Part shown: in pieces, positions 1 through 64,000 of the stretch | Numbering within the stretch: the stretch's first letter is position 1 | Layout of the letters: each line of letters opens with the position of its first letter | Assembly: GCA_001512835.1 (NCBI GenBank) | Contig: LFRQ01000063.1 | Location: 25,594 to 89,593, forward strand | Direction of reading: 5' to 3' | Origin: Clostridia bacterium DTU022 | GTDB lineage: Bacteria > Bacillota > Dethiobacteria > DTU022 | Length of the DNA: 64,000 nt | Translations under genes and position numbers: made by a program | The notes under the pieces: model-generated | What the model was told of the DNA's origin: nothing | Database searches by the model: none | The model's input: only the letters and a program-made list of their open reading frames with translations

Positions 1-443
1 ACTTCCTCATTTTCAAGGTCGGCCTGTTCCTGGTGGGGACCATCGCCGTAATCATCGCCTCCATCGGCATCTACAATACCATGACCATGGCGGTAACGGA
101 GCGCTTCCGGGAGATCGGGATCATGAAGGCGGTTGGCGCCCATCCCCGGGTAATTAAGCGCCTTTTCCTGCTGGAGAGCGGTTATATCGGCGTGGCCGGA
201 GCGCTGACGGGGGTGGCCTTGGCTTACCTGGTGGGCGGCGTCATTAACCTGGGACTTCCCCTTCTCTTTGACTGGGTCTTTGGTGAGACGGTTCCGGCCG
301 GCTTTCGCTTCTCCTTAATACCGGCCGACTTGTCGGCAATCAGCTTTCTCATTTGCACCGTTACGGCCGTGGCATCGGGCTTGCGTCCGGCGGCGAAAGC
401 CACCCAGGTAGACGTCCTGCAGGCGTTGCGCCGCGACCTCTAG
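1..443 (+). CDS. ABC transporter permease, FtsX/MacB-like; C-terminal part only, the 5' end lies outside the window
   Basis: The frame is open from the window start. The translation carries a FtsX-like C-terminal TM bundle (…ERFREIGIMKAVGA…LRPAAKA…). It lies upstream of a two-component pair, as in Bce-type modules. Confidence 0.7.
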   Translation, partial: FLIFKVGLFLVGTIAVIIASIGIYNTMTMAVTERFREIGIMKAVGAHPRVIKRLFLLESGYIGVAGALTGVALAYLVGGVINLGLPLLFDWVFGETVPAGFRFSLIPADLSAISFLICTVTAVASGLRPAAKATQVDVLQALRRDL

Positions 444-718
444 CATGTTATGCTGAAAAAAACTGGTGCGGGCAGCCGGACCCCGGCCTCGGGGGCCGGG
501 ATTGGCTGCAACGACGTGACGGGACGAGAAGGCGAACATGGACAAGACGTAAAGATTGGCCCCGGCGACCATGGCCGGGGCCGGCACCGGGAGACGAGCT
601 AGTTATCAGGGGTTCACAGAGCGGGCCTGACTCTCACGGGTGGAACAGGTCAAGCCGGCCCGGCTCGAAAGGGAGGGCCGGCTCCGCCGCCGGTTGGGCC
701 CAAAGGGGAACATGGATT

Positions 719-1444
719 ATGTCATATCTCACGCCTGACACCGCGGGGAGGCCGCATATTCTGGTGGTGGACGACGACCAGGAGATTGCCGGCCTGGTGG
801 AGATCTACCTCCTCAACGAGGGCTTCCGGGTGACCCGGGCCGCCGACGGCCGGGAAGCGCTGGAGGTGCTGCAGAAGGAGGAGGTGCAGCTGGTTATCCT
901 GGATATCATGATGCCCCGCATCGACGGCCTGGAGGTCTGCCGCCGGCTGCGCCGGGAGCAGAACATCCCCATCATCATGCTCAGCGCCAAGTCCGAGGAG
1001 ATGGACAAAGTCCTGGGCCTGGCCACGGGGGCGGACGACTACGTGACCAAACCCTTTCACCCTTTGGAGCTGGTAGCCCGGGTGAAATCCCAGCTGCGGC
1101 GCTACCTCTACCTGAATGCCCGGCCGGCGGAAAGCCCGGCGGGCAGGGAAGAGATCGGGGTGAAGGGGTTGACCATGAACCAGCTTACTAGGGAGGTAAA
1201 GGTCTACGACCAACCGGTCTCCCTGACCCCCACGGAGTTTGAGATCCTTTACCTGCTGGTCTCCCACCCGCGACGGGTATTCAGTGCCGAGGAGATCTTT
1301 GAGCGGGTCTGGAAGGAAAAAAGCTTCGAATCCCGGAACACGGTCATGGTCCATATCCGGAGAATTCGGGAGAAGCTGAAGCAAGCCGGGGGGGAGCAGT
1401 TCATCAAAACCGTATGGGGAGTAGGGTACAAAGTTGAAGATTAA
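719..1444 (+). CDS. OmpR/PhoB-family response regulator
   Basis: ATG at 719 is preceded by AAAGGGG. The receiver domain has the acidic pocket (VVDDD…LDIMMP) and a winged-helix C-terminus (LTPTEFEILYLL…VWGVGYK). The larger ORF from 353 is GC-rich upstream read-through. Confidence 0.85.
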   Translation: MSYLTPDTAGRPHILVVDDDQEIAGLVEIYLLNEGFRVTRAADGREALEVLQKEEVQLVILDIMMPRIDGLEVCRRLRREQNIPIIMLSAKSEEMDKVLGLATGADDYVTKPFHPLELVARVKSQLRRYLYLNARPAESPAGREEIGVKGLTMNQLTREVKVYDQPVSLTPTEFEILYLLVSHPRRVFSAEEIFERVWKEKSFESRNTVMVHIRRIREKLKQAGGEQFIKTVWGVGYKVED

Positions 1445-2582
1445 ATTTTTCTCCGGCCTCCGCTGGAAGATGATTAAATATTTTCTGCTCAGTATATTCT
1501 ACGCCGCGGCCATAGTGGGAGGCGCGGTCCTGCTGGCGGTGATGCTCTACCCGCTGGATCTTCCGGTTTTGGGGGATCTGCTGCGGTTTGTCGTTGACCT
1601 GCTCTCTGTCTACGAACCCATGGGGTTCTTCGTGGTTATCTTTTTGGCAACGGCAATCCTCTTCCTGCTCTTCTTCTTCCTGATGACCCGGGAAATTATC
1701 AGCGGCTTCGAGCAGATCGGCAACTCTCTGGAGGCCATCGCCGCCGGCAATCTGGAGCACCGGGTGCCGCCCCTGGGGCGGGACGAGCTGGGCCAGCTGG
1801 CGGAAAACGTGAACCGGATGGCGGAGCGCCTGCATCAATCTATTACCCGGGAGCGGCTCGCCAGGCAGGCCAAGGACGAGCTGGTGACCAGTGTCTCCCA
1901 CGATCTGCGTACTCCCCTAACTTCCATCCTGGGCTACCTGGACTTAATTGAGAGCGACCGCTACCGGGACGAGGTGGAGCTGCGCCACTATACCCAGATC
2001 GTCTATAGCAAGGCCCTGCGCCTGCAGAAGATGATCGAGGACCTCTTCGAATACACCCGGCTCTCCAGCGGGGGCATCCAGCTGAACCTGCACCTTCTTG
2101 ACCTGGGAGAGCTCCTGGAGCAGCTGGTGGTGGAGATGCAGCCGCTGCTGGAGCAGGCCGGAGTGGACTGCCGCACCTTCCCCCCCGCGGGGAGGGTCCT
2201 GGTTCGCGGCGACGGGGACCAGCTGGTCCGGGTTTTCGAGAACCTCCTGGCCAACGCCGCCCGCTACGGGCGGGAGGGGAAGTATATGGACCTGGCCTGG
2301 CGGGAGGAGGGGGACCGGGCGGTGGTGGAGGTAATCAATTACGGGCCGCCCATACCCGCCGGGGAACTGCCCCATATTTTTGAGCGCTTTTACCGGGTGG
2401 AGAAGTCCAGGGCCGAGTTTTCCGGAGGCACAGGCCTGGGCCTGGCCATCGCCAAGAATATCGTCGAACTGCACGGCGGCCGGATTGCCGCTTTCAGCGA
2501 TCCCCGCCGCACCCTATTTGAGGTCCGCCTACCCCTTCACGAGGATAAGGAAGCCATCCGCTGGTCCGGCCCTCCCGTTTAA
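1434..2582 (+). CDS. sensor histidine kinase (2 TM, HAMP, HisKA, HATPase_c)
   Basis: The TTG start overlaps the RR stop by 11 nt. It has an H-box (SHDLRTPLTSILGY) and N/G boxes (NLLANAARYG, GTGLGLAIAK). The extracellular loop is short, consistent with an intramembrane-sensing kinase. Confidence 0.85.
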   Translation: MKIKFFSGLRWKMIKYFLLSIFYAAAIVGGAVLLAVMLYPLDLPVLGDLLRFVVDLLSVYEPMGFFVVIFLATAILFLLFFFLMTREIISGFEQIGNSLEAIAAGNLEHRVPPLGRDELGQLAENVNRMAERLHQSITRERLARQAKDELVTSVSHDLRTPLTSILGYLDLIESDRYRDEVELRHYTQIVYSKALRLQKMIEDLFEYTRLSSGGIQLNLHLLDLGELLEQLVVEMQPLLEQAGVDCRTFPPAGRVLVRGDGDQLVRVFENLLANAARYGREGKYMDLAWREEGDRAVVEVINYGPPIPAGELPHIFERFYRVEKSRAEFSGGTGLGLAIAKNIVELHGGRIAAFSDPRRTLFEVRLPLHEDKEAIRWSGPPV

Positions 2583-2592
2583 ACAAAGGGGA

Positions 2593-3783
2593 TTAACGGG
2601 GGGTCTCTGCCGGCAGCCCTTGCGGCACGTAGCGCAAGTGTTCCCGCATCTCTTCCTGCAGCTGCTGCAGCTGCAGCAGATTCCCGGGGGTCAGGTAGGG
2701 GTCCTCCTCCAGCCGGCGCCAGTAGGACTCCTCCGGCAGCAGAGGCAGCACCCGGAAGTCCCGCCGTCCGTCGCGGTAGAAGCGATGAATCCAGGTGGGA
2801 ACATAGCTAACCTCCACGATCTCCACTTTCCGGGAGGGTTCTTCCATCCTCACCCGCACGAAAAGGAGAATTCCGCTGTCCGTGTACGGCTGGATCTGGT
2901 CGCCGGTGACATTTCCCAGGGCGTAGGCGACCACCCCTTCCTTAAGCTCTCTCCGGTAAGGAAACTTGATAAATTCGATGGGCTGGACCACGTGGGGATG
3001 GTTTCCCACGATGATGTCGGCCCCCTCCCGGAAGAGGAGGGAGGCCAGTTTCTGCTGTTCCGGGGAAGGCTCCCGGTGGTACTCCAGGCCCCAGTGAATA
3101 TAGAGGACTACAAGATCCGCCCGCCGGCGAACCCGGTGGATATCGGCGATGATCAGTTCAGGGTCCAGCATATTGACCAGGTATTCCTTGTTTTCCGGCA
3201 GGGGAATTCCGTTGGTGTCGTAGGTATAGGCCAGGAAGGCAATTTTGATCCCCTTTGTCTCCACGAGGAGGGGCTTCTCCCGGGCTTCCCGGGAGGAGTA
3301 GGTCCCAAAGGACTTCAGCCCGGCGGCTTCCAGGTGTTCCAGGGTCTTGAGCACCCCCGTTTCGCCCCGGTCCAGGGAATGATTGTTGGCGGTGCAAACC
3401 AGGTCGAAGCCGGCCTCTTTAAGGGCCCGGGCCAGGCTTTCGGGAGTATTAAAGGCCGGGTAGCCGGTATAGCCCAGCTCTTCACCGGCCAGAACGGTTT
3501 CCAGGTTGATCACGGCCAGGTCCGCCCTGGCGGTGATCTCTTTTAAAGGTTCGAAGCAGGAGTAGAAACTGTAACTGCCGTCTTCGGGCCGGTAGGCTGC
3601 TTCGATCTGGCTATCGTGGACCATCACGTCGCCGGCAAAGACCAGGGTGGCCAGGCTTTCTTTTTTTTCCCTCTCTCCGGCTCCCAGCATCCCGGAGGGA
3701 TGGGTACGGGCCAGGTACAGGGCCAAGACCAGGAATGTTAGGAAGAGACTCAGCAGAAGCTCCCGGCTTAAATAGCGCTTCAC
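2593..3783 (-). CDS. CapA/PGA-synthesis family metallophosphatase
   Basis: It has an N-terminal signal/TM, then metallophosphoesterase motifs (GDVM.HD, NLET, GNHPH). It is convergent with the kinase gene. Confidence 0.75.
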   Translation of the reverse strand: MKRYLSRELLLSLFLTFLVLALYLARTHPSGMLGAGEREKKESLATLVFAGDVMVHDSQIEAAYRPEDGSYSFYSCFEPLKEITARADLAVINLETVLAGEELGYTGYPAFNTPESLARALKEAGFDLVCTANNHSLDRGETGVLKTLEHLEAAGLKSFGTYSSREAREKPLLVETKGIKIAFLAYTYDTNGIPLPENKEYLVNMLDPELIIADIHRVRRRADLVVLYIHWGLEYHREPSPEQQKLASLLFREGADIIVGNHPHVVQPIEFIKFPYRRELKEGVVAYALGNVTGDQIQPYTDSGILLFVRVRMEEPSRKVEIVEVSYVPTWIHRFYRDGRRDFRVLPLLPEESYWRRLEEDPYLTPGNLLQLQQLQEEMREHLRYVPQGLPAETPR

Positions 3784-3853
3784 CCTTCTCTTTCCCTCCC
3801 GTCAGTTGTCCTATTTATAGATATGGTTGAGCTTGTCATTTTATTATTTATTA

Positions 3854-3881
3854 TTGACATATACCCATAATGAGCTATAAT
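3854..3881 (+). promoter_or_regulatory. near-consensus sigma-70 promoter (TTGACA-16-TATAAT) facing nrdJ, about 700 nt upstream of its start
   Basis: TTGACA is at 3854-3859 and TATAAT at 3876-3881. It sits in the AT-rich intergenic region between capA (minus) and nrdJ. Confidence 0.4.
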
Positions 3882-3906
3882 AGTTATAGGTATATACCCA
3901 TAATGA
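3861..3906. repeat. direct repeat ATACCCATAATGA x2 with 33 bp spacing, overlapping the promoter above
   Basis: Identical 13-mers lie at 3861-3873 and 3894-3906. The spacing of three helical turns suggests tandem operator sites. Confidence 0.5.
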
Positions 3907-4592
3907 AGTTGTCTTCCGATCTGGAGAGGATACCCGGTTAAGAAACGAGGGTGTGGGCCTGGGTTAATGCGCAGCCAGTGCGGGAAAAGAACGGATTATT
4001 GAGCTGAGGTGGCGGGTAACCGCCGGAAGGAACAAAACCCGGGCTGGATAGCGGTTTTCCGAAATGTTAAAGTAGGCGATTCCGTTGAAGTCCTGGAAAG
4101 CCGGCCTTAGCTTTGGCCCGGTGGCCTGCAAGTGAGGCCGATTATTATTGTTTTAAGAAGGAATTCTGATCTGATCATCGCCAAGGGTCAGGGGAATTTC
4201 GAATCCCTGGAGCAGGAACCGGGCAATATTTTTTTCCTGCTCCGGGCCAAGTGCCCGGTGGTAGCTGGGTTTCTCGGGGTCCGGTTGGGCGATTGTGTTC
4301 TTAAAAGCCAACAGAATTGGTGATGGGTTTTACTGTATACTACTGTTCATTGCCTGAGGTTTTCGTGGGCCAAGGTTGCCTGGGGAACGGTGACTTTGGC
4401 TCATTTTGGTGAGTGACATTAATCAATGGGAGGGTGTAACTTTGGTCATTAGGAAAAATATTTTTTGCCGAAGGAATTATAAAGAATAATAAACTAAAGT
4501 TCGGATTTGCTTGTAGGATTTGCATGTATGAAGGGCGAATTACTATAACATTGGGGAAAGCTGCCATATACTGTCAGTAAGGAGGCCTCGAC

Positions 4593-6806
4593 GTGGAGTT
4601 AAGCGAGAATGCCCGGATCACTTATGAAAAGCGCTACTTGATCAAAGACCAGCATGGCCACCCAGTGGAAACACCGGAAGACTTGCTCCGACGGGTGGCC
4701 AAAAATATTGCTGCCGTAGAAAAAGATTACAAAAAGGATCAGCAGCAAATTGAACAGATCGAAGAAGAATTCTTCCAGGTCATGGCCGACGCCTTGTTTA
4801 TGCCCAATTCTCCAACCCTGATGAATGCGGGAAGGGAGCTGCAGCAGTTAAGTGCCTGTTTTGTCCTGCCTATCGAAGACAGCATGGAGGGCATCTTTAC
4901 TTCCCTGAAGCAGATGGCCCTGGTGCAGAAAACAGGTGGGGGGACAGGCTTCGCCTTTGACCGGCTTCGACCCAGCGGGGATTTTGTCTGCTCTACCAAC
5001 GGGGTGGCCAGCGGGCCGATCTCGTTTCTAAAAATATTTGATGCGGCAACGGAAGCCGTAAAACAGGGCGGAACCCGGCGGGGCGCCAACATGGGCTCCT
5101 TGATTTACAACCATCCCAATATCCTGGATTTTATTTGCTGCAAGGAGAACGAGGACGAGATTACCAATTTTAATTTGTCGGTAACGGTATCCGATGAATT
5201 TATGCGCAAAGCCACGGGCGAAGATCCCGATCCCATGTATCCCCTGATTAATCCCCGCAACGGCCAGCCCCATGTTGATCCGGAGACGGGCCAGACAGTT
5301 AGTCTGAATGCCGTGGAGGTCTTCAACTTAATCGTCGATAAGGCCTGGAGCAAAGGTGATCCGGGAGTTATTTTCATCGATCAGATGAATCGCTTTAACC
5401 CCACTCCCCACCTGGGCAAGTATGAGACCACCAATCCCTGCGGAGAGCAGCCGCTCCTGCCTTATGAAGCCTGCTGCCTGGGTTCCATCAACCTGGGCAA
5501 ATTTGTAACCCCGGAGCGGCAAATCAATTGGGATGAGCTGCGCCGGGTGATAAAGATCGCCGTTCGCTTCCTGGACAATGTCATCGATGCCAGCAACTAC
5601 GTCATCGAGGAGATTGCCCAGATGCACAAGCACGGGAACCGGAAGATCGGGCTGGGGGTCATGGGCTGGCACGACATGCTGGTCAAGCTGGGGATCCCTT
5701 ACGATTCCGAAGAGGCCCTGGAGACGGCGGATCAGGTGATGAGCTTTATCAATGCAGAGGCCAAAAAGGTGTCGGTGGCGCTGGCGAAGGAGCGGGGTGT
5801 CTTCCCCAATTTTAAGGGCAGCATCTATGATACCGGCCGGAAGGAGGACCGGGTTCGCAATGCCACCCGCACCACCATTGCCCCCACGGGGACCATCTCC
5901 ATCCTGGCGGGGGCCAGCAGCGGTATTGAGCCCTACTTCAGCATTGCTTTCACTCGCAAAAATATCCTGGGGGGGCTGGACCTGCCCGAAGTCAACCCTC
6001 TCTTCCTGGAGATGGCGAAAGCAGGCGGCTTCTACAGCGAGGAACTGATGAAGCTTATCGCCCGGAACGGGACCATTCCCCCTGACGCCCCGGTTCCTGA
6101 AGAGGTCAGGCGCCTCTTTAAAACGGCCATGGAGATCGACGTGAGCTGGCATGTCCGGCACCAGGCGGCCTTCCAGAAGCATACCGACAATGCCGTCAGC
6201 AAGACGATAAACCTGCGCCGGGACGCTAGCCAGGAGGATGTTAAAAACGCTTATATCATGGCCTGGAAGCTGGGGTGCAAGGGGATTACCATCTACCGGG
6301 ACGGCTCTCGAGAGAAGCAGGTTTTAAACGCCGGGGCCGCCGACCAGGAGAAGCTGAAGCCGTCCAAGCGGCCGAAAACCCTGAAGGGCAGCACTACCTG
6401 CCTGCCCACTTCCCTGGGCAATCTTTTTGTAACGTTAAACACGGTAGACGGCAAGCCTTTCGAGCTGTTTGCCCAGATTGGAAAAGCGGGAAGCGATGTA
6501 GTCGCCTTTACGGAGGCTATTGCCCGCCTGATTTCCCTGGCCTTGCGCTGCGGGGTGGCCGTCGAAGAGATTGTGGCCCAGCTGGAAGGGATCGGCGGAG
6601 CCCGCTCCGTGGGCTTCGGCCCCAACCGGATTATGAGCGTTCCCGATGCCATCGGGAGAGCCATCCGGGAGCTGGCCAGCATTAGCTGGAACGGGAACGG
6701 AAACCACAACCACTGCCGGGAGCTATGCCCCGACTGTGGAACGGGCGCCCTGATTCGAGTGGAAGGCTGCGCCAAGTGCGAAGCGTGCGGCTACAGCGAG
6801 TGCTGA
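4593..6806 (+). CDS. nrdJ: class II adenosylcobalamin-dependent ribonucleotide reductase
   Basis: 737 aa. A GTG start follows AAGGAGG. Class II RNR signatures are present (NPCGEQPLLPYEACCLGSINL; C-terminal CxxC…CxxC tail). Confidence 0.9.
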   Translation: MELSENARITYEKRYLIKDQHGHPVETPEDLLRRVAKNIAAVEKDYKKDQQQIEQIEEEFFQVMADALFMPNSPTLMNAGRELQQLSACFVLPIEDSMEGIFTSLKQMALVQKTGGGTGFAFDRLRPSGDFVCSTNGVASGPISFLKIFDAATEAVKQGGTRRGANMGSLIYNHPNILDFICCKENEDEITNFNLSVTVSDEFMRKATGEDPDPMYPLINPRNGQPHVDPETGQTVSLNAVEVFNLIVDKAWSKGDPGVIFIDQMNRFNPTPHLGKYETTNPCGEQPLLPYEACCLGSINLGKFVTPERQINWDELRRVIKIAVRFLDNVIDASNYVIEEIAQMHKHGNRKIGLGVMGWHDMLVKLGIPYDSEEALETADQVMSFINAEAKKVSVALAKERGVFPNFKGSIYDTGRKEDRVRNATRTTIAPTGTISILAGASSGIEPYFSIAFTRKNILGGLDLPEVNPLFLEMAKAGGFYSEELMKLIARNGTIPPDAPVPEEVRRLFKTAMEIDVSWHVRHQAAFQKHTDNAVSKTINLRRDASQEDVKNAYIMAWKLGCKGITIYRDGSREKQVLNAGAADQEKLKPSKRPKTLKGSTTCLPTSLGNLFVTLNTVDGKPFELFAQIGKAGSDVVAFTEAIARLISLALRCGVAVEEIVAQLEGIGGARSVGFGPNRIMSVPDAIGRAIRELASISWNGNGNHNHCRELCPDCGTGALIRVEGCAKCEACGYSEC

Positions 6807-7199
6807 TGCGAGCCGGGTAAAAAAAGATCTACATATTCCTGTTTGACGGGGCCGGCAGCGCCGCCTAGACCGGACCGAGTTCGCGGCGGGTGTCCTTTCC
6901 GGCCCTTTATTATTTTGAATGGACGGGCATGGCCGGAAGCATCCTCTAGTGGTTCGAGGCGCAATATCCGGCCCTTTAGTCCTTTTTTTCTTGCAGAACA
7001 ATCGTGACGTGGCGACGGTTGTGCCGGAAACTTTTTGCAGAAGGGCAGGGCGGCTGCTCCGTCAGAGCAGCAGAAATTAGCCCCTGTCCTGGCGGCGTCT
7101 TCTCCCCTTTACATAAAAACATGCCGGCAGTTTAACGCCCAGTTCCCCAGGCACCCTTAAACCAACGAAAAATAAGTATAGCAAAGGCCAAACCATATG

Positions 7200-7258
7200 T
7201 TGACAGGGGTAAAAAAGTGGAGTAAAATTATCCTTGGAACAAGTTAGGCAAACCTAAC
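7200..7258 (+). promoter_or_regulatory. feoAB promoter (TTGACA-17-TAAAAT) followed by the 16-bp palindrome GTTAGGcaaaCCTAAC
   Basis: The -35 box is at 7200-7205 and the -10 box at 7223-7228. The palindrome lies at 7243-7258, about 15 bp after the -10 (≈+5 to +20). Its half-sites TTAGG/CCTAA resemble the DtxR/IdeR box core. Confidence 0.5.
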
Positions 7259-7276
7259 ACCTATTATTGTTCCGAG

Positions 7277-7543
7277 GTGAGGCGGATGACAGTATCGCTG
7301 GTGGAGATGAAAGAAGGCCAATCTGGGACGATAGTCCATATCCAGGGAGGTAGAGGCATTGCCGGAAAGCTTTACTCCCTGGGTCTCCGCCCCGGAAAGA
7401 AGGTTACCAAGGTGAGCGGGCTGTTCCATGGCGGCCCGGTAGTGGTCAAGGTTGACGGCTTTCAGTTGGCCATCGGCTACGGCAAAGCTTTGCAAATATT
7501 TGTTCAGGTGAATGGCAATGGGCAGGTGAATGCCAATGAGTAA
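7277..7543 (+). CDS. feoA: ferrous iron transport protein A (FeoA, SH3-like)
   Basis: It is a small protein with a FeoA-type motif (GQSGTIVHIQGG…KLYSLGLRPGKKV). The start is GTG 7277 or ATG 7286, after AGGTGA. Confidence 0.85.
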   Translation: MRRMTVSLVEMKEGQSGTIVHIQGGRGIAGKLYSLGLRPGKKVTKVSGLFHGGPVVVKVDGFQLAIGYGKALQIFVQVNGNGQVNANE

Positions 7544-9395
7544 GAACATAGTTATGGTTGGAAATCCCAACGTAGGCAAAAGCGTTATCTTTTCCCAGCT
7601 GACTGGGGCCCGGGTCATGATCTCCAATTACACCGGGACCACCGTCGAATATACCCAGGGTCAGCTGCATACGGGCGGGGAGACGTACCAGGTGATCGAT
7701 GCTCCGGGAACCTACAGCCTGGAACCCACCTGCCCGGCGGAAGAGGTTACGGCAAAGCTGGTGGAGAAGGCCCACCTGATTATTAACGTGGTGGACGCCA
7801 CCAACCTGGAGCGCAATCTCCTGCTGACCCGGCAGCTTCTGGAGCGCAACGTCCCCATGCTAGTGGCCCTGAATATGATCGATGATGCCCGGCGCAAGGG
7901 GATCCGCATCGATATCCCCCGCTTGGAAGAGCTCCTGGGCGTTCCCGTTGTTCCTACCGTGGCCATCAGCGGGGAAGGGATTAAAGAGCTGGTAGGCGCC
8001 TTGTCCCGCGCTCGCGCCGGCGGGGTGGAGCCTCTGACCACCGACGAACGGTGGGCCGAGGTAGGCCGCCTGGTGGAGGCGGTCCAGCAGGTAACCCACC
8101 GCCATCATACCTGGCTGGAGAGCCTGGAACTGGCCAGCTTAAAGCCCCTGACCGGGGTTCCCCTGGCTTTGCTGGTCATGTACCTTACCTTTAGAATAGT
8201 CATCGGCGTGGGCGAATACCTGGTGGGCTTTATGGAGGATGTTGTCTTTGCCCGGTTTTACGAGCCCTTGCTGGGGCAGCTGTCCCAGCTCCTGGGCGGC
8301 GGAGGCTTCTGGCACGAGATCTTAATCGGCCGGCTGGTGGGAGGGGAAATAAGCCTGGAAGAGTCCATGGGCCTGCTGAGCACGGGTATCTACGTGGCTT
8401 TCGGAGTCGTTCTGCCCTACCTGTTGATCTTTTACGTGGTCCTGGGCTTTCTGGAGGACTGCGGCTACCTGCCCCGGCTGGCGGTAATGGTTGACCGGAT
8501 CCTGCACCGGATCGGCCTGCACGGCTACGCCATTATTCCCACGGTGCTGGGCTTCGGCTGCAATGTCCCGGCGGTTTTGGCGGCCCGCAACCTGGAAAGC
8601 AGGCGGGAGCGCTTTATCGCTTTAACCCTTACGGCGGTGGCAGTGCCCTGCATCTCCCAGAACGCCATGATTTTTGGCCTGGTGGGACGCTATGGCGGAG
8701 CCTACTTAAGCGTGGTCTACGCCACCCTGTTCTTTATCTGGGTAGTGCTGGGGCTGATCCTGGACCGCAGTCTCAGCGGCTACACCCCCTCCATGGTGGT
8801 GGAGATCCCTCCTTACCGCCTGCCCCAATTCAAAGCCCAGGCCAAAAAGCTGGGGATGCGCATCAGCCACCTCGTCGTTCACGCCACGCCCTATATCTTT
8901 GGAGGCATCGTCTTTATAAACATCCTGTATATCAGCGGGGTTATCGATTACCTGGGGGGGATATTAAGCCCCCTGATGAGCACCCTCTACGGCCTTCCCG
9001 GGGAGTCGGTTACCACCTTCCTGGTCGGTTTTTTGCGCAAGGACGTGGCCGTGGCCATGCTGGTGCCGCTGGGCCTTACGGCGAAACAGTTCGTTATTGG
9101 CGCCACCGTCCTGGCCGCATACTTTCCCTGTGCGGCTACTTTTACCATCCTGATCCGGGAACTGGGGTTCAAAGACATGGCTGCCGCCGCGGCGATCATG
9201 ATCGTGACGGCGGGGGCGGCGGGGACCTTTTTGAACCTGGTGCTGGATACGATTCTGCCCCCCGCTTACCTGAGCCTGGCCCTGGTGGGGCTGGGAATTC
9301 TCCTGATTATTTTTGCCGGCGGAACCTCGGACCGGAGGGAGCTGTCCAAGCTAAAGAGCGCCGCCAAAAGCGAACACGCTTTCCAGAACCGTTAA
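7530..9395 (+). CDS. feoB: ferrous iron transporter B (FeoB), GTPase plus polytopic membrane domain
   Basis: G1 box GNPNVGKS and G3 DAPG are present, followed by a nucleoside-recognition-like membrane domain. It overlaps feoA by 14 nt. Confidence 0.9.
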   Translation: MPMSKNIVMVGNPNVGKSVIFSQLTGARVMISNYTGTTVEYTQGQLHTGGETYQVIDAPGTYSLEPTCPAEEVTAKLVEKAHLIINVVDATNLERNLLLTRQLLERNVPMLVALNMIDDARRKGIRIDIPRLEELLGVPVVPTVAISGEGIKELVGALSRARAGGVEPLTTDERWAEVGRLVEAVQQVTHRHHTWLESLELASLKPLTGVPLALLVMYLTFRIVIGVGEYLVGFMEDVVFARFYEPLLGQLSQLLGGGGFWHEILIGRLVGGEISLEESMGLLSTGIYVAFGVVLPYLLIFYVVLGFLEDCGYLPRLAVMVDRILHRIGLHGYAIIPTVLGFGCNVPAVLAARNLESRRERFIALTLTAVAVPCISQNAMIFGLVGRYGGAYLSVVYATLFFIWVVLGLILDRSLSGYTPSMVVEIPPYRLPQFKAQAKKLGMRISHLVVHATPYIFGGIVFINILYISGVIDYLGGILSPLMSTLYGLPGESVTTFLVGFLRKDVAVAMLVPLGLTAKQFVIGATVLAAYFPCAATFTILIRELGFKDMAAAAAIMIVTAGAAGTFLNLVLDTILPPAYLSLALVGLGILLIIFAGGTSDRRELSKLKSAAKSEHAFQNR

Positions 9396-9427
9396 GCGCT
9401 CTTGGCCCCGGAAAAGCCTTGCTTTTG

Positions 9428-9476
9428 GCGGGCCGCCTCGAAAAGGCAAAGGGAGGCGGCCCGCTTTCCTTTTTTA
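9428..9476 (+). terminator. rho-independent terminator after feoB
   Basis: The stem GCGGGCCGCCTC / GAGGCGGCCCGC is followed by TTTCCTTTTTT. Confidence 0.6.
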
Positions 9477-9684
9477 TGCCGCAAAGACGGGGGCCGCTTG
9501 TTTTATATACGTAAAAAAAATACCCAAAAAACCCTTTTCCCACCAATTTGCTTCCCCACAAAAGTGCTTTTTTTTATTTCCAAAGAAAAGCTCCTTTTTT
9601 TACTCCCACAAATTTTATATGGTAATATTATAGAGATAGTATTTAGATAGCGTTGGTTACCTTTTAGGGAAGGAGCGGGCCGGA

Positions 9685-10473
9685 TTGGATGAGATCCTCA
9701 TTAAAACGGATAAACTGACCAAGCGGTTTGGCAGGGTAACGGCGGTAGACAGCCTCGACCTGGAGGTTAAGGCCGGGGAGATTTACGGTTTCCTGGGGCC
9801 CAACGGCTCCGGTAAAACCACTACCATCAGGATGTTGACGGGATTGCTGGAACCCAGCTCCGGCCGGGCTTTTATATGCGGATATGACATTGCCCGGGAG
9901 CCCGCCAAGGCCAAGGCCCTGGCGGCCTATGTGCCGGACCAGCCCAGGCTTTACGGCAAACTGACGGCGCGGGAGTTTCTTTTTCTGATGGCGGACCTTT
10001 ACCGCATGCCTGTAGAAAGCTCCCGGGAGCGGGCCGGCGAGCTGCTGGCCATGTTCGGCCTGGAAGAGCGGGCCGACGAACTGCTGGAAGGCTTTTCCCA
10101 CGGCATGCGCCAGAAGGTAGTCCTGGCGGCGGCGCTGATTCACCGTCCGCGGGTGCTGCTTATGGACGAGCCTACCGTGGGCCTGGATCCCCGCAGCGCC
10201 CGCTTTCTGAAAGATGTCCTGCAGGAACTGGCCCGCCGGGGGGCGGCGGTATTTCTCTCCACCCACATCCTGGAGATTGCCGAGCGGATGTGCCACCGGG
10301 TGGGCATCCTCAGGGGGGGGCGCCTCATCGCCGAAGGGAGTCCTGAAGAGCTGCGGCAGCAGGTCGGCCACGGCGGAGAGAGCCTGGAGGATATCTTCCT
10401 GGAACTGACCGGAGGGCAGGAGGACGCCGAACTGATCCGCAGCCTGGAGGAGGGGAACAACGGTGAAAAATGA
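9685..10473 (+). CDS. ABC transporter ATP-binding protein
   Basis: Walker A GPNGSGKTT, the signature LSHGMRQKV and Walker B LLMDEPT are present. A TTG start follows GGAAGGAG. Confidence 0.85.
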   Translation: MDEILIKTDKLTKRFGRVTAVDSLDLEVKAGEIYGFLGPNGSGKTTTIRMLTGLLEPSSGRAFICGYDIAREPAKAKALAAYVPDQPRLYGKLTAREFLFLMADLYRMPVESSRERAGELLAMFGLEERADELLEGFSHGMRQKVVLAAALIHRPRVLLMDEPTVGLDPRSARFLKDVLQELARRGAAVFLSTHILEIAERMCHRVGILRGGRLIAEGSPEELRQQVGHGGESLEDIFLELTGGQEDAELIRSLEEGNNGEK

Positions 10474-12328
10474 CCTTCTCTCCCCGCTGGTCCAAGCCCC
10501 GCCGCCCCGCCCGGCCTGGATGGATTTTAAGCTGCTGATGGCTACCCAGCTGCGGGTGACCTGGAATAAGCTCCGCCATTGGTCGGCGGCCGTCTGGCTT
10601 GTTGTGGCCTGCATGCTCTTTGGCTTTCTTTCCCTGATGGTCTACCTGGGCGTGGAGGCTTACGGAGCCCTGGGGGCCATGGATCCCGGCATCGCCCGCG
10701 GCTTCCTCTCGCTGCTCTTCCTGGCCGGGATGGCGGCCCAAATATTTTTCGGAATCGCCACTGCTTTCTCCGTCCTCTACATGTCCGAGGATCTGGAGCT
10801 GCTGTTTGTGGCACCGGTATCCACCCGGGCCGTATTTGCCTCCAAGTCCCTGGTGGTAGCTTTCAGCAACTTCCTGCCGGTGGTCTTTTTGATCCTTTTG
10901 CCGGCCCTGTTTTACGGCCTCCTTTTCAGCGCCGGTCCTCTATACTATCTCTGGATCATACCGGTAGTGGGCGGGCTTTGGGCGGTGGGCACCGCCCTGG
11001 CGGAGCTGCTGAACCTGCTGGTGATGCGCATCGTGCCGCCCCACCGCAGCCGGGAAGCGGTGGGTGTTATCGGCGCCGTGGGCGGGATTTTTATTGCCCT
11101 GCTCTTTCAGTTGCCCAACCTGATCATCTCCCGCAGCGAAAGCTTTGATATCAGCGCCTGGATGGCCGGCCAGGGAGAACTGGTGCGGGTCATGGACTGG
11201 TTTCCCTGGGGTTGGAGTTCCCTGGTCCTGGAGGGGGCCGCCACGAGCAGCCACCTCTCCGCCCTGGGCTGGAGCCTGCTGCTGCTCCTTTTGGGTGCGC
11301 TGCTGGTCGGCATCTCTTTTCCGCTGGTGGAGCGCGGTTTTCGCCGGGGCTGGATCTCCCTGAGCGAGGGGGGAGGCGGGCCCAGAAGGAAGACCGCCCG
11401 CATCCCGAGCTCCCAGCGCCGGGGCTTGCGGCGCCGGGAAGACGCCCTTTCAGTGGTGGTTGACGGCGGGACGGCGGAGGCTAGCGGATCCTCCTGGCGG
11501 GGGATGTGGTCCGTGGCCCGCAAAGACCTGCTTTACCTGCGCCGCGATACCCGGGCGTGGTTCGGTTACCTGGTTCCCCTGGTATTTATGCTTTTCTTTA
11601 TTGGGCAGTATCTCTATCTCTCCGTGGAATCGGCGCAAAGCTCGCTATTCTCCGTGCTGCTGATCTATACCATCATGTTTAGCGGCAACATGGCCCTGCA
11701 GTCCTTCGGCCGCGAAGGGGAGGCGGACTGGATTCTGAACAGCGTGCCCCTGTCGGGGTGGCCCGTGGTCTGGGGGAAGCTGCTGGCGGTAATCCTGCCC
11801 ACCGTGCTTTTAATGGAGGCGCTGCTGGCGGGGACGGCGGCCTTGCTCCGCCTCTCATCTTCCATGATTCTGGCCATGGCGGTGGGCGCGGTGTTCCTCT
11901 CCCTGGGTGCCAGCGCCATGGGCTTGAACTTCTCCATCAGGAGCTGCCGCTTTAACCCGGGAAACCCCATGGGCAGCGTTTCAACGGGTGCGACCATGCT
12001 AATGTACCTGCTCAACTTGATTTTTATACTGCTGTTAAGCCTGGGGGTAGCCTACATCTTTCCCCCGGCGGAGCTGATGGCAGTCCTGCCGAAGATACCC
12101 GAAGTCTCCTTTGCCTGGGGCTTCCCCGAAACATTTCTTTACCTGGGCTACCTGCTGACCCGCCCCCTGCTCTGGCCGAAGGCGGCCCGAATCCTGTGGG
12201 GGGTCTTCTTCACCGGCGCCGTCTGGTCGGCGGTCTTCTTCGGCTTCATGGCCTCCACGGTATCCCGAAGCCGGAAAGGATTCCAGGTGGAGATCATCAC
12301 CCCCAAAAAACTCGGGGTCAGGTCTTGA
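10463..12328 (+). CDS. large ABC-2-type polytopic permease (621 aa)
   Basis: Its start overlaps the ATPase stop by 11 nt. It has more than 12 predicted TM helices. Its last four codons and stop (ggg gtc agg tct tga) lie inside a REP-like repeat. Confidence 0.7.
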   Translation: MKNDLLSPLVQAPPPRPAWMDFKLLMATQLRVTWNKLRHWSAAVWLVVACMLFGFLSLMVYLGVEAYGALGAMDPGIARGFLSLLFLAGMAAQIFFGIATAFSVLYMSEDLELLFVAPVSTRAVFASKSLVVAFSNFLPVVFLILLPALFYGLLFSAGPLYYLWIIPVVGGLWAVGTALAELLNLLVMRIVPPHRSREAVGVIGAVGGIFIALLFQLPNLIISRSESFDISAWMAGQGELVRVMDWFPWGWSSLVLEGAATSSHLSALGWSLLLLLLGALLVGISFPLVERGFRRGWISLSEGGGGPRRKTARIPSSQRRGLRRREDALSVVVDGGTAEASGSSWRGMWSVARKDLLYLRRDTRAWFGYLVPLVFMLFFIGQYLYLSVESAQSSLFSVLLIYTIMFSGNMALQSFGREGEADWILNSVPLSGWPVVWGKLLAVILPTVLLMEALLAGTAALLRLSSSMILAMAVGAVFLSLGASAMGLNFSIRSCRFNPGNPMGSVSTGATMLMYLLNLIFILLLSLGVAYIFPPAELMAVLPKIPEVSFAWGFPETFLYLGYLLTRPLLWPKAARILWGVFFTGAVWSAVFFGFMASTVSRSRKGFQVEIITPKKLGVRS

Positions 12329-13443
12329 ATTGTGAATTTTTAGGAAAAATATGTTATATGTTATGGAGTCAGGCCTTGAAATGTGGATTTTGGAAATTTA
12401 TAGTGCCCAATTCTTGGGCATGGGGGCCGATCTTGAAATGTGAATTTTTGCTGTGCTGGGAAAAACAGTAATTTCGATCTTGAAATATGGCTTTTTTGTA
12501 TGCTATGTTATATATGCCATGGCCAGACCGTTGCGTATCGAATACCCCGGGGCGGTCTATCACATAACAACCCGGGGAAATGCCCAGAATAACATATTCC
12601 GGGATGACCAGGATCGCGAAAACTTCCTCGATATCCTCAATGAAACTGTAAAAAGGCACAACTGGCTTTGTCATGCCTATTGCTTGATGAACAACCACTA
12701 TCATCTGCTCATTGAGACCCCCGAAGCCAACCTTTCCCTGGGCATGAGGCAAATCAACGGTGTCTATACCCAGCGTTACAATAAAAGACATAAGCAGGTA
12801 GGACATGTTTTCCAGGGCAGATACAAGGCGATTTTGGTGGATAAAGAAAACTATCTCCTTGAGTTGTGCCGATATGTAGTGCTCAACCCGGTCAGAGCGG
12901 GGCTCGTGGAATTGCCTGAGCACTGGCAATGGGGAAGCTACCTGCCAACAGCCGGATTCACCGAGGTTCCCGAGTTTCTGACGGTGGACTGGATTCTGGG
13001 CATGTTTGGAACCAACAGGCAGGATGCTCAAAGGCATTATCGAGAATTTGTCAGGGTTGGCCTAAGTAAAAAATCGCCTTGGGACAACCTTGACGGACAA
13101 GTTTTGCTAGGCAGCAAGAATTTTGTGGAACAGTTGAAGGATTTGCTTCAAGAAAAAGAGGGCATAAAAGAGATACCGCGGCATCAACGCTTCGCTAGTC
13201 GGCCCACTCTTGAAGAGATCTTTGCCGCCTGCTTAACCAAATACATTAGAAATGAAAGGATTTACGAGGCCCACGTTAAACATGGCTACTCGTTGATGGA
13301 GATTTCGGATTTTCTGGGCATTCACTACTCCACAATCAGCAAGATAGTCCGAAAAATGGTCCCCAAAAGCTAGCAATTCAAGACCTGACCCCATGCCTAA
13401 AATGACGCCCATAATAAAATTCACAATTCAAGACCTGACCCCC
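12314..13443. mobile_element. REP-RAYT unit: a Y1 (IS200-like) transposase gene flanked by inverted REP-like repeats
   Basis: Four reverse-orientation copies of GGGGTCAGGTCTTGAATTGTGAATTTTT lie upstream at 12314-12497. Two forward copies (AATTCACAATTCAAGACCTGACCCC) lie downstream at 13373-13443. Confidence 0.7.
12519..13373 (+). CDS. REP-associated tyrosine transposase (IS200/IS605 TnpA-like Y1 HUH enzyme) with a C-terminal HTH extension
   Basis: The HUH motif HYHLLIE and the catalytic Tyr region (RYVVLNPVRAGLV) are present. The C-terminal extension (EISDFLGIHYSTISKIV) is DnaA-domain-IV-like. ATG 12519 is the likely start, with an alternative GTG at 12453 inside a REP copy. Confidence 0.8.
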   Translation: MARPLRIEYPGAVYHITTRGNAQNNIFRDDQDRENFLDILNETVKRHNWLCHAYCLMNNHYHLLIETPEANLSLGMRQINGVYTQRYNKRHKQVGHVFQGRYKAILVDKENYLLELCRYVVLNPVRAGLVELPEHWQWGSYLPTAGFTEVPEFLTVDWILGMFGTNRQDAQRHYREFVRVGLSKKSPWDNLDGQVLLGSKNFVEQLKDLLQEKEGIKEIPRHQRFASRPTLEEIFAACLTKYIRNERIYEAHVKHGYSLMEISDFLGIHYSTISKIVRKMVPKS

Positions 13444-13791
13444 TTAAATTAAAAAAATATTTTAAATATTCTTATTTTAAAGCAGGAAAAAGAGTCGTTT
13501 TGCCGAATATTTTTTGAGCAGCCAGACCCTAACACCCCAGCATAAGTTCGAGCAGCAAACCTACTTTAAGTATTTTGTCCCCTTACCTCTTAAAACGCCT
13601 TAAATATTAATCTCAATCAAATTATTTGGGTCAAGCATTGAGTTTCGATAACGGTGCTGCTGGACCGGCTATTGTTCTGTACCGGCCCATTGGCGGCATA
13701 GAGTAACTTCAGGGGGTGATCCATGGTCGGCATTGCGAAAGAAAGATGACCGATACAATACCCACTTTATTATATGGAAAGGAGTTTGGAA

Positions 13792-14562
13792 ATGGTCGAT
13801 TGGCCAAAACCGGAAGATGATATTATCGCTATTCCGCTTCATGATCCCATTGTCAGCCGGGAGCAGCACATACAGCAGTACCGGGGGATGGAGGGGATTA
13901 TTTACAAAGAGGCCCGCCTTTTGATTCACCTGTTTACCATTTCGGAAGAGACGGTCAAGGAGCTGCTCCCGGCAGAGCTCTCCCCGGGCGCGCTGGGGAT
14001 GGCGATAGCCCTGGTGGCCGAGTACCCGAACACCTCCATCGGCAGTTACAAGGAGGCGGCCCTGTTCGTGGAATGCCAGTACGAAGACCTGGTGGGTATG
14101 CATACCGCCTACATGTATATCGATCAGATGTACGGCGACCATACCTTGGGCGCCGACCGGGCCCTAATCGCCGGGCGCGAGGTCCTGGGGTTTCCCAAAA
14201 CCCTGGCGGAGATCAACCTTTCCGTGGAAGGAGACCGCTGCCTGGGAACGGTCCGCCGCCGGGGCATGGAGATTATGCGCATCGAGGCCGAGATCAGCGA
14301 TCCGGCCGAGTGGCCCGACCTGGGGACGATGATCAACGTCAGGGCTCTTCCTTCTCCGGATACCAAGGGTTACAGCTACCGGGACATTTGCACCACCAAC
14401 CTGGAATACAAACCCATCTATTCCCTGGCCGGCAGCGGCAAAGTGTTCTTCCCGCCGTCTCACGATCGGATCCGGCGGGTTCAACCCGTGGACCATATTG
14501 CCACCTACTTTACAATAACCGATTTTGTGATCCCCCCGGGCAAAACCTTAAAAGTGCTTTAA
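13792..14562 (+). CDS. acetoacetate decarboxylase (ADC) family protein
   Basis: 256 aa. ATG 13792 follows GGAAAGGAG. The length and sequence pattern fit the ADC/MppR-like fold. Assigned by family-level recognition only. Confidence 0.65.
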   Translation: MVDWPKPEDDIIAIPLHDPIVSREQHIQQYRGMEGIIYKEARLLIHLFTISEETVKELLPAELSPGALGMAIALVAEYPNTSIGSYKEAALFVECQYEDLVGMHTAYMYIDQMYGDHTLGADRALIAGREVLGFPKTLAEINLSVEGDRCLGTVRRRGMEIMRIEAEISDPAEWPDLGTMINVRALPSPDTKGYSYRDICTTNLEYKPIYSLAGSGKVFFPPSHDRIRRVQPVDHIATYFTITDFVIPPGKTLKVL

Positions 14563-14618
14563 TCTTTCGGAAGACCGGTTAACTATGGGTAACCATAAGG
14601 AGCAAGGAGGCTGGTGAA

Positions 14619-15893
14619 ATGTACTATGAAATTGACTCTTCCATTCGGGAAAACGAAGCGCTGGTTATGCTCCGCAACGAGCTGCACCGCTTTGCCCGGG
14701 AGGTGATCCGGCCCGCGGCCCGGCAGCTGGATCAGATGCCGTACCGGGAGACGAACCAGGAAGGCTCCCCCTATTTTGAAGTAATGCGCAAGATGAAGCA
14801 GAACGGCTACCACCGGCTGCTGGTACCCGAAGAATTCGGGGGAAGCTACTCCGGTCCCGAAGCCTTTAATATCTTCTTCGAGGAGATTGCCTGGGGCAGC
14901 GTCGGTTTCGCCACCGCCATTGGGGTGGATATGATCCCTACGGCGATCATGAGCTTGATCGGCTCGCCGGAGCTAATTGATGAGGTGCTGCGGCCCTGGA
15001 TGGAGGACGAAGAAGACAAATACCGCGGCTGCTGGTCGGTAATGGACCCGGAACGTGGTTCCGACTATATCATGGCCATGTCCATGCCCGATCCCGAAAA
15101 GCTGGGGACAAAAGGCTTTTGCCGGGCCGAGCCGGAGGGGGACGGTTGGATAATCAATGGAGCCAAGTCCTATTGGACTTCCTCGGCTCCCTGCGCCACC
15201 TGGATCCTTACCCACCCGTTGATCCCGCCCCACGAAAGCCCCACCCATGTGGGCGCGGCGATTATCCCAGTAGATGCTCCCGGAGTAACCATCTCTCCGC
15301 CGATAGATAAACTGGGCACCCGGGATGATCCCCAGGGGGAAATTGTATTTGACAACGTGCGCATTCCCGGACATTACATGATTACTGCCAATGCCGCCCT
15401 GGCCAGGGATTTGATGAAGATGGTGATCAGCTGCACCAGCTGCGCCGTCGCCAGCATGTTTGTGGGAGTGGCCCGGGCTGCCTTCGAGGAGGCGCTGCGC
15501 TACACCAGGGAGCGGGTCCAGGGAGGGAAAGCGATTATCGATCACCAGCTTACCCGCTACCGCCTTTACAAGATGTTCGAGAAGATAGAGACTTCCCGCT
15601 ACTACACCCGGGTGGTGACCAGGCATGTCCTGGAGGAGATTTTTGAGAAGAGGGAATTCCTGCAGTCCACACCCCATGCTTTAACGGCTCAAGCCTACGC
15701 CAAAGCCAGTGCTTATGAAGTGGCCACTGACGCCCTGCAGCTCTTTGGTGCTGCCGGGATTACCAAGGATTACATCATTGAAAAGATCTTCCGGGACGCC
15801 CGCTGCGGTTTGATCGAGGACGGGACTGTGGAGGTGCTGGGGCTGGAAGCCATTGAGGACCTGCTCCAGGAGGAGTTTTATACCCTGGATTAA
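14619..15893 (+). CDS. acyl-CoA dehydrogenase family protein
   Basis: The ACAD N-terminal pattern is present (LLVPEEFGGSYSGPEAF…GSDY), and the C-terminus has an IEDGT motif resembling the catalytic YEGT. Confidence 0.8.
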   Translation: MYYEIDSSIRENEALVMLRNELHRFAREVIRPAARQLDQMPYRETNQEGSPYFEVMRKMKQNGYHRLLVPEEFGGSYSGPEAFNIFFEEIAWGSVGFATAIGVDMIPTAIMSLIGSPELIDEVLRPWMEDEEDKYRGCWSVMDPERGSDYIMAMSMPDPEKLGTKGFCRAEPEGDGWIINGAKSYWTSSAPCATWILTHPLIPPHESPTHVGAAIIPVDAPGVTISPPIDKLGTRDDPQGEIVFDNVRIPGHYMITANAALARDLMKMVISCTSCAVASMFVGVARAAFEEALRYTRERVQGGKAIIDHQLTRYRLYKMFEKIETSRYYTRVVTRHVLEEIFEKREFLQSTPHALTAQAYAKASAYEVATDALQLFGAAGITKDYIIEKIFRDARCGLIEDGTVEVLGLEAIEDLLQEEFYTLD

Positions 15894-15945
15894 ACGGGAG
15901 CCGATTAATAATCGATTAATAAATAAGAAAGCGGAGGTGCAGGCA

Positions 15946-16563
15946 ATGAGTGAAGCGGTAGTGTTGGGTTCAAGAGAGTGGTTTGAAACGGTCAAAAAGC
16001 GTTTGCAGGAAAGCGAACCTTTAAAGAAGGCTGCTGCCGACTGGGAAGGAGCCATGCGCTGCATCATTGAAGCTGATGATGACCAGGCTTTCCAGGACTA
16101 CACCACCGAAGACGGGGTCAAGGCCATCCTGGGGATGCTCAGCCTTTTGAGTCCCGAGGAACGCTTGAAATATAAGGATACCGGTCTGGGCCAGCTGGCC
16201 GAGAAGCTGGGCCTTTCCCTGGATATGGACCCGGAGGCCATTGACGCAACCTCGCTCAAGGATAAAGTAAAGCAGCTTACCCGGGAGGACTTCCAAGGAG
16301 TGACTATTTATGCCAGCTTCCAGCCGTACCGAGGGACCATCCGGGAGATGGACCCCATCGCTCCCGATTCCTACCTGGACGCGCCCTTTACTCTCTCGGG
16401 TAAGTATACTTTCTGGAAAATCCTTTGCACCGGCCAGCAGACCTCCGTTCAGCTGATCATGGGCGGGAAGATGAAGCTGGAGGGGGATCTCAAGTACATC
16501 ATGAAGCGCATGGCGGCGGTTAACGCCCTGATGGAGGTCTTCAAGTCCATCCCGGTGAAGTAA
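15946..16563 (+). CDS. SCP2 (sterol-carrier-like) domain protein
   Basis: The C-terminal SCP2 signature is present (IMGGKMKLEGDLKYIMKRM). ATG 15946 follows GGAGGTG. Confidence 0.65.
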   Translation: MSEAVVLGSREWFETVKKRLQESEPLKKAAADWEGAMRCIIEADDDQAFQDYTTEDGVKAILGMLSLLSPEERLKYKDTGLGQLAEKLGLSLDMDPEAIDATSLKDKVKQLTREDFQGVTIYASFQPYRGTIREMDPIAPDSYLDAPFTLSGKYTFWKILCTGQQTSVQLIMGGKMKLEGDLKYIMKRMAAVNALMEVFKSIPVK

Positions 16564-16799
16564 GGGGAGCAGAAAATAGTCGGGAAAAGGAAGCGCGCCA
16601 GAGGGGAAAAAAGCTGCAGCTTTAGTCTCGGTGAAGTATGTAAAGTGCTCCCTGCGCTTCAAAAAAACTTGGGATCCAACTTGGTGCCTCGGCGGCCCTG
16701 GTGGAGCACAGGGTGAAGAAAAGAAACTTGTCTGAGGGAAAAACCGGCTGCGGCTGCAATCCTGGTCCTGGCAAAGTAAGGGGGGAAGCAAAGGGGCAA

Positions 16800-16840
16800 G
16801 CGGCCACCTTCCGGAAGACGGGGAAGGTGGCCGCTTTATT
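16800..16840 (+). terminator. rho-independent terminator
   Basis: The 13-bp stem GCGGCCACCTTCC / GGAAGGTGGCCGC is followed by TTTATT. Confidence 0.55.
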
Positions 16841-16890
16841 GATAAAAACTCTCCGCCGAGGCCGGGACAGCCCGGCGCCGAGCTGGACAA

Positions 16891-17068
16891 GAAGCACGAA
16901 GAAGACAGCTTTTTTTTGAAAACATCTGCTGTAAAACGCCTGCTCTTTCCGCACTGCCGCCCGGTAAACCTGCAAGAAGAAGAGCTTTTTCTTAAAACAT
17001 CCGTTCATTATTTCCACCCGGAAAGCCCGCCAGTAGAAGGCAGCTTATTTTTAAATTTAAAACCCGTC
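16891..17068. repeat. three imperfect direct copies of a ~35-nt unit, AGAAGRCAGCTTTTTTTTRAAAACATC
   Basis: The copies are at about 16891-16931, 16971-17006 and 17031-17068. They lie in a 580-bp gene-free region upstream of the NERD-helicase gene. Confidence 0.5.
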
Positions 17069-17201
17069 TAACCCCCGTAATTTAATCTTTATCCCCGCAG
17101 TGCCATCGGCTAAAGGAAATTAGCAACTTTTATAGAAGATTATGTCATCAATTTTTGTTTGCATATTTATGGCCAAAACCAATACCCGAGGTGTTCCAGT
17201 C

Positions 17202-19026
17202 ATGGCCAGGATATTTCCCGAAACGCCGCCTGAGGATGGGGTTTCTGCCGAAATTAAGGTCTACAGAGCCCTGGAGAAGCTGACCGATGATTATATTGTC
17301 TTCTACAACCTGGAATGGCTCTGCCGGGGAGAGGCCGCCGCTCTGGAACTGCCCGATTTTATTGAGGGGCCGCCCCCCGTCAAGTACCCCCTGGGGGAAA
17401 TTGATTTTGTTGTGCTGGATCCTCAGTTTGGCTGCTTTGTCATCGAAGTCAAGGGCGGCCTAATTAAGCTGGAAGACGGCACCTGGTTCAGCGTCGACCG
17501 TCAAGGTGAATGGCACCGAATCGACAACCCCATCCTGCAAGCCAGGAAAAACATGTACGCCTTAATCGGCAAACTAAGAGAGATGCCCCGCTTCCGCAAC
17601 CGCTATCTTTATGCCGGCTACGGCGCCATCTTGCCCGATGTGGCCTCCCCCCACCGGGATTTTGGCCTCGGGGCGCCCATTGAACTTTTTGGCTTCGCCG
17701 GCGACCTGGACGATCCCCGGCTCTATTTATCCCGGCTGCGAAGCCAGTGGCTGCACCTCTGGCAGTCAAGGAGCTCGGACCCCGGCAAGAGATATGCCGC
17801 CACCGGGCTTTCCTCCGAGGATTGCGGCTATATCATCCGGGCTCTCGCTCCTTCCATGGAGCTGAGAAGACCGACCTCCGCTGGGGATAAACATCCGGGA
17901 AAGCCAGGAGCACATTGTCAAGCTGACCCGGGAGCAGTTCAAGCTGCTGCAGTACCTTTCCCAGACCAGGAAGGCACTGATCAGCGGCGGTGCAGGCACC
18001 GGCAAGACCATGCTGGCCTTTCAAAAGGCGCTCCTTCTGGCCCGCCAGGGCTTCGACACCTTGTTTACCTGCCCCAACAAGCTTTTGGCTGACTCCCTGG
18101 CTTTCCAGGCGGAAGGGGTGGAGAACCTCACCGTCCTGAACTTTCACCAGCTGTGCTACCGCTGGGGACGGCAGGCCGGCATACCGGACCTGGTGGACCC
18201 CGACGGCCCCGGTCGGGAGCGGATGCTCCAGGAATATTTCGACAAAACCTTGCCCGAAGCGCTGCTCCAGGCTCTGGACCTTATCCCCGCCCGGTTCGAT
18301 GCCATTATCGTGGACGAGGGCCAGGATATGAATGCGGAATGGTGGGATATTCTGAAACTCAGCATGAAGGATTACGATGCCGGCATCTTTTACATCTTCT
18401 ACGACCAGCATCAAACCATCTGGTACAAGGATAACCGGCTGCCCCTGGAGGTGGAGCCCGTTACCCTTGTGGAAAACTTGCGCAACAGCAAGGCCATTTA
18501 CCGCCTGCTGAGCAAATACTACAAAGGCAAAGGCGACTGCTACCAGGGATGCGGCCCCGAAGGCGGCGGCATCGAATACCTGGCCGTGGACGCCGCCGAT
18601 CCCGGCGCCTTGATAAGAGTGCTGAGCAGCCTGCTCCACCGCCTTATCGAGAAGGAAAAAGTCAAGCCGTGCCACATCGCCATTTTGACCGGCACCAGCA
18701 AGGGGAACAGCGCTCTGGCCGGCGCGGCCAAGATCGGCAGATATCCCCTGGTGGACCGCTGTCTCGACGGGGAGGAGCAAATTTTCTTCTCCAGCATCCG
18801 CCGCTTCCGGGGCATGGAAAGGCCCGTTGTCATCCTAATCGAGCTGGAAGAGCTGTTCTCCCCGGACAGGATGCGGGAAACCCTGGGGAAGAGGCTGCAG
18901 TGCAGGCCCGAAGACCTGCCCGGCATCGCCCGGGAAACTCTCTACATCGGCCTCAGCCGCGCCCAAACCCACCTCTACATCATTGGCACCCCCCAAACCA
19001 TCAAAGCCATCCAGGATCAGGCCTAA
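17202..19026 (+). pseudogene. NERD nuclease-related domain fused to a UvrD/Rep-like SF1 helicase, interrupted by one frameshift near 17865-17885
   Basis: In frame 0 the N-terminal NERD domain (EIDFVVLDPQFGCFVIEVKGG) dissolves into Arg/Pro-rich nonsense after ~17870. Frame +1 opens at 17866 and contains the Walker A GGAGTGKT, DEGQD and the helicase C-terminal motifs through 19026. Confidence 0.6.
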
Positions 19027-19274
19027 AATTATATCGCGGGAACGGCTTTCTTAATATATAGCGGGCATATCATAAGGGCATATGGGAGGTAGTATATATC
19101 GGAGGAACGATTAATTTATTGTGGTAATTATTCTTATACCCGAGGGATGGTTTTCATTCGTGGTTCTATGATAAGGGAGCGAGCGGGGGGATTTAAAAGT
19201 GCCCAATATTATACCAAGGGGATGCCAATAGCCGGAAATATTTGGCTCAAGCAGTCCAATTAATCTAATTATTT

Positions 19275-19303
19275 AAGGGGCTGCCCTAAAAGGGCAGCCC
19301 CTT
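19275..19303. terminator. 13-bp perfect hairpin (AAGGGGCTGCCCT aaa AGGGCAGCCCCTT), possibly a bidirectional terminator
   Basis: It lies directly 3' of the minus-strand heptad-repeat gene and lacks a clean U-tract. Confidence 0.45.
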
Positions 19304-19326
19304 TGAACTGTGTAGATAATGCGAGT

Positions 19327-21114
19327 TTACACCGAACTGCTGCTGCCGGCGGAGGATTTCGCCCAGCCGGCGCGGCCGATAAAGAAGCCCACCACCAGCA
19401 GAATGGCCATGGAAACCAGCCAGATAACCAGGAGCAGCAGGCTGACCTTGTTAAAGCCTGGCTGCAGCTCATCGCTGATCCCGGTCCCGATCTGCTCCAG
19501 CCCGGGCATGATCTTATCCACAATACCGCTCTTAAGCGATTCGATGCCGTCGAGCACACCGGTGTAGATGCCGTCAATAACCAAGCCGAGGCCGTCACTG
19601 ATGCCCGGGTCGCCGCCGGGGTTGGGGCTGAACTCGGGATTGGCCAGGCCGCGGCTGACTTTGCTCAGCCCTTCGACAATCCCTGATTCGCCGGTTGCCG
19701 CTTCGGTCTTGTTAAAACCGAAAAGCATGTTGTCCAGGCCCGGAATCATCTGGGTATCGATGCCTGTCTTCATCTCCTTGAGGCCGGGAACAACCTGAGT
19801 TTTAAGCCCGGCTACGATCTTGTCAAGGCCGGGGGTCATCTCCTGGTCGATGCCGGCATCCAGTTGCTCCAGACCGGGAATTACCTGGGTATTGAGGCCG
19901 CCAAGGATGTTGTTTAGTCCGGGAACCATCTGGGTATCCACGCCCGTCTTCATCGCCTGCAAGCCGGGTATCATATCCTTGTTGATTCCATCCAGCATCT
20001 TGTTTAGTCCGGGAACCATCTGGGTGTCCACGCCCGTCTGCATTAGGTTCAAGCCTGCGGCGATTTGTTCCAGCCCGTCTCGCAGCATCTCCGTAGCCTG
20101 GAGCAAGCCGGGATCCTCGCCCTCTAGCGGGGCGGGGTTGTTTAAAGATTTGTAGACTGTATCCAAAGCTAAAGTCGCAATTAAAATCTTCACCGCATCA
20201 GGCTGATCTGGATCTTTTACTATTCCGATAGCCGTTTCTAAAGCGGTGAGGTTATCTGCCGTCTTTTGATTAATTCTATGGATTCCGTTGATAATTGTAT
20301 CCAGCTCATCGCGAGAACCCAGCCTGGCCAGGACCTGTGCCAATCCCTGGCTAATGCCCGGCTTTTGGGGGTCGGCATTGTCCAGGCCGGCCTTAATTTT
20401 ATTCAGACCTTCCACGATGCCCGACTCCTTGTGCTCGGCTTCCGTCTTATTGAAGCCGTGCAGCACCGCGGCCAGCCCCTGGCTGATACCGGGCTTTTTG
20501 GGGTCGTCATTGTCCAGACCTTGCTTAATCAGGTTCAGACCTTCTACGATGCCCGACTCGCCATCCGTTGCCGCCTTCTTCTTAAAGCCATGGAGGATAT
20601 TGCTCAGCCCGCCGCTGACCGGGCCGGCCAGACCGTTGCGAATCGTGGAAAGACCTTCGATGATTCCAGAATCTTTGTGTTCAGCCTTTGTCTTGGTAAA
20701 GCCTAAGATCATATCTTCCATGCCGGGGCTCATCTTGTCGCTTAGGCCGGAGCGGATGTCGCCCAGCCCAGGGACAACCTGGCCGGCAAGGCCGTCGATG
20801 ATCTTGTTCAATCCCGGCAGCATTTCCGTGTCAATGCCGGTTTTCATGGTCTGCAGGTTCCCGGCGATATCTTCGTCCAGTGCGCTGCCCAGGGTGTCGA
20901 GCCCGCCCACCAGCTGCTCGTTGCCTTGCAGAAGTTCGCCTACCCCGTCCCGGATCTGCTCCGTTCCATCGTAGAGCCGACCCAAGCCGAAAAGAACAAA
21001 ACCCTTTTTATTGGCATCATCCGAAGCGGCGCCGGCAGCGGCAAAAAGAACCAGGCCAATAACCAAAGCGGCGGCAGCAGCTTTGCGGATAACCGCTTTG
21101 TTTGTGATTCTCAA
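19327..21114 (-). CDS. membrane-anchored xxxLxxG heptad-repeat protein (YhgE/Pip-like ectodomain repeats)
   Basis: A TTG start follows AAAGGAGGG. The N-terminal signal-anchor is followed by about 30 degenerate repeats of G(I/V)DTQM(V/I)PGLxx(M/I)(L/I)DG…, and there is a single C-terminal TM. Confidence 0.6.
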   Translation of the reverse strand: MRITNKAVIRKAAAAALVIGLVLFAAAGAASDDANKKGFVLFGLGRLYDGTEQIRDGVGELLQGNEQLVGGLDTLGSALDEDIAGNLQTMKTGIDTEMLPGLNKIIDGLAGQVVPGLGDIRSGLSDKMSPGMEDMILGFTKTKAEHKDSGIIEGLSTIRNGLAGPVSGGLSNILHGFKKKAATDGESGIVEGLNLIKQGLDNDDPKKPGISQGLAAVLHGFNKTEAEHKESGIVEGLNKIKAGLDNADPQKPGISQGLAQVLARLGSRDELDTIINGIHRINQKTADNLTALETAIGIVKDPDQPDAVKILIATLALDTVYKSLNNPAPLEGEDPGLLQATEMLRDGLEQIAAGLNLMQTGVDTQMVPGLNKMLDGINKDMIPGLQAMKTGVDTQMVPGLNNILGGLNTQVIPGLEQLDAGIDQEMTPGLDKIVAGLKTQVVPGLKEMKTGIDTQMIPGLDNMLFGFNKTEAATGESGIVEGLSKVSRGLANPEFSPNPGGDPGISDGLGLVIDGIYTGVLDGIESLKSGIVDKIMPGLEQIGTGISDELQPGFNKVSLLLLVIWLVSMAILLVVGFFIGRAGWAKSSAGSSSSV

Positions 21115-21616
21115 AGGTTTCCCTCCTTTCTCTTTTTATTAACAGAGGAGCATTAAAAGTCTAAGAGCAAAGTTCTAAAACTGCTTCCCCCCTTCTTGGT
21201 TTTATCATGACAATCAGGGATCTTCTGTTATATTTTTATTCGATGCTTTCATACAAATTCCTTCCAAATATTATTTATATTAAGACTATTAAAAATATAT
21301 ATTAATCTTAGCATTAATGGAAAAAGTTTGCAGGAGATTTTAGTAGGGGTGGAGATGGGGGGTAAGCCTGGCAACCGGCAATACGGCTGTACTTTGTGCC
21401 GATTTCTTGCCTTAAAGAAAACCATAAAAATCACTGGGCCTCAAGCGCGTCCAGCGTTATGAGCTTTTGCTGTGCCATTGTTATGTTGTTGGCGGCAGGG
21501 CTGGCGTTTCCTTTGCATGCGACTTTGTTAAGATTTTGCATTGGATTAAGTGGGGATGGTTATTTTACAAAGTAATTCTCCGGTATCGATTTTTCAAATT
21601 TGGCTCCTTGATGTCC

Positions 21617-21692
21617 AAAATTCAAAATTCAAGACCTGACCCTCTTGCCAGCCTAATTCAAAATTCAAGACCTGACCCCCTGCCTGACCCCC
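21617..21692. repeat. two and a half REP-like copies (AATTCAAAATTCAAGACCTGACCCCC)
   Basis: They are in forward orientation. Copy 2 and the partial copy 3 encode the last residues (QGVRQGVRS*) of the minus-strand membrane protein. Confidence 0.6.
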
Positions 21693-23140
21693 TGCCGGCG
21701 CAGCATTACTACCAGGAACCAGGCCAGGAGAAGGAGGCCTCCGTAAGCGGCGAAAAAGCCCAGGCTGGTCCACAGGTAGCGCAGGGGCTGCTGCAGCAGG
21801 TGGCCGGTGAGGGGGAAGTTGACAAATATAAATAGCGGCAGGCCGAGGAGCAGGGAAAGGGGGGCGGCAGCGGCTGCATCCACGGCGGCGGGGGTTTCCA
21901 GGCGCGGATCGACGGCGCGCACCAGGGCCAGGCTTGAGGCGATATTACCGGTTACCAGCCCGAATACGGCCGCGGTGCGCTCCGCGGCGAAGTCGCCGTG
22001 GAGGCGGGGGGAGATAAACCAGACCAGAGCCATGAGGCCTGCGCCGCAGAGCAGGGAGAGCACCAGGACCTCCACCCAGTATTCACGCACCAGAACCAGG
22101 GGAATGGAGGCCACGGCCCCGGCAACCAGGAAATCCACCATGGCCCCGGAGATGCGGGCGAACAGGCCGGTGTCAAAGAGGTGGCCGAGTTCCATCCAGT
22201 CTATTACCTTCCTGGCCAGGAAAGCAATCAGGAGAGCGACGGCAAAGCTGTAGCTCCACAGGATCCCGCTGGCCAGTTCCCCGCTCTCGCCCAAGCGGGC
22301 GAGTAGGAGCGAAAGCCGGTGAAGCAGTTCATAGGTGAGGAGGAAAACAATCCCGATCAGGGCCAGGTGAAGGGTAAAGGACTCGATTCCTTCCACGGCG
22401 GTAGTCAGGTGTCCGGCCACCGGCTTCTTCTCCTCGCGGGAAAGAAGGCCCAGCAGCACCGATCGGCTGGCCACCCTTTGGGACCCTTTTTTCCGGCGCA
22501 GCAGGAAGACCAGAACCGCTCCCCCGAGATAAGCCCAGAGAAAACCGGCAGTGCCGAAGGAAAAACCGGTCCAGCCGCCGGCTGTAAAGCCCAGCTGCTC
22601 CCACTGCAGGCCGAAATTGGCGGCGATGAGGTGATCCAGGCCGAAACCCAGCAGGGGCAGCATGGAGAAAGAAGGAAAGAAATCGGGCCGCAGTGCTGCT
22701 ATCCAGGCCAGGGTGAAGGCGATGCCGAGCAAGGCCAGCAGTGTGTAGCTTTTACAGACAGCCAGCAAGGTGGTGATGATCCCCTCGCCGTGCCGGTAGC
22801 GCGGTTTTTGCAGGCCGAAGACAATAAACACCCCCGTCAGCAAGTGGTGCACCACGGTGTTCAGATGGTCATGGGAGAGGGCGATGAGGCCGCAGACTTG
22901 CCGGTCCAGCAGAAGAAGGATTAGGCCGGCAATTAGCGCGTTGGGGAGAAACAAGCGCTGCAGAAAGGAGAGCTGCCGGCGCAGGAAGGTGGCGGCAGCC
23001 AGGCCGCAGCCGAGATAAGCAAATACCAAAACTGCATCCCAGGAGATAAAAGTGGACAGTTCCAAGGGAGCACCTCTCTTTTCCATGCCGCTCTGGTCCA
23101 AATGTTTACGGCTGTCCTTTTCCCTTGTTGTCTCCGCCAT
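21665..23140 (-). CDS. polytopic membrane protein, putative transporter; function unassigned
   Basis: About 12 hydrophobic helices. The start is uncertain: ATG 23140, or more plausibly TTG 23065 after AGAGAGGTG. The 3' end runs into the REP copies. Confidence 0.55.
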   Translation of the reverse strand: MAETTREKDSRKHLDQSGMEKRGAPLELSTFISWDAVLVFAYLGCGLAAATFLRRQLSFLQRLFLPNALIAGLILLLLDRQVCGLIALSHDHLNTVVHHLLTGVFIVFGLQKPRYRHGEGIITTLLAVCKSYTLLALLGIAFTLAWIAALRPDFFPSFSMLPLLGFGLDHLIAANFGLQWEQLGFTAGGWTGFSFGTAGFLWAYLGGAVLVFLLRRKKGSQRVASRSVLLGLLSREEKKPVAGHLTTAVEGIESFTLHLALIGIVFLLTYELLHRLSLLLARLGESGELASGILWSYSFAVALLIAFLARKVIDWMELGHLFDTGLFARISGAMVDFLVAGAVASIPLVLVREYWVEVLVLSLLCGAGLMALVWFISPRLHGDFAAERTAAVFGLVTGNIASSLALVRAVDPRLETPAAVDAAAAAPLSLLLGLPLFIFVNFPLTGHLLQQPLRYLWTSLGFFAAYGGLLLLAWFLVVMLRRQGVRQGVRS

Positions 23141-23395
23141 TGAAAAAGTTCCGCCGCTTTAGCTGCAAGGGGCAAGTTCCGGCGTGGCAAACCGACCCGG
23201 CAAGAAGGAACTTGCTTGCCCGGCTCCAGGGGATAGTACCGACGATCGTTGCCGACGCTGCAGCTTCTTCTGAGGAATGGACCCTTCTTCGTTCCGAGGG
23301 CATTTGGGCGGCGACTGGTGACTTTTCCTTGCACATATACTGTAATTGGTATGTCATTATTTGTCAATAAATAATTTTCTGATATTTCCGGTAAT

Positions 23396-23545
23396 GTGTG
23401 CCTGGAGCGGCGGCATGTGTACCTGGAGTGGTGGGATGTGAGCCAGGAGGGTAGCATGGGTACCTGGAGTGGCGGCATGGGTGCCTGGAGCGGTGACATG
23501 CGTGCCTGGAGTGGCGGCAATGCCTTGCCTGGAATGGCCATGGCA
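23396..23545. repeat. seven tandem copies of the 21-nt unit GTGTGCCTGGAGYGGCGGCAT
   Basis: The array is seen in sequence and lies in the divergent intergenic region between the membrane-protein gene and the phosphodiesterase-family gene. Nucleotide conservation exceeds amino-acid conservation of the overlapping ORF. Confidence 0.7.
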
Positions 23546-23670
23546 GCTTCTCCTATTTATGGGCTGCCGGTAGGGAAGAGGAGGCGGCAGGAAATGCGAT
23601 CTCCCCCGCGAATAGTTCTAGATAAATATCCAAATTTCATCCTGGAAGGCTATGAGGAGGCATAATCCAG

Positions 23671-25386
23671 GTGAGAAAAAAAAGATGGACCGTCTGGTTT
23701 TTGATCTGGGTCGCGGCCCTTGCCGCGGGCCTGGGAGCCCTGGCTTACACCCATTTTAAACTGGAGCGGGCGGGCTCCCCCTTCGGCCAGAACCCGGTCC
23801 TGGAAGAAGAGATCAGCCCATTTACGGAGCCCATGGCCCAGAATGTCTACCTAATTTTAATCGACGGCATGCGGGCGGACTCGCTGCCGGATATGCCCTT
23901 TGTGCAAAGCCTGGCGGACATGGGCAGCAGCGGGGTGATAGTGGTGGAGGAGCCCACCTTTTCCCGGCCGGCTTATGCCCGCATTATTACCGGGGCCAGT
24001 TCCTCCATCAGCAATATCAAAACCAACGATCAAGCCCGGAAATTAAACCTGCCCAACCTCTTCGACCTGGCCCGCTTCTCCGGCTTAAAAACGGGCGGCT
24101 CGCTATACTACTGGTTTTACGAGTTGGTAGTGGGCCCCCCGTACCGGACGGGGGACAGCCACGAGAACCGCTTTTTTCATGATGAAGAGATGCCCCTTCA
24201 ATCGGGCTATTTTTATGACGATTTCAATTACCAATATAATGACCGGGAGATTTTTGAATACGGAATCCGGATCATGCGCGACTACAACCCCAACTTCCTG
24301 GTGGTGCACACCATGGAGCTGGACATGGCCGGGCACAATTACGGGGGCGCCTCCCCGAAATACCGGGAGATCCTGCGCATGAACGACCGGCAGATTCAGG
24401 AGTTTGTCCAGGCGATCCCGGATCCGGAAAATAGCGTGGTCATCATCACCGGCGACCACGGCCATATCGATGCCGGGGGACACGGAGGTCCGGAAAAGGA
24501 GGCCTCCCGGGTCCCCCTGGTCATTTTCGGCAAAGGCGTAAAAAAGGGCGCCTTGCCCCAGTACTCCCAGCTGGACCTGGCTCCCACTATTGCCGCCATC
24601 CTGGGGATGCCCTTCAGCCGCTACATGGCCGGGAGCATCATGGAGGAGGCTTTTGACTGGACCGAAGCGGTGCTGGCTGAAAAGAGGGAACTGTTAAAGA
24701 CGACCCATGCCGGCTTTGTGCAGGAGCTTTATGCCCAATTGGGGCTGGAGGAAGCCGTTGACGGCGAAGCTACGGTGGCCGCCGCCCTGGATCGGGTGAG
24801 GGCGGAAACCATAAAGCGGCGGGTCCTGGTGGCCGTCATTCTGCTCCTCCTTCTGGGAGGGGCCCTGGTGTTCGGGCTTGGCCTGCACCGGAGGGAGCGG
24901 CGGGCGAAGCTTTTCCGGGGGTCGAGGGTCATGCCGGCCCAGGCCTTGCTCTCCACCGCCCTCTATGCCGCCGTTTTCCACCTGGTCTTCTACGGCATCG
25001 GGCTGGGCTACTCCTTCAGCAAGCTTAATACCGTTGCTCACCTGGCCGTCAAGATGCCCCTGGCCGTCCTGGCCAGCTACCTGGTTCTTCTGGCCCTGGT
25101 GCTGCTTCTCTCCAGGTTTAAGGCGAACTTCCGCATCTACGCCCGGCATACCGGCTTCATTATGGTCTTCCTGGCGGCCCTGATTTTGGGGGGCGCCCTG
25201 CTCCAGGGGGACAAAGGTTTCATCCTGCCGGATTACCGCTATTACATGTTGACCTTTTTCTCCTCTCTCCATTTGGCCCTTTTTGCCCTCTTTTCCCTGC
25301 TGGGAGGCGGAATCATGCTTCTGTTGAATAGATTTAAAGGCAAAGGGGCGGCGGAAGGGGAGGCGACCCCCACCCCTGAGGATTAG
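23671..25386 (+). CDS. alkaline-phosphatase-superfamily (type I phosphodiesterase/nucleotide pyrophosphatase-like) protein with N- and C-terminal membrane regions
   Basis: Metal-site motifs are present (LILIDGMRAD, ITGDHGHIDAGGHG). A GTG start follows GAGGAGG. The C-terminal ~200 aa are hydrophobic. Confidence 0.7.
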   Translation: MRKKRWTVWFLIWVAALAAGLGALAYTHFKLERAGSPFGQNPVLEEEISPFTEPMAQNVYLILIDGMRADSLPDMPFVQSLADMGSSGVIVVEEPTFSRPAYARIITGASSSISNIKTNDQARKLNLPNLFDLARFSGLKTGGSLYYWFYELVVGPPYRTGDSHENRFFHDEEMPLQSGYFYDDFNYQYNDREIFEYGIRIMRDYNPNFLVVHTMELDMAGHNYGGASPKYREILRMNDRQIQEFVQAIPDPENSVVIITGDHGHIDAGGHGGPEKEASRVPLVIFGKGVKKGALPQYSQLDLAPTIAAILGMPFSRYMAGSIMEEAFDWTEAVLAEKRELLKTTHAGFVQELYAQLGLEEAVDGEATVAAALDRVRAETIKRRVLVAVILLLLLGGALVFGLGLHRRERRAKLFRGSRVMPAQALLSTALYAAVFHLVFYGIGLGYSFSKLNTVAHLAVKMPLAVLASYLVLLALVLLLSRFKANFRIYARHTGFIMVFLAALILGGALLQGDKGFILPDYRYYMLTFFSSLHLALFALFSLLGGGIMLLLNRFKGKGAAEGEATPTPED

Positions 25387-25676
25387 GGCGGCCCGCTGCC
25401 GGAGCGCTATCCCCGCCTCCAAGGTAGACGGGAAACAACCGGGAAAATAATCGGTGGTTCGCATAACCGGGGGTTCGATGGATAAGCGGTCGGGAAAGCG
25501 GCGGGCGGACCTACGCAGCCGGAGGCGAAGAACCGGCCTGCCGCCGCCGGCACAGGCGGCGCCGGTCTCGGCCCGGGCGACTTCCCGCAGTCGGGGAAGA
25601 TGCTCCGGCCGGCCCGTTTATCTTGCTTGCTTTTCTTTAATGCTTAGGAGAGATAATTAGAGAGGGGAGTTGCTGC

Positions 25677-26762
25677 ATGGACCAGGTAAAGATCGGTTTC
25701 ATCGGGACCGGACTTATCGCCACCACCCACATGATTTTTATACGCCAGATCATGGAGACGCTGCCCGAGGGGAAGCGGATATCCCTGGGCAAGGTTTTTG
25801 ATCTGGACCGGGACAAGGCCGGCACCTTTGCTGAAATACATGGTTTTTCGGCCGCCGTTGAAGAGGTGGAGGAGCTGCTGGAGGATCCCGACATAAACAC
25901 CGTTTATATCTGCACTCCCACCGCATTTCACAAGGAATACTTTTTGCGGGCGGCGGCGGCGGGGAAGCACATTTTCATGGAGAAGCCGCTGGCCTTTTAT
26001 CCCGAGGATATCCGGGAGATGGAGGCCGCCCGGGAGAAAGCCGGAATCCAGGTGCAGGTGGGGCTGGTGCTCCGCTATGAACCTGTTTTCTGGTTTCTGC
26101 AGGAGTTGATGCAGAAGGAAAAAGAACGGCTCGGCTCCCTGCTGAGTTTTATTTTCCGCACCGATCAGGAGTGGCCCATTACCGGTTCGGCGCATGATTC
26201 CGCCTGGCGCTCCGACCGGAGCCTGGCCTACCGGGGATGCCTCTTCGAGCACTCCATCCACGACCTGGATCTATTGCTCAGCTTTTTTGGGGACTACAAG
26301 GGGGTAGCGGCCCGCATCGGCTACCGCTCCCGGCTGGCCCGGGAAAGCGGCATCGAAGACCTGGCGACGGTGTTGCTCAGCTTCGAAAACGGGGTCTCCG
26401 GCAACTTGACCAGCATCTTTCACCGCATCAAGGGGAGGGATGTGCGCCGCCTGGAGCTTATCTTCGAAGGGGGAGCCGTGGTTTTGGATGGATACGACCT
26501 GGTTTTGCCCGAGCGGTTCCGTTCCTTTACCGTGGAATTCTCCGAGGAGGAGAAGATGGAATTCTCCTTGGGCGAGATCGAGGAGCAATACCGGTGGCGC
26601 CACCCCCAGCTTCCAGAAAACACCTGGCTGTTTCCCTACCTTCTGCAATCCCTGGCTTTTTTCCGGAGCCTGCTGGAGGGCCGGGCTCCCCGCCCCGGCC
26701 TGGCCGAAGGCCGGAAAGTTCACGATCTTCTTGAAGCCATTTACCAATCGGCCCAGGAATAA
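25677..26762 (+). CDS. Gfo/Idh/MocA family NAD(P)-dependent oxidoreductase
   Basis: A Rossmann motif (IGFIGTGLIA) and the EKP motif (IFMEKPLAF) are present. Confidence 0.85.
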   Translation: MDQVKIGFIGTGLIATTHMIFIRQIMETLPEGKRISLGKVFDLDRDKAGTFAEIHGFSAAVEEVEELLEDPDINTVYICTPTAFHKEYFLRAAAAGKHIFMEKPLAFYPEDIREMEAAREKAGIQVQVGLVLRYEPVFWFLQELMQKEKERLGSLLSFIFRTDQEWPITGSAHDSAWRSDRSLAYRGCLFEHSIHDLDLLLSFFGDYKGVAARIGYRSRLARESGIEDLATVLLSFENGVSGNLTSIFHRIKGRDVRRLELIFEGGAVVLDGYDLVLPERFRSFTVEFSEEEKMEFSLGEIEEQYRWRHPQLPENTWLFPYLLQSLAFFRSLLEGRAPRPGLAEGRKVHDLLEAIYQSAQE

Positions 26763-27063
26763 CCCGCTTTCGCAGGGACGCTGCCGGAATAGGGCGGTTT
26801 TGTCCAGCTGGAATTAGCTGAAATGACAGGCCCGGACCTTCTTGGTCCGGGCTTATAGATCAGGATTAAAGCCTCGATAATTATCATAATATAATAATCA
26901 TGTAATAATCTGCAAAAATTTCATTGATATCCCAATAGGGCTGTGCTAAAATAAAAACGGTTGCCTACAAGAATTTACAATTTTCGCTGCAATGCCTCAA
27001 CCTTAGACCATCCCTAATTCTTAGTGCAACCGGAGCAACAAAATTTTTAAGGAGGTATGGCCA

Positions 27064-27384
27064 GTGTCGTACGATGTTATCGTGGGAAGGTTAAAGGAGA
27101 GCGTGGGGTCAATTGATCCGGCCAAGATCAGCGGGGCAAACGGAGTATTCCAGTTTAATCTCTCGGGCGACAACGGCGGCAGCTTCTATGTCAAGATTGC
27201 CGACGGGAAAGCCGAGCTGGGGGAGGGGACCTACGACAATCCTGATGTGACCATCTCGGTTTCCGCAGATAACCTTTTGAAAATGATGGAGGGTAAATTA
27301 AACGGGACGACCGCTTTTATGACCGGCAAGCTGAAGGTTAAGGGGAATATGGCCTTGGCCATGAAACTGCAGGCCTTGATGTAG
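27064..27384 (+). CDS. small SCP2 domain protein
   Basis: 106 aa, with an SCP2-type C-terminal motif (FMTGKLKVKGNMALAMKLQ). Confidence 0.65.
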   Translation: MSYDVIVGRLKESVGSIDPAKISGANGVFQFNLSGDNGGSFYVKIADGKAELGEGTYDNPDVTISVSADNLLKMMEGKLNGTTAFMTGKLKVKGNMALAMKLQALM

Positions 27385-27485
27385 CCGGTTTAGCCGGCCC
27401 CTATGGCGCGGGCCTGTATGGAGAGAGCGACGGGAAGTGATCGTTTTATGAATCGAGAATCCAGCAGAAGAAAGGAGACTTAAGG

Positions 27486-27872
27486 ATGGCCGGTTACCAG
27501 TCAGCAGAAGAGGCACGGAAGGTTCTCCAGAAGTTAATCGATCTGGCCAAGGAAGACCAGTCGATCAAGGAAGGGGCCGCGGGGACTGAATTGACGGTCT
27601 CTTTTGAATTGATGGACCTGGACCTGGTCTTCAACCTGAGTTTTATCGACGGCCAGGTGGACGGTTTTATCGGAGAACCGGAAGAGGAGCCGATGGTAAC
27701 CCTGAGCATGGACAGCGAAGTCCTGGACAGCATCTTCTCGGGAGAGATGGATGCTGCTTCGGCGGCCATGTCCGGCGACTTAAGCTTTAGCGGCGATGTA
27801 GGCAACGCCATGGGCTTGCAAATTCTGATGAACGACTTCGTCAGGCTTTACCAGGAGGCCCGTTCAGCCTAA
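27486..27872 (+). CDS. small SCP2-like domain protein
   Basis: 128 aa, with an acidic, SCP2-like tail (MSGDLSFSGDVGNAMGLQ). Confidence 0.55.
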   Translation: MAGYQSAEEARKVLQKLIDLAKEDQSIKEGAAGTELTVSFELMDLDLVFNLSFIDGQVDGFIGEPEEEPMVTLSMDSEVLDSIFSGEMDAASAAMSGDLSFSGDVGNAMGLQILMNDFVRLYQEARSA

Positions 27873-27878
27873 ACAGAT

Positions 27879-28078
27879 TGGTGCCTGGCACGTCAACTTT
27901 GTCAACTTGATCGAATATTCTGATAATATGTGCCTGGGCCGGCAACTTGGATAACTTTTTGTTTCCGCCACCGGGGGCCTTCTTGCGGCCCCCCTTTATT
28001 TTGGTGCCTGGCACGTCAACTTTGTCAACTTGGTAGAAAATTCTGAAAAATGGTGTCAGGACCGGCAACTTGGTCAAT
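27879..28078. repeat. two direct copies of a ~78-bp unit, each carrying three CAACTTG motifs, separated by a terminator
   Basis: The copies are at 27879-27957 and 28003-28078. Each contains GTCAACTTtGTCAACTTG…GGCAACTTGG. They lie upstream of iolB. Confidence 0.7.
27973..28002 (+). terminator. rho-independent terminator
   Basis: The hairpin GGGGGCC ttcttgc GGCCCCC is followed by CTTTATTTT. Confidence 0.6.
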
Positions 28079-28191
28079 CTTATTTTTAGGCCGGCTGCCG
28101 TTGTAGCATAGTGGAAGATATGCTAAGATTAACCTGAAATATTAAGGGATAGCGGGTCCGTTGCCGTCGTTTACCCACTGGAGGCTTCGAG

Positions 28192-29019
28192 ATGTCCAAT
28201 CTAAAGTATAGCCTCCCGGCACCCAGGGACGGCTTTCAGACTGTGGTCAAGCCCGGAGATTCGGGGTTGAAATATATCCATTTCGGGCTCCTTTACCTGA
28301 AAGGCGGGGGAGAGTGGTCGGCGGCTGCCGACGGCAAGGAAGCGGTCTTCCTGCTGCAGGGGGGAGGCGGCCGCGTCCGTGTGGAGGAGAACTCCGGGGC
28401 GGAGATGGTGTTCCTGCTTCTTCCCCGGAGAAGCCTTTTTCATGAGAAGCCCAGCCTGGTCTATTTTCCTCCGGACACTAAGTTTACGATTGCGGCGGGG
28501 CCGGAAGGGCTTTCTGGCGCCTATATTGAAGCCCCTGCCCGGCACCGCGGGGTTCCTTTTCACGTCACCCCGGACCTGCTTACGCAGCAGACGGTCGGGG
28601 AGGCCAATTGGCAGCGCTTCGTCACCCTGGCTACGATCCCGGAGTGCGGCGCCCGGAAGCTGATTGTCGGGGAGACCATCAACCCGCCGGGGAATTGGTC
28701 CAGCTACCCTCCCCACAAGCATGACACCCTGGTGCCGGAGGTGGAGGTGCCCATGGAGGAGGTATATCACTACCGCTTTTCACCCCCCGGGGGCTTTGCG
28801 ATTCAGCGGGTATACGATCCCCCCGGAGGCGGTGAGCGCCTGGAAGAGGTGGCGGTGGTTGAGGAGGGGGACAGCATGGTTCTGCCCCGAGGCTACCACC
28901 CGGTGGTAGCTGCGCCCGGCTACAGCCTCTACTATCTCTGGGTTTTGGCCGGGGAGGAGAATAGCTACGGGGCCTGGAGCGACGATCCCGCCCACAAGTG
29001 GATTCTTCAAAACAGATAA
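28192..29019 (+). CDS. iolB: 5-deoxy-glucuronate isomerase (IolB/KduI cupin family)
   Basis: 275 aa with the IolB-type motif GETINPPGNWSSYPPHKHD. No other iol genes are nearby. Confidence 0.65.
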   Translation: MSNLKYSLPAPRDGFQTVVKPGDSGLKYIHFGLLYLKGGGEWSAAADGKEAVFLLQGGGGRVRVEENSGAEMVFLLLPRRSLFHEKPSLVYFPPDTKFTIAAGPEGLSGAYIEAPARHRGVPFHVTPDLLTQQTVGEANWQRFVTLATIPECGARKLIVGETINPPGNWSSYPPHKHDTLVPEVEVPMEEVYHYRFSPPGGFAIQRVYDPPGGGERLEEVAVVEEGDSMVLPRGYHPVVAAPGYSLYYLWVLAGEENSYGAWSDDPAHKWILQNR

Positions 29020-29063
29020 TAGGGAACAGATAATGGGGAACAACTTAGCGGGAGGGTTTAGGC

Positions 29064-29897
29064 TTGGATAATCCCCTGGAAGCAATTAAAAAGCGAAGGT
29101 CGGTGCGCACCTTTCATCCCGGCCCCCTCGGCCCGGCGGAATTGGATCGGCTCCAGGAGCTCTGCCGGGAGAGAAGGACGGGGCCTTTCGGCAACCCGGT
29201 ACGCTTCCGGCTGCTGGACTTGAGCCTGGTTTCCGAGGAAGAGCGCCGCCGTCTGGGAACGTACGGGGTAATCCGGGGCGCCCGCTTCTATATCCTTGCT
29301 GCGGTCAAAGATCAGGAGCGGGCCATGGAGGACCTGGGCTACTGCATGGAAAAGTTGATCCTGGAGCTGGTCTCCATGGGGCTGGGCACTTGCTGGATGG
29401 CCGGCACTTTCCGCCGGAGCAGTTTTGCCGCCCAGATGGACCTGGAGGAGGGGGAGTTGCTGCCGGCCATTTCTCCCGTGGGCTACCCGGCAGATCGGGC
29501 CTCCCTTACCGAACGCGTGATGCGCTACGGGGTCAGGGCTGACCGGCGGAAGCCTTTCGAAGAACTGTTTCTGGAGGCTGACGGTTCGCCGCTGACCCGG
29601 GAAGCCGCCGGATTGTACCGGGACGCCCTGGAGGCGGTGCGCCTGGGCCCCTCCGCCTCTAATCGGCAGCCCTGGAGGATGCTGAGGGATGAAGGGGGGT
29701 GTTTCCATCTCTTTCTCAAGGAAGACCAGGGCTACAACCGGGCCCAGGGCCGAATTCGGATCCAGAATATTGATATGGGGATTGCCATGTGCCACTTTGA
29801 GCTGGCGGCGGGGCAGCTGGGCTTAAAGGGCCGCTGGCTGCACCAGGCGCCGGGTTTGGCCCTCCCCGGCCTGGAGTATATTGCCACCTGGGCATAA
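29064..29897 (+). CDS. nitroreductase-family flavoprotein
   Basis: A nitroreductase-type N-terminus (KRRSVRTF) is present. A TTG start follows GGGAGGG. Confidence 0.75.
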   Translation: MDNPLEAIKKRRSVRTFHPGPLGPAELDRLQELCRERRTGPFGNPVRFRLLDLSLVSEEERRRLGTYGVIRGARFYILAAVKDQERAMEDLGYCMEKLILELVSMGLGTCWMAGTFRRSSFAAQMDLEEGELLPAISPVGYPADRASLTERVMRYGVRADRRKPFEELFLEADGSPLTREAAGLYRDALEAVRLGPSASNRQPWRMLRDEGGCFHLFLKEDQGYNRAQGRIRIQNIDMGIAMCHFELAAGQLGLKGRWLHQAPGLALPGLEYIATWA

Positions 29898-30196
29898 TGG
29901 AACAGCCTGGAAATTGCCTGCCGGCACCCCTTTCTAGGCGAATGATTTGCGCCCCCCGAAAATTTTTCGCCATAATCTCTCTTTTTGAGGGAAGGAAAAG
30001 CGCAATAATTGTAGAATAATCTTACTTAGCGGAGGGGAGCGGGAGCGCTTTTCCAAACGTTGTCTTGGTTGAAGTATTTGCCTGTCCATAGTGGTTTTAG
30101 AGCCTTTTTCTTCAGTAGTTGTGCAAAGTTGGCAGTTGTGGCACAAAGCCCTTCAACGGGGCAGAGTGCAGTAGAAACAGAGTTCTAACGAGAGCA

Positions 30197-30283
30197 AGCG
30201 AAATTCACGACGTTGTCGTGAATTTCGCTTCTTTAATAATAAAAAAAGAAAAACTCTCCAGCACAAAATACTGTGCTGGAGAG
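30197..30283 (-). terminator. two hairpins 3' of the alcohol dehydrogenase gene
   Basis: The hairpin 30254-30283 (CTCTCCAGCACA/TGTGCTGGAGAG) is followed on the minus strand by a U-rich tract. A second, perfect 14-bp palindrome lies at 30197-30227. Confidence 0.6.
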
Positions 30284-30333
30284 CTGAGGAATAAAGTATC
30301 CGGGCCGCCTTAGTTCCCAGGCATTGCCTTAGT

Positions 30334-31449
30334 CTAGTCCAGGAGAACGACGGGTTTAATCAGGTCTCTGGGCTTGTCCACCATCAACTGGAAGGCTTTT
30401 TCGATGGATTCCAGCCCCCTGAACCGATGGGTAATCATCTTGGACGGGTCAACCCGTCCGGCCTGCACGACGGCGATGAGCCGCTCCATGCGTTTTCTGC
30501 CACCGGGGCAGAGCCCGCCTTTTATTGTTTTGTGCCCCACCAAGGCTGCGGCCGCGCTCATGGAGAGGTTTAAAGAATCAACCCCGGTGATTACGTTAAG
30601 GTTGACCAGGGTCCCCCCGTTTTTGGTGGCGGCCAAAGCCAGGTCGATAGTCCTGTCATTTCCCCCGCAGACGATAACGGCATCGGCGCCCTGATTGCCG
30701 GTCAGATCCATGATTTGCCGGAGCACATCGCCGTCCTTGTAGCTGACGATATCGGTAGCGCCGTACTCCCGGGCGAGTTTCACGCAATTGGGCCGTGTTC
30801 CCAGGGCGATAATTTTTCCCGCACCCATGAGGGCGGACCCGGCCACCGCCATCAAGCCCACGGGGCCGATGCCGAAGACCGCCACTGTGTCGCCGAATTT
30901 AACCCCCGCCAGTTCCGGCCCGTGAAATCCGGTGGTCATCATGTCGGTGATCATCACCGCCGTTTCGGGAGCCATGTCTTTTGGCAGCAAAGCCAGGTTC
31001 ATATCGGCGGACCGCACTTTTACCAGGTTGGCAAAGGTGCCGTCTTCATAAGTAGAAAAACAGATCCCGGTATTCAAGCCGCCGGCGTGCTGGTGATAGC
31101 TGTCCTGGATATCGGGGTGCTTCCAGGTCGGCGTGGTGCAGGGGATAACTACCCGATCTCCCACCTCAAAATCCTGCACCCGCTCCCCTTTTTCGATGAT
31201 TTCTCCCACGCACTCGTGCCCCAAGATCCTGTTCATCAGCCAGGGCGCCTGAAGCTCGAAGGCAGAATGCACATCGGAAGAGCAAGGTGCGATGGCGATG
31301 GGCCTGACAATCACATCATCGGCTCCGCACTGCGGGGCGGGCTTCTCCATCCAGCCTACTTTGCCTTGTTCCAAGACCCCAAACCCGCGGAGAACCTCTC
31401 CTTTAATTCTGTTTCTCGACTGCAGCACTTCTTGGTTAACTACACTCAC
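30334..31449 (-). CDS. zinc-dependent NAD(P)-alcohol dehydrogenase (secondary-ADH-like)
   Basis: MDR-family motifs are present (GHECVGEI, GIGPVGLMAVAGSALMGA). A GTG start follows AAGGGGG. Confidence 0.85.
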   Translation of the reverse strand: MSVVNQEVLQSRNRIKGEVLRGFGVLEQGKVGWMEKPAPQCGADDVIVRPIAIAPCSSDVHSAFELQAPWLMNRILGHECVGEIIEKGERVQDFEVGDRVVIPCTTPTWKHPDIQDSYHQHAGGLNTGICFSTYEDGTFANLVKVRSADMNLALLPKDMAPETAVMITDMMTTGFHGPELAGVKFGDTVAVFGIGPVGLMAVAGSALMGAGKIIALGTRPNCVKLAREYGATDIVSYKDGDVLRQIMDLTGNQGADAVIVCGGNDRTIDLALAATKNGGTLVNLNVITGVDSLNLSMSAAAALVGHKTIKGGLCPGGRKRMERLIAVVQAGRVDPSKMITHRFRGLESIEKAFQLMVDKPRDLIKPVVLLD

Positions 31450-31762
31450 TTCAATACCCCCTTGCTGTTATTATTGCGTGTTTTGTGGTGTGTTTTGCAG
31501 CGTTGCTTTGCGGCGCTTTATAGTGGAGCGGCCTTGTTACAAAATTCACAAGCTGCCCATAAAAAATACCCCTGCTCCTGCGTGCATAGCACTGAACGGG
31601 GTATTGATTCTCATCTTCTCTTACCCTATTCTTTTGGCCAAGCTTATTGTAGCATAATTATTCCATTCAGGCAAGAACACAATTCGACAAAAATTTCACT
31701 TTTCCAGACTTGACCCCTGCCATGTTTAACATTTCCAGAACTGCCCCCTAGTTGCTGCTTGC

Positions 31763-33472
31763 TTACCGAGCCTGTTCCTGCTCCATGATCTTTCTCAGGT
31801 CTTTTTTGAGCACTTTGCCCACGCTGCTCATGGGCAGCTGATCCATAAACCGGATTATCCTGGGCACCTTATAGGGGGCCAGCTTATTTTTCAGAAACGA
31901 AACAATCTCCTGGCGCATCGCCTCGTCGCCCCGCCGCCCCGGCTTGAGGACCACCCCGCAAGCCAGGATCTCCGATCCCGGCCTCTTCGGATCGGGCAGC
32001 CCCACCGCTGCGGCGATATGAACGTCGGGATGTTTCATCAGCGTTTCGTCAACCAGGCGCGTGAAAACTTTAAAGCCGGAGATATTAACCATATCCTTGA
32101 CCCGGTCCACGATATAAAAGTAGCCGTCTTCATCCATAACGGCGATATCCCCCGTATAGATCCAGCCGTCCCGGAGCGTTTTCGCCGTCTCTTCGGGCTT
32201 GTTGTGGTAGCCTTTGGTGAACACCTGGGGACCGCGGGCGACCAGCTCTCCCGGCTCTCCCGGGGGCACTTCCTCGCCGGTGGCGGGATCCACCAGGCGA
32301 ATTTCTGTATCGCTGATGGGGAGGCCTACGGAACCGGCTTTCTTAATCCCGTCCCGGGGCAGCGCGGTCAGGATGGGACTGGTTTCCGTCATCCCGTAAA
32401 CCTCGATGAGCTTGCCCCGGCCGATCAGCTTCTCCAGCTCTTCGATGCTGTCCGCGGGAAACGGCGAGGCACCGCTGGCTGCGTACTGCACGTCGGAAAA
32501 ATCCAGCGCCCGAAAACCGGGGTGTTTTAAAAGCTCCAGGAAGAGAGTCGGGACATTGATCATGGTGCTGGGCCGGTATTTTTTTATGGCTGCCACGATA
32601 TAGTCAAGGTCTCGCGGATCCGGAACCAGCACCTGAGTGCTGCCCAAAGAGAAGCTCCACAGGGCAACAAAATTTCCCGCCTGGTGAAACATGGGGAAGG
32701 CGGAGAGGATGGTGTGTTCGCCTATTTCGGGGCGCATCCAGGCGGTCATCTGCACCAGCTGGTGGATCATGTTGTTATGGGTAAGGATTGCCCCCTTGGG
32801 CGGGCCCGTCGTCCCGCCGGTGTACATCATCAGGGCAGGAGCCTCGGGATCCACCTCTACCTTTACCGGTTCCTCGGGCATGGAGGACAGGGCCCTTGTA
32901 AAGGAGATTACTTCGCTCCCCGGCAGGGAAGTTACAGGGCCCGCGGGTATTTTTTTCAACAGCTTGCCCAGCAGCCTTTTCAGGGCGGGCAGGTAGTCGG
33001 CGATGGAGGCTACGATTATTGTATTTAGGTCCGTTTGGGCTATGATTTGCCTAACCTTTTCGAAGAAGAGGTCCAGGGTAATCAAAATTTTGGCTCCGGA
33101 ATCCTTGAGCTGGTAGGCCAGCTCTTCCGGGGCCAGAAGGGGGCTGACCCCTGAAAAGACGCACCCGGCCTTTTGAATCGCCAAAGAGGCGATATAACAG
33201 GCGGGTATGTTGGGCAAGTGTACACCGACGGTGCTTCCGGGCTCCCCGCCGTGCTCTTGGAGAAAGCGGGCCAGGCGATTGGAGAGGGCATCCAGTTCCC
33301 GGTAGCTGATCAATTGGCCCATGTAAATGAGGGCTGTTTTGTCGGGCAGCTTTTCAAAGGCTCTCCGGGCATAATCCCAATAGGAGAGCCGGGGATACTC
33401 CAGGCGGGGAGGGACTTCGGGATCGTACCACCTGAGCCAGGGTTTTCCCGCATAAATATTGTTTCTGGCCAT
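31763..33472 (-). CDS. long-chain fatty acid-CoA ligase (AMP-binding)
   Basis: The AMP-binding motif YTGGTTGPPKG and the C-terminal lid lysine region are present. AAAGGAG precedes the start. Confidence 0.85.
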   Translation of the reverse strand: MARNNIYAGKPWLRWYDPEVPPRLEYPRLSYWDYARRAFEKLPDKTALIYMGQLISYRELDALSNRLARFLQEHGGEPGSTVGVHLPNIPACYIASLAIQKAGCVFSGVSPLLAPEELAYQLKDSGAKILITLDLFFEKVRQIIAQTDLNTIIVASIADYLPALKRLLGKLLKKIPAGPVTSLPGSEVISFTRALSSMPEEPVKVEVDPEAPALMMYTGGTTGPPKGAILTHNNMIHQLVQMTAWMRPEIGEHTILSAFPMFHQAGNFVALWSFSLGSTQVLVPDPRDLDYIVAAIKKYRPSTMINVPTLFLELLKHPGFRALDFSDVQYAASGASPFPADSIEELEKLIGRGKLIEVYGMTETSPILTALPRDGIKKAGSVGLPISDTEIRLVDPATGEEVPPGEPGELVARGPQVFTKGYHNKPEETAKTLRDGWIYTGDIAVMDEDGYFYIVDRVKDMVNISGFKVFTRLVDETLMKHPDVHIAAAVGLPDPKRPGSEILACGVVLKPGRRGDEAMRQEIVSFLKNKLAPYKVPRIIRFMDQLPMSSVGKVLKKDLRKIMEQEQAR

Positions 33473-33886
33473 CTGGTCGGCTCCTTTCTAAAGATGAGAT
33501 CATTCCATGGTGCTGTGCCGGCTACAGATTTGCTGCCGAGTTGAATGCGGAGGTGGAGGACATCTGAGACAGCAAGTGGCCTGCAGGTATTGTTGACTTG
33601 GATTTTCTTGTAGTTCTATCTTATTATATTAAAAATTTTTAATTTTGGTAATTATATATTAAAATTGATTTAATGATATTTATGCTCCAGAATTGTGGAA
33701 GGCTGCTCCCGGAACGAAGAGATTTTCCTAGCCCTATTAAGCACTACTAGCCCAAAAATCCAAAGCCGGCCGGCATGGCGGCCGGCCTGCTGCCGCTGCT
33801 GGCAAAAGCCTTGAACTCCGGCGTCCGGAAGGCAGGTTGCCGAAAGCCGAGGGTTCCGTCTTTTGCTCTTTCCCGGATCCTACACT

Positions 33887-34124
33887 AATTCACAATTCAA
33901 GACCTGACCCCTGACATCTGTGACCCCTGCCACCTGCTTTCAAATTGCAAGACCTGACCCCTGTCACATTTCACATTTCAAGACCTGATCCGCCACTGCA
34001 TATTTACATTTCATCAAGACCTGACCCCTTCTACCTCATTTCAAGACCTGACTCCACAAAAATTCACAATTCAAGACCTGACCCCAATAAACTGCTAAAA
34101 TTCACAATTCAAGACCTGACCCCC
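33887..34124. repeat. array of seven REP-like copies (AATTCACAATTCAAGACCTGACCCC) in direct orientation
   Basis: AAGACCTGAC cores lie at 33899, 33949, 33980, 34016, 34053, 34073 and 34111. Spacing is irregular (20-50 nt) and the copies are degenerate. Confidence 0.7.
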
Positions 34125-34249
34125 TCTATATTTTTTCCGGCAGGAAATACCGCCTGGCCAAGGAAATTTTTATATGGCCGGAGGTCCGGGCTGTTTTCTT
34201 TTCCTTAAACAAGACAAGAAACGCCATTTTATGAACAGGGGGCGCAGGC

Positions 34250-35434
34250 GTGAAAAACAATCTGGTGATTACCGGCAAGAGGATCGTAACCCCCGAGGGG
34301 GAGCTGGAGGGCTATATCCTGGTCCGGGAGGGAATAATAGCCGAACTGAGCCGGGGAGCCCCGCCCCCAAACTTCTCCGGCGAGCGGGTGGAGGCGGGGG
34401 AGGGGTACGTGCTTCCCGGCTTTATCGACCTGCACCTGCACGGCTTTGGGGGACTGGAGGTGGGGGCCGACGCCGGCGACCTGCTGCAGATCGCCCGGGA
34501 ACTGGCCCGCCGGGGGATAACCGCCTTCCTGCCCACGCTGGTGCCTTTACCCCTGGAGCAGATGGCGGCGGTGGTGGAGGCTGTGGACCGGGCCATGGAG
34601 GAGCAGTCCCGGGCCCGGGAGGAGGGAAGGCCGGCCGGCGCGGAGATCCTGGGGATCCACCTGGAGGGGCCTTTTCTTAACCCCGCCAAAAAGGGGGTCC
34701 TGCGCAGCGAGTATTTTCTGCTTCCCTCGGAGTCGGCGATGGAGGCCCTCCGCTGGGGCGGTTCCGGAAAGGTCCGCCGGATTACCCTGGCCCCGGAACT
34801 GCCCGGCGCCCTGGAACTGATCAGGCGGCTGAGGGAAAAGGGCTTCCTGGTCACCGGCGGGCATACGGCGGCCACCATGGAGGAGACTCTGGCCGGGATC
34901 GAAGCCGGAATCAGCAGCGCCACGCACCTGTTCAACGGCATGGCCCCCTTTCACCACCGGCAGCCGGGCCCTGCCGGGGCCTATCTCAGCCAGCGGCGGG
35001 TTGGCTGCGAGCTGATTGCCGACGGAATTCATCTCCACCCCCTGGTGCTCCGCCTCGTATTGAAGTGCAAGGGGATGGAGGGCGCCTTTGCCGTCTCCGA
35101 TGCCACTCCCGCCGCCGGGCTGCCGCCGGGGAGATACCGCTTCGATGAAAGGTGGATCTCCGTGGACGAAGCGGGGGCCTGCCGACTGCCTGACGGAACC
35201 CTGGCCGGAGGCAGCTTTTCCATGGCCGAAATATGCGCCTTTTTGAACCGGGAGCTGGGCTTGACGGCCAGGGAGACCGCCTTGCTGGTCTCCACCAATC
35301 CGGCGCGCTGGGCTGGCCTGGCGAAGAGGAAAGGGGTTTTGGCACAGGGCCGGGAGGCGGATATAGTTATTGCCGACGGGCAGTACCGGATCCTGGGCTG
35401 CTGGATAAAGGGTATTCGCCAGCTGCCCTTTTGA
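34250..35434 (+). CDS. nagA: N-acetylglucosamine-6-phosphate deacetylase
   Basis: Amidohydrolase-type metal-ligand motifs are present (GFIDLHLHG, HLEGPF, HLFN). A GTG start follows AGGGGG. Confidence 0.85.
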   Translation: MKNNLVITGKRIVTPEGELEGYILVREGIIAELSRGAPPPNFSGERVEAGEGYVLPGFIDLHLHGFGGLEVGADAGDLLQIARELARRGITAFLPTLVPLPLEQMAAVVEAVDRAMEEQSRAREEGRPAGAEILGIHLEGPFLNPAKKGVLRSEYFLLPSESAMEALRWGGSGKVRRITLAPELPGALELIRRLREKGFLVTGGHTAATMEETLAGIEAGISSATHLFNGMAPFHHRQPGPAGAYLSQRRVGCELIADGIHLHPLVLRLVLKCKGMEGAFAVSDATPAAGLPPGRYRFDERWISVDEAGACRLPDGTLAGGSFSMAEICAFLNRELGLTARETALLVSTNPARWAGLAKRKGVLAQGREADIVIADGQYRILGCWIKGIRQLPF

Positions 35435-36091
35435 AGCACCCGGGCCGGCAGAAGGGTGGGAGGGAAGCGCCGAGGCAGCAAAGTCTCCCGGGCGCAGCGG
35501 CCGGCGGCCCTCTTTGGCCGGGTGTGCCGGATACAGAAACCCGTTGCCATAAAGGGAAGTCCTTTGGAGAAAAATCCTTTTGCTGCGGGAAAAGAAAGGC
35601 TCGCCAAATTAAAACCGCGGCGGCGACAAGGCAAGAGGCAGGGCAAATTCTCATATCTTGACAGTTAAACAAATTTAAATGTAAAATGTACAAAAATGTA
35701 ATATTAAAAATGTTATAGCCATAAATAGTAAAAATTCTATTTATTTTTCAATGGCTATTATTTGCGTACAAAAAGATAAATATTTCTTTCCTGCTCCTAC
35801 AAGAGAAGCCCACAGCTGGTATAAACACTTGCCTTGCGATCAACACGGTTAAACGGGCCCGATTTTTCCAGGTTTAAAACCTGCCTCAAGGGGGCAGTGA
35901 CAGGCTATTTTCTTGGCCAGAACATGGGTGGTTGAAGCTGTTGAAGAATTCAGAAGCGGGTTCAATACCCGCTAATATTTAATATTTATAGAATCCTGGT
36001 GGCAACAGGCTGTTTTCGATGAGGAAGCATCGGGAGATTAGCGATTTCTTTGCCAGGTATACTGAACTTTTCGGGGGGGGGTGGACTTAGG

Positions 36092-36448
36092 GTGAGAAGA
36101 GCGGTTCTGATCATCGGATTGCTTTTTCTGGTCATAATCTGGATCCAGTCGTTCCTGTTTGGGGCCAGCGGGGAAATAATTGATGACCACACTTTTGTTT
36201 GGGGCGGCATCCTGGGCCGGTTCGTGGCCATATTGTTTGGACTGGGAGCAGCGCTGGTTATGGTTAGACCTTTGTTCTCCGTGGTCATCCTGGGCTCGGC
36301 GGGAGCCCTGGCCATAGTGGTGGCCGCCTTCACCGGATTTTCCGATCTCTTCCTGTGGGGAATTATGGGGGCGGTGCTGGCCTGTATCAGCTATTTTGCC
36401 GAGAAGGAGAAGCGGGACAGAGACAAACAACAGGGCTACCCGCTATAA
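36092..36448 (+). CDS. small hypothetical membrane protein
   Basis: It has 3-4 hydrophobic helices. GTG 36092 is the likely start, with an alternative at 36050. No family was recognised. Confidence 0.4.
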   Translation: MRRAVLIIGLLFLVIIWIQSFLFGASGEIIDDHTFVWGGILGRFVAILFGLGAALVMVRPLFSVVILGSAGALAIVVAAFTGFSDLFLWGIMGAVLACISYFAEKEKRDRDKQQGYPL

Positions 36449-36797
36449 TCGTTTCCTGCTTCCTGGCCAACAACTGCTTGGCCTTTTTTCTTGCCAGGAC
36501 GAAGCCTCCTTGCCGGTCCTTGTCGGCGGCTGGTTGTCCGGCGACCCAACTACGTCGGCGCCGGGGAGCTATTTCCCGGCGGCGCTGCCTCGGCTCCGCA
36601 GAAATCCGCTCCGCTGGAGCCGGCAAGCCACCGCGCTGCCGGTGTGCCTGCGCAAGCCGCCGCCTCCCGCCGCAATCTTAATCTTGGCTTTTGGCGAACC
36701 CCCGCCCCGGAGCTCCCTTTAACGGTCTCCAGCGCCATCGCCGCGCAAGTCATCCACCGGCGCCATTCCCGGGGGTAATTTGACCTTGAACTTCAAG

Positions 36798-36830
36798 GCC
36801 CCTGCACCCGGCAGGGGCTTAAGTATTTTT
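36798..36830 (+). terminator. hairpin GCCCCTGC acccg GCAGGGGC followed by TTAAGTATTTTT
   Basis: Seen in sequence. It is immediately preceded by the palindrome CCTTGAAcTTCAAGG. Confidence 0.45.
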
Positions 36831-36960
36831 CATGCCGGACTTCATGGCCCGGAAAGCCCCGAAAGGAAGGCGAGAAAGGCTGCTTATCTAGATGGAGTTG
36901 CAGCAGATGCCGGCTAAGGGTGCGGCAGGCCGCGCTGCCGGTAAAGAGCGGAGCGCTTTT

Positions 36961-37728
36961 CTATACTTGCTCTTTGACGGGCACTCCCTGGGCCGCCAGG
37001 TACTTTTTCAGCTCGGGAATGGTGATCCGGCCGAAGTGGAAAACCGAAGCCGCCAGCAGGATATCGGCTCCCGCCTTGGCCGCCTCCAGGAAGTGCTCCC
37101 GGGTGCCGGCTCCCCCGGAGGCAACTACGGGGACCGCCACCACTTTCTTGATCCGGCGAATCAGGGGCAGGTCGTAGCCGGCTCTGGTCCCGTCGCAGGC
37201 TTTGCTGGTGGGGAGAATAATCCCCGCTCCCCTGGCGGCGGCTTCCCTGGCCCAGTCCACGGCATCTTTCCCCGTGGGGGTGCTGCCGCCGTCCACGTAG
37301 ACTTCGTAGCCCGAGGGAAGTTCTGGGTTCCGGTCAACATCCACCGCCACCACCACCCTTTCGCTGCCGAAACGTCGGGCGGCCTCGTCGATGAGTTGGG
37401 GGCGGCGGAAAGCGGCGCTGCTCATGGAGATGCGGTCGGCTCCCGCGGCCAGGACCGCTTCGGCATCAGCGATGCTGCCGATGCCCCCGCCCACGGTAAA
37501 GGGGACGGTGGTAACGGCAGCCACGCTGCGGACCGTCTGCAGCATCGTTTTTCGTCCCTGGATGGTGGCTGTTATATCCAGAAAAGCCAGCTCATCGGCC
37601 CCGGCGGCACAGTAGGCGCGGGCGCAAGCCACCGGGTCCCCGGCATCCTGCAGTTCAACGAATTGGACTCCTTTTACCACTCGCCCGTCCTTGATATCGA
37701 GACAGGGCATGATCAGTACATGTTCCAT
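36961..37728 (-). CDS. hisF: imidazole glycerol phosphate synthase cyclase subunit
   Basis: It is a (beta/alpha)8 HisF-type protein with the phosphate-binding motifs (GGGI, ASGGAG). AGGAGG precedes the ATG. No other his genes are in the window. Confidence 0.85.
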   Translation of the reverse strand: MEHVLIMPCLDIKDGRVVKGVQFVELQDAGDPVACARAYCAAGADELAFLDITATIQGRKTMLQTVRSVAAVTTVPFTVGGGIGSIADAEAVLAAGADRISMSSAAFRRPQLIDEAARRFGSERVVVAVDVDRNPELPSGYEVYVDGGSTPTGKDAVDWAREAAARGAGIILPTSKACDGTRAGYDLPLIRRIKKVVAVPVVASGGAGTREHFLEAAKAGADILLAASVFHFGRITIPELKKYLAAQGVPVKEQV

Positions 37729-37802
37729 GGTACGCCTCCTTGCTTGGGCCGGAGATGCGGCCGGGATAAGATGAGCCTGTCCAAGCGGCCGGCCATAAAC
37801 GG

Positions 37803-38450
37803 CTAAAGCAGGTGCCGGGCGAAAAAAGCGGATACCAGGCCGGCCATCTCTTCCTCGTAGCCTCCCCAGAAATGGTCGGCTCCTTTCACGATCTCCACGG
37901 TCCCGCCGCCGCTCCTCTCGTTTTCGGCCAGAATTCTATCTGTGGGGGCCAGGGGGTCCCGGGTGCCGCATACTATCAGGCGAGGAATGGAAACGGAGGT
38001 GGCGGGAATTTCCGGAGGAGAGACGGCGGCCACCGCTTTGACCCCTTCCCCTTTTTGCGCAGCGGCCAGGGCCACGGTCCCGCCGAAGGAATAGCCCATC
38101 AGGCCCATCCTGAAACCGTCAACGCCTTCCTGGCCGGCCAGGAAAGCCAGGGCGGCCCGGGCGTCTTCCACTTCACCCCGGCCATGGTCGTGGGAGCCTT
38201 CGCTGCGCCCCACGCCGCGAAAATTAAAGCGCAGGGCGGCCATCCCTTTTTCCACCAGGGCCTTGCTCACGGCGTAGATGACGTTGTTATCCATGCTGCC
38301 CCCGTACAGGGGGTGGGGATGGCAGAGGACTACCCCCGCCACGGGAGACCGAGGCCCCGGGGAGGGGGTGGGCGTAAGGAGAACCCCTTCCAGGTGCAGG
38401 CGGCCGCTATTTATGGTTACCTTTGTCCTGTTCATCGGAAACCTCTTCAC
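37803..38450 (-). CDS. alpha/beta hydrolase (dienelactone-hydrolase-like)
   Basis: It has a nucleophile elbow GYSFGG and a HCHPHPLYGG region. Confidence 0.65.
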   Translation of the reverse strand: MKRFPMNRTKVTINSGRLHLEGVLLTPTPSPGPRSPVAGVVLCHPHPLYGGSMDNNVIYAVSKALVEKGMAALRFNFRGVGRSEGSHDHGRGEVEDARAALAFLAGQEGVDGFRMGLMGYSFGGTVALAAAQKGEGVKAVAAVSPPEIPATSVSIPRLIVCGTRDPLAPTDRILAENERSGGGTVEIVKGADHFWGGYEEEMAGLVSAFFARHLL

Positions 38451-38544
38451 CTTCCATGATACTAACTAAGGGGTTATACTTTTCCCCGCCAATTCCTGCC
38501 CCGGCATAAAATAAATAGTGAACCGGAGGAGCGGCGACTTTGGC

Positions 38545-39489
38545 TCATCGGATTGTATGCTTGCGGGTTACTTTGCGGTAGTATCTTCTTCCATGCAGGT
38601 TTTGGTAGCTCCAGAAAAGCTTGAACATGGGGTGAAGGTCGGGAATCCAGAACCGTTCAGGAGCTGTTTCCGAAGGTTCAACCCGGCCCGGTTTTATTTT
38701 GGCCGTGACTATGCCCTCTCCTTCAGACTGTTTTCGCCGGGCCAGGATCTTTCCCCGCCCGTCGACAATCTGAGTTTCTCCCAAGTAATAGGAACGGTAG
38801 GTCAAACCCGGAAGCCAGGGGGTATGGCATTCGAAGCTTCCGGCATGGGCGGCATGGACAAAGGGGACGCCCAGGATGCGGGCCATGCGGGCCGGGGCTT
38901 CCTCCATTAGCTCCCGGTTGATCCGGATCAACTTTTTTTTCAGGGGCAGCGGGATCTTCTCCGGCAAGGTCCACCAGCAAGAACCTCCTACCAGCAAGTC
39001 AATTTTGGAACGAAGCCTTCGGGCCGTTTGGGTACGGATAAGCTCCCAGCACAAGGCTACTCCCCAAGGGCCCAGGGGAGTCTCAAGGATTCCGGGGTCG
39101 CTGCCGCCCCGGTAATAGCAATTTTCCCACATGGTGGGCAGGTCCTTGTCGTGGGAATAATAACTACCGTCGGGAAAAGCCAGGACAAAAGTGTTGTAGC
39201 GTTCGCGGTCCTGCTTGATGGCTATGAAAGAGCCGCCCACCGGCCGGTTGTAACGCCTGGCTTTGTCGCAGAGCAGCTGCAGCGCTCTCCCCTCCAGGGG
39301 TAGGGCGGCATTCAGAAGAGAGGGGTGAAAAGCGATTCCCGTGGTAAAAAACTCGGGAACTATTACTAAATCCGCTCCCCGGCGAAAAGCATCATCGATT
39401 AAATTATTGGTTTTGGCCAAATTATAATTCACATCTCCCAGGCGAGCCTCCAACTGAACCGCCGCCGCGGTAAATTCAACGCCGGACAT
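38545..39489 (-). CDS. carbon-nitrogen hydrolase family protein
   Basis: The EK…C triad context is present (VIVPEFF…, ALCWE). ATG 39489 follows GGGGGGA. The stop codon lies inside a copy of the second dispersed repeat. Confidence 0.75.
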   Translation of the reverse strand: MSGVEFTAAAVQLEARLGDVNYNLAKTNNLIDDAFRRGADLVIVPEFFTTGIAFHPSLLNAALPLEGRALQLLCDKARRYNRPVGGSFIAIKQDRERYNTFVLAFPDGSYYSHDKDLPTMWENCYYRGGSDPGILETPLGPWGVALCWELIRTQTARRLRSKIDLLVGGSCWWTLPEKIPLPLKKKLIRINRELMEEAPARMARILGVPFVHAAHAGSFECHTPWLPGLTYRSYYLGETQIVDGRGKILARRKQSEGEGIVTAKIKPGRVEPSETAPERFWIPDLHPMFKLFWSYQNLHGRRYYRKVTRKHTIR

Positions 39490-39604
39490 AGAATCCCCCC
39501 GCCCAATGAAAATAAAATAAAAATTCATTTATTTTAGAATTGTAGCACATAGACCCGGTCAAGACAAAAACAAAATCTCGGGAGGGAAAAGGATAAATTC
39601 CTCA

Positions 39605-40068
39605 GACGAAGGGACGGGGAGACGAGTGAGTCGGAGGACGTGAGACGGGGGGACGTGACTTTATCTCATCGTGAGACGGAGGGACGGAGGCTTTGACTCG
39701 CCGGGGACGACGACTTTTGAGACGGAGAAGCAAAGGCTTTGACTTACCGGAAATCAGGCTTTGACGGAGGGACGAGACGGAGGGACGGTAACTTTGACTC
39801 ATCGGAATTCAACTTTGAAAATTACACTTTAAACCTCTTTTTTTATTCCTATGATGTTTGAAACCGCTGTGGCAGCCGGCATCCCCGTATTTGCCGCTGA
39901 CTGATGCCTGGCATGAATTTCGTGCGAGAGCAACCTTGCAAGAGATGTCCTATCTGCCCGGACTTTCAGCGGAAGCTTATTAAATTGTGAGTCAAAGTCA
40001 CCGTCCCCTTGGCTCACCCTAAAGTAAAAAAAGTGAGCCAAGGTCACCTTCCCCTTGACTCACCGTTC
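39605..40068. repeat. cluster of the GGAGGGACGGTGACTTTG(G/A)CTCATCGG repeat family
   Basis: A degenerate direct array (about 5 units, 39605-39815) is followed by a ~170-bp spacer and then two reverse-orientation copies (39987-40008, 40033-40065). Confidence 0.55.
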
Positions 40069-40109
40069 AATTTTAAAGATATGCCGGCCTGCCGGCGGAC
40101 CGGCTGCGG

Positions 40110-40937
40110 TTATTTTAAGGGAACAGCCCGCGTTACGGTGTACTCGATTATGTCTTCCATTTTATCATAGATATAGACGAACATATATTTATCCCCAATT
40201 TTCGCTATATCGTTGATAAAACTATACGACGAATCCGTAAAGGCATAATCATAGTGAATAACTGTTACTTTTCCTGCGCCGAAATCTCTTTTTTGGGAAC
40301 TGATTTCATTGATCACATACGCACCATCAGCAACTTTATTGGCGTAAAACTCGGGGTCGTTAAAGTAAGCGTCATACCCTTTTCCATGTTCCTCGTCAAA
40401 CAGACCGTGATACATAAAGAAGATATCGAGATTGAAGTCATCGACAATATCCTCTGCCCTGTCATTTATCGTATAGGGGTAGTTTTCGATGACCATCTCT
40501 CCCTCTTTCGCTCCCGGCATCGCCATTTGCATAAGCTCGCCTGTTTCTGTGTACCACAGCTCCACATACCCTTCTAACGTCTTCTGTCCATCTTCCTCTT
40601 TCGACACTGTTATGGCAAAATGCCCGGTCTTTGTGTCATGAACTGTGTCATCCCCAAGGTACTTGGAATGAAGGTAACAGGTTTCTGAAAAAAAATCATC
40701 ATAAAGGGTTATTTCGAATTCTTTAAAGTAGGCGATAAAGCTTAGATCAGTAAATTTATGAAACTCACCGTCAACGAAATACCATTCCCCCTCGGTAATC
40801 ACCGGCTCTTTGCCGGAATCACCTGTTTCCTCTTCCAAATTGCCGGGTTCGGCGCCGCCGTTTTCTTCGTCCCCGCTGCATGCCGTTAAGGTCAAGGCCA
40901 TGACCACGGCCAGCAACAATACCAAGAAGGATCTCAT
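40110..40937 (-). CDS. hypothetical lipoprotein with about 42% GC, much lower than the ~60% surroundings
   Basis: A signal peptide with lipobox LTAC is present. The mature protein is Asp/Glu/Tyr/Phe-rich with no recognised domain. AAAGGAGGAG precedes the ATG. Confidence 0.7.
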   Translation of the reverse strand: MRSFLVLLLAVVMALTLTACSGDEENGGAEPGNLEEETGDSGKEPVITEGEWYFVDGEFHKFTDLSFIAYFKEFEITLYDDFFSETCYLHSKYLGDDTVHDTKTGHFAITVSKEEDGQKTLEGYVELWYTETGELMQMAMPGAKEGEMVIENYPYTINDRAEDIVDDFNLDIFFMYHGLFDEEHGKGYDAYFNDPEFYANKVADGAYVINEISSQKRDFGAGKVTVIHYDYAFTDSSYSFINDIAKIGDKYMFVYIYDKMEDIIEYTVTRAVPLK

Positions 40938-41250
40938 TTTACTCCTCCTTTAAACTGGGCCCCAAAAAGCCCGTATTCTTTTTTTGCTAAATTGTATAAT
41001 AATTTTTTTGCACCGGAATGGCAATCACCCGGGGGGTGATTTTTGCTGTTTCTCGGCAAAGGCACCGGAAAAAAGTGAACCCGAGGGACGGTGACCGTCC
41101 CCCTGGTTCGTGCTTGGCCTGCTGGAAGGAAAAGGGAAATCACTGGAGAATTAAGTAAGGGACGGAAAAGTATTCTTTAGGAATTGCCGGCAATGGCGCG
41201 TAAACGGGGAGTTTGCCAGGAAGCCCGGCTATCGCGGGCTGGAAGCAGCC

Positions 41251-41472
41251 TTAGTCCAGCACTTTGTAACCGGCACCGGTGATGGCCTTTTCCAGCTCTT
41301 CACGCCGCAGGCGGCCCGAATCAAAAAAGACTTCCACCTCTTTTTTGTCCAGGCTGGTGCGGGCTTCCTTAACTCCCGGCAAGGCGTTTACGGCCATTTC
41401 AATCTTTTTCCGGCATTGTTCGCAGCTCATGCCTTCGACCCGGAAAAGGAGCCTTTCTGTGCTGCGGGTCAC
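41251..41472 (-). CDS. copZ: heavy-metal-associated (CopZ-like) metallochaperone
   Basis: 73 aa with the metal-binding motif GMSCEQC and a ferredoxin-like fold. GTG 41472 follows GGGGTGA. The longer listed ORF has a nonsensical N-terminal extension. Confidence 0.7.
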   Translation of the reverse strand: MTRSTERLLFRVEGMSCEQCRKKIEMAVNALPGVKEARTSLDKKEVEVFFDSGRLRREELEKAITGAGYKVLD

Positions 41473-41571
41473 GGTTATCACCCCGGCTTTTATTCTGCCC
41501 GCTGGGTTTAAAAAAATTGCGGTGCCAAATTTACAGCCTAACGGGGTCCTTGCTTGAAGGGAGGAGAATAG

Positions 41572-42465
41572 ATGCCCCTGGTCGAGATTGACGAAAATAT
41601 ATACCTGGTTCAAGGCATGAACCGGGGGAGGTATCCTTACGCCAACGGGATGCTCATCCAGGATCGCTTTACCGCCCTGGTGGATACAGGGATGGGCCCG
41701 GAGGCAATGGCAGAAGTCGCTGACAATTACCGGGTGGACCTGTTGATTATATCCCACGGTCACGAGGATCATTATGCGGCCAATCACCTGTTTCCCCAAG
41801 CCCGGGTTGCGGTACATCGCCTGGATGCCCCGGCGCTACGCTCCGTGGAGCGGCTGGTGGAGCTTTACGGCGCCGCGGGGACAGAGACGGAGGAGCCGCT
41901 GCTCCGCTTTCTAAAGGATTTTTTTAATCTAAAGGCTTCCCCGGTGGACCTGGAATTTGAAGACGGCCACATCTTTGATCTGGGCACGGTCAAACTAAAG
42001 GCGATCCATACCCCCGGCCACTCGGCGGGACACTGCTGTTTTTCCGTGGAAAACCGGGGGCTGGTTTTTCTAGGGGATATAGACCTCTCTTCTTTCGGTC
42101 CTTTCTACGGCTGCCTGGATTCGGATATTGATTCCTTCCTGGCTTCCATTGCCAGGATTCAGGAGCAGGGATTTGAAACGGCCCTCTCCGGCCACAAGGA
42201 ACCGGTTTTCGGCAGGGAAACCCTTTGGCGCTGCTTGGAAGAGTACGGGCAGATCATATTTGAACGGGAAGAGAAGCTGCTCAATTTTTTGCAGCGGGAG
42301 CGCAGCCTGGAGGAAATCGTAGAGGCCGCTTTGATATACCGCCGTTTTCCCGAGCCGGCAGACCTTTACGCCTTGCTGGAGCGAAACATGATCTCCAAGC
42401 ACCTGGAGCGACTTCTTGCGACAGGAAAAATTGTCTCATTTGGGAACAATTTTATGGCGATTTAA
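41572..42465 (+). CDS. MBL-fold metallo-hydrolase
   Basis: The HxHxDH motif (SHGHEDH) and downstream His/Asp ligands are present. GGGAGGAG precedes the start. Confidence 0.8.
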   Translation: MPLVEIDENIYLVQGMNRGRYPYANGMLIQDRFTALVDTGMGPEAMAEVADNYRVDLLIISHGHEDHYAANHLFPQARVAVHRLDAPALRSVERLVELYGAAGTETEEPLLRFLKDFFNLKASPVDLEFEDGHIFDLGTVKLKAIHTPGHSAGHCCFSVENRGLVFLGDIDLSSFGPFYGCLDSDIDSFLASIARIQEQGFETALSGHKEPVFGRETLWRCLEEYGQIIFEREEKLLNFLQRERSLEEIVEAALIYRRFPEPADLYALLERNMISKHLERLLATGKIVSFGNNFMAI

Positions 42466-42865
42466 TCAGTTAAAAAGAATAATGCCGGAATCCAAAAAAG
42501 AGTTTTTCTTTAGTAATATTGGTTGATTATAGGACTATAACTAATTTGTAACTATATTGTGACTGAGATGTAATTATGGGGTGTTATAGTAAGAGCGCCA
42601 ATAATTAGAAAGTTTTGAATAAACAATAAAGCGTTGAACATGCCCTAAAATGAAATAATCCTTGATTTAATGACTCATTTAGTTAATTTGCGCTATTGCA
42701 ATGAATTCGTAATTGCAATGTGATCAAAATGTAATTATAGGATGATATTATTGATCTCACCAAAAGTTCGAAAGTTTTGAAATAATACCAGAGAATAACA
42801 TTAGCGGTAGATATAGGAAACCGGAGGGGGTTGCTACAAAAAAGAGGCAAAGGAGGCTGAGAGAG

Positions 42866-43780
42866 ATGATATTAAGGACTTACCCAAACGAAGAAACGGA
42901 ACAGCATGAAATAAAGCAAATAGAATATCTGCAGGCATCGTTTAATTTGCCCGGGACGATGGTTGACCATTATCCTTACTCCCTGGGTAAAGTGGGCGGA
43001 AATTTATTTGAAGAAAAGTTCAGGCTGGAACTTACTGCTGTGAAAGAGCTTGATTCCGCGGATAGCAGCACATCCGGCAGCGGGAAAAGGCTGATCCGGG
43101 TCGAAAAGGGCATCCAGAGAATACAGGCCATCGTACCTGAAAGCAGCAGCCTGGAAGAAGCGGTTATAAAATTTAAAAAAGCTCTGGAATGGACGATCAG
43201 GGCCTTGAACAGTCTCATGGAATACCGGGACCCTTATACGGCCGATCACCAGAGAAGAGTTGCCTGCCTGGCGGCGGCCATCGCCCGGGAAATGGGCTTG
43301 GGCGAGGAGCAGGTGGAAGTTGTCCGCCTGGCGTCCACTATTCATGACATCGGGAAAATTTCTGTTCCTGCGGAAATATTGACCCGGCCCGGGCAGATTA
43401 GCGAGATCGAGTTTAATATGATCAAGTGCCACCCGCAAATCGGCAGCGATATTCTCAGGTCCATTGAATTTCCTTTTGCCATTGAGAAGATTATTTGCCA
43501 GCACCATGAAAAGTTTGACGGCTCCGGGTATCCCATTGGCTTGATGAGCGAGGAGATACTCCTGGAAGCCCGCATCCTGGCCGTGGCTGATGTGGTGGAG
43601 GCCATCTCTTCTCACCGCCCGTATCGGCCGGCCCTGGGAGTTGATGCCGCCCTGGCGGAGATCTCCAAGGGTAAAGGAACTCTGTATGATGCTGAAGTGG
43701 TAAATGCCTGCTTGCGGGTGTTTTCCAACAGCAATTTTGATTTTAGCGACCCGGATTGTTTGACGATTTCTTATGCTTAG
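42866..43780 (+). CDS. HD-GYP domain phosphodiesterase with an unassigned ~120-aa N-terminal domain
   Basis: HD (IHDIGK) and HD-GYP (HHEKFDGSGYP) motifs are present. The gene is about 50% GC and has an AT-rich upstream region. Confidence 0.8.
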   Translation: MILRTYPNEETEQHEIKQIEYLQASFNLPGTMVDHYPYSLGKVGGNLFEEKFRLELTAVKELDSADSSTSGSGKRLIRVEKGIQRIQAIVPESSSLEEAVIKFKKALEWTIRALNSLMEYRDPYTADHQRRVACLAAAIAREMGLGEEQVEVVRLASTIHDIGKISVPAEILTRPGQISEIEFNMIKCHPQIGSDILRSIEFPFAIEKIICQHHEKFDGSGYPIGLMSEEILLEARILAVADVVEAISSHRPYRPALGVDAALAEISKGKGTLYDAEVVNACLRVFSNSNFDFSDPDCLTISYA

Positions 43781-44455
43781 TGCTTAATCCGGTGGGGAGC
43801 CATAATGGCGGTGAGCTTTGATTGCCCAACCGGAGAAGGAATGGGTGAGAGGGACGAAGTTTTTGTACTTCCAGGCAAGTTATGTTTTATGCCAACCTGC
43901 TCGCTATGCGGAAGCAGCGCAGCAGCCTCCTTTGCCATTTCTGTACTTTTTATCCTTCGACGCATGCCGTGAAGCATGCTTTTTTTGTTTTTGGGCTGAT
44001 TGCCCAAAGGAGGTCCGGTTTTAGCCCCGAAATTGGTGCCCGCCGCAGGATTTCTCGCCACCGGATCCACCCGGAACCGATTTAAAAAAATTCCCCTTAA
44101 ACCGAAACAAGATTTATGCTGATGGCGCCTGCCGGAAAGCTTTTGTGCTCTGCTGCCGTTTTTGATTTCCTTGCTTTGATACCGATTATGCCGCCGGGAG
44201 CCCCGTTTCCCGGAGTTTTACCGTTATCGGATAGCCCGGCCGACAGTTAAACCCCGGCCGGTGGCAGCCTCCGCCGGTACAGAGGGCCAGAAAATCCCCG
44301 GGGTTTCCCGCAGGGGCTTGTCCAGGAAGCCATTAATTCCCACAGTTTTTCAGAGAAAGGAGCTCCGGGCCGGGATGGACCCCCTTTTGCGGGGAAGCGG
44401 CGGCCCGCCATAGCCGGCTATCAAGCCCTTTTTGCAGGGATAAAAGGCTTTGCGA

Positions 44456-44540
44456 GGGCAGCCGAGGGCAGCCAGGGGCAGCCGGGGGTATCCGGGAGCG
44501 TGGGCAGCCAAGGGCAGCCGGGGGTATTTGGGGGCGGGGG
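44456..44540. repeat. G-rich degenerate tandem repeat of GGGCAGCCRRG units (about 2 copies of a 44-nt super-unit)
   Basis: Seen in sequence. It is followed by a T-tract and lies upstream of the GntR regulator gene. Confidence 0.5.
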
Positions 44541-44663
44541 CAAGCCGGCGGCAGGCCGGTTTTTTTATTTTCAGGCAGGAATATCCAGACGGGAGATAGA
44601 AATTGAAGCATTAATAAATATGTCTATACATATAGACATGACACCCATGGAGATGAAGGCGCC

Positions 44664-45404
44664 ATGAAGCTGCACATCCAAAAAGGGAGCGCTGTTCCCA
44701 TCTATCATCAAATCAAGGAGCAGCTGCGGCAGGAAATCGCCCGGGGAGCGCTCAAAGAAGGCGATATGCTGCCCAATGAGGAGGTCTGGGCGCGGGAGCT
44801 GGGAATCTCCCGGATGACCCTGCGGCACGCCTTGTCTCAGCTGGTCAGCGAAGGGGTGCTGGAGCGGCGGCGGGGGCGGGGCACCATCGTGGCCAGGGCC
44901 AAAACCAGCATCAGCCCCTTCCAGTATTCCCTCTTCAGCTTCACCGAAATGTTTAGCCGGGAAGGGCTGACTGTAGGCAACCGGATCCTGGAGCAGCGGC
45001 TGGTCCCGGTGCCCGCCTGGGTGGCTCCGGAGCTGAAGCTGGAGGAAGGGGAGCAGGTGGTCTACATTAAAAACCTGCGCTTCCTCAACAATGAGCCCGC
45101 CTCCCTGGAGCACAGCTATTACCCTGCGGACCGCTTCCACTGGCTGCTTCAAGAAAACCTGGAAAACCGCTCCCTGTACAATCTTTTAAAGGAAAGAGGG
45201 GACTACCCCTTTGAAGCGAGAGATGTCCTGGTCCTGGGCGTGATCACCAGCTATGAGTCCCGGCTGCTGAAGGCTCCCCCCCGGACACCGGTTTTGCACG
45301 GTTACCGAACCGCTTTCGACCGCAATGGAGTGCCCATGGAGTACTATCATGTTATTATTCGTGGCGACCGCTACCGGCTGGTAGCCCGACCGCAACGGCT
45401 GTAG
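44664..45404 (+). CDS. GntR-family transcriptional regulator (HutC/UTRA subfamily)
   Basis: The N-terminal wHTH (ELGISRMTLRHALSQLVSEGVL) is followed by a UTRA-like effector domain. Confidence 0.85.
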   Translation: MKLHIQKGSAVPIYHQIKEQLRQEIARGALKEGDMLPNEEVWARELGISRMTLRHALSQLVSEGVLERRRGRGTIVARAKTSISPFQYSLFSFTEMFSREGLTVGNRILEQRLVPVPAWVAPELKLEEGEQVVYIKNLRFLNNEPASLEHSYYPADRFHWLLQENLENRSLYNLLKERGDYPFEARDVLVLGVITSYESRLLKAPPRTPVLHGYRTAFDRNGVPMEYYHVIIRGDRYRLVARPQRL

Positions 45405-45440
45405 CTGTTTCAATCCAACCAAAAAGGAGGAGGAAGAAGC

Positions 45441-46910
45441 TTGTCCGGATCCGTTGAAGCAATTATTCAGGAAAGCAGCATGTCTCCGGAGGAGAGTGCC
45501 GCCCTGGCCCGCGATCTGGCCAAGATCGTAGGCGAAGAGGGGGTCTCCACCAAGATGGTGGACCGCTTGGCCACCTGCCGCGACTTTTGGCCCCTTATGG
45601 GGGTCTGGTTTGTGGAAGGGAAGGTGCCCGCCCTGCCGGATGTAATCGTCTGGCCCAAGAGTACCGCCGAGGTGGCGGCGGTCCTCTCTCTGGCCAATGA
45701 ACGGGGCATTCCGGTGACTCCCTTCGGGAAGGGGTCTGGGGTTCTGGGGGGCGCCATCCCCTTGCGGGGGGGAATCGTCCTGGATACCAAGCTGATGAAG
45801 CGAGTTAAGGAGCTGGATCGGGAGAACCTCATGATTACCGTGGAACCCGGGCTGAACGGGGCCCTTTATGAGGAGTACCTCAACCGGCACGGCTTTACCG
45901 GGGGGCACTTTCCCCAGTCGGTGCGCTGCTCCAGCGTGGGAGGGTGGCTGGCCTGTCGCGCTGCCGGCCAGCTTTCCAACCGCTACGGCAAGATTGAAGA
46001 TATCGTGGTAGCCCTGGAGGCGGTGCTTCCCGACGGCACCGTTATCAGGGGGCCCAAAAAGCCCAGGACTTCTACCGGTCCCCGGATAGACCTTCTTTTC
46101 CTGGGTTCGGAAGGGACCCTGGGGGTTATCACCGAGGCCACCTTGAGCATCTGGCCCTACCCGGAGCAGAAGGCAAAGCTCTCCTATGCCTTTGACAGCC
46201 TGGAACAGGGCTTAACGGTGATTCGCAAAATCATGCAAGCCGGCGGCCGCCCGGCGGTGGTCCGGCTTTACGATTTGGACGAAACAGCCGGCCATTTCCC
46301 GGAAACCAGGGAGGCAGAGGGGCGCTGCATGCTGGTGCTCCTCATCGAGGGCGATTCAACCCTGGTCTCCGCCGAAGTAAAGCTGGCGCAGGAGTTGGCT
46401 CTGGAGGAGAAGGGGTTGGACTGCGGGGAAGCCCCCGTGGATCACTGGGATGAGCGCCGCTACAACGTAAGCCTCTCCTCCAAAATGATCCGGCAGGGCG
46501 CTGTCCTGGATACCATCGAGGTGACCGCCAACTGGGACAATGCCTTCACGGTATACAAGAACATGCGGGAAGCGCTGCTTAACGTTGAAGGAACCGCCCT
46601 GGCCTCCGGCCACTACTCCCATGTCTACCCCGAGGGAGCCTGCCTCTACATGACCATATGCGGCTTTGCTCCCGGAGACAAAACGGAGTATTACAAGCGC
46701 TTTTGGAGCGCCGCCATGGAGGCATGCCTGGCTTCCGGTGCTTCCATCGGTCACCATCACGGCTTGGGTTTGCACCGGGGATTGTGGATGGAAGAGGAGC
46801 AAGGAGAGAACCTGAAGATATTGCGCCGCATTAAGCAGGCCTTGGATCCCAAGGGAATCATGAACCCCGGCAAATTAAGTTTGGAGGTGGCCGAGAAATG
46901 GCAGAAATAG
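45441..46910 (+). CDS. FAD-linked oxidase (GlcD / D-lactate dehydrogenase-like)
   Basis: An FAD-binding PCMH domain is followed by a C-terminal oxidase domain. A TTG start follows AGGAGGAGG. Confidence 0.8.
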   Translation: MSGSVEAIIQESSMSPEESAALARDLAKIVGEEGVSTKMVDRLATCRDFWPLMGVWFVEGKVPALPDVIVWPKSTAEVAAVLSLANERGIPVTPFGKGSGVLGGAIPLRGGIVLDTKLMKRVKELDRENLMITVEPGLNGALYEEYLNRHGFTGGHFPQSVRCSSVGGWLACRAAGQLSNRYGKIEDIVVALEAVLPDGTVIRGPKKPRTSTGPRIDLLFLGSEGTLGVITEATLSIWPYPEQKAKLSYAFDSLEQGLTVIRKIMQAGGRPAVVRLYDLDETAGHFPETREAEGRCMLVLLIEGDSTLVSAEVKLAQELALEEKGLDCGEAPVDHWDERRYNVSLSSKMIRQGAVLDTIEVTANWDNAFTVYKNMREALLNVEGTALASGHYSHVYPEGACLYMTICGFAPGDKTEYYKRFWSAAMEACLASGASIGHHHGLGLHRGLWMEEEQGENLKILRRIKQALDPKGIMNPGKLSLEVAEKWQK

Positions 46911-47998
46911 ATCGCAAACTACTCTTGGACTGCGCTCTTTGTCCCAACATGTGCCGCTGCGAATGCCCTGTTGACCAGGCCCTGGGGAAGGAAGCGGTCT
47001 CCCCGACGGGCAAGGCCCGCTTTGCCCATATGATGCTGGAGGGGCAGCTGCCCTGGAGCGAAGAGTTCGTGGAGGCGGTTTACTCCTGCGTGGGCTGCAA
47101 GGGCTGCGAAACCCTCTGCCCCTTCGAGGGGCTGGAGCTGGCGGAAGAGCTGCGGCTGGTTCGCCTGGAGGCGGCCCGCCAGGGAGTCACCTTGAACTCC
47201 GTGCAGCCTTACCTGAGCAACCTGAAAAAATACGGCAGCCCCTACGGTTCCCGCGCGCCCCTAAGCGAAGAGGCCCGGGGGAGCAAGGGGGCGGAGGTTC
47301 TGGTTTTTGCCGGCTGCACCACGGTGGCCAACAACCCCGCCTCCCTGGAGGCCATCCTGGCCTTGCTGGATCGGGCCGGGGTCTCCTACCAGATGGTGGA
47401 GGAGTATTGCTGCGGCTATCCGGCGGACCTGTGGGGAGATCCGGAGCTTGCCCGCCAGCTGGCGAAAGAGAACGTCCGACTTTTTGCCGACAGCGGGGCC
47501 CGCAAGCTGATCACCAACTGCCCCGAATGTTGGCTCACCTTTAAGCGCCGCTATCCCGAGTGGGAGCAGGAACTCCCCCTGGAGGTAGTGGACGGCACCG
47601 CCTTTTTGCTGGAGCTAGTGCGGGAGGGACGCCTTAAGCCGGCAAAAGTGGAGGGGTTGGAGAAGGTTGCTTACCACGACCCCTGTGTTTGGGCTCGCTA
47701 TGAGGAGAGGACGGAGGTCCCGCGGGAGCTGCTGGCGTCTATTCCCGGCTTGAAGCTGGAAGAAGCGGCCGCCGCAGGGAAGGCCACCCGCTGCTGCGGC
47801 GGGGGTCAAATGTTCCAGCTGGCTTCTCCCGCCGGCTCCGAGGCCATAGCCCGGCGCCGCCTGGCGGAGTTCCCCGCCGGCATGCCCATAGTTACCGATT
47901 GCCCCTTCTGCCGGGAGGGGCTTAAGGTGGAAGGAGCAGAGGTGTTGGAACTGGTAGAACTGCTGCAGCGCGCCTGCTGCGGAGGAAGCGGCCGTTGA
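46898..47998 (+). CDS. Fe-S cluster/CCG-domain protein (GlcF- / HdrD-like)
   Basis: It has a CxxC…CP 4Fe-4S motif (CPNMCRCECP) and two CCG-type cysteine-rich repeats. It overlaps the upstream gene by 13 nt. Confidence 0.75.
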   Translation: MAEIDRKLLLDCALCPNMCRCECPVDQALGKEAVSPTGKARFAHMMLEGQLPWSEEFVEAVYSCVGCKGCETLCPFEGLELAEELRLVRLEAARQGVTLNSVQPYLSNLKKYGSPYGSRAPLSEEARGSKGAEVLVFAGCTTVANNPASLEAILALLDRAGVSYQMVEEYCCGYPADLWGDPELARQLAKENVRLFADSGARKLITNCPECWLTFKRRYPEWEQELPLEVVDGTAFLLELVREGRLKPAKVEGLEKVAYHDPCVWARYEERTEVPRELLASIPGLKLEEAAAAGKATRCCGGGQMFQLASPAGSEAIARRRLAEFPAGMPIVTDCPFCREGLKVEGAEVLELVELLQRACCGGSGR

Positions 47999-48046
47999 TT
48001 GTCGCTGCCGGTTGACGGGATAAAAGCAATCAGCATTTGGCGCAAA

Positions 48047-48077
48047 GGGGCTGTCTCCTGAGACAGCCCCTTTTATT
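48047..48077 (+). terminator. rho-independent terminator
   Basis: The stem GGGGCTGTCTC / GAGACAGCCCC is followed by TTTTATT. Confidence 0.7.
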
Positions 48078-48391
48078 GCCCTCACCGGGGCGCGCCGAAT
48101 TCCTGGATTCCATAATGGAACCCAGCTCAGGCGGCACGGTATCGGCCCGGCGCCGGCGGGCGTCGGGAGCGCCCGCAAGGGCTGCTGCGCGGCCGCGGCC
48201 ACGGGGCTCTTGCCGAGAGAGCGCCGGGGAGGCAAGCCTGCGGGAAAACGCCGTCCGTATTGGCCGCGGACCCGTAATTTTTTGGCAGGGACGGAAAGGG
48301 CCTTAAAATTGTCCTCTAGGAGTAAAAAAGGTGTAAAGTTCTTGCTTTTCCACTGCATAAAGGCATACAATAAAGGACAGGAGGGATGATA

Positions 48392-48766
48392 ATGCCCAGG
48401 CCGCATAAGCCGAGACGCGTCCAGGCGCTGCCCCGCGTGACGTATTTCAAGCCCGCCGGCATCCCTGTGAGACGGCTGGAAGAAGTGATCTTGACGGTGG
48501 ATGAACTGGAAGCCATCCGCTTGAAGGACCTGGAAGGCTTGGAGCAGAGCCAGTGCGCGGAGAAGATGGGAGTGGCGCAAAGCACCCTGCAGCGCATCCT
48601 GGCAACGGGTCGCAGGAAGTTGGCCCGGGCGATTGTTGAAGGCAAGGCGCTGCGCATCCAGGGAGGCGCTATCTGCTTAAGCGAAGAGTTTTGCCCCCGC
48701 TGCCACCGCCCCAGGGGAAGAAGGGGCGGCGGAGATTTCTGCCCCGAATGCCGGAAAACCGATTAA
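48392..48766 (+). CDS. DUF134/UPF0251-family putative DNA-binding protein with a C-terminal CxxC…CxxC zinc ribbon
   Basis: The N-terminus MPRPHKPRRV…FKPAGIP is the DUF134 signature, and a sigma-70 region-4-like HTH follows. ATG 48392 follows AGGAGGGA. Confidence 0.65.
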   Translation: MPRPHKPRRVQALPRVTYFKPAGIPVRRLEEVILTVDELEAIRLKDLEGLEQSQCAEKMGVAQSTLQRILATGRRKLARAIVEGKALRIQGGAICLSEEFCPRCHRPRGRRGGGDFCPECRKTD

Positions 48767-48970
48767 TCTACCCTTTCGACTCCTTTCGAACCTCCATCAA
48801 AAAGGCCTCTCAACAAGGCGATCATCCAGCTTGTTTATTCAACAGCCAGGAACCCGCCCGGCCAGCCGGCGTTCATTAACTGCTTTTTAACTGCTTCACT
48901 TTTTTCTTATTTCCTCCATAAAAGTAAGACTGTTCCAAGTAGGCTTAATAAGCTAAATTTGGACAATTGA

Positions 48971-48999
48971 TTGAAATATCTGTCACCGGATGTTATAAT
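48971..48999 (+). promoter_or_regulatory. sigma-70 promoter TTGAAA-17-TATAAT, giving a ~240-nt leader ahead of the hydrolase gene
   Basis: TTGAAA is at 48971-48976 and TATAAT at 48994-48999. Confidence 0.45.
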
Positions 49000-49243
49000 G
49001 GCATAAAACAAATTCCATGGCAGCCTGAAAGCAATCCCGCGTTTTTCTTTATCCGCCTCGACGTTCCGGAAGGGCCCTGGGCCGGGTCAGCGCCTTGGCA
49101 TCCTGGACGACCAATCTTTGTTCATTAGGAGTTGAGACCCCGGTTTGCCCGGGTGATCCGGGGTAACGGGCTTATGGAGGATTTGATGAACGGGAAGAGG
49201 GGCCGCCGGCAAATAAACCGGCTGTGGTGAATGAGGTGATTTA

Positions 49244-50026
49244 TTGAGCGGCTATGCGCTAATTGACCGTTCCCCTTTGCTCAAATTTATTTTCTATCCC
49301 CGCAAGTTTTACCTGCCGCCGCCTGCTTACGCTTTTGATATGGCTTTCCCGGTGGAGGAGGGAGTCTCCATCTCCTGCCGTTTTTTTGACGGTGGGGGCG
49401 ACCTCCCCTGGATCTTGTACTTTCACGGCAACGGGGAGATCGTCAGCGATTACAACTCTATCTCCGAGTTATACCGGCAATATGGACTGAGCCTGGTGGT
49501 CGCCGACTACCGCGGCTACGGAACCAGCGGCGGCCGCCCCACCTTAACCAGCCTGGTGCAGGACGCCCGGATCCTTTACCGGGGCGTCCGCCGGGAGCTA
49601 ACCGGGCGCGGCTTCCCCGGGGACCTGGTGGTGATGGGGCGCTCCCTGGGCAGCGTTTCCGCCCTGGAACTGGCTCACGACCGCCCCGAAGGCCTGCGGG
49701 GCTTGATCCTGGAGAGCGGCTTTATCAGCGTGGTTAAGCTTCTGGAACACCTGGGGCTGCCCCTGCCGGCCGACCTGCGCTCTTTTGACCAGGAGAGTTG
49801 TCGCAAAGTGAAGGAGATTAAGCTGCCCGCCCTGGTGATTCACGGTACTCGCGACCGCCTGGTTCCTTTCAGCCAGGGGCGGGAGCTTTACCATTGTCTC
49901 GGCTCTTCCCGGAAAGAGCTGGTGGATATACCCGGCGCCGACCACAATGACATTATCTTCCGGGATACCGAGCGCTACTTCCAGGCTGTGCATCGCTTTG
50001 TTCATAGTTTGGGTAAAAATTCTTAG
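49244..50026 (+). CDS. alpha/beta hydrolase (prolyl-oligopeptidase/BAAT-like fold)
   Basis: It has a nucleophile elbow GRSLGS, an Asp (GTRD) and a His (GADHND). A TTG start follows GAGGTGA. Confidence 0.7.
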   Translation: MSGYALIDRSPLLKFIFYPRKFYLPPPAYAFDMAFPVEEGVSISCRFFDGGGDLPWILYFHGNGEIVSDYNSISELYRQYGLSLVVADYRGYGTSGGRPTLTSLVQDARILYRGVRRELTGRGFPGDLVVMGRSLGSVSALELAHDRPEGLRGLILESGFISVVKLLEHLGLPLPADLRSFDQESCRKVKEIKLPALVIHGTRDRLVPFSQGRELYHCLGSSRKELVDIPGADHNDIIFRDTERYFQAVHRFVHSLGKNS

Positions 50027-50044
50027 CCCAAGGAATGGAGAGGG

Positions 50045-50803
50045 ATGGGAATGGAAATGAATTATCGAAGCAGCATTGAAAGGGTGGCCAAACTTATCAA
50101 GGAAAGCCCGCTCTTCTATGCCTTGACAGGAGCGGGAATTAGCACGGAAAGCGGCATTCCCGATTTCCGGAGCCCGGGAACGGGGATTTGGGAGAAGGTG
50201 GATCCCTTTGCCACCTCTACGGTCCATGTCCTGCATGAAAACCCGGCGCTATTTTACGAGGCGGGCTTCTCCCGTTTTGCGGAAATGATCCAGGCCGAGC
50301 CAAATCGGGCGCACCACGCCTTGAAGCAGATGGAAGACCACGGCTACTTGAAAGGGATCATCACCCAGAACATCGACAGCCTCCACTGGAAAGCCGGTTC
50401 CCGGCGGGTCTGGGAGGTGCACGGGCACCTGCGGACCTGCCACTGCCAGGGCTGCTGCCAGCGGTTCTCCTTTGAAGTGCTGGTGGAGAAGGTAGCCGGC
50501 GGGCAGATTCCTCCTCCCTGTCCCCGCTGCTCCGGCATACTGCGACCCGACGTGGTCCTGTTCGGAGACACCATGTCGCCTGCTTTTTTCGAAGCGGAAG
50601 AGGTGCTTCGGAAGGGCTGCGACCTGATGATGGTTATCGGCAGCAGCCTGGTGGTTTACCCGGTGGCCGATCTGGTCCGCTTTGCCCGCAAGCTGGTGAT
50701 CATCAACGCCCAGGAGACCAATTACGACTACCGAGCCGAGGTGGTGATCCGAGAAAAGTGCGGCCAGGTTTTAACGGATATTGTCAAGGCCCTGGAAGAA
50801 TAA
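50045..50803 (+). CDS. cobB: Sir2-family NAD-dependent protein deacylase
   Basis: GAGIS…GIPDFR, the Zn ribbon CxxC…CxxC (CHCQGC…CPRCSG) and GSSLVVYP are present. The start is ATG 50045, 50051 or 50057. Confidence 0.85.
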   Translation: MGMEMNYRSSIERVAKLIKESPLFYALTGAGISTESGIPDFRSPGTGIWEKVDPFATSTVHVLHENPALFYEAGFSRFAEMIQAEPNRAHHALKQMEDHGYLKGIITQNIDSLHWKAGSRRVWEVHGHLRTCHCQGCCQRFSFEVLVEKVAGGQIPPPCPRCSGILRPDVVLFGDTMSPAFFEAEEVLRKGCDLMMVIGSSLVVYPVADLVRFARKLVIINAQETNYDYRAEVVIREKCGQVLTDIVKALEE

Positions 50804-50820
50804 ATCAGGGCCTTTTTTTT
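50788..50820 (+). terminator. rho-independent terminator
   Basis: The hairpin GGCCCTG…CAGGGCC is followed by TTTTTTTT. Confidence 0.7.
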
Positions 50821-51086
50821 GGGAGATCCGTCATTAGGGAGGGTGATAATATCGCAGAACAAAGATAGAAGGTCCGTCATTGGGCAGAACAAACAATGTA
50901 AAATATGTTATAATATTGTCGAATATATCTGTCTTTAACAGCAAAAAGCGACAAGTATCCAATTTTTACCTTGGCAACGGTCACCCTAGCGTCGGGTGGT
51001 GGAATATTATGTTGGTGGAATAGCGGGCTCGCGGCGGGAATAATATTTTAAGCCTCATCCGTGAAAAGAAGGGAGGGTTGAAGGAG

Positions 51087-51758
51087 ATGAAATTTGTAGA
51101 GCGGGTAACGGACCTGGAAGAGGATTATCGCGACCGTGCCCTGGGCTCCTGGCTAAACCAGATAATGCCTTCCTGGGTCCATCCCAACCATATCAGTATC
51201 CTCCGCCTGGTCCTGTTAAGTGTGGCTATTCTTCTATTCTTTTATAGGCGACCCCTGATGCACCAGGTCTGGATACTGGTGGCGGCGGCGCTAACGGATG
51301 CCCTGGACGGCCCTATTGCCCGGGCCAGAAACCTGCAGAGCAGGATCGGGGCCTACCTGGATCACGGAATTGACTGGGCGCTGGGAGCCTGGGCCGGGAT
51401 CCTGGCCCTGGTAAACGGGCTGCTCTCCCTGGGCCTGATTGCCAACCTGGTGGCACCCCAGGCGGTGCTTACGGTCCTGGACCGGATCCGGGCTTCCCGC
51501 ATCGCCGGCCGCCAGGGAAAGGACCGGGCGCTGACCATTGCCATGGGGGCGGCCAATTTTCGGCCCACCGCCTTTGCCCGGATCCAATTCGTGGCCGTCC
51601 TCCTGGGCTTCCTGCTGCTGCTCTACAGCAAGTCCGGCGGCTCGCCTTTTTTCCGGAGCCTGGGCCTGTTTTGCCTTTACCTGGAGATTGCCCTGGCCTG
51701 GTTCCTGGTAGTGGAAGGGCTGTACCGGCTGGTGGGAAATGAGCCGGAGGGACGGTGA
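51087..51758 (+). CDS. CDP-alcohol phosphatidyltransferase family membrane protein
   Basis: The signature D(x)2DG(x)2AR…G(x)3D(x)3D is present (DALDGPIARAR…GAYLDHGIDW). The stop codon lies inside a copy of the second dispersed repeat. Confidence 0.75.
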   Translation: MKFVERVTDLEEDYRDRALGSWLNQIMPSWVHPNHISILRLVLLSVAILLFFYRRPLMHQVWILVAAALTDALDGPIARARNLQSRIGAYLDHGIDWALGAWAGILALVNGLLSLGLIANLVAPQAVLTVLDRIRASRIAGRQGKDRALTIAMGAANFRPTAFARIQFVAVLLGFLLLLYSKSGGSPFFRSLGLFCLYLEIALAWFLVVEGLYRLVGNEPEGR

Positions 51759-51820
51759 CTTTGGCTGGTCATTGAGGAAGGAAAGGGGCGCTGCATGCCG
51801 GGGAGCGGCCGCAGTTTTAT

Positions 51821-52618
51821 ATGGAGAGGGGCGGACAAGGCGTGCTGGGGGCCATAGCCGGCGATGTAATCGGCTCCGTATACGAATTTAACAATATTAA
51901 AACTACCCAATTTGAGCTGTTTAGCCCCGGCTCCACCTTTACCGACGATACGGTCCTGACCATAGCTGTGGCCGATTGCATCATGCACCGGGGAGATTAT
52001 GCCGCCTATTTAAAAGAATACGGCCTCCAGTACCCGGGAGCCGGCTACGGGGGACGCTTTTTGAACTGGCTGCACTCCCCTTCCGCCGAGCCCTACAACA
52101 GCTGGGGCAACGGTTCGGCCATGCGGGTAAGCCCGGTGGGCTTTGCTTTTTCAAGCCTGGAGGAGGTCCTCTTCGAGGCGCGGCGCAGCGCCCTGCCAAC
52201 CCATAACCACCCGGAAGGGATCAAGGGCGCCCAGGCCACCGCTGCCGCCATTTTCTTGGCCCGCCGGGGGGAGAGCAAGGAAGAGATCAAGAAATATCTG
52301 ACCCGGACCTTCGGGTACAACTTGGAGCGGACCCTGGAAGAGATACGGCCGCACTACCGGTTTGACGTGAGCTGCGCCGGAACTCTCCCGCCGGCCTTCA
52401 CCGCCTTTCTGGAATCGGAGGACTTTGAGGATGCTATCCGGAAGGCGGTATCCCTGGGCGGGGACAGCGACACCATAGCCTGCATTGTGGGGGGCATAGC
52501 CCAGGCCTACTACGGCCAAGTACCGGACTGGATCGCCGAAAAGGTAATCTCCTTGCTCCCCCGGGAATTTCAGGAAGTGGTGAGCAAGTTTAACCGCTGG
52601 GCGGGGATAGAAAAATAG
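51821..52618 (+). CDS. ADP-ribosylglycohydrolase (DraG/ARH family)
   Basis: The N-terminal metal-site pattern is present (AGDVIGSVYEF…TDDTV), and the C-terminus has GGDSDTIACIVGG. Confidence 0.8.
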   Translation: MERGGQGVLGAIAGDVIGSVYEFNNIKTTQFELFSPGSTFTDDTVLTIAVADCIMHRGDYAAYLKEYGLQYPGAGYGGRFLNWLHSPSAEPYNSWGNGSAMRVSPVGFAFSSLEEVLFEARRSALPTHNHPEGIKGAQATAAAIFLARRGESKEEIKKYLTRTFGYNLERTLEEIRPHYRFDVSCAGTLPPAFTAFLESEDFEDAIRKAVSLGGDSDTIACIVGGIAQAYYGQVPDWIAEKVISLLPREFQEVVSKFNRWAGIEK

Positions 52619-52657
52619 TAATAAAAAATTGCTTTGCCGCTTATAGATTTAATCTTT

Positions 52658-52692
52658 GGAAGACGGCCATCTTCCCGGCCGTCTTCCTTTTT
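52658..52692 (+). terminator. rho-independent terminator
   Basis: The stem GGAAGACGGCC / GGCCGTCTTCC is followed by TTTTT. Confidence 0.7.
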
Positions 52693-52965
52693 GGGGCCGG
52701 CTTCCGCTTCTTGCGCTTGCCCCTGGAAGCAGCGGGGAATATAATGGTATCACTTCTTATGTAAACCAAAATTGTAAACCGGACAAACTTGCTCCAATTT
52801 GTGACAAAAAGATTTATATTATAACAGGATTTTTTATTTTATATAGCCAATTCTTTCTTGATTCACATTACTCCTGGCATGGACCGGTTTTCTCCGCGGT
52901 AGAGCAACACTCACCTATTCCCGCCTGTTGCCCCGTGGCGGCTGTCGGTTTTGAGGAGGAAGGCC

Positions 52966-55368
52966 ATGAAATATTTATTTGCCGATTTAATTGAGTTTTC
53001 GGTCATAGAAGAGTTGATGGAATACTTTCACCAGGTAACGGGAGTAGCCCTGGCCCTGATTGATATCCAGGGGGAGGTCCTGCTCAAGGCAGGGTGGCAG
53101 GAGATCTGCACCGATTTTCATCGTGTTCATCCCCGCACTCTTAAGCGCTGCCTGGACAGCGATGTCGCGATAGCCGCCCGGCTGGGCTCGGGCCTGGAAC
53201 AGGTCTGCCATAAGTGCCTCAACGGGCTTATGGATATGGCTGCTCCGGTAATCGTGAACGGGGAGCACGTGGCCTCGGTTTTCATCGGCCAGTTCTTCAG
53301 CGAAGAACCCGACGAGGATTTTTTCCGGGCCCAGGCCCGGAAATACGGTTTTGACGAAGAGGCGTATTTAAAAGCCTTGTCCAAGGTTCCGGTGCTGGAA
53401 GAGAAAAAGGTGAAGTCGATTATATCTTTCCTGGCCCGCTTTGCCGAAGTGCTGACCATGATGGGCCGCAATCGCCAGCAGCTGCTGGAGGCCCAGAAGA
53501 AGCAGCAGGAAAGCGAAGCTCAGCTCAGGCAGATTGCGGAAAGCATGCTGGACATGGTGTTGCAGACGGATATCAGGGGGAAGATCCTCTATGTCAGCCC
53601 ATCCCAGAAGGGGGTTCTGGGTTACGATCCGGGGCAGCTGCTGGGGGGGAGCCTATTTGATTACGTCCCCTCTAAAGAACGTTCCCGGATCGAGAAAAGG
53701 TTTCTAAAGAAGTTGAAGGCCGGGGAGAACGATCTCCAGATTTTCCGCTGCCGGCATGCTGACGGCAGGCATGTCTGGCTGGAAGCGGTAAGCAGCCCTT
53801 TCCGGAACCCGGAAGGGGCCATCTCCGGAAGCATAATCAGTTGCCGGGACGTTACCGATCGCCTCACGGCGGAAGAGAAGTTGAAGGAGTCCGAAGAAAG
53901 GTACCGGGAGATCTTGGCCTCCATCGAGGAAGGCTACTACGAGGTGGATTTGAAAGGCAATCTTACCTTCTTCAACGAGGCTACCTGCCGGATGGTAGGG
54001 TACAGCAGCGAGGAGCTGCTGGGGATGAACTACCGGCAGATATTCGACGAGCCGGAGAAGGTTTACCATACCTTCCACCAGGTTTATCTAACGGGAAAGC
54101 CCGAGGGCCGGTTTACCATGATGGGGCGGCGCAAAAACGGCACCTCCTTTTACGTCGAGCTTTCCATTTCGCTCCTTAAGGACAAAGAGGGGCGGAGCAT
54201 CGGCTTCCGGGGGGTGGCCAGGGATATCACGGAGCGAATCAGTTTTGAAAAACAACTGCGCTTTCTAAGCTTCCACGATCAGTTGACCGCCCTTTACAAC
54301 CGGAACTTTTTTGAGGAAGAGATGAGGCGCCTGGAGGGCAGCAGGGAGTACCCCATTACTATCATCTCCGCCGACCTGGACGGCTTGAAGATCATCAACG
54401 ACACCATGGGTCACAGCCGCGGCGATCAACTGCTCCAGGCCTGCGCCGATTTGCTGAAAAGAAATCTGCGCAAGGAGGACGTCCTGGCCCGGGTTGGCGG
54501 CGACGAATTTGCCATTATCCTGCCCCGCACCAGCGAAGAGGCCGGGGACGCCATTATCCGGAGAATGCAGGCCGCCATAGAGAATTATAACCGGGTCCAC
54601 ACCGACCTTCCCCTAAGCGTTTCTTTTGGGGTGGCCACCACCACGGGCCGGGAAACCCTGGAGGAGACCTTTATCAGGGCGGACGACCTTATGTACCGGG
54701 ATAAATTATACCGGGGCGCCAGCGTCCGCGGCCAGATTGTCAACTCCCTGCTTACCGCCTTGGCGGAGCGGGATTTTATCAACCAGGGGCATACGGTCAG
54801 GCTCCAGGAACTCTGCCAGAAAATGGGGGAGAAGCTGGGGCTCTCCTCCCGGAAGATGAGCGATCTCCTCCTTTTAGCCCAGGTTCACGACCTGGGCAAG
54901 GTGGGGATCCCGGACCGCATTCTTTACAAAAAAGGAGAGCTCACCGAGGAGGAATGGGAGATCATGCGCCAGCACCCGGAGAAGGGGTACAGGATTGCCC
55001 TGGCCTCCCAGGACCTGGCTCCCATTGCCGATCTTATCCTGCGCCATCACGAGAACTGGGACGGCACCGGCTATCCCCTGGGCATTGCCGGCAACGATAT
55101 CCCCATTGAATGCCGCATCCTGGCCGTGGTGGATGCTTTTGACGCCATGACCAGCGAGCGCCATTACCGGCCGGCGATGTCCGTGGAAAAAGCGGTGGAG
55201 GAGCTCAAGAAGGTCTCCGGCACCAAGTACGATCCGGATATATTAAAGGTATTTCTCGAAATTATTGAAAGCGGCGATTACAGCCGGCGGAACGATGAAT
55301 TCGTCTCCATGGCCGATGTATGGAACAAGCCCCGCAGGCCCGACAGCGCATCCCGGTACCAGCACTGA
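52966..55368 (+). CDS. multidomain c-di-GMP enzyme: PocR sensor, 2x PAS, GGDEF, HD-GYP
   Basis: The PocR N-terminus (…ALIDIQGEVL…CHKCLNGLMDMAAPV…) is followed by two PAS regions and the GGDEF motif RVGGDEFAIIL. The HD-GYP domain carries HD and HHENWDGTGYP. ATG 52966 follows GAGGAGGAAGG. Confidence 0.85.
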   Translation: MKYLFADLIEFSVIEELMEYFHQVTGVALALIDIQGEVLLKAGWQEICTDFHRVHPRTLKRCLDSDVAIAARLGSGLEQVCHKCLNGLMDMAAPVIVNGEHVASVFIGQFFSEEPDEDFFRAQARKYGFDEEAYLKALSKVPVLEEKKVKSIISFLARFAEVLTMMGRNRQQLLEAQKKQQESEAQLRQIAESMLDMVLQTDIRGKILYVSPSQKGVLGYDPGQLLGGSLFDYVPSKERSRIEKRFLKKLKAGENDLQIFRCRHADGRHVWLEAVSSPFRNPEGAISGSIISCRDVTDRLTAEEKLKESEERYREILASIEEGYYEVDLKGNLTFFNEATCRMVGYSSEELLGMNYRQIFDEPEKVYHTFHQVYLTGKPEGRFTMMGRRKNGTSFYVELSISLLKDKEGRSIGFRGVARDITERISFEKQLRFLSFHDQLTALYNRNFFEEEMRRLEGSREYPITIISADLDGLKIINDTMGHSRGDQLLQACADLLKRNLRKEDVLARVGGDEFAIILPRTSEEAGDAIIRRMQAAIENYNRVHTDLPLSVSFGVATTTGRETLEETFIRADDLMYRDKLYRGASVRGQIVNSLLTALAERDFINQGHTVRLQELCQKMGEKLGLSSRKMSDLLLLAQVHDLGKVGIPDRILYKKGELTEEEWEIMRQHPEKGYRIALASQDLAPIADLILRHHENWDGTGYPLGIAGNDIPIECRILAVVDAFDAMTSERHYRPAMSVEKAVEELKKVSGTKYDPDILKVFLEIIESGDYSRRNDEFVSMADVWNKPRRPDSASRYQH

Positions 55369-55821
55369 CGGCCGCGCCTGCCGGCGCCTGAGTATTTTGG
55401 CCAAGTTTTCTTCAAAAAAAATCAAGAGATCCCGCAGGCTGCCGGAGTATTTTTAAGGCAGCATTTTTCTGCCGCCCCGCGGCTGTTCCCCCCCGTGCCC
55501 CTGTTCATTGCTCAGGAGTACTTTTGACGCCGGGCGGCAGCACTGCTGTTTCCTTCGTGCCCCTGTCCATCCCTATTCCCCTTAGTAAAGAATTTGGCCT
55601 GTTTCCGGTGGGAGGATATTTCTTTCCCGCATAATATAGTAGCAATAGGTATCCCAATGGTCCTTTTCCAGCCCGGGGAGCAGCACAGATAATGGCTTTA
55701 TAATTGAACCGGCTAAAATTGAATTTGCTTAAAGGAACCGGGTGGCCAAGATAGAATTATAGTAGTTATCTGTACCATAGCGGCCTTTTCCGGTACGGAA
55801 TTAATCGAGGTGGATTGGGAG

Positions 55822-56475
55822 ATGAAGGTAGCGGTTATTTTTTCCACGGCCTTTGTCGTGGGCCTCTCCGGGTCAATGATGCCCGGGCCGGTTACTGCCG
55901 TCATTATTGAGCAGGCCCTGAAAAGAGGCTTCCGGGCCGGCCCCCTGGTTACCCTGGGCCATGGAATCATGGAGGCGATAATGCTGGGACTGCTGGTTGC
56001 CGGAGCCGGCCGTTTTCTTGAAGGAGAGGGCGTGGTGGCCGGTGTTATCGGCCTGGTGGGAGGAGCCTTCCTGGCCTGGATGGGCTACGGCATGGTGAAG
56101 GGGGGCTGGAAGGGGACTCTTTCCCTGAGGGGAGAAGGGGAGGGAGCGGAGCGCAGCCGGAATCCCGTGTGGGCCGGCGCCTTGACCACTGTCTCCAACC
56201 CGTACTGGTTTATCTGGTGGGTCACCGTGGGAGCAGGCTACGTGGCCCTTTCTCAGCCTCACGGGGCCGGCGGCATCCTGGCTTTTTTCGGCGGGCACAT
56301 CCTCTCGGATCTGGTCTGGTTTTCCCTGGTGGCCCTGGCCCTGGTAACGGGGAAAAATTTTTTCAGCGACCGGATCTACAATGGGATTATCCTAGTTTTG
56401 GGTTTCTTTCTTTTGGCTTTGGCCGCCTATTTTTGCTGGACGGGTCTTAAATTCCTGGCCGTCCTGGTCCGCTAG
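55822..56475 (+). CDS. LysE/RhtB-family amino-acid exporter
   Basis: About 6 TM helices, with LysE-type N-terminal motifs (GLSGSMMPGPV, GAGYVAL). ATG 55822 follows GAGGTGGA. Confidence 0.7.
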   Translation: MKVAVIFSTAFVVGLSGSMMPGPVTAVIIEQALKRGFRAGPLVTLGHGIMEAIMLGLLVAGAGRFLEGEGVVAGVIGLVGGAFLAWMGYGMVKGGWKGTLSLRGEGEGAERSRNPVWAGALTTVSNPYWFIWWVTVGAGYVALSQPHGAGGILAFFGGHILSDLVWFSLVALALVTGKNFFSDRIYNGIILVLGFFLLALAAYFCWTGLKFLAVLVR

Positions 56476-56543
56476 CAGCCCGGTGCCTTTTTCCAGGAGG
56501 CTAAAATTTAAAGGGAGGGCACCGGCAGGAGGTATTTAATTAC

Positions 56544-57428
56544 ATGATCAGGGTGGATTCGGATTTTTTTAGCGAAGGGACCCGCTGCGCCGGGAGGCTT
56601 TACCTGCCCGAAGGGGTCCACAAGCCCCCGGTGGTAATCATGGCCCACGGTTTTGCCGCCCAGTGCGATTTTGGCCTGCCGGCTTTTGCCGAGCGCTTTA
56701 CCGGCCAGGGACTGGCCGTATACATGTTTGACTACCGGAATTTCGGCGCCAGCGGGGGCGAACCGCGCAACCTGGTTAATCCCGGGCGCCAGGTCCAGGA
56801 TTGGAAGGCGGCCCTGGCGCACGTGCGCCGCCTGGCCGGACTCAACACGGAAAAAATAGCTCTCTGGGGAACCTCCTTCAGCGGGGGGCATGTCCTGGCC
56901 GTGGCGGCGAAAACGCCGGGAATTTCCGCGCTGGTGGCCCAGGTTCCCTTTGTGGACGGCCTCGCCGTGGCCAGGAAAGCCGGCCTGAAATATGTCCTTC
57001 AAGGATTTTGGCACGGGCTGCGGGATCTGCTTAGAGCGGCCACTTTTCGCCGGCCCTACTGCGTGCCGGTAGTGGCGGATCCCGATACCTTTGCCGTCAT
57101 GAATACCCCAGAATCGAAGCCGGGCTACCTCTCCCTTCTCCCCGCGGAGGGTGCCGGCTGGGAAAACCGCTGCCCGGCCCGGATCCTCTGGCGCATACCC
57201 TTTTACCGCCCCGGGGCGGCAGCGGCCAGGATTAATTGCCCCGTCCTCATCGTCGCAGCAGAGAACGACTCTCTTATCCCGGTGGAGGCGGTGGAGCGAA
57301 CCGCCCGCAAGATCAAGAAGGTCAAGTACGTTTCTCTTCCCGTGGGGCATTTCGATGTCTATACCGGCGACGTCTTCGATTATGTTTCCCGCCTGCAGGG
57401 AGATTTCTTGCGGCAGCACCTTGCTTGA
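56544..57428 (+). CDS. alpha/beta hydrolase
   Basis: A nucleophile elbow GTSFSGG, an Asp and a C-terminal His (GHFD) are present. GGCAGGAGG precedes the ATG. Confidence 0.75.
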   Translation: MIRVDSDFFSEGTRCAGRLYLPEGVHKPPVVIMAHGFAAQCDFGLPAFAERFTGQGLAVYMFDYRNFGASGGEPRNLVNPGRQVQDWKAALAHVRRLAGLNTEKIALWGTSFSGGHVLAVAAKTPGISALVAQVPFVDGLAVARKAGLKYVLQGFWHGLRDLLRAATFRRPYCVPVVADPDTFAVMNTPESKPGYLSLLPAEGAGWENRCPARILWRIPFYRPGAAAARINCPVLIVAAENDSLIPVEAVERTARKIKKVKYVSLPVGHFDVYTGDVFDYVSRLQGDFLRQHLA

Positions 57429-57450
57429 ACAGGCGAAGATTGGACTTGAC

Positions 57451-57475
57451 GCCACCTCTGACGGTGGCTTTTTTT
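57451..57475 (+). terminator. rho-independent terminator
   Basis: The hairpin GCCACC tctgac GGTGGC is followed by TTTTTTT. Confidence 0.7.
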
Positions 57476-57718
57476 ATGCCCCGGCTTCGTCAACCGTCCG
57501 GCAAGGCCGGGCGGTGAAAACGTTCCCGGGCCGGGTGGCGGCCGGGCGCCCGTGACCGGCCAAATTTGCCGTACCGATAATGACCGGACCCCGGTTTTTT
57601 TTATATCCCAGGTTCATTAACCGTTACTTTATCCCTGCATATAATGTAGTGAAGCCGGAGAAAAAATTATTTTTCCAGCTTAGTGCATTGATGCCGGTAA
57701 GGAAAGGAGTGAATACTG

Positions 57719-59488
57719 TTGTATAGAAGAGGTAAAACCGGGAAAAATCCCAGGGCTTTCGGTTCCTGTGGCGGTTATAAACAGCGGTCGCTGCAAGCCG
57801 ACTCCGGCCAGTTCGCGGCCAGGGGGATCGGCCGGGTTCCCGCCAGCTGCCCGCCGGGCTTTCAAGGGCGCTACACGGTTCAGTCCGGCGATACGATGTT
57901 CTTTATTGCGCAGCGGTTCGGGGTCTCCCTGCAGGCGCTGATCAATGCCAACCCGCAGATACCCGATCCCAGCGTTCTCTTCCCGGGCGACGTGCTCTGT
58001 GTTCCCGGGGCTGGGGCTCCGCCTGGCGGCCGGGTTCCCGCCAGCTGCCCGCCTGGTTTTCAAGGGCGCTACACGGTTCAGCCCGGCGATACGATGTTCT
58101 TTATTGCGCAGCGGTTCGGAGTTTCCCTGCAGGCGCTGATCAATGCCAACCCGCAGATACCCGATCCCAACGTCCTCTTCCCTGGGGATGTCCTCTGCGT
58201 TCCCGGGGGACCGCCGGCCGGCCGGGTTCCCGCCAGCTGTCCGCCGGGCTTTGGCGGCCGTTACACGGTGCAGTCGGGCGACAGCATGTTCAGCATCGCT
58301 CAGCAGTGCGGGGTCTCTCTGCAGGCGCTGATCAACGCCAACCCGCACATTACCGACCCGAACCAGCTCTTCCCCTGCGATGTGCTCTGCGTCCCCTGCC
58401 CGCAGCCGGGCCGGGTGCCCACCAGTTGCCCGCCGGGCTTCCAGGCCCAGTATACGGTGCGTCCCGGCGACAGCATGTTCAGCATCGCCCAGCTTTTCGG
58501 GGTGAGCTTGCAGGCGCTGATCAACGCCAACCCGCACATTACGGACCCGAATCAGATCAACCCCTGCGACGTGCTCTGCGTTCCCTGCGTGCCGGTGAGG
58601 GTATCCCCCTGCTTTCCGGTGCCTGAAGAAGGCGGTCGGGTCCCTAAAGACTGCCCCAAGGGTTTCGGGGGGCGCTACACGGTGCAGGCCGGTGACAGCA
58701 TCTTCAGCATCGCCCAGCAGTGCGGGGTCTCCCCGCAGGCGCTGATTAAGGCCAACCCGCACATTCATGATCCGAAAAAGCTCCAGCCGTGCGACGTCCT
58801 TTGCGTTCCCTGCCCGCAGCGGGGCCGGGACCCCAAGGACTGCCCCAAGGGTTTTGAGGCCCAGTATACGGTGCGTCCCGGCGACAGCATTTTCAGCATT
58901 GCCCAGCTTTTCGGGGTAAGCGTGCAGGACTTGATCAAGGCCAACCCGCACATTCATGATCCGAAAAAGCTCAACCCCTGCGACGTGCTCTGCGTCCCCT
59001 GCGTACCGGTGAAGGTTTCTCCCTGCTTCCGAGAGCCGCTCCTGGAAGGCCGGGTTCCTACCAGCTGTCCCCAGGGCTTCCAGGGCCGCTATACCGTGGA
59101 GGCGGGAGATACCATGTCTGCTATAGCGCAGCGGTTTGGGGTTTCTTTGCAGGCGCTGATTAACGCCAACCCGCAGATCACCAATCCGGACGAACTTTTC
59201 CCGTGCGACGTGCTCTGCGTCCCCTGCCCGCAGCCGGGCCGGGTTCCCGCCGGCTGCCCGCCGGGCTTCCAAGGCCAGTACACCGTGGCTCCCGGCGACA
59301 GCATGTTTACCATAGCGCAGCGGTTCGGGGTTTCCCTGCAGGAGCTGATTAATGCCAACCCGCAGATTCCCGATCCCAACCAGCTCTTCCCCTGTGACGT
59401 CCTCTGCGTCCCGTGCCCCGCTTCCCTGACGGCGGTGGAAGTGGAAGAGATGGAAGAGGAGGGGGAAAAGAAGGAGATCGATCTCTAA
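57719..59488 (+). CDS. protein with eight tandem LysM domains separated by Cys/Pro-rich linkers and an acidic C-terminal tail
   Basis: The unit YTV(Q/R)(S/P)GD(T/S)MF.IAQ.FGVSLQALINANP…DVLCVPC recurs eight times at about 55 aa. The tail is EVEEMEEEGEKKEIDL. A TTG start follows GGAAAGGAG. Confidence 0.8.
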   Translation: MYRRGKTGKNPRAFGSCGGYKQRSLQADSGQFAARGIGRVPASCPPGFQGRYTVQSGDTMFFIAQRFGVSLQALINANPQIPDPSVLFPGDVLCVPGAGAPPGGRVPASCPPGFQGRYTVQPGDTMFFIAQRFGVSLQALINANPQIPDPNVLFPGDVLCVPGGPPAGRVPASCPPGFGGRYTVQSGDSMFSIAQQCGVSLQALINANPHITDPNQLFPCDVLCVPCPQPGRVPTSCPPGFQAQYTVRPGDSMFSIAQLFGVSLQALINANPHITDPNQINPCDVLCVPCVPVRVSPCFPVPEEGGRVPKDCPKGFGGRYTVQAGDSIFSIAQQCGVSPQALIKANPHIHDPKKLQPCDVLCVPCPQRGRDPKDCPKGFEAQYTVRPGDSIFSIAQLFGVSVQDLIKANPHIHDPKKLNPCDVLCVPCVPVKVSPCFREPLLEGRVPTSCPQGFQGRYTVEAGDTMSAIAQRFGVSLQALINANPQITNPDELFPCDVLCVPCPQPGRVPAGCPPGFQGQYTVAPGDSMFTIAQRFGVSLQELINANPQIPDPNQLFPCDVLCVPCPASLTAVEVEEMEEEGEKKEIDL

Positions 59489-59550
59489 ACCCCTTTTAGG
59501 GAAAACCCGCTTGCCCTGGGCTTTCCCCCAGCTTATGATGAAACTTGACA

Positions 59551-59582
59551 GGATCTCTTATAAAAAGAGATCCTCTTTTTTT
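59551..59582 (+). terminator. rho-independent terminator
   Basis: The hairpin GGATCTCTT ataaa AAGAGATCC is followed by TCTTTTTTT. Confidence 0.7.
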
Positions 59583-59737
59583 CGGGGCGTATACTTTTGG
59601 GCGGCCGTTAATATTATTTTCTATGCCGGGCGCGGACCGAAACCAATTTTTGTGCTCGGCCCAAAAGGGTTATGGACATCTTTGGGGAAACAATAAGGAT
59701 AGCCTAGGGGATCAAAAGCGAGGGGAGAGGTAAAGGC

Positions 59738-61003
59738 ATGGGAAAGAGGATGATCTGGTTCCTGCTCCTCCTGGTGCTGGCGGCTCTTCCTGTCGACGCC
59801 CGGGAAGAGGTGAGCTGGCGCGGCATCTACAAGGGAGCCGGGTACCTGGAGATCCCCCGGGGGACAACGGTGAACGGCGATGTCCGGGTGCCGGCGGGGG
59901 AGATCGTCGTTGACGGCGTGGTTAACGGCAGCGTCACCAGCTCCATGGGCCAGTTGACGGTGCGGGGAGAGGTGAACGGAGATGCCCGGGTCCGGATGGG
60001 CAGGGCGGAGATTTCCGGCACCGTCAGGGGCGATCTGCGGGCCGACATGGGGGAGATCCGGGTAGAGGGCCTGGTGACGGGCGATGTCCGGGGAGATCTG
60101 GGTTCCATCAGGATAGACGGCACCGTGGGCGGAGATGTCAACTCTTCCCTGGGTGAGGTAATCATAAACGGGACCGTGGAGGGCAGCGTCTTCAGCGAAG
60201 GCAAGCGGGTGATCATCGCCGGCACCGTGGGCGGAGATGTCAACGTGACCCGGGGAATAGTGGAATTAAAAAAGGGCGCCCGGGTGGAGGGAGAAGTGGC
60301 TGTCGAGCGCGGCCTGGTCAGGCAGGGCGAAGGGGCGGAAGCGGGCTCCATCCGCGTGGAGGAGGAACTCTCCGAGGAAGAGATTGACACCCTTTTCCGG
60401 TCGAAGGGCTATTTTCCCTGGGGCCTGGATAAATTCATGGACCTGCCGGTAGGGCCCAACCTGCTGGAGGGGCTGGCGGATCTTCCCCGCTTTCTGCCCC
60501 GCATGGGCTTCTACTGGTCCGGCTGGAGGGGCGCCACGGCTTACCGCATTGTGCGCATCGCATTCTTCTTTGCCCTCTCCGCCCTGGTTTATGCTCTCTT
60601 CCCCCGGCAGGTGGAGACGGCAGCCCGGGCCCTGGAGACCAAAACGGGTGCCGCCGCCCTGGCGGGGATCCTGGCGGCGCTCCTTATTTTGCCGGTCCTT
60701 TTGATCCTGTTGCTGACCATCATCGGCATACCCCTGATCCCCGTCGCTCTCCTACTCCTGGCTGCGGCCTGGTTTCTGGGCTTTACCGGCATCGCCCTCT
60801 GGCTGGGGGAGAGACTGGCCCGGGCCATGGGGCTCCACTGGCCGCCGCTGGCTCACATCGCCGCAGGGGTCTTGGTAGTGGGCTTAGTGGGCCTTCTTCC
60901 GGTGCTGGGGACGCTCCTGGGGATCGCCCTTTTTGTGTTTGCCGTGGGTTCCGCCCTGGTGACCCGGCTGGGGACGTCTTCGGGGGAGGCCCTCCTGGAT
61001 TAG
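59738..61003 (+). CDS. secreted, membrane-anchored protein with a bactofilin-like beta-helical repeat region
   Basis: A signal peptide is followed by about 10 repeats of G(D/E)V…G(S/T)V.G(D/S)V (polymer-forming cytoskeletal-like), then an acidic linker and about 4 C-terminal TM helices. Confidence 0.45.
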   Translation: MGKRMIWFLLLLVLAALPVDAREEVSWRGIYKGAGYLEIPRGTTVNGDVRVPAGEIVVDGVVNGSVTSSMGQLTVRGEVNGDARVRMGRAEISGTVRGDLRADMGEIRVEGLVTGDVRGDLGSIRIDGTVGGDVNSSLGEVIINGTVEGSVFSEGKRVIIAGTVGGDVNVTRGIVELKKGARVEGEVAVERGLVRQGEGAEAGSIRVEEELSEEEIDTLFRSKGYFPWGLDKFMDLPVGPNLLEGLADLPRFLPRMGFYWSGWRGATAYRIVRIAFFFALSALVYALFPRQVETAARALETKTGAAALAGILAALLILPVLLILLLTIIGIPLIPVALLLLAAAWFLGFTGIALWLGERLARAMGLHWPPLAHIAAGVLVVGLVGLLPVLGTLLGIALFVFAVGSALVTRLGTSSGEALLD

Positions 61004-61092
61004 CGGGTGTCCGGCAAATGCACCTTCAGCTTAGACACAAAATATGTTAAGATCTTCAAAGCAGGAGTAATCCCTTGGACAGGTGTTGATGG

Positions 61093-62166
61093 ATGAAGAT
61101 CGGTCTGGTTGGCTTCCCACAATCGGGCAAGACTACCCTCTTTAATCTCCTTACCGGCTCCGGGCATGAAGATATGCCCGGCGCTGCCGAGGTGCACCTG
61201 GGCAGCGCCGTTGTCCCCGACAAAAGATTGGACTTTCTGGCGGATCTGTACAAGCCCCGCCGGTCGGTGCCCGCCCAGATTCAATTCAAAGATATTCCCG
61301 GCGTCTCCGCCGAGGCTTCCGCCGCCTTTGCCGCCCGCATGCTGGAGGAGGTGCGCAGCTCCGATCTGCTGGTGCAGGTAGTGCGGGCCTTCCGGGAGGA
61401 GGAAGTGGAAGCCGCCCTGGGGGAGCCGGATCCGTACCGGGACCTGGTGGAATTTCGCAACGAGCTGCTGCTGGCGGATATGGATTTCGTGGAGAAGCGG
61501 TTGACCCGCCTCCGGGAGGCCCGCAAGATTAAGGGGGAGACAGCCCGGCAGATTGCCCTCCTGGAACGGATCCTGGAGGGGCTGGAAGAGGAAAAATCCC
61601 CTGGCAGCCTGGGCTTCTCGGATGAGGAGGCGGCCCTCCTGGCCGGACAGAGTTTTTTGAGCGACAAGCCCTGGCTCGCGGTCCTGAATGTGGGCGAAGA
61701 GTTTTTGGGGGGAGAGGAGTACCCGGGCCGGGACCGGGCCATCGCCTATGCCCGGGAGCAGCAGATCCCCCTTTTGGAAATCTGCGCCCGGATCGAGAGG
61801 GAGATTAGCCTGCTACCCCCGGAGGAACAGGCCGCCTTTATGGCCGACTACGGCTTGACAGAACGGGGGATCGACCGCCTGGCCCGGAAAGCTTATCAAT
61901 GCCTGGGCCTGATCTCTTTCTTTACCGTCGGGGAGGACGAGGTCAGGGCCTGGACCGTCTCCCAGGGCACCCCCGTTCGCAAGGCGGCGGGCAAGATCCA
62001 TTCGGATATGGAGCGCGGCTTTATCCGGGCCGAGGTTTTCCCCTTCCATGACCTGGAGCGCCTGGGAACCCCCTTGAAGGTGAAGGAAGCGGGCCTGATG
62101 CGCCTGGAGGGGAAGGATTATATCGTCCAGGACGGGGATATCATCCATATCCGCTTTAATGTTTAA
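61093..62166 (+). CDS. ychF: ribosome-binding ATPase YchF (Obg-family)
   Basis: G1 GFPQSGKTTLFN is present. The C-terminal TGS domain ends DGDIIHIRFNV. Confidence 0.85.
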   Translation: MKIGLVGFPQSGKTTLFNLLTGSGHEDMPGAAEVHLGSAVVPDKRLDFLADLYKPRRSVPAQIQFKDIPGVSAEASAAFAARMLEEVRSSDLLVQVVRAFREEEVEAALGEPDPYRDLVEFRNELLLADMDFVEKRLTRLREARKIKGETARQIALLERILEGLEEEKSPGSLGFSDEEAALLAGQSFLSDKPWLAVLNVGEEFLGGEEYPGRDRAIAYAREQQIPLLEICARIEREISLLPPEEQAAFMADYGLTERGIDRLARKAYQCLGLISFFTVGEDEVRAWTVSQGTPVRKAAGKIHSDMERGFIRAEVFPFHDLERLGTPLKVKEAGLMRLEGKDYIVQDGDIIHIRFNV

Positions 62167-62360
62167 GGCCGTTTTTCCTTGGGAGGCGGCCTATAATCCC
62201 GGCGGCAAGGATGCCCATATTGTGCCGCCATAAGGTTTTTGCCCGGGCTTCTCTCGGGAGGCGGCCAATTTAAGCAGGTAAAACTCCAGCGGGGTTGAAT
62301 TAGTAAATACTGCCGGTATTAAGCCGGCTAATATAATCCCATAGTTTTGGAGGTATGGCG

Positions 62361-63086
62361 GTGAATATTAAGAATCCGGCGGTGCTTCCCATCTCCCTGG
62401 GCAGGTCAACCGCTTATTTAATCCGGGGGAAAAACGGACACATCCTGGTGGATTCCGGCCCGCCCGGGAGCGGGAAAAAGCTTTTGAAGAAGTTGTCCCA
62501 GGAAGGGATAAGCCCGGAACAGATTTCCCTGGTAGTCCTGACTCATGCTCATCTCGATCATTCCGGAGCGCTGGAAGATATACTCAAGGCCGGCGGGGCC
62601 AAGCTGGCCGTTCATAAAGACGAAGCACCTGCCCTGGAGCAGGAGGAAGAACTGCACCTTAACCCGGTGCGCCCCCTGGGGCGCCTGGTGAAGGCTTTCA
62701 TCGGCAAAAAGAGAAAAAAAGGAAGCTCGGAAATCAAGCCGGACCTGGTGATCAACAAGGAGCTGGACCTTAAGCCTTTCGGCATCAAGGGGAAGGTGGT
62801 GGCCACCCCCGGTCATACTCCCGGGTCGGTGACGGTGTTCTTGCAGACCGGCGAAGCCATCGTGGGGGACCTGTTGATGGGGGGCATGCTTTTCCGCCGC
62901 CGCCGGCCTTTCTACCCCCTGTTTGCCTCGGATGTCAAGCAGCTGGAGCGGAGCATCCGGCTGGTGCTCAAGCTCAAACCCAAGCTTATACTGCCCGCTC
63001 ACGGGGGGCCTTTTACCCCCGCTCAGGTGGAAACCAAGCTGCTGCAGCCCCGGCGGATTAAGCGCAAAAAAGCCCGCCGCGGTTAA
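62361..63086 (+). CDS. MBL-fold metallo-hydrolase
   Basis: The HxHxDH motif (THAHLDHSG) and TPGHTPGS are present. The start is GTG 62361 after GGAGG, or ATG 62355. Confidence 0.75.
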   Translation: MNIKNPAVLPISLGRSTAYLIRGKNGHILVDSGPPGSGKKLLKKLSQEGISPEQISLVVLTHAHLDHSGALEDILKAGGAKLAVHKDEAPALEQEEELHLNPVRPLGRLVKAFIGKKRKKGSSEIKPDLVINKELDLKPFGIKGKVVATPGHTPGSVTVFLQTGEAIVGDLLMGGMLFRRRRPFYPLFASDVKQLERSIRLVLKLKPKLILPAHGGPFTPAQVETKLLQPRRIKRKKARRG

Positions 63087-63270
63087 GGGGCGCCCGGCGG
63101 CCTTGCTGGACGGCAGCGCTCTTGCTTAAAGGCACGGCGCCTCCTTTCCAGGCGGTTCCAGGCAGCATCATCCCTGCTGCTGGAGAGGGCTTTCTTGCCC
63201 CGCTGTTGCCTAAATCCAAACAGCCTTTCCGGCTTGCTTCGCCGGTTCTATTCCTGATTGACGGACTTGC

Positions 63271-64000
63271 TTAGGGGCGGAACGACAGCAGCATGAGGAG
63301 CATCTTTTTCATCATCTCCCCGTCGGCGGCCGTCAACCGGTGCCGGACCGGTTTTTTATCCAGCTGGTTCAGCCCCTCCGGTATGGGGAGTCCCGTCTCC
63401 CGGGACAGGAATTCCAGCAGTTCAAATTCCGACTTGCCCCTCACGGCGTCGGCGCCGAAGAGGGCCCGGCAGACGCTCCCGTTGAATTTAAAGGGGCTGG
63501 CGGTGGAGAGGATTACCGCCTTGCGGCAGTCTCCTGTAGCCTCCCGGTACTGGTCCAGGACCGCCTTCCCCACGGCGGTGTGGGGGTCCACCAGGTAGCC
63601 GTAATCCCGGTAGGTGTCGCGGATGGCCGCCGCCGTCTTCTCCTCGTCGGCGAAGCCGCCCCAGAACAGCTTGCGTATGGCCGCGGCGGTTTTAAGATCG
63701 ATCCGATAGCGCCCCTCCCGGGCCAGCTGCTCCATCCAGCGCTGCACCTTTTTGGGCTGCCGGCCGGAGAGCTCGAAGAGGAGCCGCTCCAGGTTGCTGG
63801 AGATCAGGATATCCATGGAGGGAGAACTGGTCCGGTAAAAAGGCCTTCTCCGGTCGTAAACACCGGTTTTGAAAAAGTCGGTGAGCACGTGGTTCCGGTT
63901 GGAGGCGCAGATCAGCCGGCCCAGGGGCAGCCCCTGGCGGTAGGCGTAGTAGCCGGCCAGGATGTTGCCGAAGTTGCCCGTGGGCACCACGAAGTTCAGC
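63271..64000 (-). CDS. thrC: threonine synthase, 3' part; the N-terminus lies beyond the window end
   Basis: The conserved PLP-region motif VPTGNFGNI is present, and the ORF is open to the window edge. Confidence 0.8.
   Translation of the reverse strand, partial: LNFVVPTGNFGNILAGYYAYRQGLPLGRLICASNRNHVLTDFFKTGVYDRRRPFYRTSSPSMDILISSNLERLLFELSGRQPKKVQRWMEQLAREGRYRIDLKTAAAIRKLFWGGFADEEKTAAAIRDTYRDYGYLVDPHTAVGKAVLDQYREATGDCRKAVILSTASPFKFNGSVCRALFGADAVRGKSEFELLEFLSRETGLPIPEGLNQLDKKPVRHRLTAADGEMMKKMLLMLLSFRP

Follow-up and report, generated by a model that had tools for sequence, protein, structure and literature searches.

A gene for a Y1 transposase-like protein, bounded by inverted copies of a short repeat that recurs in arrays nearby, had been labeled a REP-RAYT module in a sequence-only reading of this locus. 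We asked whether that label is correct and, if not, what kind of element the locus represents. The window, the whole 64-kb stretch of DNA that we analyzed, comes from a MAG of an uncultured Bacillota bacterium ('Dethiobacteria') with about 57% GC; the host is not an actinobacterium, as the initial description of a high-GC, Gram-positive-like genome might imply. We consider it probable (about three chances in four) that the locus is a TIRtron, consisting of an HTH-bearing, RAYT-like ssDNA HUH/Y1 transposase (TIRYT; TnpA-Y1 subclass 2.1) and cognate TIRs starting GGGGTCAGGTCTTGAA. The element belongs to a class that is already described and little studied.

The transposase and its C-terminal tail

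The mechanically called ORF (12453-13373) starts with GTG and encodes 306 aa. Since the N terminus MARPLRIEYPG is conserved and the majority of gene calls in other assemblies agree, we placed the start at ATG 12519. The resulting plus-strand TIRYT gene (12519-13373) encodes 284 aa, which we analyzed using profile models, a 47-sequence alignment, profile alignment, and fold comparison. The Y1/HUH core spans about residues 1-145 and contains the HUH motif H60-Y61-H62 (12696-12704), a tyrosine at the catalytic position, Y119 (12873-12875), and a W-x-W-G-S-Y motif (residues 136-141). A helical middle region and a low-confidence linker (residues 185-227) lead to a C-terminal three-helix HTH (residues 231-280; 13209-13358). 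Both the HUH motif and Y119 are invariant in the 47-sequence alignment, as are other residues, and the protein keeps every one of these invariant family residues. The intact HUH motif and catalytic tyrosine argue for retained catalysis.

The predicted match to a Y1 transposase model was confirmed, since the protein scored above the curated cut-off of Pfam Y1_Tnp. It also passed the NCBIfam REP_Tyr_transpos equivalog model (NF047646; 89.8 bits, cut-off 80), and TnpA-REP was its best structural match in the fold comparison. In a profile alignment with PDB 4ER8, the HUH, Y-x-x-x-NPV, and W-x-W-S-S motifs line up. As the profile reached 4ER8 weakly (E = 0.09) and a single-protein sequence search against the PDB gave no match, this relationship comes mainly from the fold comparison. 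IS200/IS605 elements (IS608; PDB 2VHG) have subterminal hairpins, no TIRs, and no HTH tail, and often carry a tnpB partner. In contrast, the element described here has TIRs and an HTH tail, no hairpins, and no tnpB partner, and its transposase reached 18.2 bits with the IS200 transposase model NF033573, whose cut-off is 55.

The tail had been described as resembling domain IV of DnaA. This held for the fold, as the best HTH fold match was the DnaA DNA-binding domain, and failed for the profile, as PF08299 did not match the tail and other HTH Pfam matches were below cut-off. Members of TnpA-Y1 subclass 2.1 carry HTH_23, HTH_28, or Bac_DnaA_C tails and lack REP-like sequences, and their HTH has been suggested to be a short version of a DnaA-like domain (Quentin 2018, BMC Genomics 19:475, PMC6006769). 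Among groups of Y1 transposase-like proteins, this subclass, to which the TIRtron/TIRYT class corresponds, ranks second in size; Quentin et al. report it in about 15% of strains (PMC6006769). Our protein is compatible with the class in its length and C-terminal HTH. Like subclass 2.1 proteins, it combines a Y1 core with a conserved C-terminal HTH, has no REPs nearby, and carries a serine motif following the helix of the catalytic tyrosine; it also ranks with the longest proteins of the family, and its patchy occurrence across taxa suggests horizontal transfer (PMC6006769). It differs in that its HTH relates to DnaA by fold only, with Pfam matches that remain below cut-off.

Repeat copies in the window

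The repeat unit is 27 nt long (AAAATTCACAATTCAAGACCTGACCCC), starts with GGGGTCAG, and contains a 16-nt core, TTCAAGACCTGACCCC. Allowing up to three mismatches, the core matched the 64-kb window 16 times (0.65 expected), a number reached by none of 100 shuffles, while the full 25-mer matched seven times (0.00 expected). The total of about 17 copies that had been reported from inspection is correct. Four identical 27-nt copies and one identical 25-nt copy all have unrelated flanks. Perfect copies of 25-27 nt with unrelated DNA on both sides indicate that the copied unit has precise ends.

At the transposase gene, we found four reverse copies upstream and two forward copies downstream, as the sequence-only reading had proposed. 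The outer left copy (12314-12340, minus strand; GGGGTCAGGTCTTGAATTGTGAATTTT on the plus strand) and the outer right copy (13416-13442, plus strand; perfect over 27 nt) form a perfect 27-nt inverted repeat. The outer left copy also provides the last codons and stop, GGG GTC AGG TCT TGA, of the upstream ABC_tran_2 gene (10463-12328). The second and third upstream copies (12365-12392 and 12422-12449, both minus strand) have two and three mismatches in the 16-nt core, respectively. The fourth, which we read from the sequence at about 12468-12496 (minus strand), is strongly degenerate and occupies the canonical left-repeat position, with its core ending 31 nt upstream of the ATG; it keeps TCTTGAA and has lost the outer GGGGTCAGG half. 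The canonical left end is decayed, apart from its putative promoter part. On the other side, the canonical right repeat (13365-13392, plus strand) abuts the stop codon (AAA AGC TAG CAATTCAAGACCTGACCCC). Many homologues have their final residues ...SQFKT and a TGA stop encoded by this repeat; a TAG just upstream ends the window's protein five codons earlier.

The promoter predicted from these letters (12480-12509, plus strand) consists of a -35 box, TTGAAA, inside the degenerate left repeat, an 18-nt spacer, and a TG-extended -10 box, TATGTT. Since the gap from the -10 box to the ATG is 9 nt and contains no Shine-Dalgarno sequence, the transposase mRNA is likely leaderless or near-leaderless. 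Distant elements share the arrangement TTGAAW, 17-18 nt, TAnnnT, 5-10 nt, ATG.

Three further arrays lie at 21.6, 31.7, and 33.9 kb, where they had been reported. The first (21617-21692, plus strand) has two copies (21617-21643 and 21653-21679) and a reiterated terminal fragment, CTGACCCCC, at 21684-21692; its second copy provides the last codons and stop of a 491-aa gene on the minus strand (21665-23140). The second (31691-31748, plus strand) contains two diverged copies with two and three core mismatches and sits in a 313-nt spacer that separates the stop of an acyl-CoA synthetase gene (31763) from the start of an alcohol dehydrogenase gene (31449). The third (33885-34123, plus strand) has seven same-orientation copies, three perfect and four diverged, spaced by 27-50 nt, with a TGACCCC fragment at 33921. 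It occupies the divergent intergenic region between an acyl-CoA synthetase gene (minus strand, start 33472) and an amidohydrolase gene (plus strand, start 34250). All copies within each array share one orientation, and each unit contains a -35-like hexamer, TTGAAT. Stretches of 8-10 kb with unrelated genes lie between the four repeat loci, and the genes next to the arrays have no function in common. In the 83 kb of host genome examined, all 16 core copies fall in a 22-kb stretch to one side of the gene.

The unit contains no hairpin (MFE 0 and -0.3 kcal/mol for its two strands) and no GTAG or CGTC tag. Folding of the window's units and arrays gave structures no stronger than those of shuffles (MFE 0 to -3 kcal/mol, z > 0), and Rfam at gathering thresholds detected no structured RNA in the window. 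No target-site duplication was evident around the element.

The repeat and its gene in other genomes

As an unbiased test of whether the core accompanies the gene, we selected six homologues by protein rather than by repeat. All six (61-71% identity, several phyla) carry the core on both sides with 0-1 mismatches and fixed geometry, and five of them, together with most distant elements, have the left repeat at the canonical -31 position. The -31 and stop-overlap geometry also holds for about ten additional elements from other taxa. Many phyla share this architecture and repeat, the elements being located at unrelated loci and contig ends, and solo, dimer, and cluster organization recurs in unrelated genomes. 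The locus had been offered as a useful family definition for its lineage, which was overstated: existing descriptions of this very large family already cover many phyla, and 3,418 representatives of 50%-identity clusters matched at E <= 1e-30.

Repeat ends are identical or one base apart beside proteins that are 45-70% identical, on contigs ranging from 30 to 74% GC. The conserved part reaches about 10 nt inward and stops abruptly at GGGG/CCCC; the flanks after CCCC show a weak A-T preference only. In more distant homologues, GGGGTCAG is kept and the remainder of the repeat diverges. In Legionella, the repeat carries a substitution of GGTCTTGAA to GGCCTTGCC, and in one contig (L256) a terminal fragment, AAGACCCC, is reiterated ten times. 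Copies in other genomes are mostly GGGG-outward hairpin dimers: adjacent pairs comprised 109 in '-+' orientation, 57 direct, and two '+-'. These dimers fold at -23 to -30 kcal/mol (z -8 to -12) and look like miniature elements.

We tentatively propose, at somewhat less than even odds, that the GGGGTCAGGTCTTGAA-type repeat and its TIRYT constitute one horizontally spreading, pan-bacterial ssDNA transposon lineage in which conservation is stronger in the 16-27-nt end than in the transposase. Such conservation could reflect a multifunctional end that serves as binding and cleavage site, as -35 box, and as C-terminal codons plus stop. If the proposal is true, the hairpin dimers and solo units would belong to the most widespread MITE-like repeat families of bacteria. 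We did not find the repeat sequence in the literature searched.

Within the Bacillota host, the element looks horizontally acquired, based on its low GC content (45.5% versus 56.9%). Looking by synteny for an empty site, we found no relative of the flanking acyl-CoA synthetase with an identity below 100% and above 68%. Across six contigs from MAGs or metagenomes, each sharing more than 99.8% identity with the window, the arrays were the same and copy number did not vary, and thus there was no sign of recent movement. MAGs carrying the locus are GCA_049684075.1, GCA_035409705.1, GCA_049658525.1, and GCA_049275215.1. We considered two vectors and set both aside. For phages, we obtained 11 single viral matches, near the estimated chance level, about six of which came from one related phage group; for plasmids, a homologue was present on 28 of 72,556, with one close match at 46% identity. 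Among the contigs compared, two presence/absence pairs (L043/L108 and L207/L227) proved to be flank deletions ending ~6 nt outside the repeat rather than clean insertions.

Explanations for the locus

TIRtrons provide the closest precedent. TIRs of the GGGGWSAS type define the TIRtron/TIRYT class and are described as its main TIR type, and TIR copies form repeat families in some but not all TIRtrons (Di Nocera 2013, BMC Genomics 14:522, PMC3733652). TIRtrons, like our locus, combine a RAYT-like Y1 protein longer than RAYTs with long TIRs unrelated to GTAG REPs, and the outer end of our repeat, GGGGTCAG, fits GGGGWSAS. Other features are also shared: one repeat overlaps the gene end, and repeat copies make up moderately abundant families that occur as singles, dimers, or groups. 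As in some TIRtrons, TIR copies recur in the window, in three further intergenic clusters. Unlike the TIRtrons described there, our element has a Bacillota (Dethiobacteria-like) MAG host, supernumerary copies outside the canonical pair, and a decayed left end. The text of that paper mentions neither the extended core GGGGTCAGGTCTTGAA and how nearly identical it is across phyla, nor the promoter within the repeat and the C terminus that the repeat encodes (PMC3733652).

If the locus were instead a classical REP-RAYT module (REPtron), a domesticated single-copy RAYT would be spreading palindromic REP or REPIN sequences genome-wide. Passing the REP_Tyr_transpos model, having TnpA-REP as closest structure, being flanked by inverted repeats that recur in intergenic DNA, and showing REPIN-like inverted doublets in other genomes all agree with such a module. 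However, the E. coli TnpA-REP/RAYT system with its REPs and BIMEs differs in protein size, REP palindrome and tag, and lineage specificity: RAYTs are about 150-165 aa and lack an HTH (PDB 4ER8), and REPs, imperfect palindromes of 20-40 nt bearing a 5' GTAG, are lineage-specific and present in hundreds of copies (PMC3479197, PMC8266576, PMC2817692). The protein studied here is about 285 aa and has an HTH tail, and its unit is non-palindromic and untagged. Its arrays keep one orientation where BIMEs alternate, and the 83 kb covered give 16 copies, all in one 22-kb stretch, which does not show a high genome-wide copy number. Further, the repeat is near-identical across phyla along with its gene, as expected for a horizontally moving element, and Quentin et al. 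report no REPs for subclass 2.1 (PMC6006769). We therefore regard a REP-RAYT module as quite improbable: the lack of a hairpin or tag and the same-orientation arrays contradict the original label, and the flanking repeats are TIRs instead. More generally, passing a 'REP-associated tyrosine transposase' model does not necessarily mean REP association, a caution for annotation.

Two other explanations concern the origin or use of the extra copies. The protein might be a domesticated DNA binder that is no longer a transposase, with the arrays serving as iteron-like HTH sites or as -35 boxes for neighboring genes. A DnaA-like tail, closely spaced direct repeats reminiscent of iterons or DnaA-box clusters, one array in a divergent promoter region, and the TTGAAT in each unit suit this idea, as do the loss of the canonical left end with retention of its promoter part and the monomorphic MAG contigs. 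We consider it unlikely, since the HUH motif and catalytic tyrosine are intact and invariant, the occurrence in many phyla, at unrelated loci and contig ends, fits a multi-copy mobile element, and the genes beside the arrays share no function. Alternatively, the extra copies could have arisen independently of the protein, if one horizontal insertion was followed by processes such as replication slippage, tandem duplication, or gene conversion of segments containing repeats. One-sided clustering within 22 kb and head-to-tail copies with short spacers would be expected from such processes, and reiterated fragments (TGACCCC in the window and AAGACCCC in L256) resemble slippage products. Yet slippage does not explain the precise ends of the perfect copies, four loci lie 8-10 kb apart with unrelated genes between them, and the solo/dimer/cluster pattern recurs in unrelated genomes and is reported for other TIR families (PMC3733652). 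Protein-independent copying is, in our estimate, very improbable.

For a TIRtron, we envision a leaderless transposase mRNA whose promoter would take its -35 box from the left repeat. Two inverted repeats on ssDNA would pair to form a stem based on GGGG/CCCC, the HTH would bind the repeat, and, in analogy to IS608 TnpA and TnpA-REP, the Y1 domain would cut and rejoin at the stem base via a 5'-phosphotyrosine intermediate; the cleavage site, the strand, and the HTH's part in the reaction are inferred. Such reactions could mobilize repeat-bounded units in trans, yielding solo, dimeric, and clustered copies. In this scheme, the newer perfect copies would be those outside the canonical pair and at the three intergenic sites, and their distribution (no more than 22 kb, one side, one orientation) is consistent with local, strand-biased copying. 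Several observations run against a TIRtron: the window's same-orientation arrays cannot form the hairpin proposed as substrate, the canonical left end is decayed, the near-identical MAG contigs give no sign of recent movement, the copies seen in 83 kb are confined to 22 kb, and the HTH recognition helix does not co-vary with the inner part of the repeat.

In the literature searched, two papers mention the class, and we found no biochemistry on any TIRYT. The locus and its relatives offer a concrete, testable substrate model, which combines a 16-nt end that is near-invariant and sharply bounded, perfect hairpin dimers that occur naturally, a promoter predicted to lie in the repeat and to give a leaderless start, and an HTH that has the DnaA DNA-binding-domain fold. 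End recognition by TIRYTs, the nature of the mobile unit, and the relation to REP/RAYT systems thus become approachable in vitro.

As the inner variable part of this host's repeat, AAATTCACA, resembles the DnaA-box sequence TTWTNCACA, we considered whether the HTH reads a DnaA box. The inner segment varies freely between genomes, whereas the HTH recognition helix, H-Y-S/T-S/T-I/V-S-K, does not. Since the two do not co-vary, the DnaA-box idea is unsupported.

A Y1 transposase gene between inverted repeats

Within the open reading frame at 12453-13373, a conserved start codon (ATG 12519) yields a 284-aa protein with the N terminus MARPLRIEYPG. The identical protein is encoded beside the same neighboring genes in six other assemblies, and some members of its protein cluster are annotated with longer N termini (297-307 aa). 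As the sequence-only reading had proposed, the protein is a Y1 transposase flanked by inverted repeat copies. It scored 55 bits with the Pfam Y1_Tnp model (cut-off 23) and 89.8 bits with NCBIfam NF047646, "REP-associated tyrosine transposase" (cut-off 80), but just 18 bits with the IS200 transposase model (cut-off 55). H60-Y61-H62, Y119 (within RYVVLNPVRAG) and the W-Q-W-G-S-Y that follows are invariant or nearly so across 47 homologues, and a family profile aligned these motifs, weakly, with E. coli TnpA-REP (4ER8; E = 0.09). The protein has a Y1/HUH fold, intact catalytic motifs and a helix-turn-helix (HTH) like that of the DnaA DNA-binding domain. A word-index search returned at least 8000 candidate homologues, and an exhaustive search at E <= 1e-30 returned 3,418 cluster representatives (50%-identity clusters), the best of which were mostly full-length (~280-290 aa).

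The repeat unit in the window is AAAATTCACAATTCAAGACCTGACCCC, a family that was also recovered by an unbiased repeat finder. Its 16-nt core occurs 16 times at <=3 mismatches (0.65 expected in the window). Upstream of the gene are three reverse copies, at 12314, 12365, and 12422, and a fourth, degenerate reverse copy at ~12468-12496; two forward copies lie downstream (13365-13392 and 13416-13442). The outermost pair forms a perfect 27-nt inverted repeat. The predicted recurrence elsewhere in the window also held, as forward arrays of two copies at 21617-21692, two at 31691-31748, and seven at 33885-34123. Identical copies (four of 27 nt and one of 25 nt) have unrelated flanks, so the copied unit has precise ends. 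Over a total of 83 kb, comprising the window and ~8.6 kb and ~10 kb of host DNA past its ends, all copies lie within 12.3-34.1 kb, those beyond the gene's own flanks being on one side of it and in one orientation. Copy number is identical among six near-identical contigs.

According to independent gene calls, the repeat sites are intergenic except for two gene-end overlaps. At 12314-12328, a repeat copy provides the final codons, TGA stop included, of an ABC_tran_2 gene (10463-12328), and at 21665-21679 another does the same for a 491-aa gene (21665-23140, minus strand). In both, the repeat encodes the C terminus …GVRS*; TGA is present in two of its three reading frames.

The element's host belongs to an uncultured lineage of Bacillota MAGs from digester-type metagenomes, with one MAG labelled Dethiobacteria. 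Base composition suggests that the element was acquired horizontally, since its GC content is 45.5% and that of the window is 56.9%. At the canonical left position, the copy has lost its outer GGGGTCAGG half and retains the segment with the predicted -35 box. Its right counterpart is intact, and a TAG just upstream truncates the protein by five codons; perfect copies flank this canonical pair on the outer sides. Because GC skew is positive across the whole window, the repeated strand corresponds to the lagging-strand template sequence, as expected for Y1 transposons. With three independent sites, this placement is a hint that fits such elements.

The repeat and its gene across phyla

Exact matches to the 17-mer ATTCAAGACCTGACCCC occur in at least 120 genome stretches, where an estimated ~70 matches would be expected by chance in 596 Gb on both strands. 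By the labels of the MAG bins, the matches include Acidobacteriota, Nitrospirota, Actinomycetota, Planctomycetota, CPR lineages, Desulfobacterota, several classes of Pseudomonadota, and Bacillota. As ~10 further upstream nucleotides are conserved (AAAA-K-T-C-A-N-A), conservation ends exactly after CCCC and the copies are mostly paired, these matches are true relatives. A host-specific 25-mer was found on at least 116 metagenome contigs ranging from 30% to 74% GC, which cannot be chance; among the matches listed, 18 contigs also carry a homologue of the protein (45-70% identity).

For an unbiased test, we picked six homologues solely on protein similarity, at 61-71% identity. They come from Thermodesulfovibrionia, Nitrospirota, Syntrophales, a Firmicutes MAG, and others, with 36-59% GC at the locus. 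Each is bracketed by the same 16-nt core with 0-1 mismatches, and each right core sits no more than a few nucleotides past the stop codon. The left core ends 31 nt upstream of the ATG in five. The geometry is shared by ~10 more elements from other taxa, in which the right core starts 11 nt ahead of the stop codon's end and the repeat encodes both the C-terminal residues ...(D/N)SQFKT and the TGA stop. More distant homologues keep the outer repeat end, the remainder having diverged: the flanking inverted repeats are AGGGTCAGGCCTTGCC on a Legionella plasmid (46% protein identity), GGGGTCAGGCCT on a Sporomusa plasmid (37%), and the self-palindromic GGGGTCAGACCCC on a Rhodospirillum rubrum plasmid (35%). 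The gene and its sharply bounded inverted repeat are co-inherited and co-transferred across phyla. A group of related viral contigs (IMG/VR; L127, L128, L130, L133, L134, and L136) has identical sequence, TAGGGAACCTG, after the repeat core.

Hairpin dimers without the gene and clusters of same-orientation copies are common. Among adjacent copies at 236 loci, 109 were arranged with GGGG/CCCC outward, 57 in the same orientation, and two in the opposite inverted arrangement. The outward dimers fold into 23-29-bp hairpins (-23 to -30 kcal/mol, z -8 to -12) and look like miniature, gene-less forms of the element. Many matches fall at the ends of contigs, some of which start and finish in the same element, as expected of multi-copy repeats, which break assemblies. 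Two pairs of closely related contigs (L043 3000-3300 versus L108 5790-6040; L207 2150-3740 versus L227 1950-2250) differ by deletions of ~46 nt and ~1.5 kb, each ending ~6 nt beyond the GGGG terminus of a repeat copy. In one case, the natural stop of a gene is lost and its ORF runs into the repeat.

The repeat may also contribute to expression. In the window, the degenerate copy at the canonical left position contains TTGAAA. An 18-nt gap separates this hexamer from a TG-extended TATGTT, which lies 9 nt upstream of the ATG; no Shine-Dalgarno sequence precedes this ATG. Distant elements have TTGAAW in the repeat, 17-18 nt, TAnnnT, 5-10 nt, and ATG. From this arrangement, we infer that the repeat carries a predicted -35 box driving a leaderless or near-leaderless mRNA.

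Class assignment and a proposed substrate model

The sequence-only reading was right about a module of Y1 transposase plus repeat and wrong in calling it REP-RAYT. As single-stranded DNA, the unit (both strands) and the window arrays folded no better than shuffled sequence (MFE 0 to -3 kcal/mol, z > 0), so the imperfect hairpin anticipated for a REP did not appear, and the unit contains no GTAG or CGTC tag. Whereas BIMEs alternate in orientation, copies within each window array all point the same way. Identity of the repeat across phyla is likewise at odds with a classical REP-RAYT module. Instead, the outer end, GGGGTCAG, matches GGGGWSAS, the motif of terminal inverted repeats flanking RAYT-like genes, for which the text of Di Nocera et al. 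(2013; PMC3733652) coined the names TIRtron (element) and TIRYT (protein) and described copies as singles, dimers, or groups. TIRYTs correspond to TnpA-Y1 subclass 2.1, whose long members end in a domain resembling Bac_DnaA_C, HTH_23, or HTH_28 and occur in ~15% of strains in a patchy, transfer-like distribution; no REP-like sequences were found near subclass 2.1 genes (Quentin et al., 2018; PMC6006769). We found no mention of TIRYTs in the literature beyond these two papers. The TIRtron/TIRYT class is the nearest known kind, every defining TIRtron feature that we tested was present, and the locus is a Bacillota-MAG member of this class.

It is possible that the protein is a domesticated DNA-binding protein with iteron-like arrays, although this leaves the invariant catalytic residues unexplained. 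Protein-independent slippage accounts for local reiterations but not for precise copies at sites separated by 8-10 kb. If a TIRtron works as IS608 TnpA and TnpA-REP do, its enzyme would act on single-stranded DNA in which the inverted ends pair into a stem with a GGGG/CCCC base. The tyrosine would cut and rejoin at this base, the conserved HTH would read the conserved core, and dimers, and possibly single units, would be moved in trans. More speculatively, a target preference resembling the element's own GACCCC end could give rise to head-to-tail clusters and reiterated terminal fragments. Compared with the text of Di Nocera et al. (2013), the near-invariant multifunctional end across phyla, the predicted repeat-embedded promoter, the stop codon within the repeat, and the GGGG-outward hairpin dimers may be new. 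Together, these four features provide a testable substrate model for the class.

Terminal fragments and other repeats

TGACCCC fragments lie directly outside the CCCC end at 21684-21692 and 33921-33927. Reiterations of the terminal 6-8 nt at this position recur in several phyla, with AAGACCCC present ~10 times at 3356-3470 of a Nitrospirota contig (L256), and may be the footprint of a cleavage or target site.

A second short-repeat family, GTGAGTCAAAGTCACCGTCCCC, also CCCC/GGGG-ended, occurs at 4384, 38528, 39650-39805, 39985-40065, and 51749. Near 39.6-40.1 kb, its copies are arranged as a reverse array and, ~150 nt away, a forward pair. No cognate Y1 gene is present in the window; the family may represent the terminus of another TIR-type element. 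Two 92-nt direct repeats (27878-27969 and 28001-28092; 80% identical) each contain the palindrome GGTGCCTGGCACC and, after it, two GTCAAC motifs. Eight tandem ~190-nt coding repeats (57829-59535) lie within a 589-aa LysM-repeat protein. Finally, a 595-aa ORF without a Pfam match (19327-21114, minus strand) contains a 132-nt tandem repeat at 20329-20592, in a region where the otherwise near-identical MAG contigs vary in length (alignment breaks at 19953-19994).

Follow-up and report, generated by a model that had tools for sequence, protein, structure and literature searches.

Two unrelated membrane protein genes in the 64-kb window of a Dethiobacteria genome (the whole stretch of DNA analysed) end inside copies of one short repeat, which supplies their last residues and stop codons. 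Very probably, a small non-autonomous repeat linked to a RAYT (REP-associated Y1/HUH tyrosine transposase) either inserted into the final codons of both genes or came to be fused to them. ORF 10463-12328(+) and ORF 21665-23140(-) share the terminal GGGGTCAGGTCTTGA, which reads G-V-R-S-stop, as the sequence-only reading of this DNA had recognized. At site 1 it occupies window positions 12314-12328 and the encoded C-terminus is ...ITPKKLGVRS. At site 2 the minus strand reads CAGGGGGTCAGGCAGGGGGTCAGGTCTTGA from 21694 to 21665, giving ...MLRRQGVRQGVRS before the stop. At site 2 a 12-nt tandem duplicate of the repeat outer end, in frame, doubles the QGVR; these tandem ends had been noted correctly before, with an end coordinate (21692) that leaves out 2 of the 30 nt, which reach 21694. 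The repeat overlaps the coding 3' ends by 15 nt and 30 nt at the two sites, contributing the stop and the last 3-4 residues of the permease, and the stop and up to 9 residues of the second protein.

Both ORFs are real genes. The permease matches Pfam ABC_tran_2 (E=1.7e-17), is preceded by an ABC ATPase gene and has >200 homologues. The second protein has 14 homologues, of which 1 carries Glt_symporter, and its JGI name is ESS-family glutamate:Na+ symporter. TGA serves as a normal stop here (11 of the 41 long ORFs in this genome end with it), and TGA recoding was rejected on this ground. Two frames of the repeat outer end contain an early TGA (GGG GTC AGG TCT TGA, which both window genes use, and GGG TCA GGT CTT GAA TTG TGA), so that an ORF entering the repeat stops after 4 or 6 codons. 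DNA identity continues beyond the stop codon into non-coding sequence (12314-12341 and 34058-34085 agree at 28/28 nt), which shows that the shared GVRS-stop stems from the repeat and not from convergence at the protein level. Coordinates are collected in the table.

Table. Genes and repeat copies of the 64-kb window.
Feature	Position	Strand	Remarks
ABC_tran_2 permease gene	10463..12328	+	last codons (GGG) GTC AGG TCT and TGA stop lie within repeat copy 1
Repeat copy 1, GGGGTCAGGTCTTGAATTGTGAATTTTT	12314..12341	+	outermost in left array beside RAYT gene; gives permease G-V-R-S-stop
Three direct copies, progressively degenerate (starts 12365, 12422, ~12473)	12365..12499	+	spacing 51-57 nt
RAYT gene, intact, 284 aa	12519..13373	+	Y1 (HUH) domain and C-terminal helix-turn-helix
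Two copies, inverted relative to left array; outer GGGG ends 13392, 13442	13362..13442	-	RAYT right flank
Repeat doublet; full copies' outer ends 21679 and 21643, 36-nt spacing	21616..21694	-
Polytopic membrane protein gene, distant GltS/ESS-family symporter relative	21665..23140	-	last 9 codons (QGVRQGVRS) and TGA repeat-derived
Two degenerate copies	31690..31748	-	start 14 nt after TAA stop of co-oriented gene 31763-33472(-)
Direct array, seven copies and one partial outer-end fragment, periods 27-50 nt	33884..34123	-

The repeat is ~27 nt long and present in ~17 copies at 5 sites of the window. Its core, GGTCAGGTCTTGAA, gave 14 matches with <=2 mismatches where 0.41 were expected in the window; at <=3 mismatches we obtained 16 family copies and 1 likely chance match at 41623, and one further, very degenerate copy at ~12473 was read by eye. 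Ahead of the doublet at site 2 lies a partial outer-end copy of 12 nt, CAGGGGGTCAGG, at 21694-21683. The TTGAAA cores of the three direct copies score as -35-like hexamers and lie upstream of the RAYT start. The array of seven sits between divergent gene starts (33472 and 34250) and not at a gene 3' end. Shuffled sequences folded at least as well as the units and arrays of the window (z +0.55 to +0.86), which are non-palindromic, so to speak half-REPs in direct arrays. The earlier label 'REP' is apt in the REP/RAYT sense of a transposase-associated repeat, but not for the structure of these copies (z +0.6). No Rfam family passed the gathering threshold anywhere in the window, a terminator scan found no intrinsic terminator in the repeats, and a full-text literature search for the core in both orientations returned no paper.

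The RAYT carries the motifs H60-Y-H62 and Tyr119 within RYVVLNP, and was recognized by NCBIfam NF047646 'REP-associated tyrosine transposase' (89.8 bits, cut-off 80) and Pfam Y1_Tnp (E=1e-14); a PDB sequence search gave no match. Its GC3 of 0.56 is below that of the neighbouring genes. Inverted repeat copies flank it, on the plus strand at 12314-12499 and on the minus strand at 13362-13442, and its own TAG stop falls in the inner tail of the copy at 13362-13392. What had been described as a REP insertion at site 1 does not stand alone but is the outermost member of the RAYT-flanking array. The arrangement of RAYT gene and repeat recurs in other phyla, at loci L036, L010, L002, L101, L112 and L058, where inverted repeats again surround the gene, and at L076. 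The RAYT belongs to a family of >8000 homologues from different phyla (60-73% identity), many of them on ~1 kb contigs.

The sequence-only reading had proposed a search for REP-free alleles at orthologous loci, and these proved abundant. The permease locus has no 3'-end repeat in L123, L128 and 56 more cases; L123 ends in KKKLGGSPLPKK and L128 in KRKKPARGRLNRV, both native tails followed by the stop. Orthologues of the second protein (L126 and L127) are likewise repeat-free, with the tail ...KRGGAEAAESTDQAAKG before the stop. Repeat-free orthologues thus end otherwise than in GVRS, as the sequence-only reading requires, and the many empty loci (~60 for the permease) mark the repeat-bearing state as a derived insertion. 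The permease 3' end was rejected as an insertion hot spot, 58 of ~61 orthologous loci being empty. After the last conserved motif the permease has 12 residues (family median 13, range 7-22) and the second protein 15 (11-23 in homologues). Native tails are variable and basic, and the replacement of 3-9 residues cost no conserved residue; the KKLG of the permease resembles the KKKLG of many homologues and is thus native-like. The proposal that native C-termini were rewritten or truncated accordingly holds for the swap of a few tail residues but not for truncation, total lengths being within the family range.

In another lineage, the L121 permease orthologue also ends in the same repeat, in another frame (..KKKKLGGQVLK-stop), and L124 (87% protein identity to L121) retains a TAA stop of its own, 10 nt upstream of a palindromic doublet. 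These are independent acquisitions of the repeat at the same gene end. No relative above 68% came to light, and a protein-based metagenome scan returned only relatives of <=67% identity, 0 of them with a repeat at the gene end.

Both fusions were present in every one of >50 independent contigs of the species (NCBI, JGI, ENA and Logan assemblies), and such agreement between independent assemblies rules out mis-assembly. At site 1, 49 contigs encode ...KKLGVRS, 3 encode ...KKLELGVRS and 1 noisy contig has a +4 nt frameshift, while QGVRQGVRS is found in all alleles of site 2. The sole polymorphism consists of these small indels at the permease/repeat junction, where near-identical strains carry alleles of 0, +6 and +4 nt; 21.4 kb contain no other multi-nucleotide indel. 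Three independent assemblies show the +6 nt allele. The +4 nt allele (L001), which adds ~50 residues, is treated as uncertain because its assembly is full of homopolymer indels. Metagenome contigs scanned for the exact pattern of the permease tail yielded neither a further junction allele nor an empty site. The species contigs include no repeat-free allele, and no empty site was obtained from a sister species. The fusions had been taken as direct evidence of recent REP mobility. The comparison does not support this: both sites are fixed in all contigs of the species, and copy identity is no clock, since a 25-mer of the repeat is identical in an alphaproteobacterial MAG.

A 17-25-mer of the repeat is identical across many phyla. 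In 223 copies the outer end consists of an A/T-rich flank followed directly by GGGGTCAGG, and the conserved core contains neither GTAG nor CGTC. The 5' flank shows a weak A/T preference at -3/-2, and no target-site duplication was seen. In other genomes the core, present as single arms in the window, forms perfect palindromic doublets with inverted arms (61 convergent pairs versus 1 divergent), with folding energies of -29.9 kcal/mol (z -12.2) in L011 and -20.3 kcal/mol in L124. Repeat boundaries lie at or within 20 nt of stop codons in 57 of 91 cases. Of the 91 copies with a long ORF upstream, 21 end that ORF at the TGA of the repeat, and 23 more are placed 0-19 nt after a stop. All 10 GVRS-ending ORFs tested in other phyla were Pfam-validated genes. 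Genes with this ending include hisS, polA, a histidine kinase/response regulator hybrid, acyl-CoA dehydrogenase, NrfD, HlyD and MOFRL; in hisS the anticodon-binding domain ends 4 residues before the C-terminus. The GVRS ending is a general effect of the repeat family. Real genes used the GVRS frame and the other two at ~11:5:3 (P=0.024), an approximate ratio because spurious antisense ORFs inflate counts in high-GC genomes and the coding classification was made by eye on codon-position GC. Simple neutrality does not explain this excess.

Under the favoured explanation, the repeat of a RAYT element would have reached the 3' ends of both genes, each ORF entering it in the first frame so that the protein ends in ...GVRS and the stop is the TGA of the repeat. 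Short, basic and poorly conserved cytoplasmic tails would have been replaced, and the swap fixed in the species. The copies would have been mobilized by the RAYT, and their survival at gene ends may reflect purifying selection against more disruptive insertions. As the replaced tails are of this kind and the repeat-derived tail itself has Arg, the change is probably near-neutral, and presumably of no functional consequence. With no repeat-free allele in the species and no relative above 68%, the insertion events are inferred, not observed. Against this explanation stand the excess of the GVRS frame and the structure of the window copies, which have no hairpin, yet the characterized Y1 transposases that we know of all recognize hairpins.

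A somewhat different course of events, which we consider possible though clearly less probable, is that the repeat inserted just downstream of the native stops and that small deletions or indels at the unstable junction later took away those stops and fused the ORFs. L124, with its own TAA and the repeat 10 nt further on, beside L121, which reads into the repeat, would represent the two stages, and together with the three junction alleles among near-identical strains this contrast makes insertion downstream followed by fusion by deletion plausible. Many copies elsewhere lie 0-19 nt after a stop, and Coxiella enhC was joined to a MITE by an indel (PMC5896051). However, the L121 and L124 repeats differ in sequence and may thus be separate insertions, not one locus before and after a deletion. 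Repeat-free orthologues have slightly longer tails than the window proteins, an observation just as compatible with insertion within the coding tail, and the intermediate allele was found at neither window site.

That the repeat is kept on the stop through an interaction with the terminating ribosome, for example by translational down-regulation or mRNA 3'-end processing, appears improbable. The concentration of boundaries at stop codons (57/91), the over-represented reading frame and the presence of both fusions in all population contigs would suit such a role, and REPs of E. coli that lie no more than 15 nt from a stop are reported, as related in PMC12306157, to stall ribosomes and lower translation. 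The window copies, however, have no stable hairpin, which the E. coli mechanism needs, the orthologues work without the repeat, and short intergenic spacers combined with purifying selection can give the same clustering at gene ends. We give almost no credence to chance, mis-assembly at repeats or a conserved functional C-terminal GVRS motif. These are conceivable a priori, as repeats break assemblies and many RAYT homologues lie on ~1 kb contigs, but the excess of core matches, the DNA identity past the stop and the identical junctions in >50 contigs all contradict them. A conserved protein motif was rejected as the source of GVRS because orthologues do not have it, and unrelated genes gain GVRS-stop wherever the repeat adjoins.

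The RAYT-linked repeat at these gene ends amounts to a few-residue tail swap of a kind already known for bacterial mini-transposons, and the basic picture, in which small repeats are tolerated at gene 3' ends, is unchanged. For annotation, C-terminal 'GVRS', 'GSGLEL/F' and 'GQVLN/K' on unrelated proteins of many phyla are repeat-derived and not motifs, and small indels at repeat junctions can create long extensions, spurious or real. For mobile elements, the results point to a very widespread RAYT lineage. Its cognate core recurs unchanged in different phyla, which sets it apart from the species-specific REPs studied until now, and in this genome the repeat takes the form of non-palindromic half-units. 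A bolder idea, which we think unlikely, is a pan-bacterial, horizontally spreading RAYT element whose outward repeat end has been shaped for early stops and, in many phyla, settles with little harm on the last codons of even essential genes (hisS, polA). If so, the excess of the 4-codon frame would reflect that selection, or insertion coupled to stop-codon-proximal DNA. On this view, multiplication of single-arm, non-hairpin copies in direct arrays in this Bacillota lineage would imply spread beyond hairpin-dependent Y1 transposition.

Rickettsia palindromic elements (RPE) are reportedly selfish repeats tolerated in protein-coding sequence, an observation attributed to Ogata et al. 2000. RPEs insert in-frame within ORFs and add internal segments, whereas the window repeat replaces only the extreme C-terminus and the stop. 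In being concentrated at or just after the stops of co-oriented genes, the repeat resembles the E. coli REPs within 15 nt of stops (Liang, Rudd & Deutscher 2015, cited in PMC12306157). The E. coli effect needs an mRNA hairpin past the native stop, whereas the genes of the window take their stop from within the repeat, whose copies there are unfolded.

The REP/BIME/REPIN sequences and RAYTs (TnpA_REP) of Gammaproteobacteria are said to be treated by Bertels & Rainey 2011 and Ton-Hoang 2012. They are also the subject of Nunvar 2010 (PMC2817692). As in those systems, the window has one RAYT (HUH and Tyr), inverted flanking repeats and apparently dispersed copies, with the most degenerate copies nearest the gene and one copy adjoining the RAYT stop; like REPINs, the same core occurs elsewhere as convergent hairpin doublets. 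In contrast, the window copies are single arms in direct arrays and neither palindromes nor alternating BIMEs, and their core recurs unchanged in different phyla, unlike the species-specific classical REPs. In REPs one end is marked by a conserved tetranucleotide, GTAG or CGTC (Di Nocera 2013), a tag that is absent from the outer end of the window repeat. REPs 'seldom overlap' genes (PMC12306157), whereas the window copies overlap coding ends. Unlike Gammaproteobacterial RAYTs, the window RAYT has an extra C-terminal HTH and no sequence-detectable PDB relative. Its family, with so many homologues across phyla on short contigs, fits the published description of RAYT Group 1, of which it may be a member; this group is the most widely spread among taxa (21 classes, Clostridia among them) and the most IS-like, with flanking 16-mers of moderate abundance (Bertels, Gallie & Rainey 2017, PMC5581495). 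Neither a conserved repeat sequence nor an effect on gene ends is described in that paper.

The closest precedent is provided by QMITE1 and QMITE2 of Coxiella burnetii, small non-autonomous repeats that reach 1-50 bp into functional genes from their 3' side (Wachter et al. 2018, PMC5896051). QMITEs differ from the window repeat in having terminal inverted repeats and no Y1/RAYT link, and are confined to one genus whereas the window core occurs in many phyla; an identical tail shared by unrelated essential genes is not reported for them (PMC5896051). Like the window repeat, they donate a stop and a few C-terminal residues without significantly extending or truncating the protein, and the strain-specific indel that links enhC to the element parallels the +4/+6 nt junction alleles found here (PMC5896051). 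By the same standard, the two genes of the window have repeat-donated termini.

Two unrelated membrane protein genes in the window end inside copies of one short repeat, both reading G-V-R-S-stop, as the sequence-only reading had proposed. The permease (ORF 10463-12328, +) carries GGGGTCAGGTCTTGA at 12314-12328 and has the C-terminus ...ITPKKLGVRS; the second protein (ORF 21665-23140, -) ends with ...MLRRQGVRQGVRS and stop, the minus strand from 21694 to 21665 being CAGGGGGTCAGG CAGGGGGTCAGG TCTTGA. Both ORFs are genuine genes. The permease matches Pfam ABC_tran_2 (E=1.7e-17), with over 200 full-length homologues, and its gene overlaps the 3' end of the ABC ATPase gene that precedes it. The second protein has 14 homologues, one of them with a Glt_symporter match, and a sequence identical to it bears the JGI name ESS-family glutamate:Na+ symporter. 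The stop codon, TGA, is ordinary in this genome, where 11 of 41 long ORFs end with it.

The repeat unit is ∼27 nt long, GGGGTCAGGTCTTGAA(T/A)TGTGAATTTT, and the 15 nt common to both genes form its outer end. Positions 12314-12341 and 34058-34085 are identical at 28 of 28 nt; because this match runs beyond the stop codon, the common GVRS tail is a by-product of a DNA repeat. With up to two mismatches the 14-nt core occurs 14 times in the window versus 0.41 expected, and looser matching yields ∼17 copies at five sites, in direct arrays with periods of 27-57 nt. The label 'REP' suits these copies by their association with a REP-associated tyrosine transposase (RAYT) but not by structure, since they form direct arrays and the window copies show no more tendency to fold than shuffles do (z +0.55 to +0.86). 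Partial outer-end pieces (GGGTCA..) lie directly upstream of full copies at 21683-21694 and 33920-33928 (-), and similar pieces precede full copies in unrelated genomes (L038, L073, L104). Taken with the direct arrays, these pieces give a hint that existing copies were acted on more than once, and they may be the footprint of such events.

Coordinates of repeat sites, of the permease junction in the window and two contigs of the species (L125, L001), and of a second repeat family
Feature	Position	Strand	Description
Repeat site 1	12314-12499	+	four direct copies
Repeat site 2	13362-13442	-	two inverted copies
Repeat site 3	21616-21694	-	doublet and 12-nt partial copy
Repeat site 4	31690-31748	-	two degenerate copies, beginning 14 nt 3' of a stop codon
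Repeat site 5	33884-34123	-	direct array of seven copies in divergent promoter region
Permease/repeat junction	window 12311-12314; L125 4850-4860; L001 ∼20826-20832		three alleles among near-identical strains
Second repeat family	4384, 38528, 39649-39805 (+); 39979-40071 (inverted pair); 51749		

The RAYT gene (12519-13373, 284 amino acids) sits between sites 1 and 2, so that site 1 is the outermost copy of its left array rather than a lone insertion. Its product scores 89.8 bits against the NCBIfam model 'REP-associated tyrosine transposase' (cut-off 80), also matches Pfam Y1_Tnp, and contains the HUH motif (H60-Y-H62), a tyrosine in RYVVLNP and a C-terminal helix-turn-helix. Its GC content by codon position (0.51/0.33/0.56) is lower at all three positions than that of its neighbours (∼0.6/0.4/0.75), which suggests horizontal acquisition. 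The TAG stop codon (13371-13373) falls within the degenerate inner tail of the repeat copy at 13362-13392 (-); a 1-nt difference makes it TAA in L001, another contig of the species. The promoter of the transposase gene may come from the repeats: just 5' of the RAYT start, at 12376-12404 and 12480-12509 (+), the core TTGAA(A/T) is scored as a -35 hexamer followed by a -10 element at a suitable distance.

Comparison with orthologues separates the two parts of the proposal that the repeat rewrote or truncated native C-termini. Permease homologues continue from ...KGFRVEIVT with 3-19 mostly basic residues, among which 'KKKLG' recurs; KKLG in the window is therefore native-like, and only VRS and the stop are clearly repeat-derived. 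Repeat-free permease orthologues end in KKKLGGSPLPKK (L123, 67% identity) and KRKKPARGRLNRV (L128, 65%), 56 more orthologous loci lack the repeat at the gene end, and the repeat-free 60% orthologue of the second protein (L126/L127) ends in ...KRGGAEAAESTDQAAKG. GVRS is thus not a conserved terminus, and rewriting is a fair description. Truncation is an overstatement: the permease tail has 12 residues (family median 13, range 7-22) and that of the second protein 15 (11-23 in homologues). These alignments indicate that the repeat-bearing state is derived, with a few tail residues swapped and nothing conserved lost.

The inference of recent mobility finds no support within this Dethiobacteria (Bacillota) MAG species, for which many public assemblies exist. 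None of its contigs lacks the repeat at either site: ...KKLGVRS is found on 49 of them, all complete alleles of the second protein have ...QGVRQGVRS, and variation is confined to the permease/repeat junction. Measured against the divergence of the population, the fusion is old. A 218-kb contig, L001 (ENA ERZ2647865 NODE_19), is 99.8% identical to the window over 21.4 kb with the same repeat layout, and the junction indel is the sole multi-nucleotide indel in that alignment, marking the junction as indel-prone. One allele (+6 nt, three independent assemblies) is a tandem AACTCG duplication giving ...KKLELGVRS; in L001, which is error-prone, a +4 nt form shifts into a frame that is open through the whole array, adding ∼50 residues (P0143). 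Almost all other differences of L001 are homopolymer indels of 1 nt (33 gaps over the 21.4 kb). Many genes are split by them, and proteins predicted from this contig, such as P0121 and P0143, show frameshifted ends that are artefacts.

Another lineage (61% identity) acquired the repeat independently at the same gene end. In L121 the permease is fused in a different frame, AAACTTGGGGGTCAGGTCTTGAAATAA giving ...KKKKLGGQVLK. In L124, with a protein 87% identical to the L121 one, the gene retains its native TAA stop and a palindromic doublet follows 10 nt downstream. Among the orthologous loci compared, no lineages but these two bear the repeat at the permease 3' end; its absence from L123, L128 and the 56 further loci rules out a general hot spot, and the repeats instead reflect repeat-family activity in those genomes.

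Among the 119 loci listed, 91 copies lie close to the 3' end of an upstream, co-oriented ORF of 200 codons or more: 21 such ORFs stop at the TGA inside the repeat (GVRS), 13 at later stops in other frames and 23 at 0-19 nt before the repeat, counts that antisense ORFs inflate in high-GC genomes. All ten GVRS ORFs picked by codon-position GC were Pfam-validated genes (histidine kinase/response regulator hybrid, acyl-CoA dehydrogenase, FAD oxidoreductase, MOFRL kinase, hisS, HlyD, NrfD, polA, DUF547 protein and ABC ATPase), each with domains reaching essentially to GVRS. Approximate frame counts among real genes (11:5:3, P=0.024) favour the 4-codon frame, an excess that is suggestive only.

A 17-mer scan with one genome per species returned at least 119 loci. 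Those listed include Acidobacteriota, Methylomirabilota, Nitrospirota, Desulfobacterota and Omnitrophota, as well as Gammaproteobacteria, Synergistota, Patescibacteria and Bacillota. Nearly all have a fourth G in front, so the matches are not chance. The 17-18-nt core is exact in MAGs of more than 10 phyla (loci among L002-L120), an identity that is partly an ascertainment effect of exact-match selection. Listed pairs are convergent inverted with GGGG ends outward (61), direct (14) or divergent (1). Strong hairpins occur in L124 (-20.3 kcal/mol), which carries the variant GGGGTCAGATCTTGAA, and in L011, a Rhodospirillaceae (alphaproteobacterial) MAG (-29.9 kcal/mol, z -12), where 4461-4504 holds a perfect 46-nt palindrome, each arm exactly the window's 25-nt unit. 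RAYT homologues (40-66% identity) adjoin the motif in nine of the listed loci. More than 8000 proteins at 60-73% identity, spread over different phyla, make up the family, and many of them are encoded on ∼1-kb contigs, a distribution that indicates IS-like, horizontally mobile behaviour.

Other repeats were seen in the window. A second dispersed family, (GAGAC)GGAGGGACGGTGACTTTGACTCA(TCGG), has ∼8-9 copies and loosely resembles the first (GGGG..GGT..CTTTGA); the window has no second RAYT gene. A tandem array at 57829-59535 (eight 189-225-nt units, 68-100% identity) lies within a long ORF, probably for a repetitive protein of the surface or cell wall. At 23394-23517 a repeat with a 21-nt period (ATGTGTGCCTGGAGCGGCGGC-like) is located at, or shortly 5' of, the beginning of ORF 23671-25386. 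Two 92-nt direct copies (27878-27969 and 28001-28092, 80% identity), each with TGGCACG...TTTG-type sequences, could be duplicated sigma-54-like promoter regions.

Most likely, copies of the RAYT-dependent repeat landed in the final, dispensable codons of genes or became joined to them through small indels. Read from the outward end, two of the repeat's three frames reach a stop within 7 codons, which confines the damage to a short tail swap that purifying selection would tolerate; the repeat-encoded tail, with one Arg, mimics native basic cytoplasmic tails.

The description of 'Group 1' RAYTs (PMC5581495) fits this family, a candidate member of that group. Among known systems the Coxiella QMITE elements come closest to these repeat-donated gene ends: they overlap 3' ends of functional genes, donating stop codons and residues with protein size unchanged, and a strain-specific indel links them to enhC (PMC5896051). 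That E. coli REPs lie near stop codons, with an effect on translation, is likewise known (PMC12306157). Given these precedents, the repeat-donated GVRS tail is a new example of a known phenomenon; less expected are a core that is identical across phyla, direct arrays of half-REPs and the recurrence of one GVRS ending on essential genes of distant phyla.

What the first reader, a model, noticed from the sequence alone, without database searches (positions are those of the whole stretch)
17202..19026. NERD-domain / SF1-helicase fusion gene broken by a single frameshift
The N-terminal nuclease-related NERD domain and the C-terminal UvrD-like ATPase (GGAGTGKT, DEGQD) lie in two frames that overlap near 17866-17885. 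The frame-0 continuation is Arg/Pro-rich nonsense, whereas frame +1 reads as a normal helicase N-terminus. NERD-helicase fusions are candidate nucleic-acid surveillance or defence proteins. The frameshift may reflect recent inactivation, a sequencing error at a homopolymer, or programmed slippage.
Basis: partly seen in the sequence, partly recalled or inferred. Interest (0 to 1): 0.5.

Follow-up and report, generated by a model that had tools for sequence, protein, structure and literature searches.

The report
Frameshift-broken NERD nuclease–helicase defence-type gene
A single gene for a nuclease fused to a helicase, of a kind usually found in bacterial anti-phage islands, has been knocked out by a small real insertion that every public assembly of this bacterium shares; it is an ordinary recent pseudogene.

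Summary
Frame 0 (17202-17868) encodes a NERD nuclease domain. Frame +1 (open 17866-19026) encodes a complete SF1 helicase core (Walker A 17986-18009, DEGQD 18313-18327). No ATG, GTG or TTG precedes Walker A in frame +1. Removing one unit of the tandem GACC-GACC at 17869-17876 restores a 606-aa ORF that aligns without gaps to intact homologues (75% and 61% identity). The break is therefore most simply a 4-bp tandem duplication, and it does not lie in a homopolymer.

It is not a sequencing error. The 1885-bp gene is 100% identical, frameshift included, in 10 independent assemblies. The two fragments are on record from dozens of contigs, whereas the repaired protein is absent from a 15-billion-protein collection. 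There is no slippery site, and the closest relatives are in one frame, so programmed frameshifting is unlikely.

All catalytic residues survive, there is no rate acceleration, and dN/dS is about 0.14-0.18. The lesion is therefore recent. One strain carries a further 21-bp deletion next to helicase motif VI.

The family is known (PADLOC RTasNERD-Hel and NERD+UvrD models; architecture like Nhi). No reverse transcriptase or conserved partner lies nearby. Interest is low.

The parts
17188..17193 (+). Possible Shine-Dalgarno sequence GAGGTG, 8 nt upstream of ATG 17202
   Evidence: Read directly from the sequence. ATG 17202 (MARIFPE) aligns with the N-termini of homologues (MAKIFPE, MAKIYPE, MARMFPQ).
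17202..17868 (+). N-terminal half in frame 0: NERD nuclease domain plus a helical region, ending in the interdomain linker. Pfam NERD covers residues 13-125 (17238-17576). PD-(D/E)xK-type residues are E66/D68 (17397-17405) and E82/K84 (17445-17453).
   Evidence: Pfam NERD at 44.9 bits (cut-off 22.1). E66, D68, E82 and K84 fall in invariant columns of alignments A1 and A2.
17869..17876 (+). Frameshift lesion: the tandem repeat GACC-GACC. Deleting one unit restores ...ELRRPPLGINIRE...
   Evidence: The repaired ORF is 606 aa and aligns without gaps to P0001 (ELKKPPLGVNIRE). It gives the best family-HMM score of all 1-nt and 4-nt repairs, 660.0 bits, but the margin is only 1-2 bits.
17877..18092 (+). 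Out-of-frame tail of the truncated NERD product (frame 0), with a stop at 18090-18092
   Evidence: Translation. The tail has no similarity to homologues beyond 'ELRRP'.
17866..19026 (+). Helicase half in frame +1. It holds the Q-motif LTREQ, Walker A GGAGTGKT (17986-18009), Walker B DEGQD (18313-18327), NLRNS, RRFRGME and motif VI GLSRAQ. The stop is TAA 19024-19026. The first canonical start, ATG 18010, lies after Walker A. The only in-frame start candidates before it are CTG 17881 and CTG 17947.
   Evidence: Annotation pipelines have called 338-, 321-, 359- and 381-aa versions of this half.
19275..19303 (.). Perfect 13-bp hairpin (AAGGGGCTGCCCT / AGGGCAGCCCCTT) between the helicase stop and the convergent gene 19327-21114. 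It may be a shared terminator.
   Evidence: Inverted repeat I4 and the sequence itself. The simple terminator scan did not flag it.

Best explanation
This is a recently inactivated gene (pseudogene) for a single-polypeptide NERD nuclease / SF1 helicase of about 606 aa. It is carried by an uncultured Bacillota bacterium; the source names include 'Firmicutes', 'Bacillota' and 'Dethiobacteria' MAGs. A small insertion shifts the frame by +1 in the flexible linker between the two domains. The insertion is most simply a 4-bp tandem duplication, GACC to GACCGACC, at 17869-17876. Translation from ATG 17202 now gives a 296-aa NERD-only protein with 75 nonsense residues. The helicase half has no ATG, GTG or TTG start ahead of its P-loop, so a full-length enzyme is not made. 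The following part is inferred from the domains and from the Nhi analogy, and is not shown here. The intact ancestor used ATP-driven SF1 translocation or unwinding to feed foreign or aberrant nucleic acid to the PD-(D/E)xK-type NERD nuclease, acting as a stand-alone defence or surveillance enzyme. The gene was probably acquired horizontally. The lesion is fixed in the whole sampled population, and it is young enough that no second disabling mutation has reached the majority allele.
For: Shown by tool results:
- Two frames with NERD and helicase content, and no canonical start before Walker A.
- Removing one GACC unit gives a 606-aa ORF that aligns without gaps to intact homologues P0001 (75%), P0002 (62%), P0004 and P0006.
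- The gene is 100% identical over 1885 nt in 10 assemblies from NCBI, JGI and Logan. Their flanks differ from the window by 0-6 SNPs and one 90-bp indel, so the assemblies are not copies of one another.
- The NERD fragment and the helicase fragment are each on record from dozens of contigs. The repaired 606-, 617-, 626- and 618-aa proteins are absent from about 15 billion proteins, and the best intact hit is only 75% identical.
- All family-invariant residues are retained.
- The relative-rate test gives 36 versus 37 lineage-specific substitutions. dN/dS against P0001 is 0.18 overall and 0.14 downstream of the shift. The gene was therefore under purifying selection for almost all of its history.
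- One strain (L022) has an extra 21-bp deletion at 18930-18950 that removes RETLYIG next to motif VI. This fits relaxed constraint.
- In the AlphaFold model of P0001 the site lies in the low-confidence linker, residues 260-263.
- Codon usage looks foreign: 15 of 45 Arg codons are AGA or AGG, against 68 of 447 in neighbouring genes.
- Family assignment: PADLOC RTasNERD-Hel at 1.7e-57 as one stretch across the junction, and NERD+UvrD at 6e-23.
- Intact homologues lie among toxin-antitoxin, McrBC-like, HD, GIY-YIG and restriction-type genes.
Against: No read-level, transcript or protein data were available, so low-level frameshift read-through or a minority intact allele cannot be excluded. The look-up of the fragments is biased, because it can only find broken alleles; the absence of intact alleles rests. 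Population diversity is so low (about 0.02-0.1%) that the lack of secondary lesions says nothing about selection. The 4-bp duplication beats 1-nt insertions by only 1-2 bits, and a GACCGACC-type repeat would arise by chance in such a short interval a few percent of the time. A defence function has not been demonstrated for this subfamily, and no phage-related context exists in this window.
Confidence: 0.85

Rival explanations
1. The gene is split but still functional. The duplication turned the fusion into two polypeptides: a NERD-only protein (17202-18092) and a helicase started at a non-canonical CTG (17881 or 17947). Together they still act as a two-component nuclease/helicase system.
For: The break falls exactly in the flexible interdomain linker. 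Both halves keep all conserved residues. Annotation pipelines have called 381-aa and 359-aa helicase products with CTG starts that include Walker A. Two-gene nuclease + helicase defence systems exist, for example Hachiman and Gabija (named and in PADLOC).
Against: No ATG, GTG or TTG start lies before Walker A. I saw no well-spaced Shine-Dalgarno sequence before either CTG: GGAG 17858-17861 is 19 nt from CTG 17881. Ribosomes translating the NERD frame run across both CTGs and stop only at 18092, after the P-loop. The NERD product carries a 75-residue nonsense tail. One strain has lost part of the motif VI region. None of the eight aligned relatives is naturally split at this point.
Confidence: 0.08
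2. Programmed or leaky +1 ribosomal frameshifting occurs at the tandem rare arginine codons AGA-AGA (17865-17870), or the 4-nt duplication reverts. Either route would yield a little full-length enzyme and so act as a throttle or switch on a potentially toxic defence protein.
For: AGA is rare in neighbouring genes, at 1.9 per 1000 codons. Two AGA codons sit directly before the shift. From my own knowledge, tandem rare Arg codons can provoke +1 shifts in E. coli. The downstream frame is perfectly preserved.
Against: No P-site codon here can re-pair in the +1 frame; CUG, AGA and CCG followed by A or G are not slippery. There is no 0-frame stop at the site and no homopolymer. AGA-AGA simply encodes the conserved basic pair (KK or RK in homologues), and the whole gene is AGA/AGG-rich. 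The closest homologues are single-frame, so the feature is not conserved. Two copies of a 4-mer make a very poor phase-variation tract, and all assemblies show two copies.
Confidence: 0.04
3. The frameshift is a sequencing or assembly artefact, and the real gene is intact.
For: A single small indel is the classic signature of such an error. One low-coverage assembly (L021, about 6x) does show extra 1-nt indels, in this gene and in the ADC gene.
Against: The frameshifted sequence is identical in 10 assemblies from different projects and years, with dozens more contigs carrying the fragments. The site is not a homopolymer. No intact allele is on record.
Confidence: 0.02

Closest known systems
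PADLOC 'RTasNERD-Hel' (cluster 485 of Mestre et al. 2022, a NERD-helicase co-located with some UG34 reverse transcriptases; PMC9226505)
   Same: This is the best profile match: 1.7e-57, one stretch over residues 1-549, spanning the junction. The architecture is the same, with an N-terminal NERD domain and a C-terminal helicase.
   Different: No reverse transcriptase was found in the ORFs scanned within about 7-10 kb in the window, nor next to the four intact homologues examined. In the paper only 7 of 17 UG34 members carry the NERD-helicase, so the helicase family is much broader than the DRT association. The copy here is also broken.
PADLOC 'C3a187 NERD+UvrD' candidate and NCBI 'NERD domain-containing protein' / DUF2075-type helicases
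   Same: NERD + SF1 helicase fusion of about 550-610 aa. Hundreds of homologues at 30-45% identity carry PF08378 plus UvrD/AAA_19/DUF2075 hits.
   Different: The match to C3a187 covers the helicase part only (residues 228-409, 6e-23). No function has been tested for this subfamily.
Nhi (nuclease-helicase immunity, Staphylococcus epidermidis)
   Same: A single protein that combines nuclease and SF1 helicase activities for phage defence, proposed to be activated by phage replication complexes that include SSB (PMC10732053). NERD is listed for 'Nhi-like' systems (PMC10952713).
   Different: The PADLOC Nhi model matches only residues 240-307, the P-loop region, at 1.8e-7. This is an analogue or distant relative, not a member.
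Schlafen group III proteins (SLFN11, SLFN5, SLFN14)
   Same: They are the closest solved structures by sequence profile (SLFN11 9.9e-12) and by fold (Foldseek 8.9e-18). They also join an N-terminal nuclease to a C-terminal SF1 helicase.
   Different: The N-terminal nuclease is a Schlafen core, not NERD. Identity is only about 15% and TM-scores are about 0.4. These are eukaryotic proteins. The similarity is limited to the helicase core and the overall logic.

Membership tests
NERD domain (PF08378) | Profile match above the Pfam gathering score | tested here: met
   44.9 bits against a cut-off of 22.1, residues 13-125.
NERD domain (PF08378) | Conserved acidic/lysine catalytic-type residues (GExDF ... 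ExK) | tested here: met
   E66, D68, E82 and K84 fall in invariant columns of A1, and the equivalent columns are invariant in the 53-sequence alignment A2. Nuclease activity itself cannot be tested here.
SF1 (UvrD/Upf1/Schlafen-like) helicase | Walker A, Walker B (DExx) and the later conserved helicase motifs through motif VI, in order | tested here: met
   GGAGTGKT, DEGQD, YDQHQ, NLRNS, RRFRGME and GLSRAQ are all present and lie in invariant or near-invariant columns. Pfam UvrD-helicase scores 30 bits (cut-off 23) and UvrD_C_2 27.5 bits (cut-off 27.4).
SF1 (UvrD/Upf1/Schlafen-like) helicase | Two RecA-like domains with an SF1 fold | tested here: met
   The AlphaFold model of the 75%-identical intact homologue P0001 has pLDDT 86. 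The top Foldseek PDB hits are SLFN11, Upf1 and UvrD, at E 1e-17 to 1e-12. This was tested on the homologue, not on the window protein.
DRT (UG34 reverse transcriptase + NERD-helicase) system | An adjacent UG/Abi-class reverse transcriptase gene | tested here: not met
   The Pfam-scanned ORFs from about 350 to 26762 show no RT. There is no Rfam hit and no tRNA. No RT lies beside P0001, P0002, P0006 or P0010.
DRT (UG34 reverse transcriptase + NERD-helicase) system | The helicase component matches the RTasNERD-Hel profile | tested here: met
   1.7e-57, profile positions 1-483 of 519.
Nhi | Full-length match to the Nhi profile | tested here: not met
   Only residues 240-307 match, at 1.8e-7.
Gabija (GajA + GajB) | A full-length GajB match and an adjacent GajA (ATPase-TOPRIM) gene | tested here: not met
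   Only partial GajB hits (9.4e-8 or weaker, short stretches). No such neighbour was found.
Programmed +1 ribosomal frameshift site | A slippery P-site codon with a stop or hungry A-site codon, conserved among relatives | tested here: not met
   No re-pairing codon and no 0-frame stop at the site. Relatives are in a single frame. Rare AGA-AGA codons are present, but they encode the conserved basic pair.
Pseudogene (fixed disabling lesion) | The lesion is real and shared by independent samples, with no intact allele detectable | tested here: met
   The closest intact protein is only 75% identical.
Pseudogene (fixed disabling lesion) | No protein product with full function | not testable with these tools
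   This needs proteomics or reporter assays.

The most novel reading that the evidence does not exclude
The 4-nt duplication is not simple decay. It acts as a throttle or switch on a potentially self-toxic nuclease-helicase. Rare full-length protein would arise by +1 slippage at the tandem rare AGA-AGA codons or by reversion of the GACC duplication. Alternatively, the linker break created a working two-piece NERD + helicase system started at a CTG.
Probability: 0.05. Interest if true: 0.45.

Novelty: new member of a known kind. Interest (0 to 1): 0.15.

Why it matters
It matters little beyond annotation. It shows that what public records list as two genes ('NERD domain-containing protein' and 'hypothetical protein / superfamily I helicase / DEAD/DEAH box helicase family protein') is one broken NERD-helicase gene. 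It also gives a clean example of a defence-type gene lost by a small duplication and then fixed in a near-clonal bacterium that recurs in many public metagenome assemblies, one of them labelled a biogas fermenter. The repaired 606-aa sequence and the 75%-identical intact homologue P0001 could serve for functional tests of this uncharacterised NERD / Schlafen-like helicase subfamily.

Tried and rejected
1. Two scans of metagenome contigs were run, one for the junction with a 0-5 nt gap and one for a 35-mer just downstream as a positive control. Both returned nothing. The control failed, so that collection evidently lacks these contigs and the test says nothing about intact alleles.
2. The genome-contig scan returned only the 61%-identical P0002 locus, with no closer genome.
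3. Rfam at a permissive E-value (12-24 kb) and a tRNA scan found nothing. There is therefore no evidence of an associated ncRNA or of a tRNA integration site.
4. The promoter/terminator scan found no more sites than shuffled controls, and none on the + strand near the gene.
5. There is no DNA match in plasmids. A single distant hit (30% identity) to an unannotated gut phage contig turned up for P0001, so no mobile-element assignment is possible.
6. A single-sequence PDB search gave no hits; only the profile search reached the Schlafens.
7. HMM scoring of all possible 1-nt and 4-nt repairs ranks the GACC removal first, but by only 1-2 bits. The exact lesion therefore stays 'most parsimonious', not proven.
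8. An HD-domain gene plus a 165-aa gene lies next to both P0001 and P0002, so I considered them as a conserved partner. They are absent from the window and from the P0006 and P0010 contexts. I rejected them as an obligatory partner.
9. The extra +G at 17326 in L021 could be a second lesion. That assembly has about 6x coverage and also has an indel in the neighbouring ADC gene, so I treat it as unreliable.

Full report
**1. What is in the sequence**

On the + strand, frame 0 is open from ATG 17142 to a stop at 18090-18092. The start that matches homologues is ATG 17202 (MARIFPE...), preceded by GAGGTG at 17188-17193.

Frame +1 is open from 17866, just after TGA 17863-17865, to TAA 19024-19026. 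It reads PPLGINIRESQEHIVKLTREQ...ISGGAGTGKT...IIVDEGQD...NLRNS...RRFRGME...GLSRAQ.

The first ATG, GTG or TTG in that frame is ATG 18010. That is the codon right after Walker A (17986-18009), so the helicase half cannot be a normal separate gene.

A joined protein gives these Pfam hits:
- NERD at 44.9 bits (cut-off 22.1).
- ResIII, UvrD-helicase and UvrD_C_2, each above its cut-off.

By base composition, a 386-codon open frame has a probability of about 4e-6.

**2. The lesion**

Intact homologues exist: P0001 (646 aa as called, 75% identity, 100% coverage), P0002 (61-62% identity), P0004 (52%) and P0006 (46-47%). They read ELKKPPLGVNIRE or ELRKVPMGLNIRR across the junction.

The window reads GAG CTG AGA AGA CCG ACC TCC GCT GGG. 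This contains the tandem repeat GACC-GACC at 17869-17876. Removing one unit gives GAG CTG AGA AGA CCT CCG CTG GGG, that is ELRRPPLG. The result is a 606-aa ORF that aligns to the closest homologues without a gap.

I scored every possible 1-nt or 4-nt repair against a family HMM. This repair ranked first at 660.0 bits, but the margin over 1-nt repairs is only 1-2 bits, because the site lies in a poorly conserved linker.

A 4-bp tandem duplication is therefore the most parsimonious event: it is a single event, the length matches exactly, and the repeat is visible. It is not proven. The site is not a homopolymer.

**3. Real lesion or artefact?**

The 338-aa helicase fragment was looked up by exact sequence. 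It lies on 13 contigs, and 10 loci were fetched from NCBI GCA_012521155.1, five JGI metagenomes and four Logan runs.

All 10 loci are 100% identical to the window over the stretches of the 1885-nt gene that each contains, frameshift included. Their flanks differ from the window by 0-6 SNPs, and one has a 90-bp indel in the neighbouring repeat protein. They are therefore independent samples of a near-clonal population.

An exact look-up in about 15 billion proteins found the following:
- The NERD fragment (296, 307 or 316 aa) on about 40 contigs.
- The helicase fragment (321, 338, 359 or 381 aa, differing only in the called start) on about 50 contigs. These include NCBI MAG proteins labelled Bacillota and Dethiobacteria.
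- None of the repaired intact versions.

The closest intact protein in the homology search is only 75% identical. A sequencing error is therefore rejected. The fragment look-up can only find broken alleles, so the absence of intact alleles rests.

**4. Programmed frameshift?**

A +1 shift would be needed, and the site offers nothing that supports one:
- There is no re-pairing P-site codon, no 0-frame stop at the site and no homopolymer for transcriptional slippage.
- The two closest relatives are in one frame.

One oddity remains. The two codons just before the shift are AGA-AGA. AGA is rare in neighbouring genes, at 1.9 per 1000 codons.

However, these codons simply encode the conserved basic pair (KK or RK in relatives). 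The whole gene is rich in AGA and AGG (15 of 45 Arg codons, against 68 of 447 in neighbours). That pattern points to foreign origin rather than to a recoding signal. I keep leaky frameshifting only as a low-probability reading.

**5. Age and selection**

Every family-invariant residue is retained: NERD E66, D68, E82 and K84; Q244; Walker A; DEGQ; N424, R426 and N427; G536; R585.

With P0002 as outgroup, the window lineage has 36 unique substitutions against 37 for P0001. dN/dS against P0001 is 0.18 overall and 0.14 downstream of the shift. Almost all of the divergence therefore accrued under purifying selection, and the lesion is recent.

Strain variants found within the population:
- One synonymous SNP.
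- One missense change (A to T in GYGAILPD).
- A 21-bp in-frame deletion (18930-18950) in L022. It removes RETLYIG next to motif VI, which fits relaxed constraint.
- A +G at 17326 in L021. This is unreliable, because that assembly has about 6x coverage and also has an indel in the neighbouring ADC gene.

Population diversity is too low to test neutrality formally.

**6. What the gene is**

PADLOC profile matches:

| Model | E-value | Region matched |
|---|---|---|
| RTasNERD-Hel | 1.7e-57 | residues 1-549, one stretch across the junction |
| C3a187 'NERD+UvrD' | 6e-23 | helicase part (residues 228-409) |
| Nhi | 1.8e-7 | P-loop region only |
| AbiO | 3.5e-8 | P-loop region only |
| GajB | 9.4e-8 or weaker | short partial stretches |

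RTasNERD-Hel derives from cluster 485 of Mestre et al. 2022. That cluster is co-located with 7 of 17 UG34 reverse transcriptases (PMC9226505).

There is no RT in the window. The neighbours are:
- Upstream: FeoB, ABC transporter genes, an IS200-like Y1 transposase, acetoacetate decarboxylase, acyl-CoA dehydrogenase and an SCP2 protein.
- Downstream: a 595-aa repeat protein, a membrane protein, a phosphodiesterase/sulfatase and an oxidoreductase.

There is also no RT beside the four intact homologues examined. Those lie among ParE/Phd and MazEF toxin-antitoxin pairs, an HD-domain gene, McrBC-like genes, GIY-YIG, restriction-type and WYL genes. No partner is conserved in all contexts. The HD gene and its 165-aa neighbour are shared by P0001 and P0002 but are absent from the window.

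The closest solved relatives are the helicase domains of the Schlafens. SLFN11 scores 9.9e-12 by profile. It is also the Foldseek top hit, at 8.9e-18, for an AlphaFold model of P0001 with pLDDT 86. Upf1 and UvrD follow. In that model the lesion maps to the low-confidence linker (residues 260-263) between the NERD-containing N-terminal region and the helicase.

**7. Mechanism**

Shown:
- The domain content and the conserved catalytic residues.
- The single disabling lesion, fixed in the sampled population.

Inferred:
- The intact enzyme couples SF1 ATP-driven translocation or unwinding to NERD (PD-(D/E)xK-type) cleavage of foreign nucleic acid. It would act as a stand-alone defence or surveillance protein, by analogy with Nhi (PMC10732053; PMC10952713).
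- In its present state the locus yields at most a 296-aa NERD protein with a 75-residue nonsense tail.
- A P-loop-containing helicase could arise only from CTG 17881 or CTG 17947. I saw no well-spaced Shine-Dalgarno sequence before either codon.

**8. Verdict**

This is an ordinary, recent, fixed pseudogene of a known but functionally untested NERD-SF1 helicase family. Novelty: a new (broken) member of a known kind. Interest is low.

Noticed in passing
window 16564-17201: The intergenic region upstream of the NERD gene is unusually long (about 640 nt) and purine-rich. It has three copies of a 27-nt motif (16550, 16696, 16766; 70-78% identity) and a perfect 15-bp hairpin at 16798-16836. There is no Rfam match.
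   Followed up: partly
window 19327-21114 (- strand): A 595-aa protein built of repeats (MxPGL...G motifs). Its only Pfam hit is weak and below the cut-off (LbR_Ice_bind beta-roll). One strain (L004) has a 90-bp shorter allele (565 aa), so the repeat number is polymorphic.
   Followed up: partly
window 17202-19026 compared with neighbouring genes: Codon usage differs from the surrounding genes. AGA and AGG make up 15 of 45 Arg codons here, against 68 of 447 in 15 neighbouring ORFs. This suggests the gene was acquired horizontally.
   Followed up: partly
window 12453-13373 (+), in a low-GC stretch at 12000-14000: A 306-aa ORF with an IS200-like Y1 transposase domain plus an HTH domain, about 4 kb upstream of the broken gene, in a region of 45-50% GC (the window is typically 55-63%).
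   Followed up: no
L012 4525-6395 and L015 4785-6619: An HD-domain protein (439-447 aa, HD + HD_assoc_2) and a 164-168-aa protein lie near both closest intact homologues. They are more conserved between those two contigs (89.5% and 72.6% identity) than the NERD-helicase itself (62%). They have no counterpart in the window.
   Followed up: partly
L022 (corresponds to window 18930-18950): A biogas-fermenter strain carries an additional 21-bp in-frame deletion that removes RETLYIG next to helicase motif VI. The deletion is flanked by the short direct repeat CATCG.
   Followed up: yes
L021 (corresponds to window 14532 and 17326): A low-coverage (about 6x) ENA assembly has 1-nt indels both in the ADC gene and in a G run of the NERD domain. 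These are probably assembly errors rather than real lesions.
   Followed up: partly
window 17833-18780 (- strand): A 315-aa antisense ORF overlaps the helicase half. It looks like a typical shadow ORF in GC-rich coding DNA and was not examined further.
   Followed up: no

Follow-up and report, generated by a model that had tools for sequence, protein, structure and literature searches.

The locus under study occupies positions 39601-40062 of the window, by which we mean the whole 64-kb stretch of DNA analysed here. It is made up of a G/A-rich block of degenerate repeat copies on the plus strand (39601-39801), a spacer of 186 nt and two good copies on the minus strand. The CN-hydrolase gene lies on one side, and on the other side follow a lipoprotein gene and an HMA gene (41251-41481). 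All gene calls were taken from identical metagenome contigs. The sequence of the window is that of JGI contig Ga0239562_000016, and it is also found in numerous biogas metagenomes and as part of NCBI MAG GCA_049275215.1.

The repeats were located in two ways. A search of the window with the motif GACGGTGACTTTGGCTCA and up to three mismatches, as had been proposed in the original prediction, gave six matches compared with 0.08 expected, and six matches were reached in none of 100 shuffles. A covariance model built for the whole unit, whose training set included the three window copies marked as such in Table 1, found about nine copies, six of them inside 39601-40062. The copies listed in the original prediction are all present at the coordinates given there or within a few bases of them (including 4382, 4432, 38526, 41085 and 51747); the copy given as 4432-4449 can be recognized by eye as a weak partial copy, but it is missed by the covariance model. 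This weak partial copy (4429-4449) follows the unit at 4365-4404, which is located in the spacer from which the PGA_cap gene (minus strand) and nrdJ (plus strand) diverge and has an RNA fold of -24.5 kcal/mol. The copies had further been described as intergenic or located at gene 3′ ends, and the gene calls together with Pfam bear this out for all of them. Likewise two genes do obtain their stop codons from a repeat copy: the TCA that ends unit 38519-38547 is the minus-strand TGA of the CN-hydrolase gene (ORF 38545-39528), and the TGA at 51756-51758 ends the CDP-alcohol phosphatidyltransferase gene (ORF 51078-51758), whose last six codons are also encoded by the surrounding unit.

Table 1. Repeat units and the putative transposase relic in the window. 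Scores and E-values are those of the covariance model; "training" marks members of its training set and "outside" copies that were not part of it.
Position	Strand	Feature	Sequence	Remarks
40034-40062	-	REP unit	TGAGTCAAGGGGAAGGTGACCTTGGCTCA	3 mismatches to canonical unit; 32.6 bits, training; DNA hairpin -9.2 kcal/mol, z -4.25; upstream of the putative relic on the same strand; 45 nt past the lipoprotein stop codon
39988-40016	-	REP unit, best preserved	TGAGCCAAGGGGACGGTGACTTTGACTCA	1 mismatch; 38.8 bits, training; second unit upstream of the putative relic, same strand
39802-39974	-	Putative relic of the cognate RAYT (Y1 transposase) gene		Collinear remnants in the 186-nt spacer
39773-39801	+	REP unit	CGAGACGGAGGGACGGTAACTTTGACTCA	20.4 bits, E 0.008, outside; first unit downstream of the putative relic and inverted to it; left arm decayed, hairpin lost (no significant fold)
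39719-39750	+	Degenerate unit	GAGACGGAGAAGCAAAGGCTTTGACTTACCGG	78% identity to 39673-39704
39672-39700	+	Degenerate unit	TGAGACGGAGGGACGGAGGCTTTGACTCG	25.1 bits, E 4e-4, outside
39641-39668	+	Degenerate unit, 28 nt	TGAGACGGGGGGACGTGACTTTATCTCA	17.8 bits, E 0.04, outside
39601-39617, 39627-39640	+	Partial units		Left arm and GGGACG core only; distal end of the downstream array
41077-41109	-	Palindromic derivative	GAACCCGAGGGACGGTGACCGTCCCCCTGGTTC	15.6 bits, E 0.16 (model: 41076-41110), outside; left arm and core joined to their own reverse complement; DNA -13.3 kcal/mol, z -5.05
38519-38547	+	Degenerate unit	TGAACCGGAGGAGCGGCGACTTTGGCTCA	10.9 bits, E 3, outside
51740-51768	+	Unit	TGAGCCGGAGGGACGGTGACTTTGGCTGG	30.8 bits, training
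4365-4404	+	Unit with enlarged left arm	TGGGCCAAGGTTGCCTGGGGAACGGTGACTTTGGCTCA	15.5 bits, E 0.16 (model: 4375-4403), outside

The true repeat unit is a hairpin of 29 nt, TGAGTCAAGGGGACGGTGACTTTGACTCA, with sharp boundaries. An alignment of 116 copies gave the consensus TGAGTCA[A/G/C]GGGGACGGTGACTTTGACTCA, and the flanks are random on both sides of edges which are sharp at 29 nt. The 27-nt consensus put forward earlier covers just the 3′ two-thirds of this unit together with some flanking sequence. The unit is an imperfect palindrome with a stem of 10 bp and a loop of 9 nt, and the canonical sequence folds as DNA with -5.6 kcal/mol (z -3.2). The 5′ side of the loop carries an invariant sequence, GGGAC(G)G, which extends over unit positions 10-16; GGGAC itself takes up positions 10-14. 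Within the 116 aligned copies we found no target-site duplication and no larger conserved body around the unit; the positions flanking it are unconserved, and the tetranucleotide GTAG is absent from the foot of the hairpin. REPIN doublets do not prevail: the majority of the units stand alone or follow partial direct copies, and inverted pairs are few (L055, L072 and L101 among the family loci fetched from other genomes and 41077-41109 in the window). Head-to-tail partial copies precede many units, also in other genomes, and the layout of the derivative at 41077-41109 is shared by L101. A comparison of the whole window with Rfam at gathering thresholds gave no match, and a literature search for the core sequence returned unrelated eukaryotic primers only.

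The copies are not limited to the window. By scanning one genome per species with ACGGTGACTTTGRCTCA at least 118 loci were obtained, and about 85 of the matches listed are in biogas-reactor MAGs assigned to Syntrophomonadaceae, Syntrophaceticus, Thermacetogenium, Pelotomaculum and 'Bacillota bacterium'. Matches in unrelated phyla are due to chance and have no further similarity; among the matches listed, those of the true family come nearly all from Syntrophomonadaceae, Syntrophaceticus, Thermacetogenium or 'Bacillota' MAGs. The sampled parts of these MAGs contain at least 140 units (with up to four mismatches) in at least 22 biogas-reactor Bacillota assemblies, and at least 23 units in a single assembly. 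Although ORFs account for 82% of the sequence, 106 of the 140 units are wholly extragenic. With regard to the flanking genes there is no strand bias, a check that the original prediction had suggested: 32 units have the same and 28 the opposite orientation. When the ORFs neighbouring 84 family loci were clustered, no recurrent neighbour was found except generic ABC ATPases, the neighbours being unrelated housekeeping genes. The lipoprotein gene of the window has no homologue among the family loci examined. The locus and the 41085 copy had been described as bracketing this gene; we saw nothing to indicate that they do so as a unit. The DNA of the window is about 70% identical to genes of the family-bearing MAGs.

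The ORFs of the fetched family loci were searched with a motif regular expression, and in this way a transposase gene was found. Beside the units in L067 and L087 a protein of 252 aa is encoded which carries the motifs HVHLLI and RYIHQNPVKAG. This protein matches the Pfam family Y1_Tnp (6.5e-16), and its sole NCBIfam match above noise is the REP-associated tyrosine transposase (RAYT, NF047646) with 80.2 bits at a cut-off of 80. A metagenome scan with the alignment of the two proteins yielded 30 more homologue loci. The homologues score 68-90 bits with the NCBIfam RAYT model (cut-off 80) and conserve the HUH motif and the catalytic tyrosine. The RAYT proteins are 252-285 aa long with a helix-turn-helix-like tail at the C-terminus; a PDB sequence search gave no match. 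The motif had originally been considered not recognizable as a known REP; it does, however, belong to the REP class, as the unit flanks a RAYT-type Y1 gene in the relatives.

The units are arranged around the gene in a fixed manner. The upstream unit has the orientation of the gene and the downstream unit is inverted (L067/L123, L087, L124, L125, L132 and L135). The distance of the upstream unit is 85-121 nt in L124, L125 and L135 and about 760 nt in L067/L123, and the inverted downstream unit is found at a distance of 10-13 nt (13 nt in L087) and of 78 nt in L067/L123. All homologues with at least 74% identity are flanked by units of the family in the identical geometry. Next to homologues with 38-69% identity the flanking hairpins are also 29 nt long and have different arms (GAGTATT/CACTC, GTGCAT/TGCAC, GTGTCAG/CTGACAC, AACACAA/TTGTGTT, GTAGCAG/CTGCTAC and GGAAC/GTTCC), and in all of these hairpins GGGAC(G)G keeps a constant register. 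For 27 units near RAYT genes, which were picked by eye, stem pairing was 85% compared with 40-51% in slid controls, and in this by-eye set there were 47 double-sided arm changes compared with 15.7 in shuffles. We also carried out an unbiased check, for which all GGGAC occurrences up to 250 nt away from 15 homologues were counted. Here 48 of 52 cores followed the geometry rule, and the pairing signal was weaker, with a mean of 5.3 of 8 pairs versus 3.65 for GGGAC elsewhere. Since the arms co-vary between the RAYT lineages, recognition would most likely need the hairpin in addition to the invariant GGGAC(G)G. Among the sampled loci there is one RAYT gene per assembly, and the units outnumber the genes (140 units and two intact RAYT genes).

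Remnants of such a gene can be recognized in the 186-nt spacer of the window. Its minus-strand translation reads KSGQIGHLLQGCSRTKFMPGISQRQI. The residues KSGQIGHLLQG match RAYT residues ~86-104 (KYGRVGHLFQGRFRSE) and, directly abutting, KFMPGISQRQI matches RAYT residues ~227-238 (KALPGVSQRQI); a blastx search with the spacer returned two collinear matches in one frame. A decayed C-terminal tail and a stop (aattttcaaagttga) end the relic, 7 nt before the inverted unit. This 3′ end aligns with L044, L100, L087, L124 and L125: the window has aattttcaaagttgaattccga followed by TGAGTCAAAG, L100 has atgatgcaaagagcttgatttccga followed by TGAGTCAAAG, and L087 has atgattcaaagggcttgagcctctcgg followed by TGAGTCAAAG. 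On the DNA level 32 nt are 72-84% identical to the homologous position in L124, L123, L087 and L125 (78% with E 0.003, the best value). The best single HSP is marginal (8 of 400 shuffles, p ~0.02), and when the RAYT HMM was compared with the six-frame fragments of the window the relic ranked second with a non-significant E of 6.8. A chained alignment allowing one long deletion scored 78, whereas dinucleotide shuffles scored 47±5.2 and none out of 1000 reached this value. Neither did any of the 335 other 186-nt tiles of the window, the maximum being 66. Six GGGACG cores are on the plus strand at 39611-39782 and one is on the minus strand at 40002, which agrees with the canonical arrangement around a gene on the minus strand. 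The similarity is short and becomes convincing only when collinearity, DNA match and geometry are combined; taken together they argue that 39802-39974 is a RAYT pseudogene, which appears to be without its promoter, the first ~85 codons and codons ~105-226.

The original prediction had interpreted 39605-40068 as a single non-autonomous mobile element. The succession of array, spacer and inverted copies is indeed meaningful, and the repeats do constitute a dispersed family of small non-autonomous elements. The cluster as a whole, however, is not one composite mobile element; the RAYT remnants on the minus strand of the spacer together with the inverted geometry point to the carcass of a transposase locus, that is, to a dead REP/RAYT locus and not to a MITE. 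The loci L044, L100 and L112 look like further carcasses of this kind.

We therefore consider it highly probable that the repeats are REP-type hairpins spread in trans by a RAYT and that 39601-40062 is a destroyed RAYT locus. According to this explanation a dedicated RAYT-type HUH/Y1 tyrosine transposase would mobilize the 29-nt units in trans within the lineage, its gene sitting between a same-strand unit upstream and an inverted unit downstream. By analogy with the RAYT of E. coli and the enzymes of IS200/IS605 the units would be read as single-stranded DNA. At 39601-40062 the RAYT gene would be reduced to remnants of about 170 nt, with two units still fairly intact on its upstream side and an array in decay on its downstream side, and the copies at 4365, 38519, 41077 and 51740 would be old dispersed insertions which are drifting.

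The state of the copies is in line with this explanation. In the genome of the window only about 9-10 copies were counted over 64 kb, and six of these belong to one locus. No window copy is identical to another, and with the exception of 39988-40016 they have 3-8 differences from the canonical unit and most are without a fold. About 9 kb of additional sequence on each side of the window (~18 kb in total) contain no further copy of the family and no second RAYT. Four population contigs are 99.95-100% identical, and two of the three variant sites (in 21 kb) are within family copies; the variant T38540C of other samples falls inside unit 38519-38547. The divergence of the copies is compatible with neutral decay once the enzyme had been lost, and an intact cognate RAYT is presumably absent elsewhere in the genome, of which about 82 kb were searched.

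At 12519-13373 the window also contains a second RAYT gene, which is intact and accompanied by another family of repeats; this gene is 27 kb away from the dead locus. We call its repeats family 1 and the hairpins described above family 2. The family 1 copies are near-perfect with 0-2 mismatches in 26 nt. They are not palindromic, and their core, GGGGTCAG, differs from that of family 2.

It is conceivable, though rather unlikely, that family 2 is still alive. An intact family 2 RAYT would then reside elsewhere on the chromosome, or the RAYT at 12519-13373 would cross-mobilize the units; 39601-40062 would merely be a dead duplicate and CCGGAGGGACGG...GGCTCA the active master sequence. This variant is common to several window copies (38519, 39672, 39773 and 51740), it still folds via G-T pairs (51737-51771), and it could be a living subfamily rather than a product of decay. 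The GAGTCGGAGGGACGG variant is also present in other MAGs (L062, L078 and L088). Several RAYTs per genome are common (PMC5581495), and the inspected part of the genome is only that stretch of about 82 kb. On the other hand, the loss of most hairpins and the lack of identical copies contrast with the near-perfect copies of family 1, and the additional flanks are free of further copies. A metagenome scan, which was a weak one with two peptide patterns, found no family 2 RAYT in the samples holding the contig. Cross-mobilization by RAYT1 is at odds with the non-palindromic repeats of this enzyme and their other core.

Some copies resemble transcription terminators. The unit 40034-40062, read on the minus strand, folds as RNA into a hairpin (-19.7 kcal/mol) with U7 behind it (T7 at 40026-40032), and 41077-41109 on the same strand forms an RNA hairpin of -27.1 kcal/mol followed by U6 after the HMA gene. 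As judged from these predicted folds the two copies probably are the intrinsic terminators of the lipoprotein and the HMA gene. One could therefore regard the units in general as structural RNA or DNA signals selected by the host, such as terminators or mRNA-stabilizing hairpins, and the link to the transposase as incidental. REPs elsewhere are reported as terminating or stabilizing transcripts (PMC3733652), and units are mildly enriched in convergent spacers (23% of units compared with 16% of gaps). Nevertheless we regard this explanation as improbable. A T- or A-rich tract is adjacent to only 3 of 111 units elsewhere, so the terminator-like fold is a property of a few copies and not of the family; moreover, 16 of 99 units are located in divergent promoter spacers, the balanced orientation towards genes speaks against a signal of this kind, and the asymmetric GGGACGG of the loop is invariant although a terminator would not need it. 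The units were not called by a simple terminator scan, and no Rfam family is matched.

The palindromic outline of the unit, TGAGTCA-N15-TGACTCA, could also suggest the operator of a dimeric transcription factor, the copies marking a regulon. Some copies are indeed upstream of genes: nrdJ is preceded by 4365-4404, and the array lies ahead of the promoter of the CN-hydrolase gene (39567-39539). Most copies, however, are found at the 3′ ends of genes or in convergent spacers, and the neighbouring genes share no common function. The arms change between lineages with their complementarity kept, which is the signature of a hairpin and not of a duplex operator, and neither the head-to-tail partial copies nor the fixed geometry around a transposase gene would be explained. 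We give this possibility hardly any credence.

Least probable of all, with practically no chance of being correct, is a classical MITE, i.e., a deletion derivative of an IS with a DDE transposase of which 39605-40068 would be one element: the forward array, the spacer and the inverted copies superficially look like terminal inverted repeats around a short body, but what is repeated elsewhere is the lone 29-nt hairpin with random flanks, without terminal inverted repeats around a body and without target-site duplication, the 460-bp block is not repeated anywhere (the sole partial match is the unit pair 39987-40062), and the spacer is homologous to a Y1 and not to a DDE transposase gene. CRISPR repeats were dropped for want of regular spacing, and integron attC sites and tRNA-derived repeats on anatomy alone. 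A CsrA sponge (GGA in loops) was rejected because the copies are found on both strands without bias.

REPs and REPINs with their RAYTs ('REPtrons') are known from Escherichia, Pseudomonas and Stenotrophomonas (Nunvar 2010; PMC3116915; Ton-Hoang 2012; PMC5581495) and are well described in Proteobacteria. RAYTs of Group 1 have been noted in passing also in Clostridia, with low repeat counts (Bertels 2017, PMC5581495), and REPtrons are also described as losing their transposase locus by deletion (PMC3733652). The family described here shares with these systems a short, imperfectly palindromic unit, numerous dispersed copies outside genes, clusters in both orientations, and a HUH/Y1 RAYT-type gene (NF047646) flanked by inverted repeats, which in the window is present as a relic only. 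Furthermore, the repeat sequence and the transposase lineage change together. It differs from the classical REPs in that it has, instead of a GTAG foot, an invariant GGGAC(G)G within the 5′ part of the loop, and in that singles or partial head-to-tail copies predominate instead of REPIN doublets. In contrast to the Proteobacterial REPtrons the hosts are uncultured Bacillota, and the protein of 252-285 aa has the C-terminal HTH-like tail.

A second group for comparison are the TIRYT genes or 'TIRtrons' (Di Nocera, De Gregorio & Rocco 2013, PMC3733652), RAYT-like genes with inverted repeats that share GGGGWSAS. Some of these repeats are self-complementary and moderately repeated, and no Firmicutes host is listed. 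As far as this description goes, the TIRYT systems have in common with ours the RAYT-like gene, flanking inverted repeats at similar distances, the moderate copy number, and repeats that occur singly, as dimers and in clusters. Compared with GGGGWSAS as given in the text description, and for the repeats only, family 2 agrees in 7 of 8 positions (GGGGACGG) and the core of family 1 in 8 of 8. The text description of the TIRYT systems mentions no hairpin that is as compact (29 nt) and keeps its register from lineage to lineage. With IS200/IS605 the family shares the catalytic fold (Pfam Y1_Tnp) and sub-terminal hairpins expected to be read as single-stranded DNA. In contrast to IS200/IS605 the hairpins far outnumber the genes and occur alone, and the 252-aa protein obtains just 18 bits with the NCBIfam IS200 model, compared with 80 bits when scored as a RAYT. 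Since the GTAG foot and the predominance of REPINs are the two classical REP features that are missing and the others are present, we file the family under the REP-RAYT/TIRYT kind and not as a new kind.

More tentatively, and with some doubt on our side, we propose that the family may represent a hitherto undescribed REP-RAYT branch of anaerobic Bacillota in which a 29-nt hairpin of fixed register would be recognized, GGGAC(G)G in the loop being read instead of a GTAG foot, with a longer, HTH-tailed RAYT and with arms co-evolving across at least 15 lineages. The window would then be a place where one such system is dead, its repeats decaying or co-opted as terminators, and where a second RAYT with near-perfect repeats of its own persists intact 27 kb away.

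An odd repeat cluster thus turns out to be ordinary genome biology, real but fairly ordinary bacterial "junk" DNA. Recognizing it as such prevents its mis-annotation as a MITE, an operator or an sRNA, or as the spurious small ORFs 39602-39802 and 39829-40047. It also extends the well-documented pairs of REP and RAYT to uncultured syntrophic Bacillota of biogas reactors, where the repeats fragment assemblies. The 29-nt hairpins with their invariant core and co-varying arms, each with its own transposase, would constitute a dataset on the substrate choice of RAYTs, and a dead and a living system side by side may serve as a small natural model of the decay that is predicted for REPs after the loss of their transposase.

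Besides the relic of the transposase gene that accompanies the family-2 hairpin units, the window carries an intact gene for a RAYT-like Y1 transposase (Table), the product of which matches Pfam Y1_Tnp (1e-14) and the NCBIfam model for REP-associated tyrosine transposases with 89.8 bits, exceeding the cut-off of 80. A weak match to HTH_38 is found in the C-terminal part, and the identity to the family-2 RAYT amounts to 37%. The gene is flanked by the 26-nt family-1 repeat GGGGTCAGGTCTTGAATTGTGAATTT, which unlike family 2 is not palindromic and whose core fits the GGGGWSAS motif of the repeats of TIRYT, RAYT-like genes with flanking inverted repeats (PMC3733652). Family-1 copies were also found at two other places in the window, all of them on the minus strand, and these are far better preserved than the family-2 copies.

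Features in the window and family-2 RAYT remnants in related MAGs
Feature	Position	Strand	Details
13-nt tandem duplication, GGATTTGCATGTA x2	4503-4528
RAYT gene with flanking family-1 repeats	12314-13445		whole locus
Family-1 copies upstream of RAYT	12314, 12368		direct
RAYT-like Y1 transposase gene, intact	12519-13373	+	284 aa, GC 0.48
Family-1 copies downstream of RAYT	13377, 13417		inverted
Family-1 copies	21618-21679	-	near-perfect, 0-2 mismatches per 26 nt
Family-1 copies	33886-34123	-	near-perfect, 0-2 mismatches per 26 nt; direct array, ~7 units
Predicted lipoprotein gene	40110-40937	-	275 aa; signal peptide, lipobox LTLTAC
TRF tandem repeats (189, 198, 414 nt)	57719-59488	+	LysM domains
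RAYT remnant	L044 2594-3002		truncated or frameshifted, adjoining inverted unit
RAYT remnant	L100 ~1073-1167		truncated or frameshifted, adjoining inverted unit
RAYT remnant	L112 ~5510-5585		truncated or frameshifted, adjoining inverted unit

The tandem repeats detected by TRF correspond to LysM domains repeated in a 589-aa protein. The short duplication of GGATTTGCATGTA, possibly a regulator site, precedes the gene for a class II ribonucleotide reductase (4593-6806) by 65 nt.

The lipoprotein gene has a GC content of 0.43, compared with 0.57 for the window. Since, in addition, a Pfam search gave no match and no homologue was found among the loci compared, the gene was probably acquired horizontally.

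We also compared four contigs from the population, covering 4-21 kb. They differ only by T38540C within a REP copy (three samples), by an indel of 1 bp within the REP array, in a run of G residues around 39616 (one sample), and, as a third site, by T48925C.

In the loci of the related MAGs about 64 of the roughly 150 full family-2 units carry partial copies of their own 5' part in front of them, arranged head to tail (L008, L012, L013, L019, L024, L030, L037, L067, L101, L102 and others), with favoured periods of 8-10, 13-16 and 22 nt; slippage, nested insertion and abortive strand transfer are candidate mechanisms. Some units have an extra right arm after the unit or are embedded in a longer perfect palindrome. 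A second conserved family of hairpins, built on the G-rich core of family 2 and exemplified by GTGACA...GGGGGACGGGGG...TGTCAC or aaaggaagcaaaaagaccgtccctgtgcttcc, comes after many family-2 units (found in L004, L019, L045, L050, L075, L083, L086, L090, L105 and L108), which suggests that composite repeats or additional REP families are present in the same MAGs. Because remnants of the family-2 RAYT are also found in other MAGs (L044, L100 and L112; Table), decay of this transposase locus seems to be recurrent.
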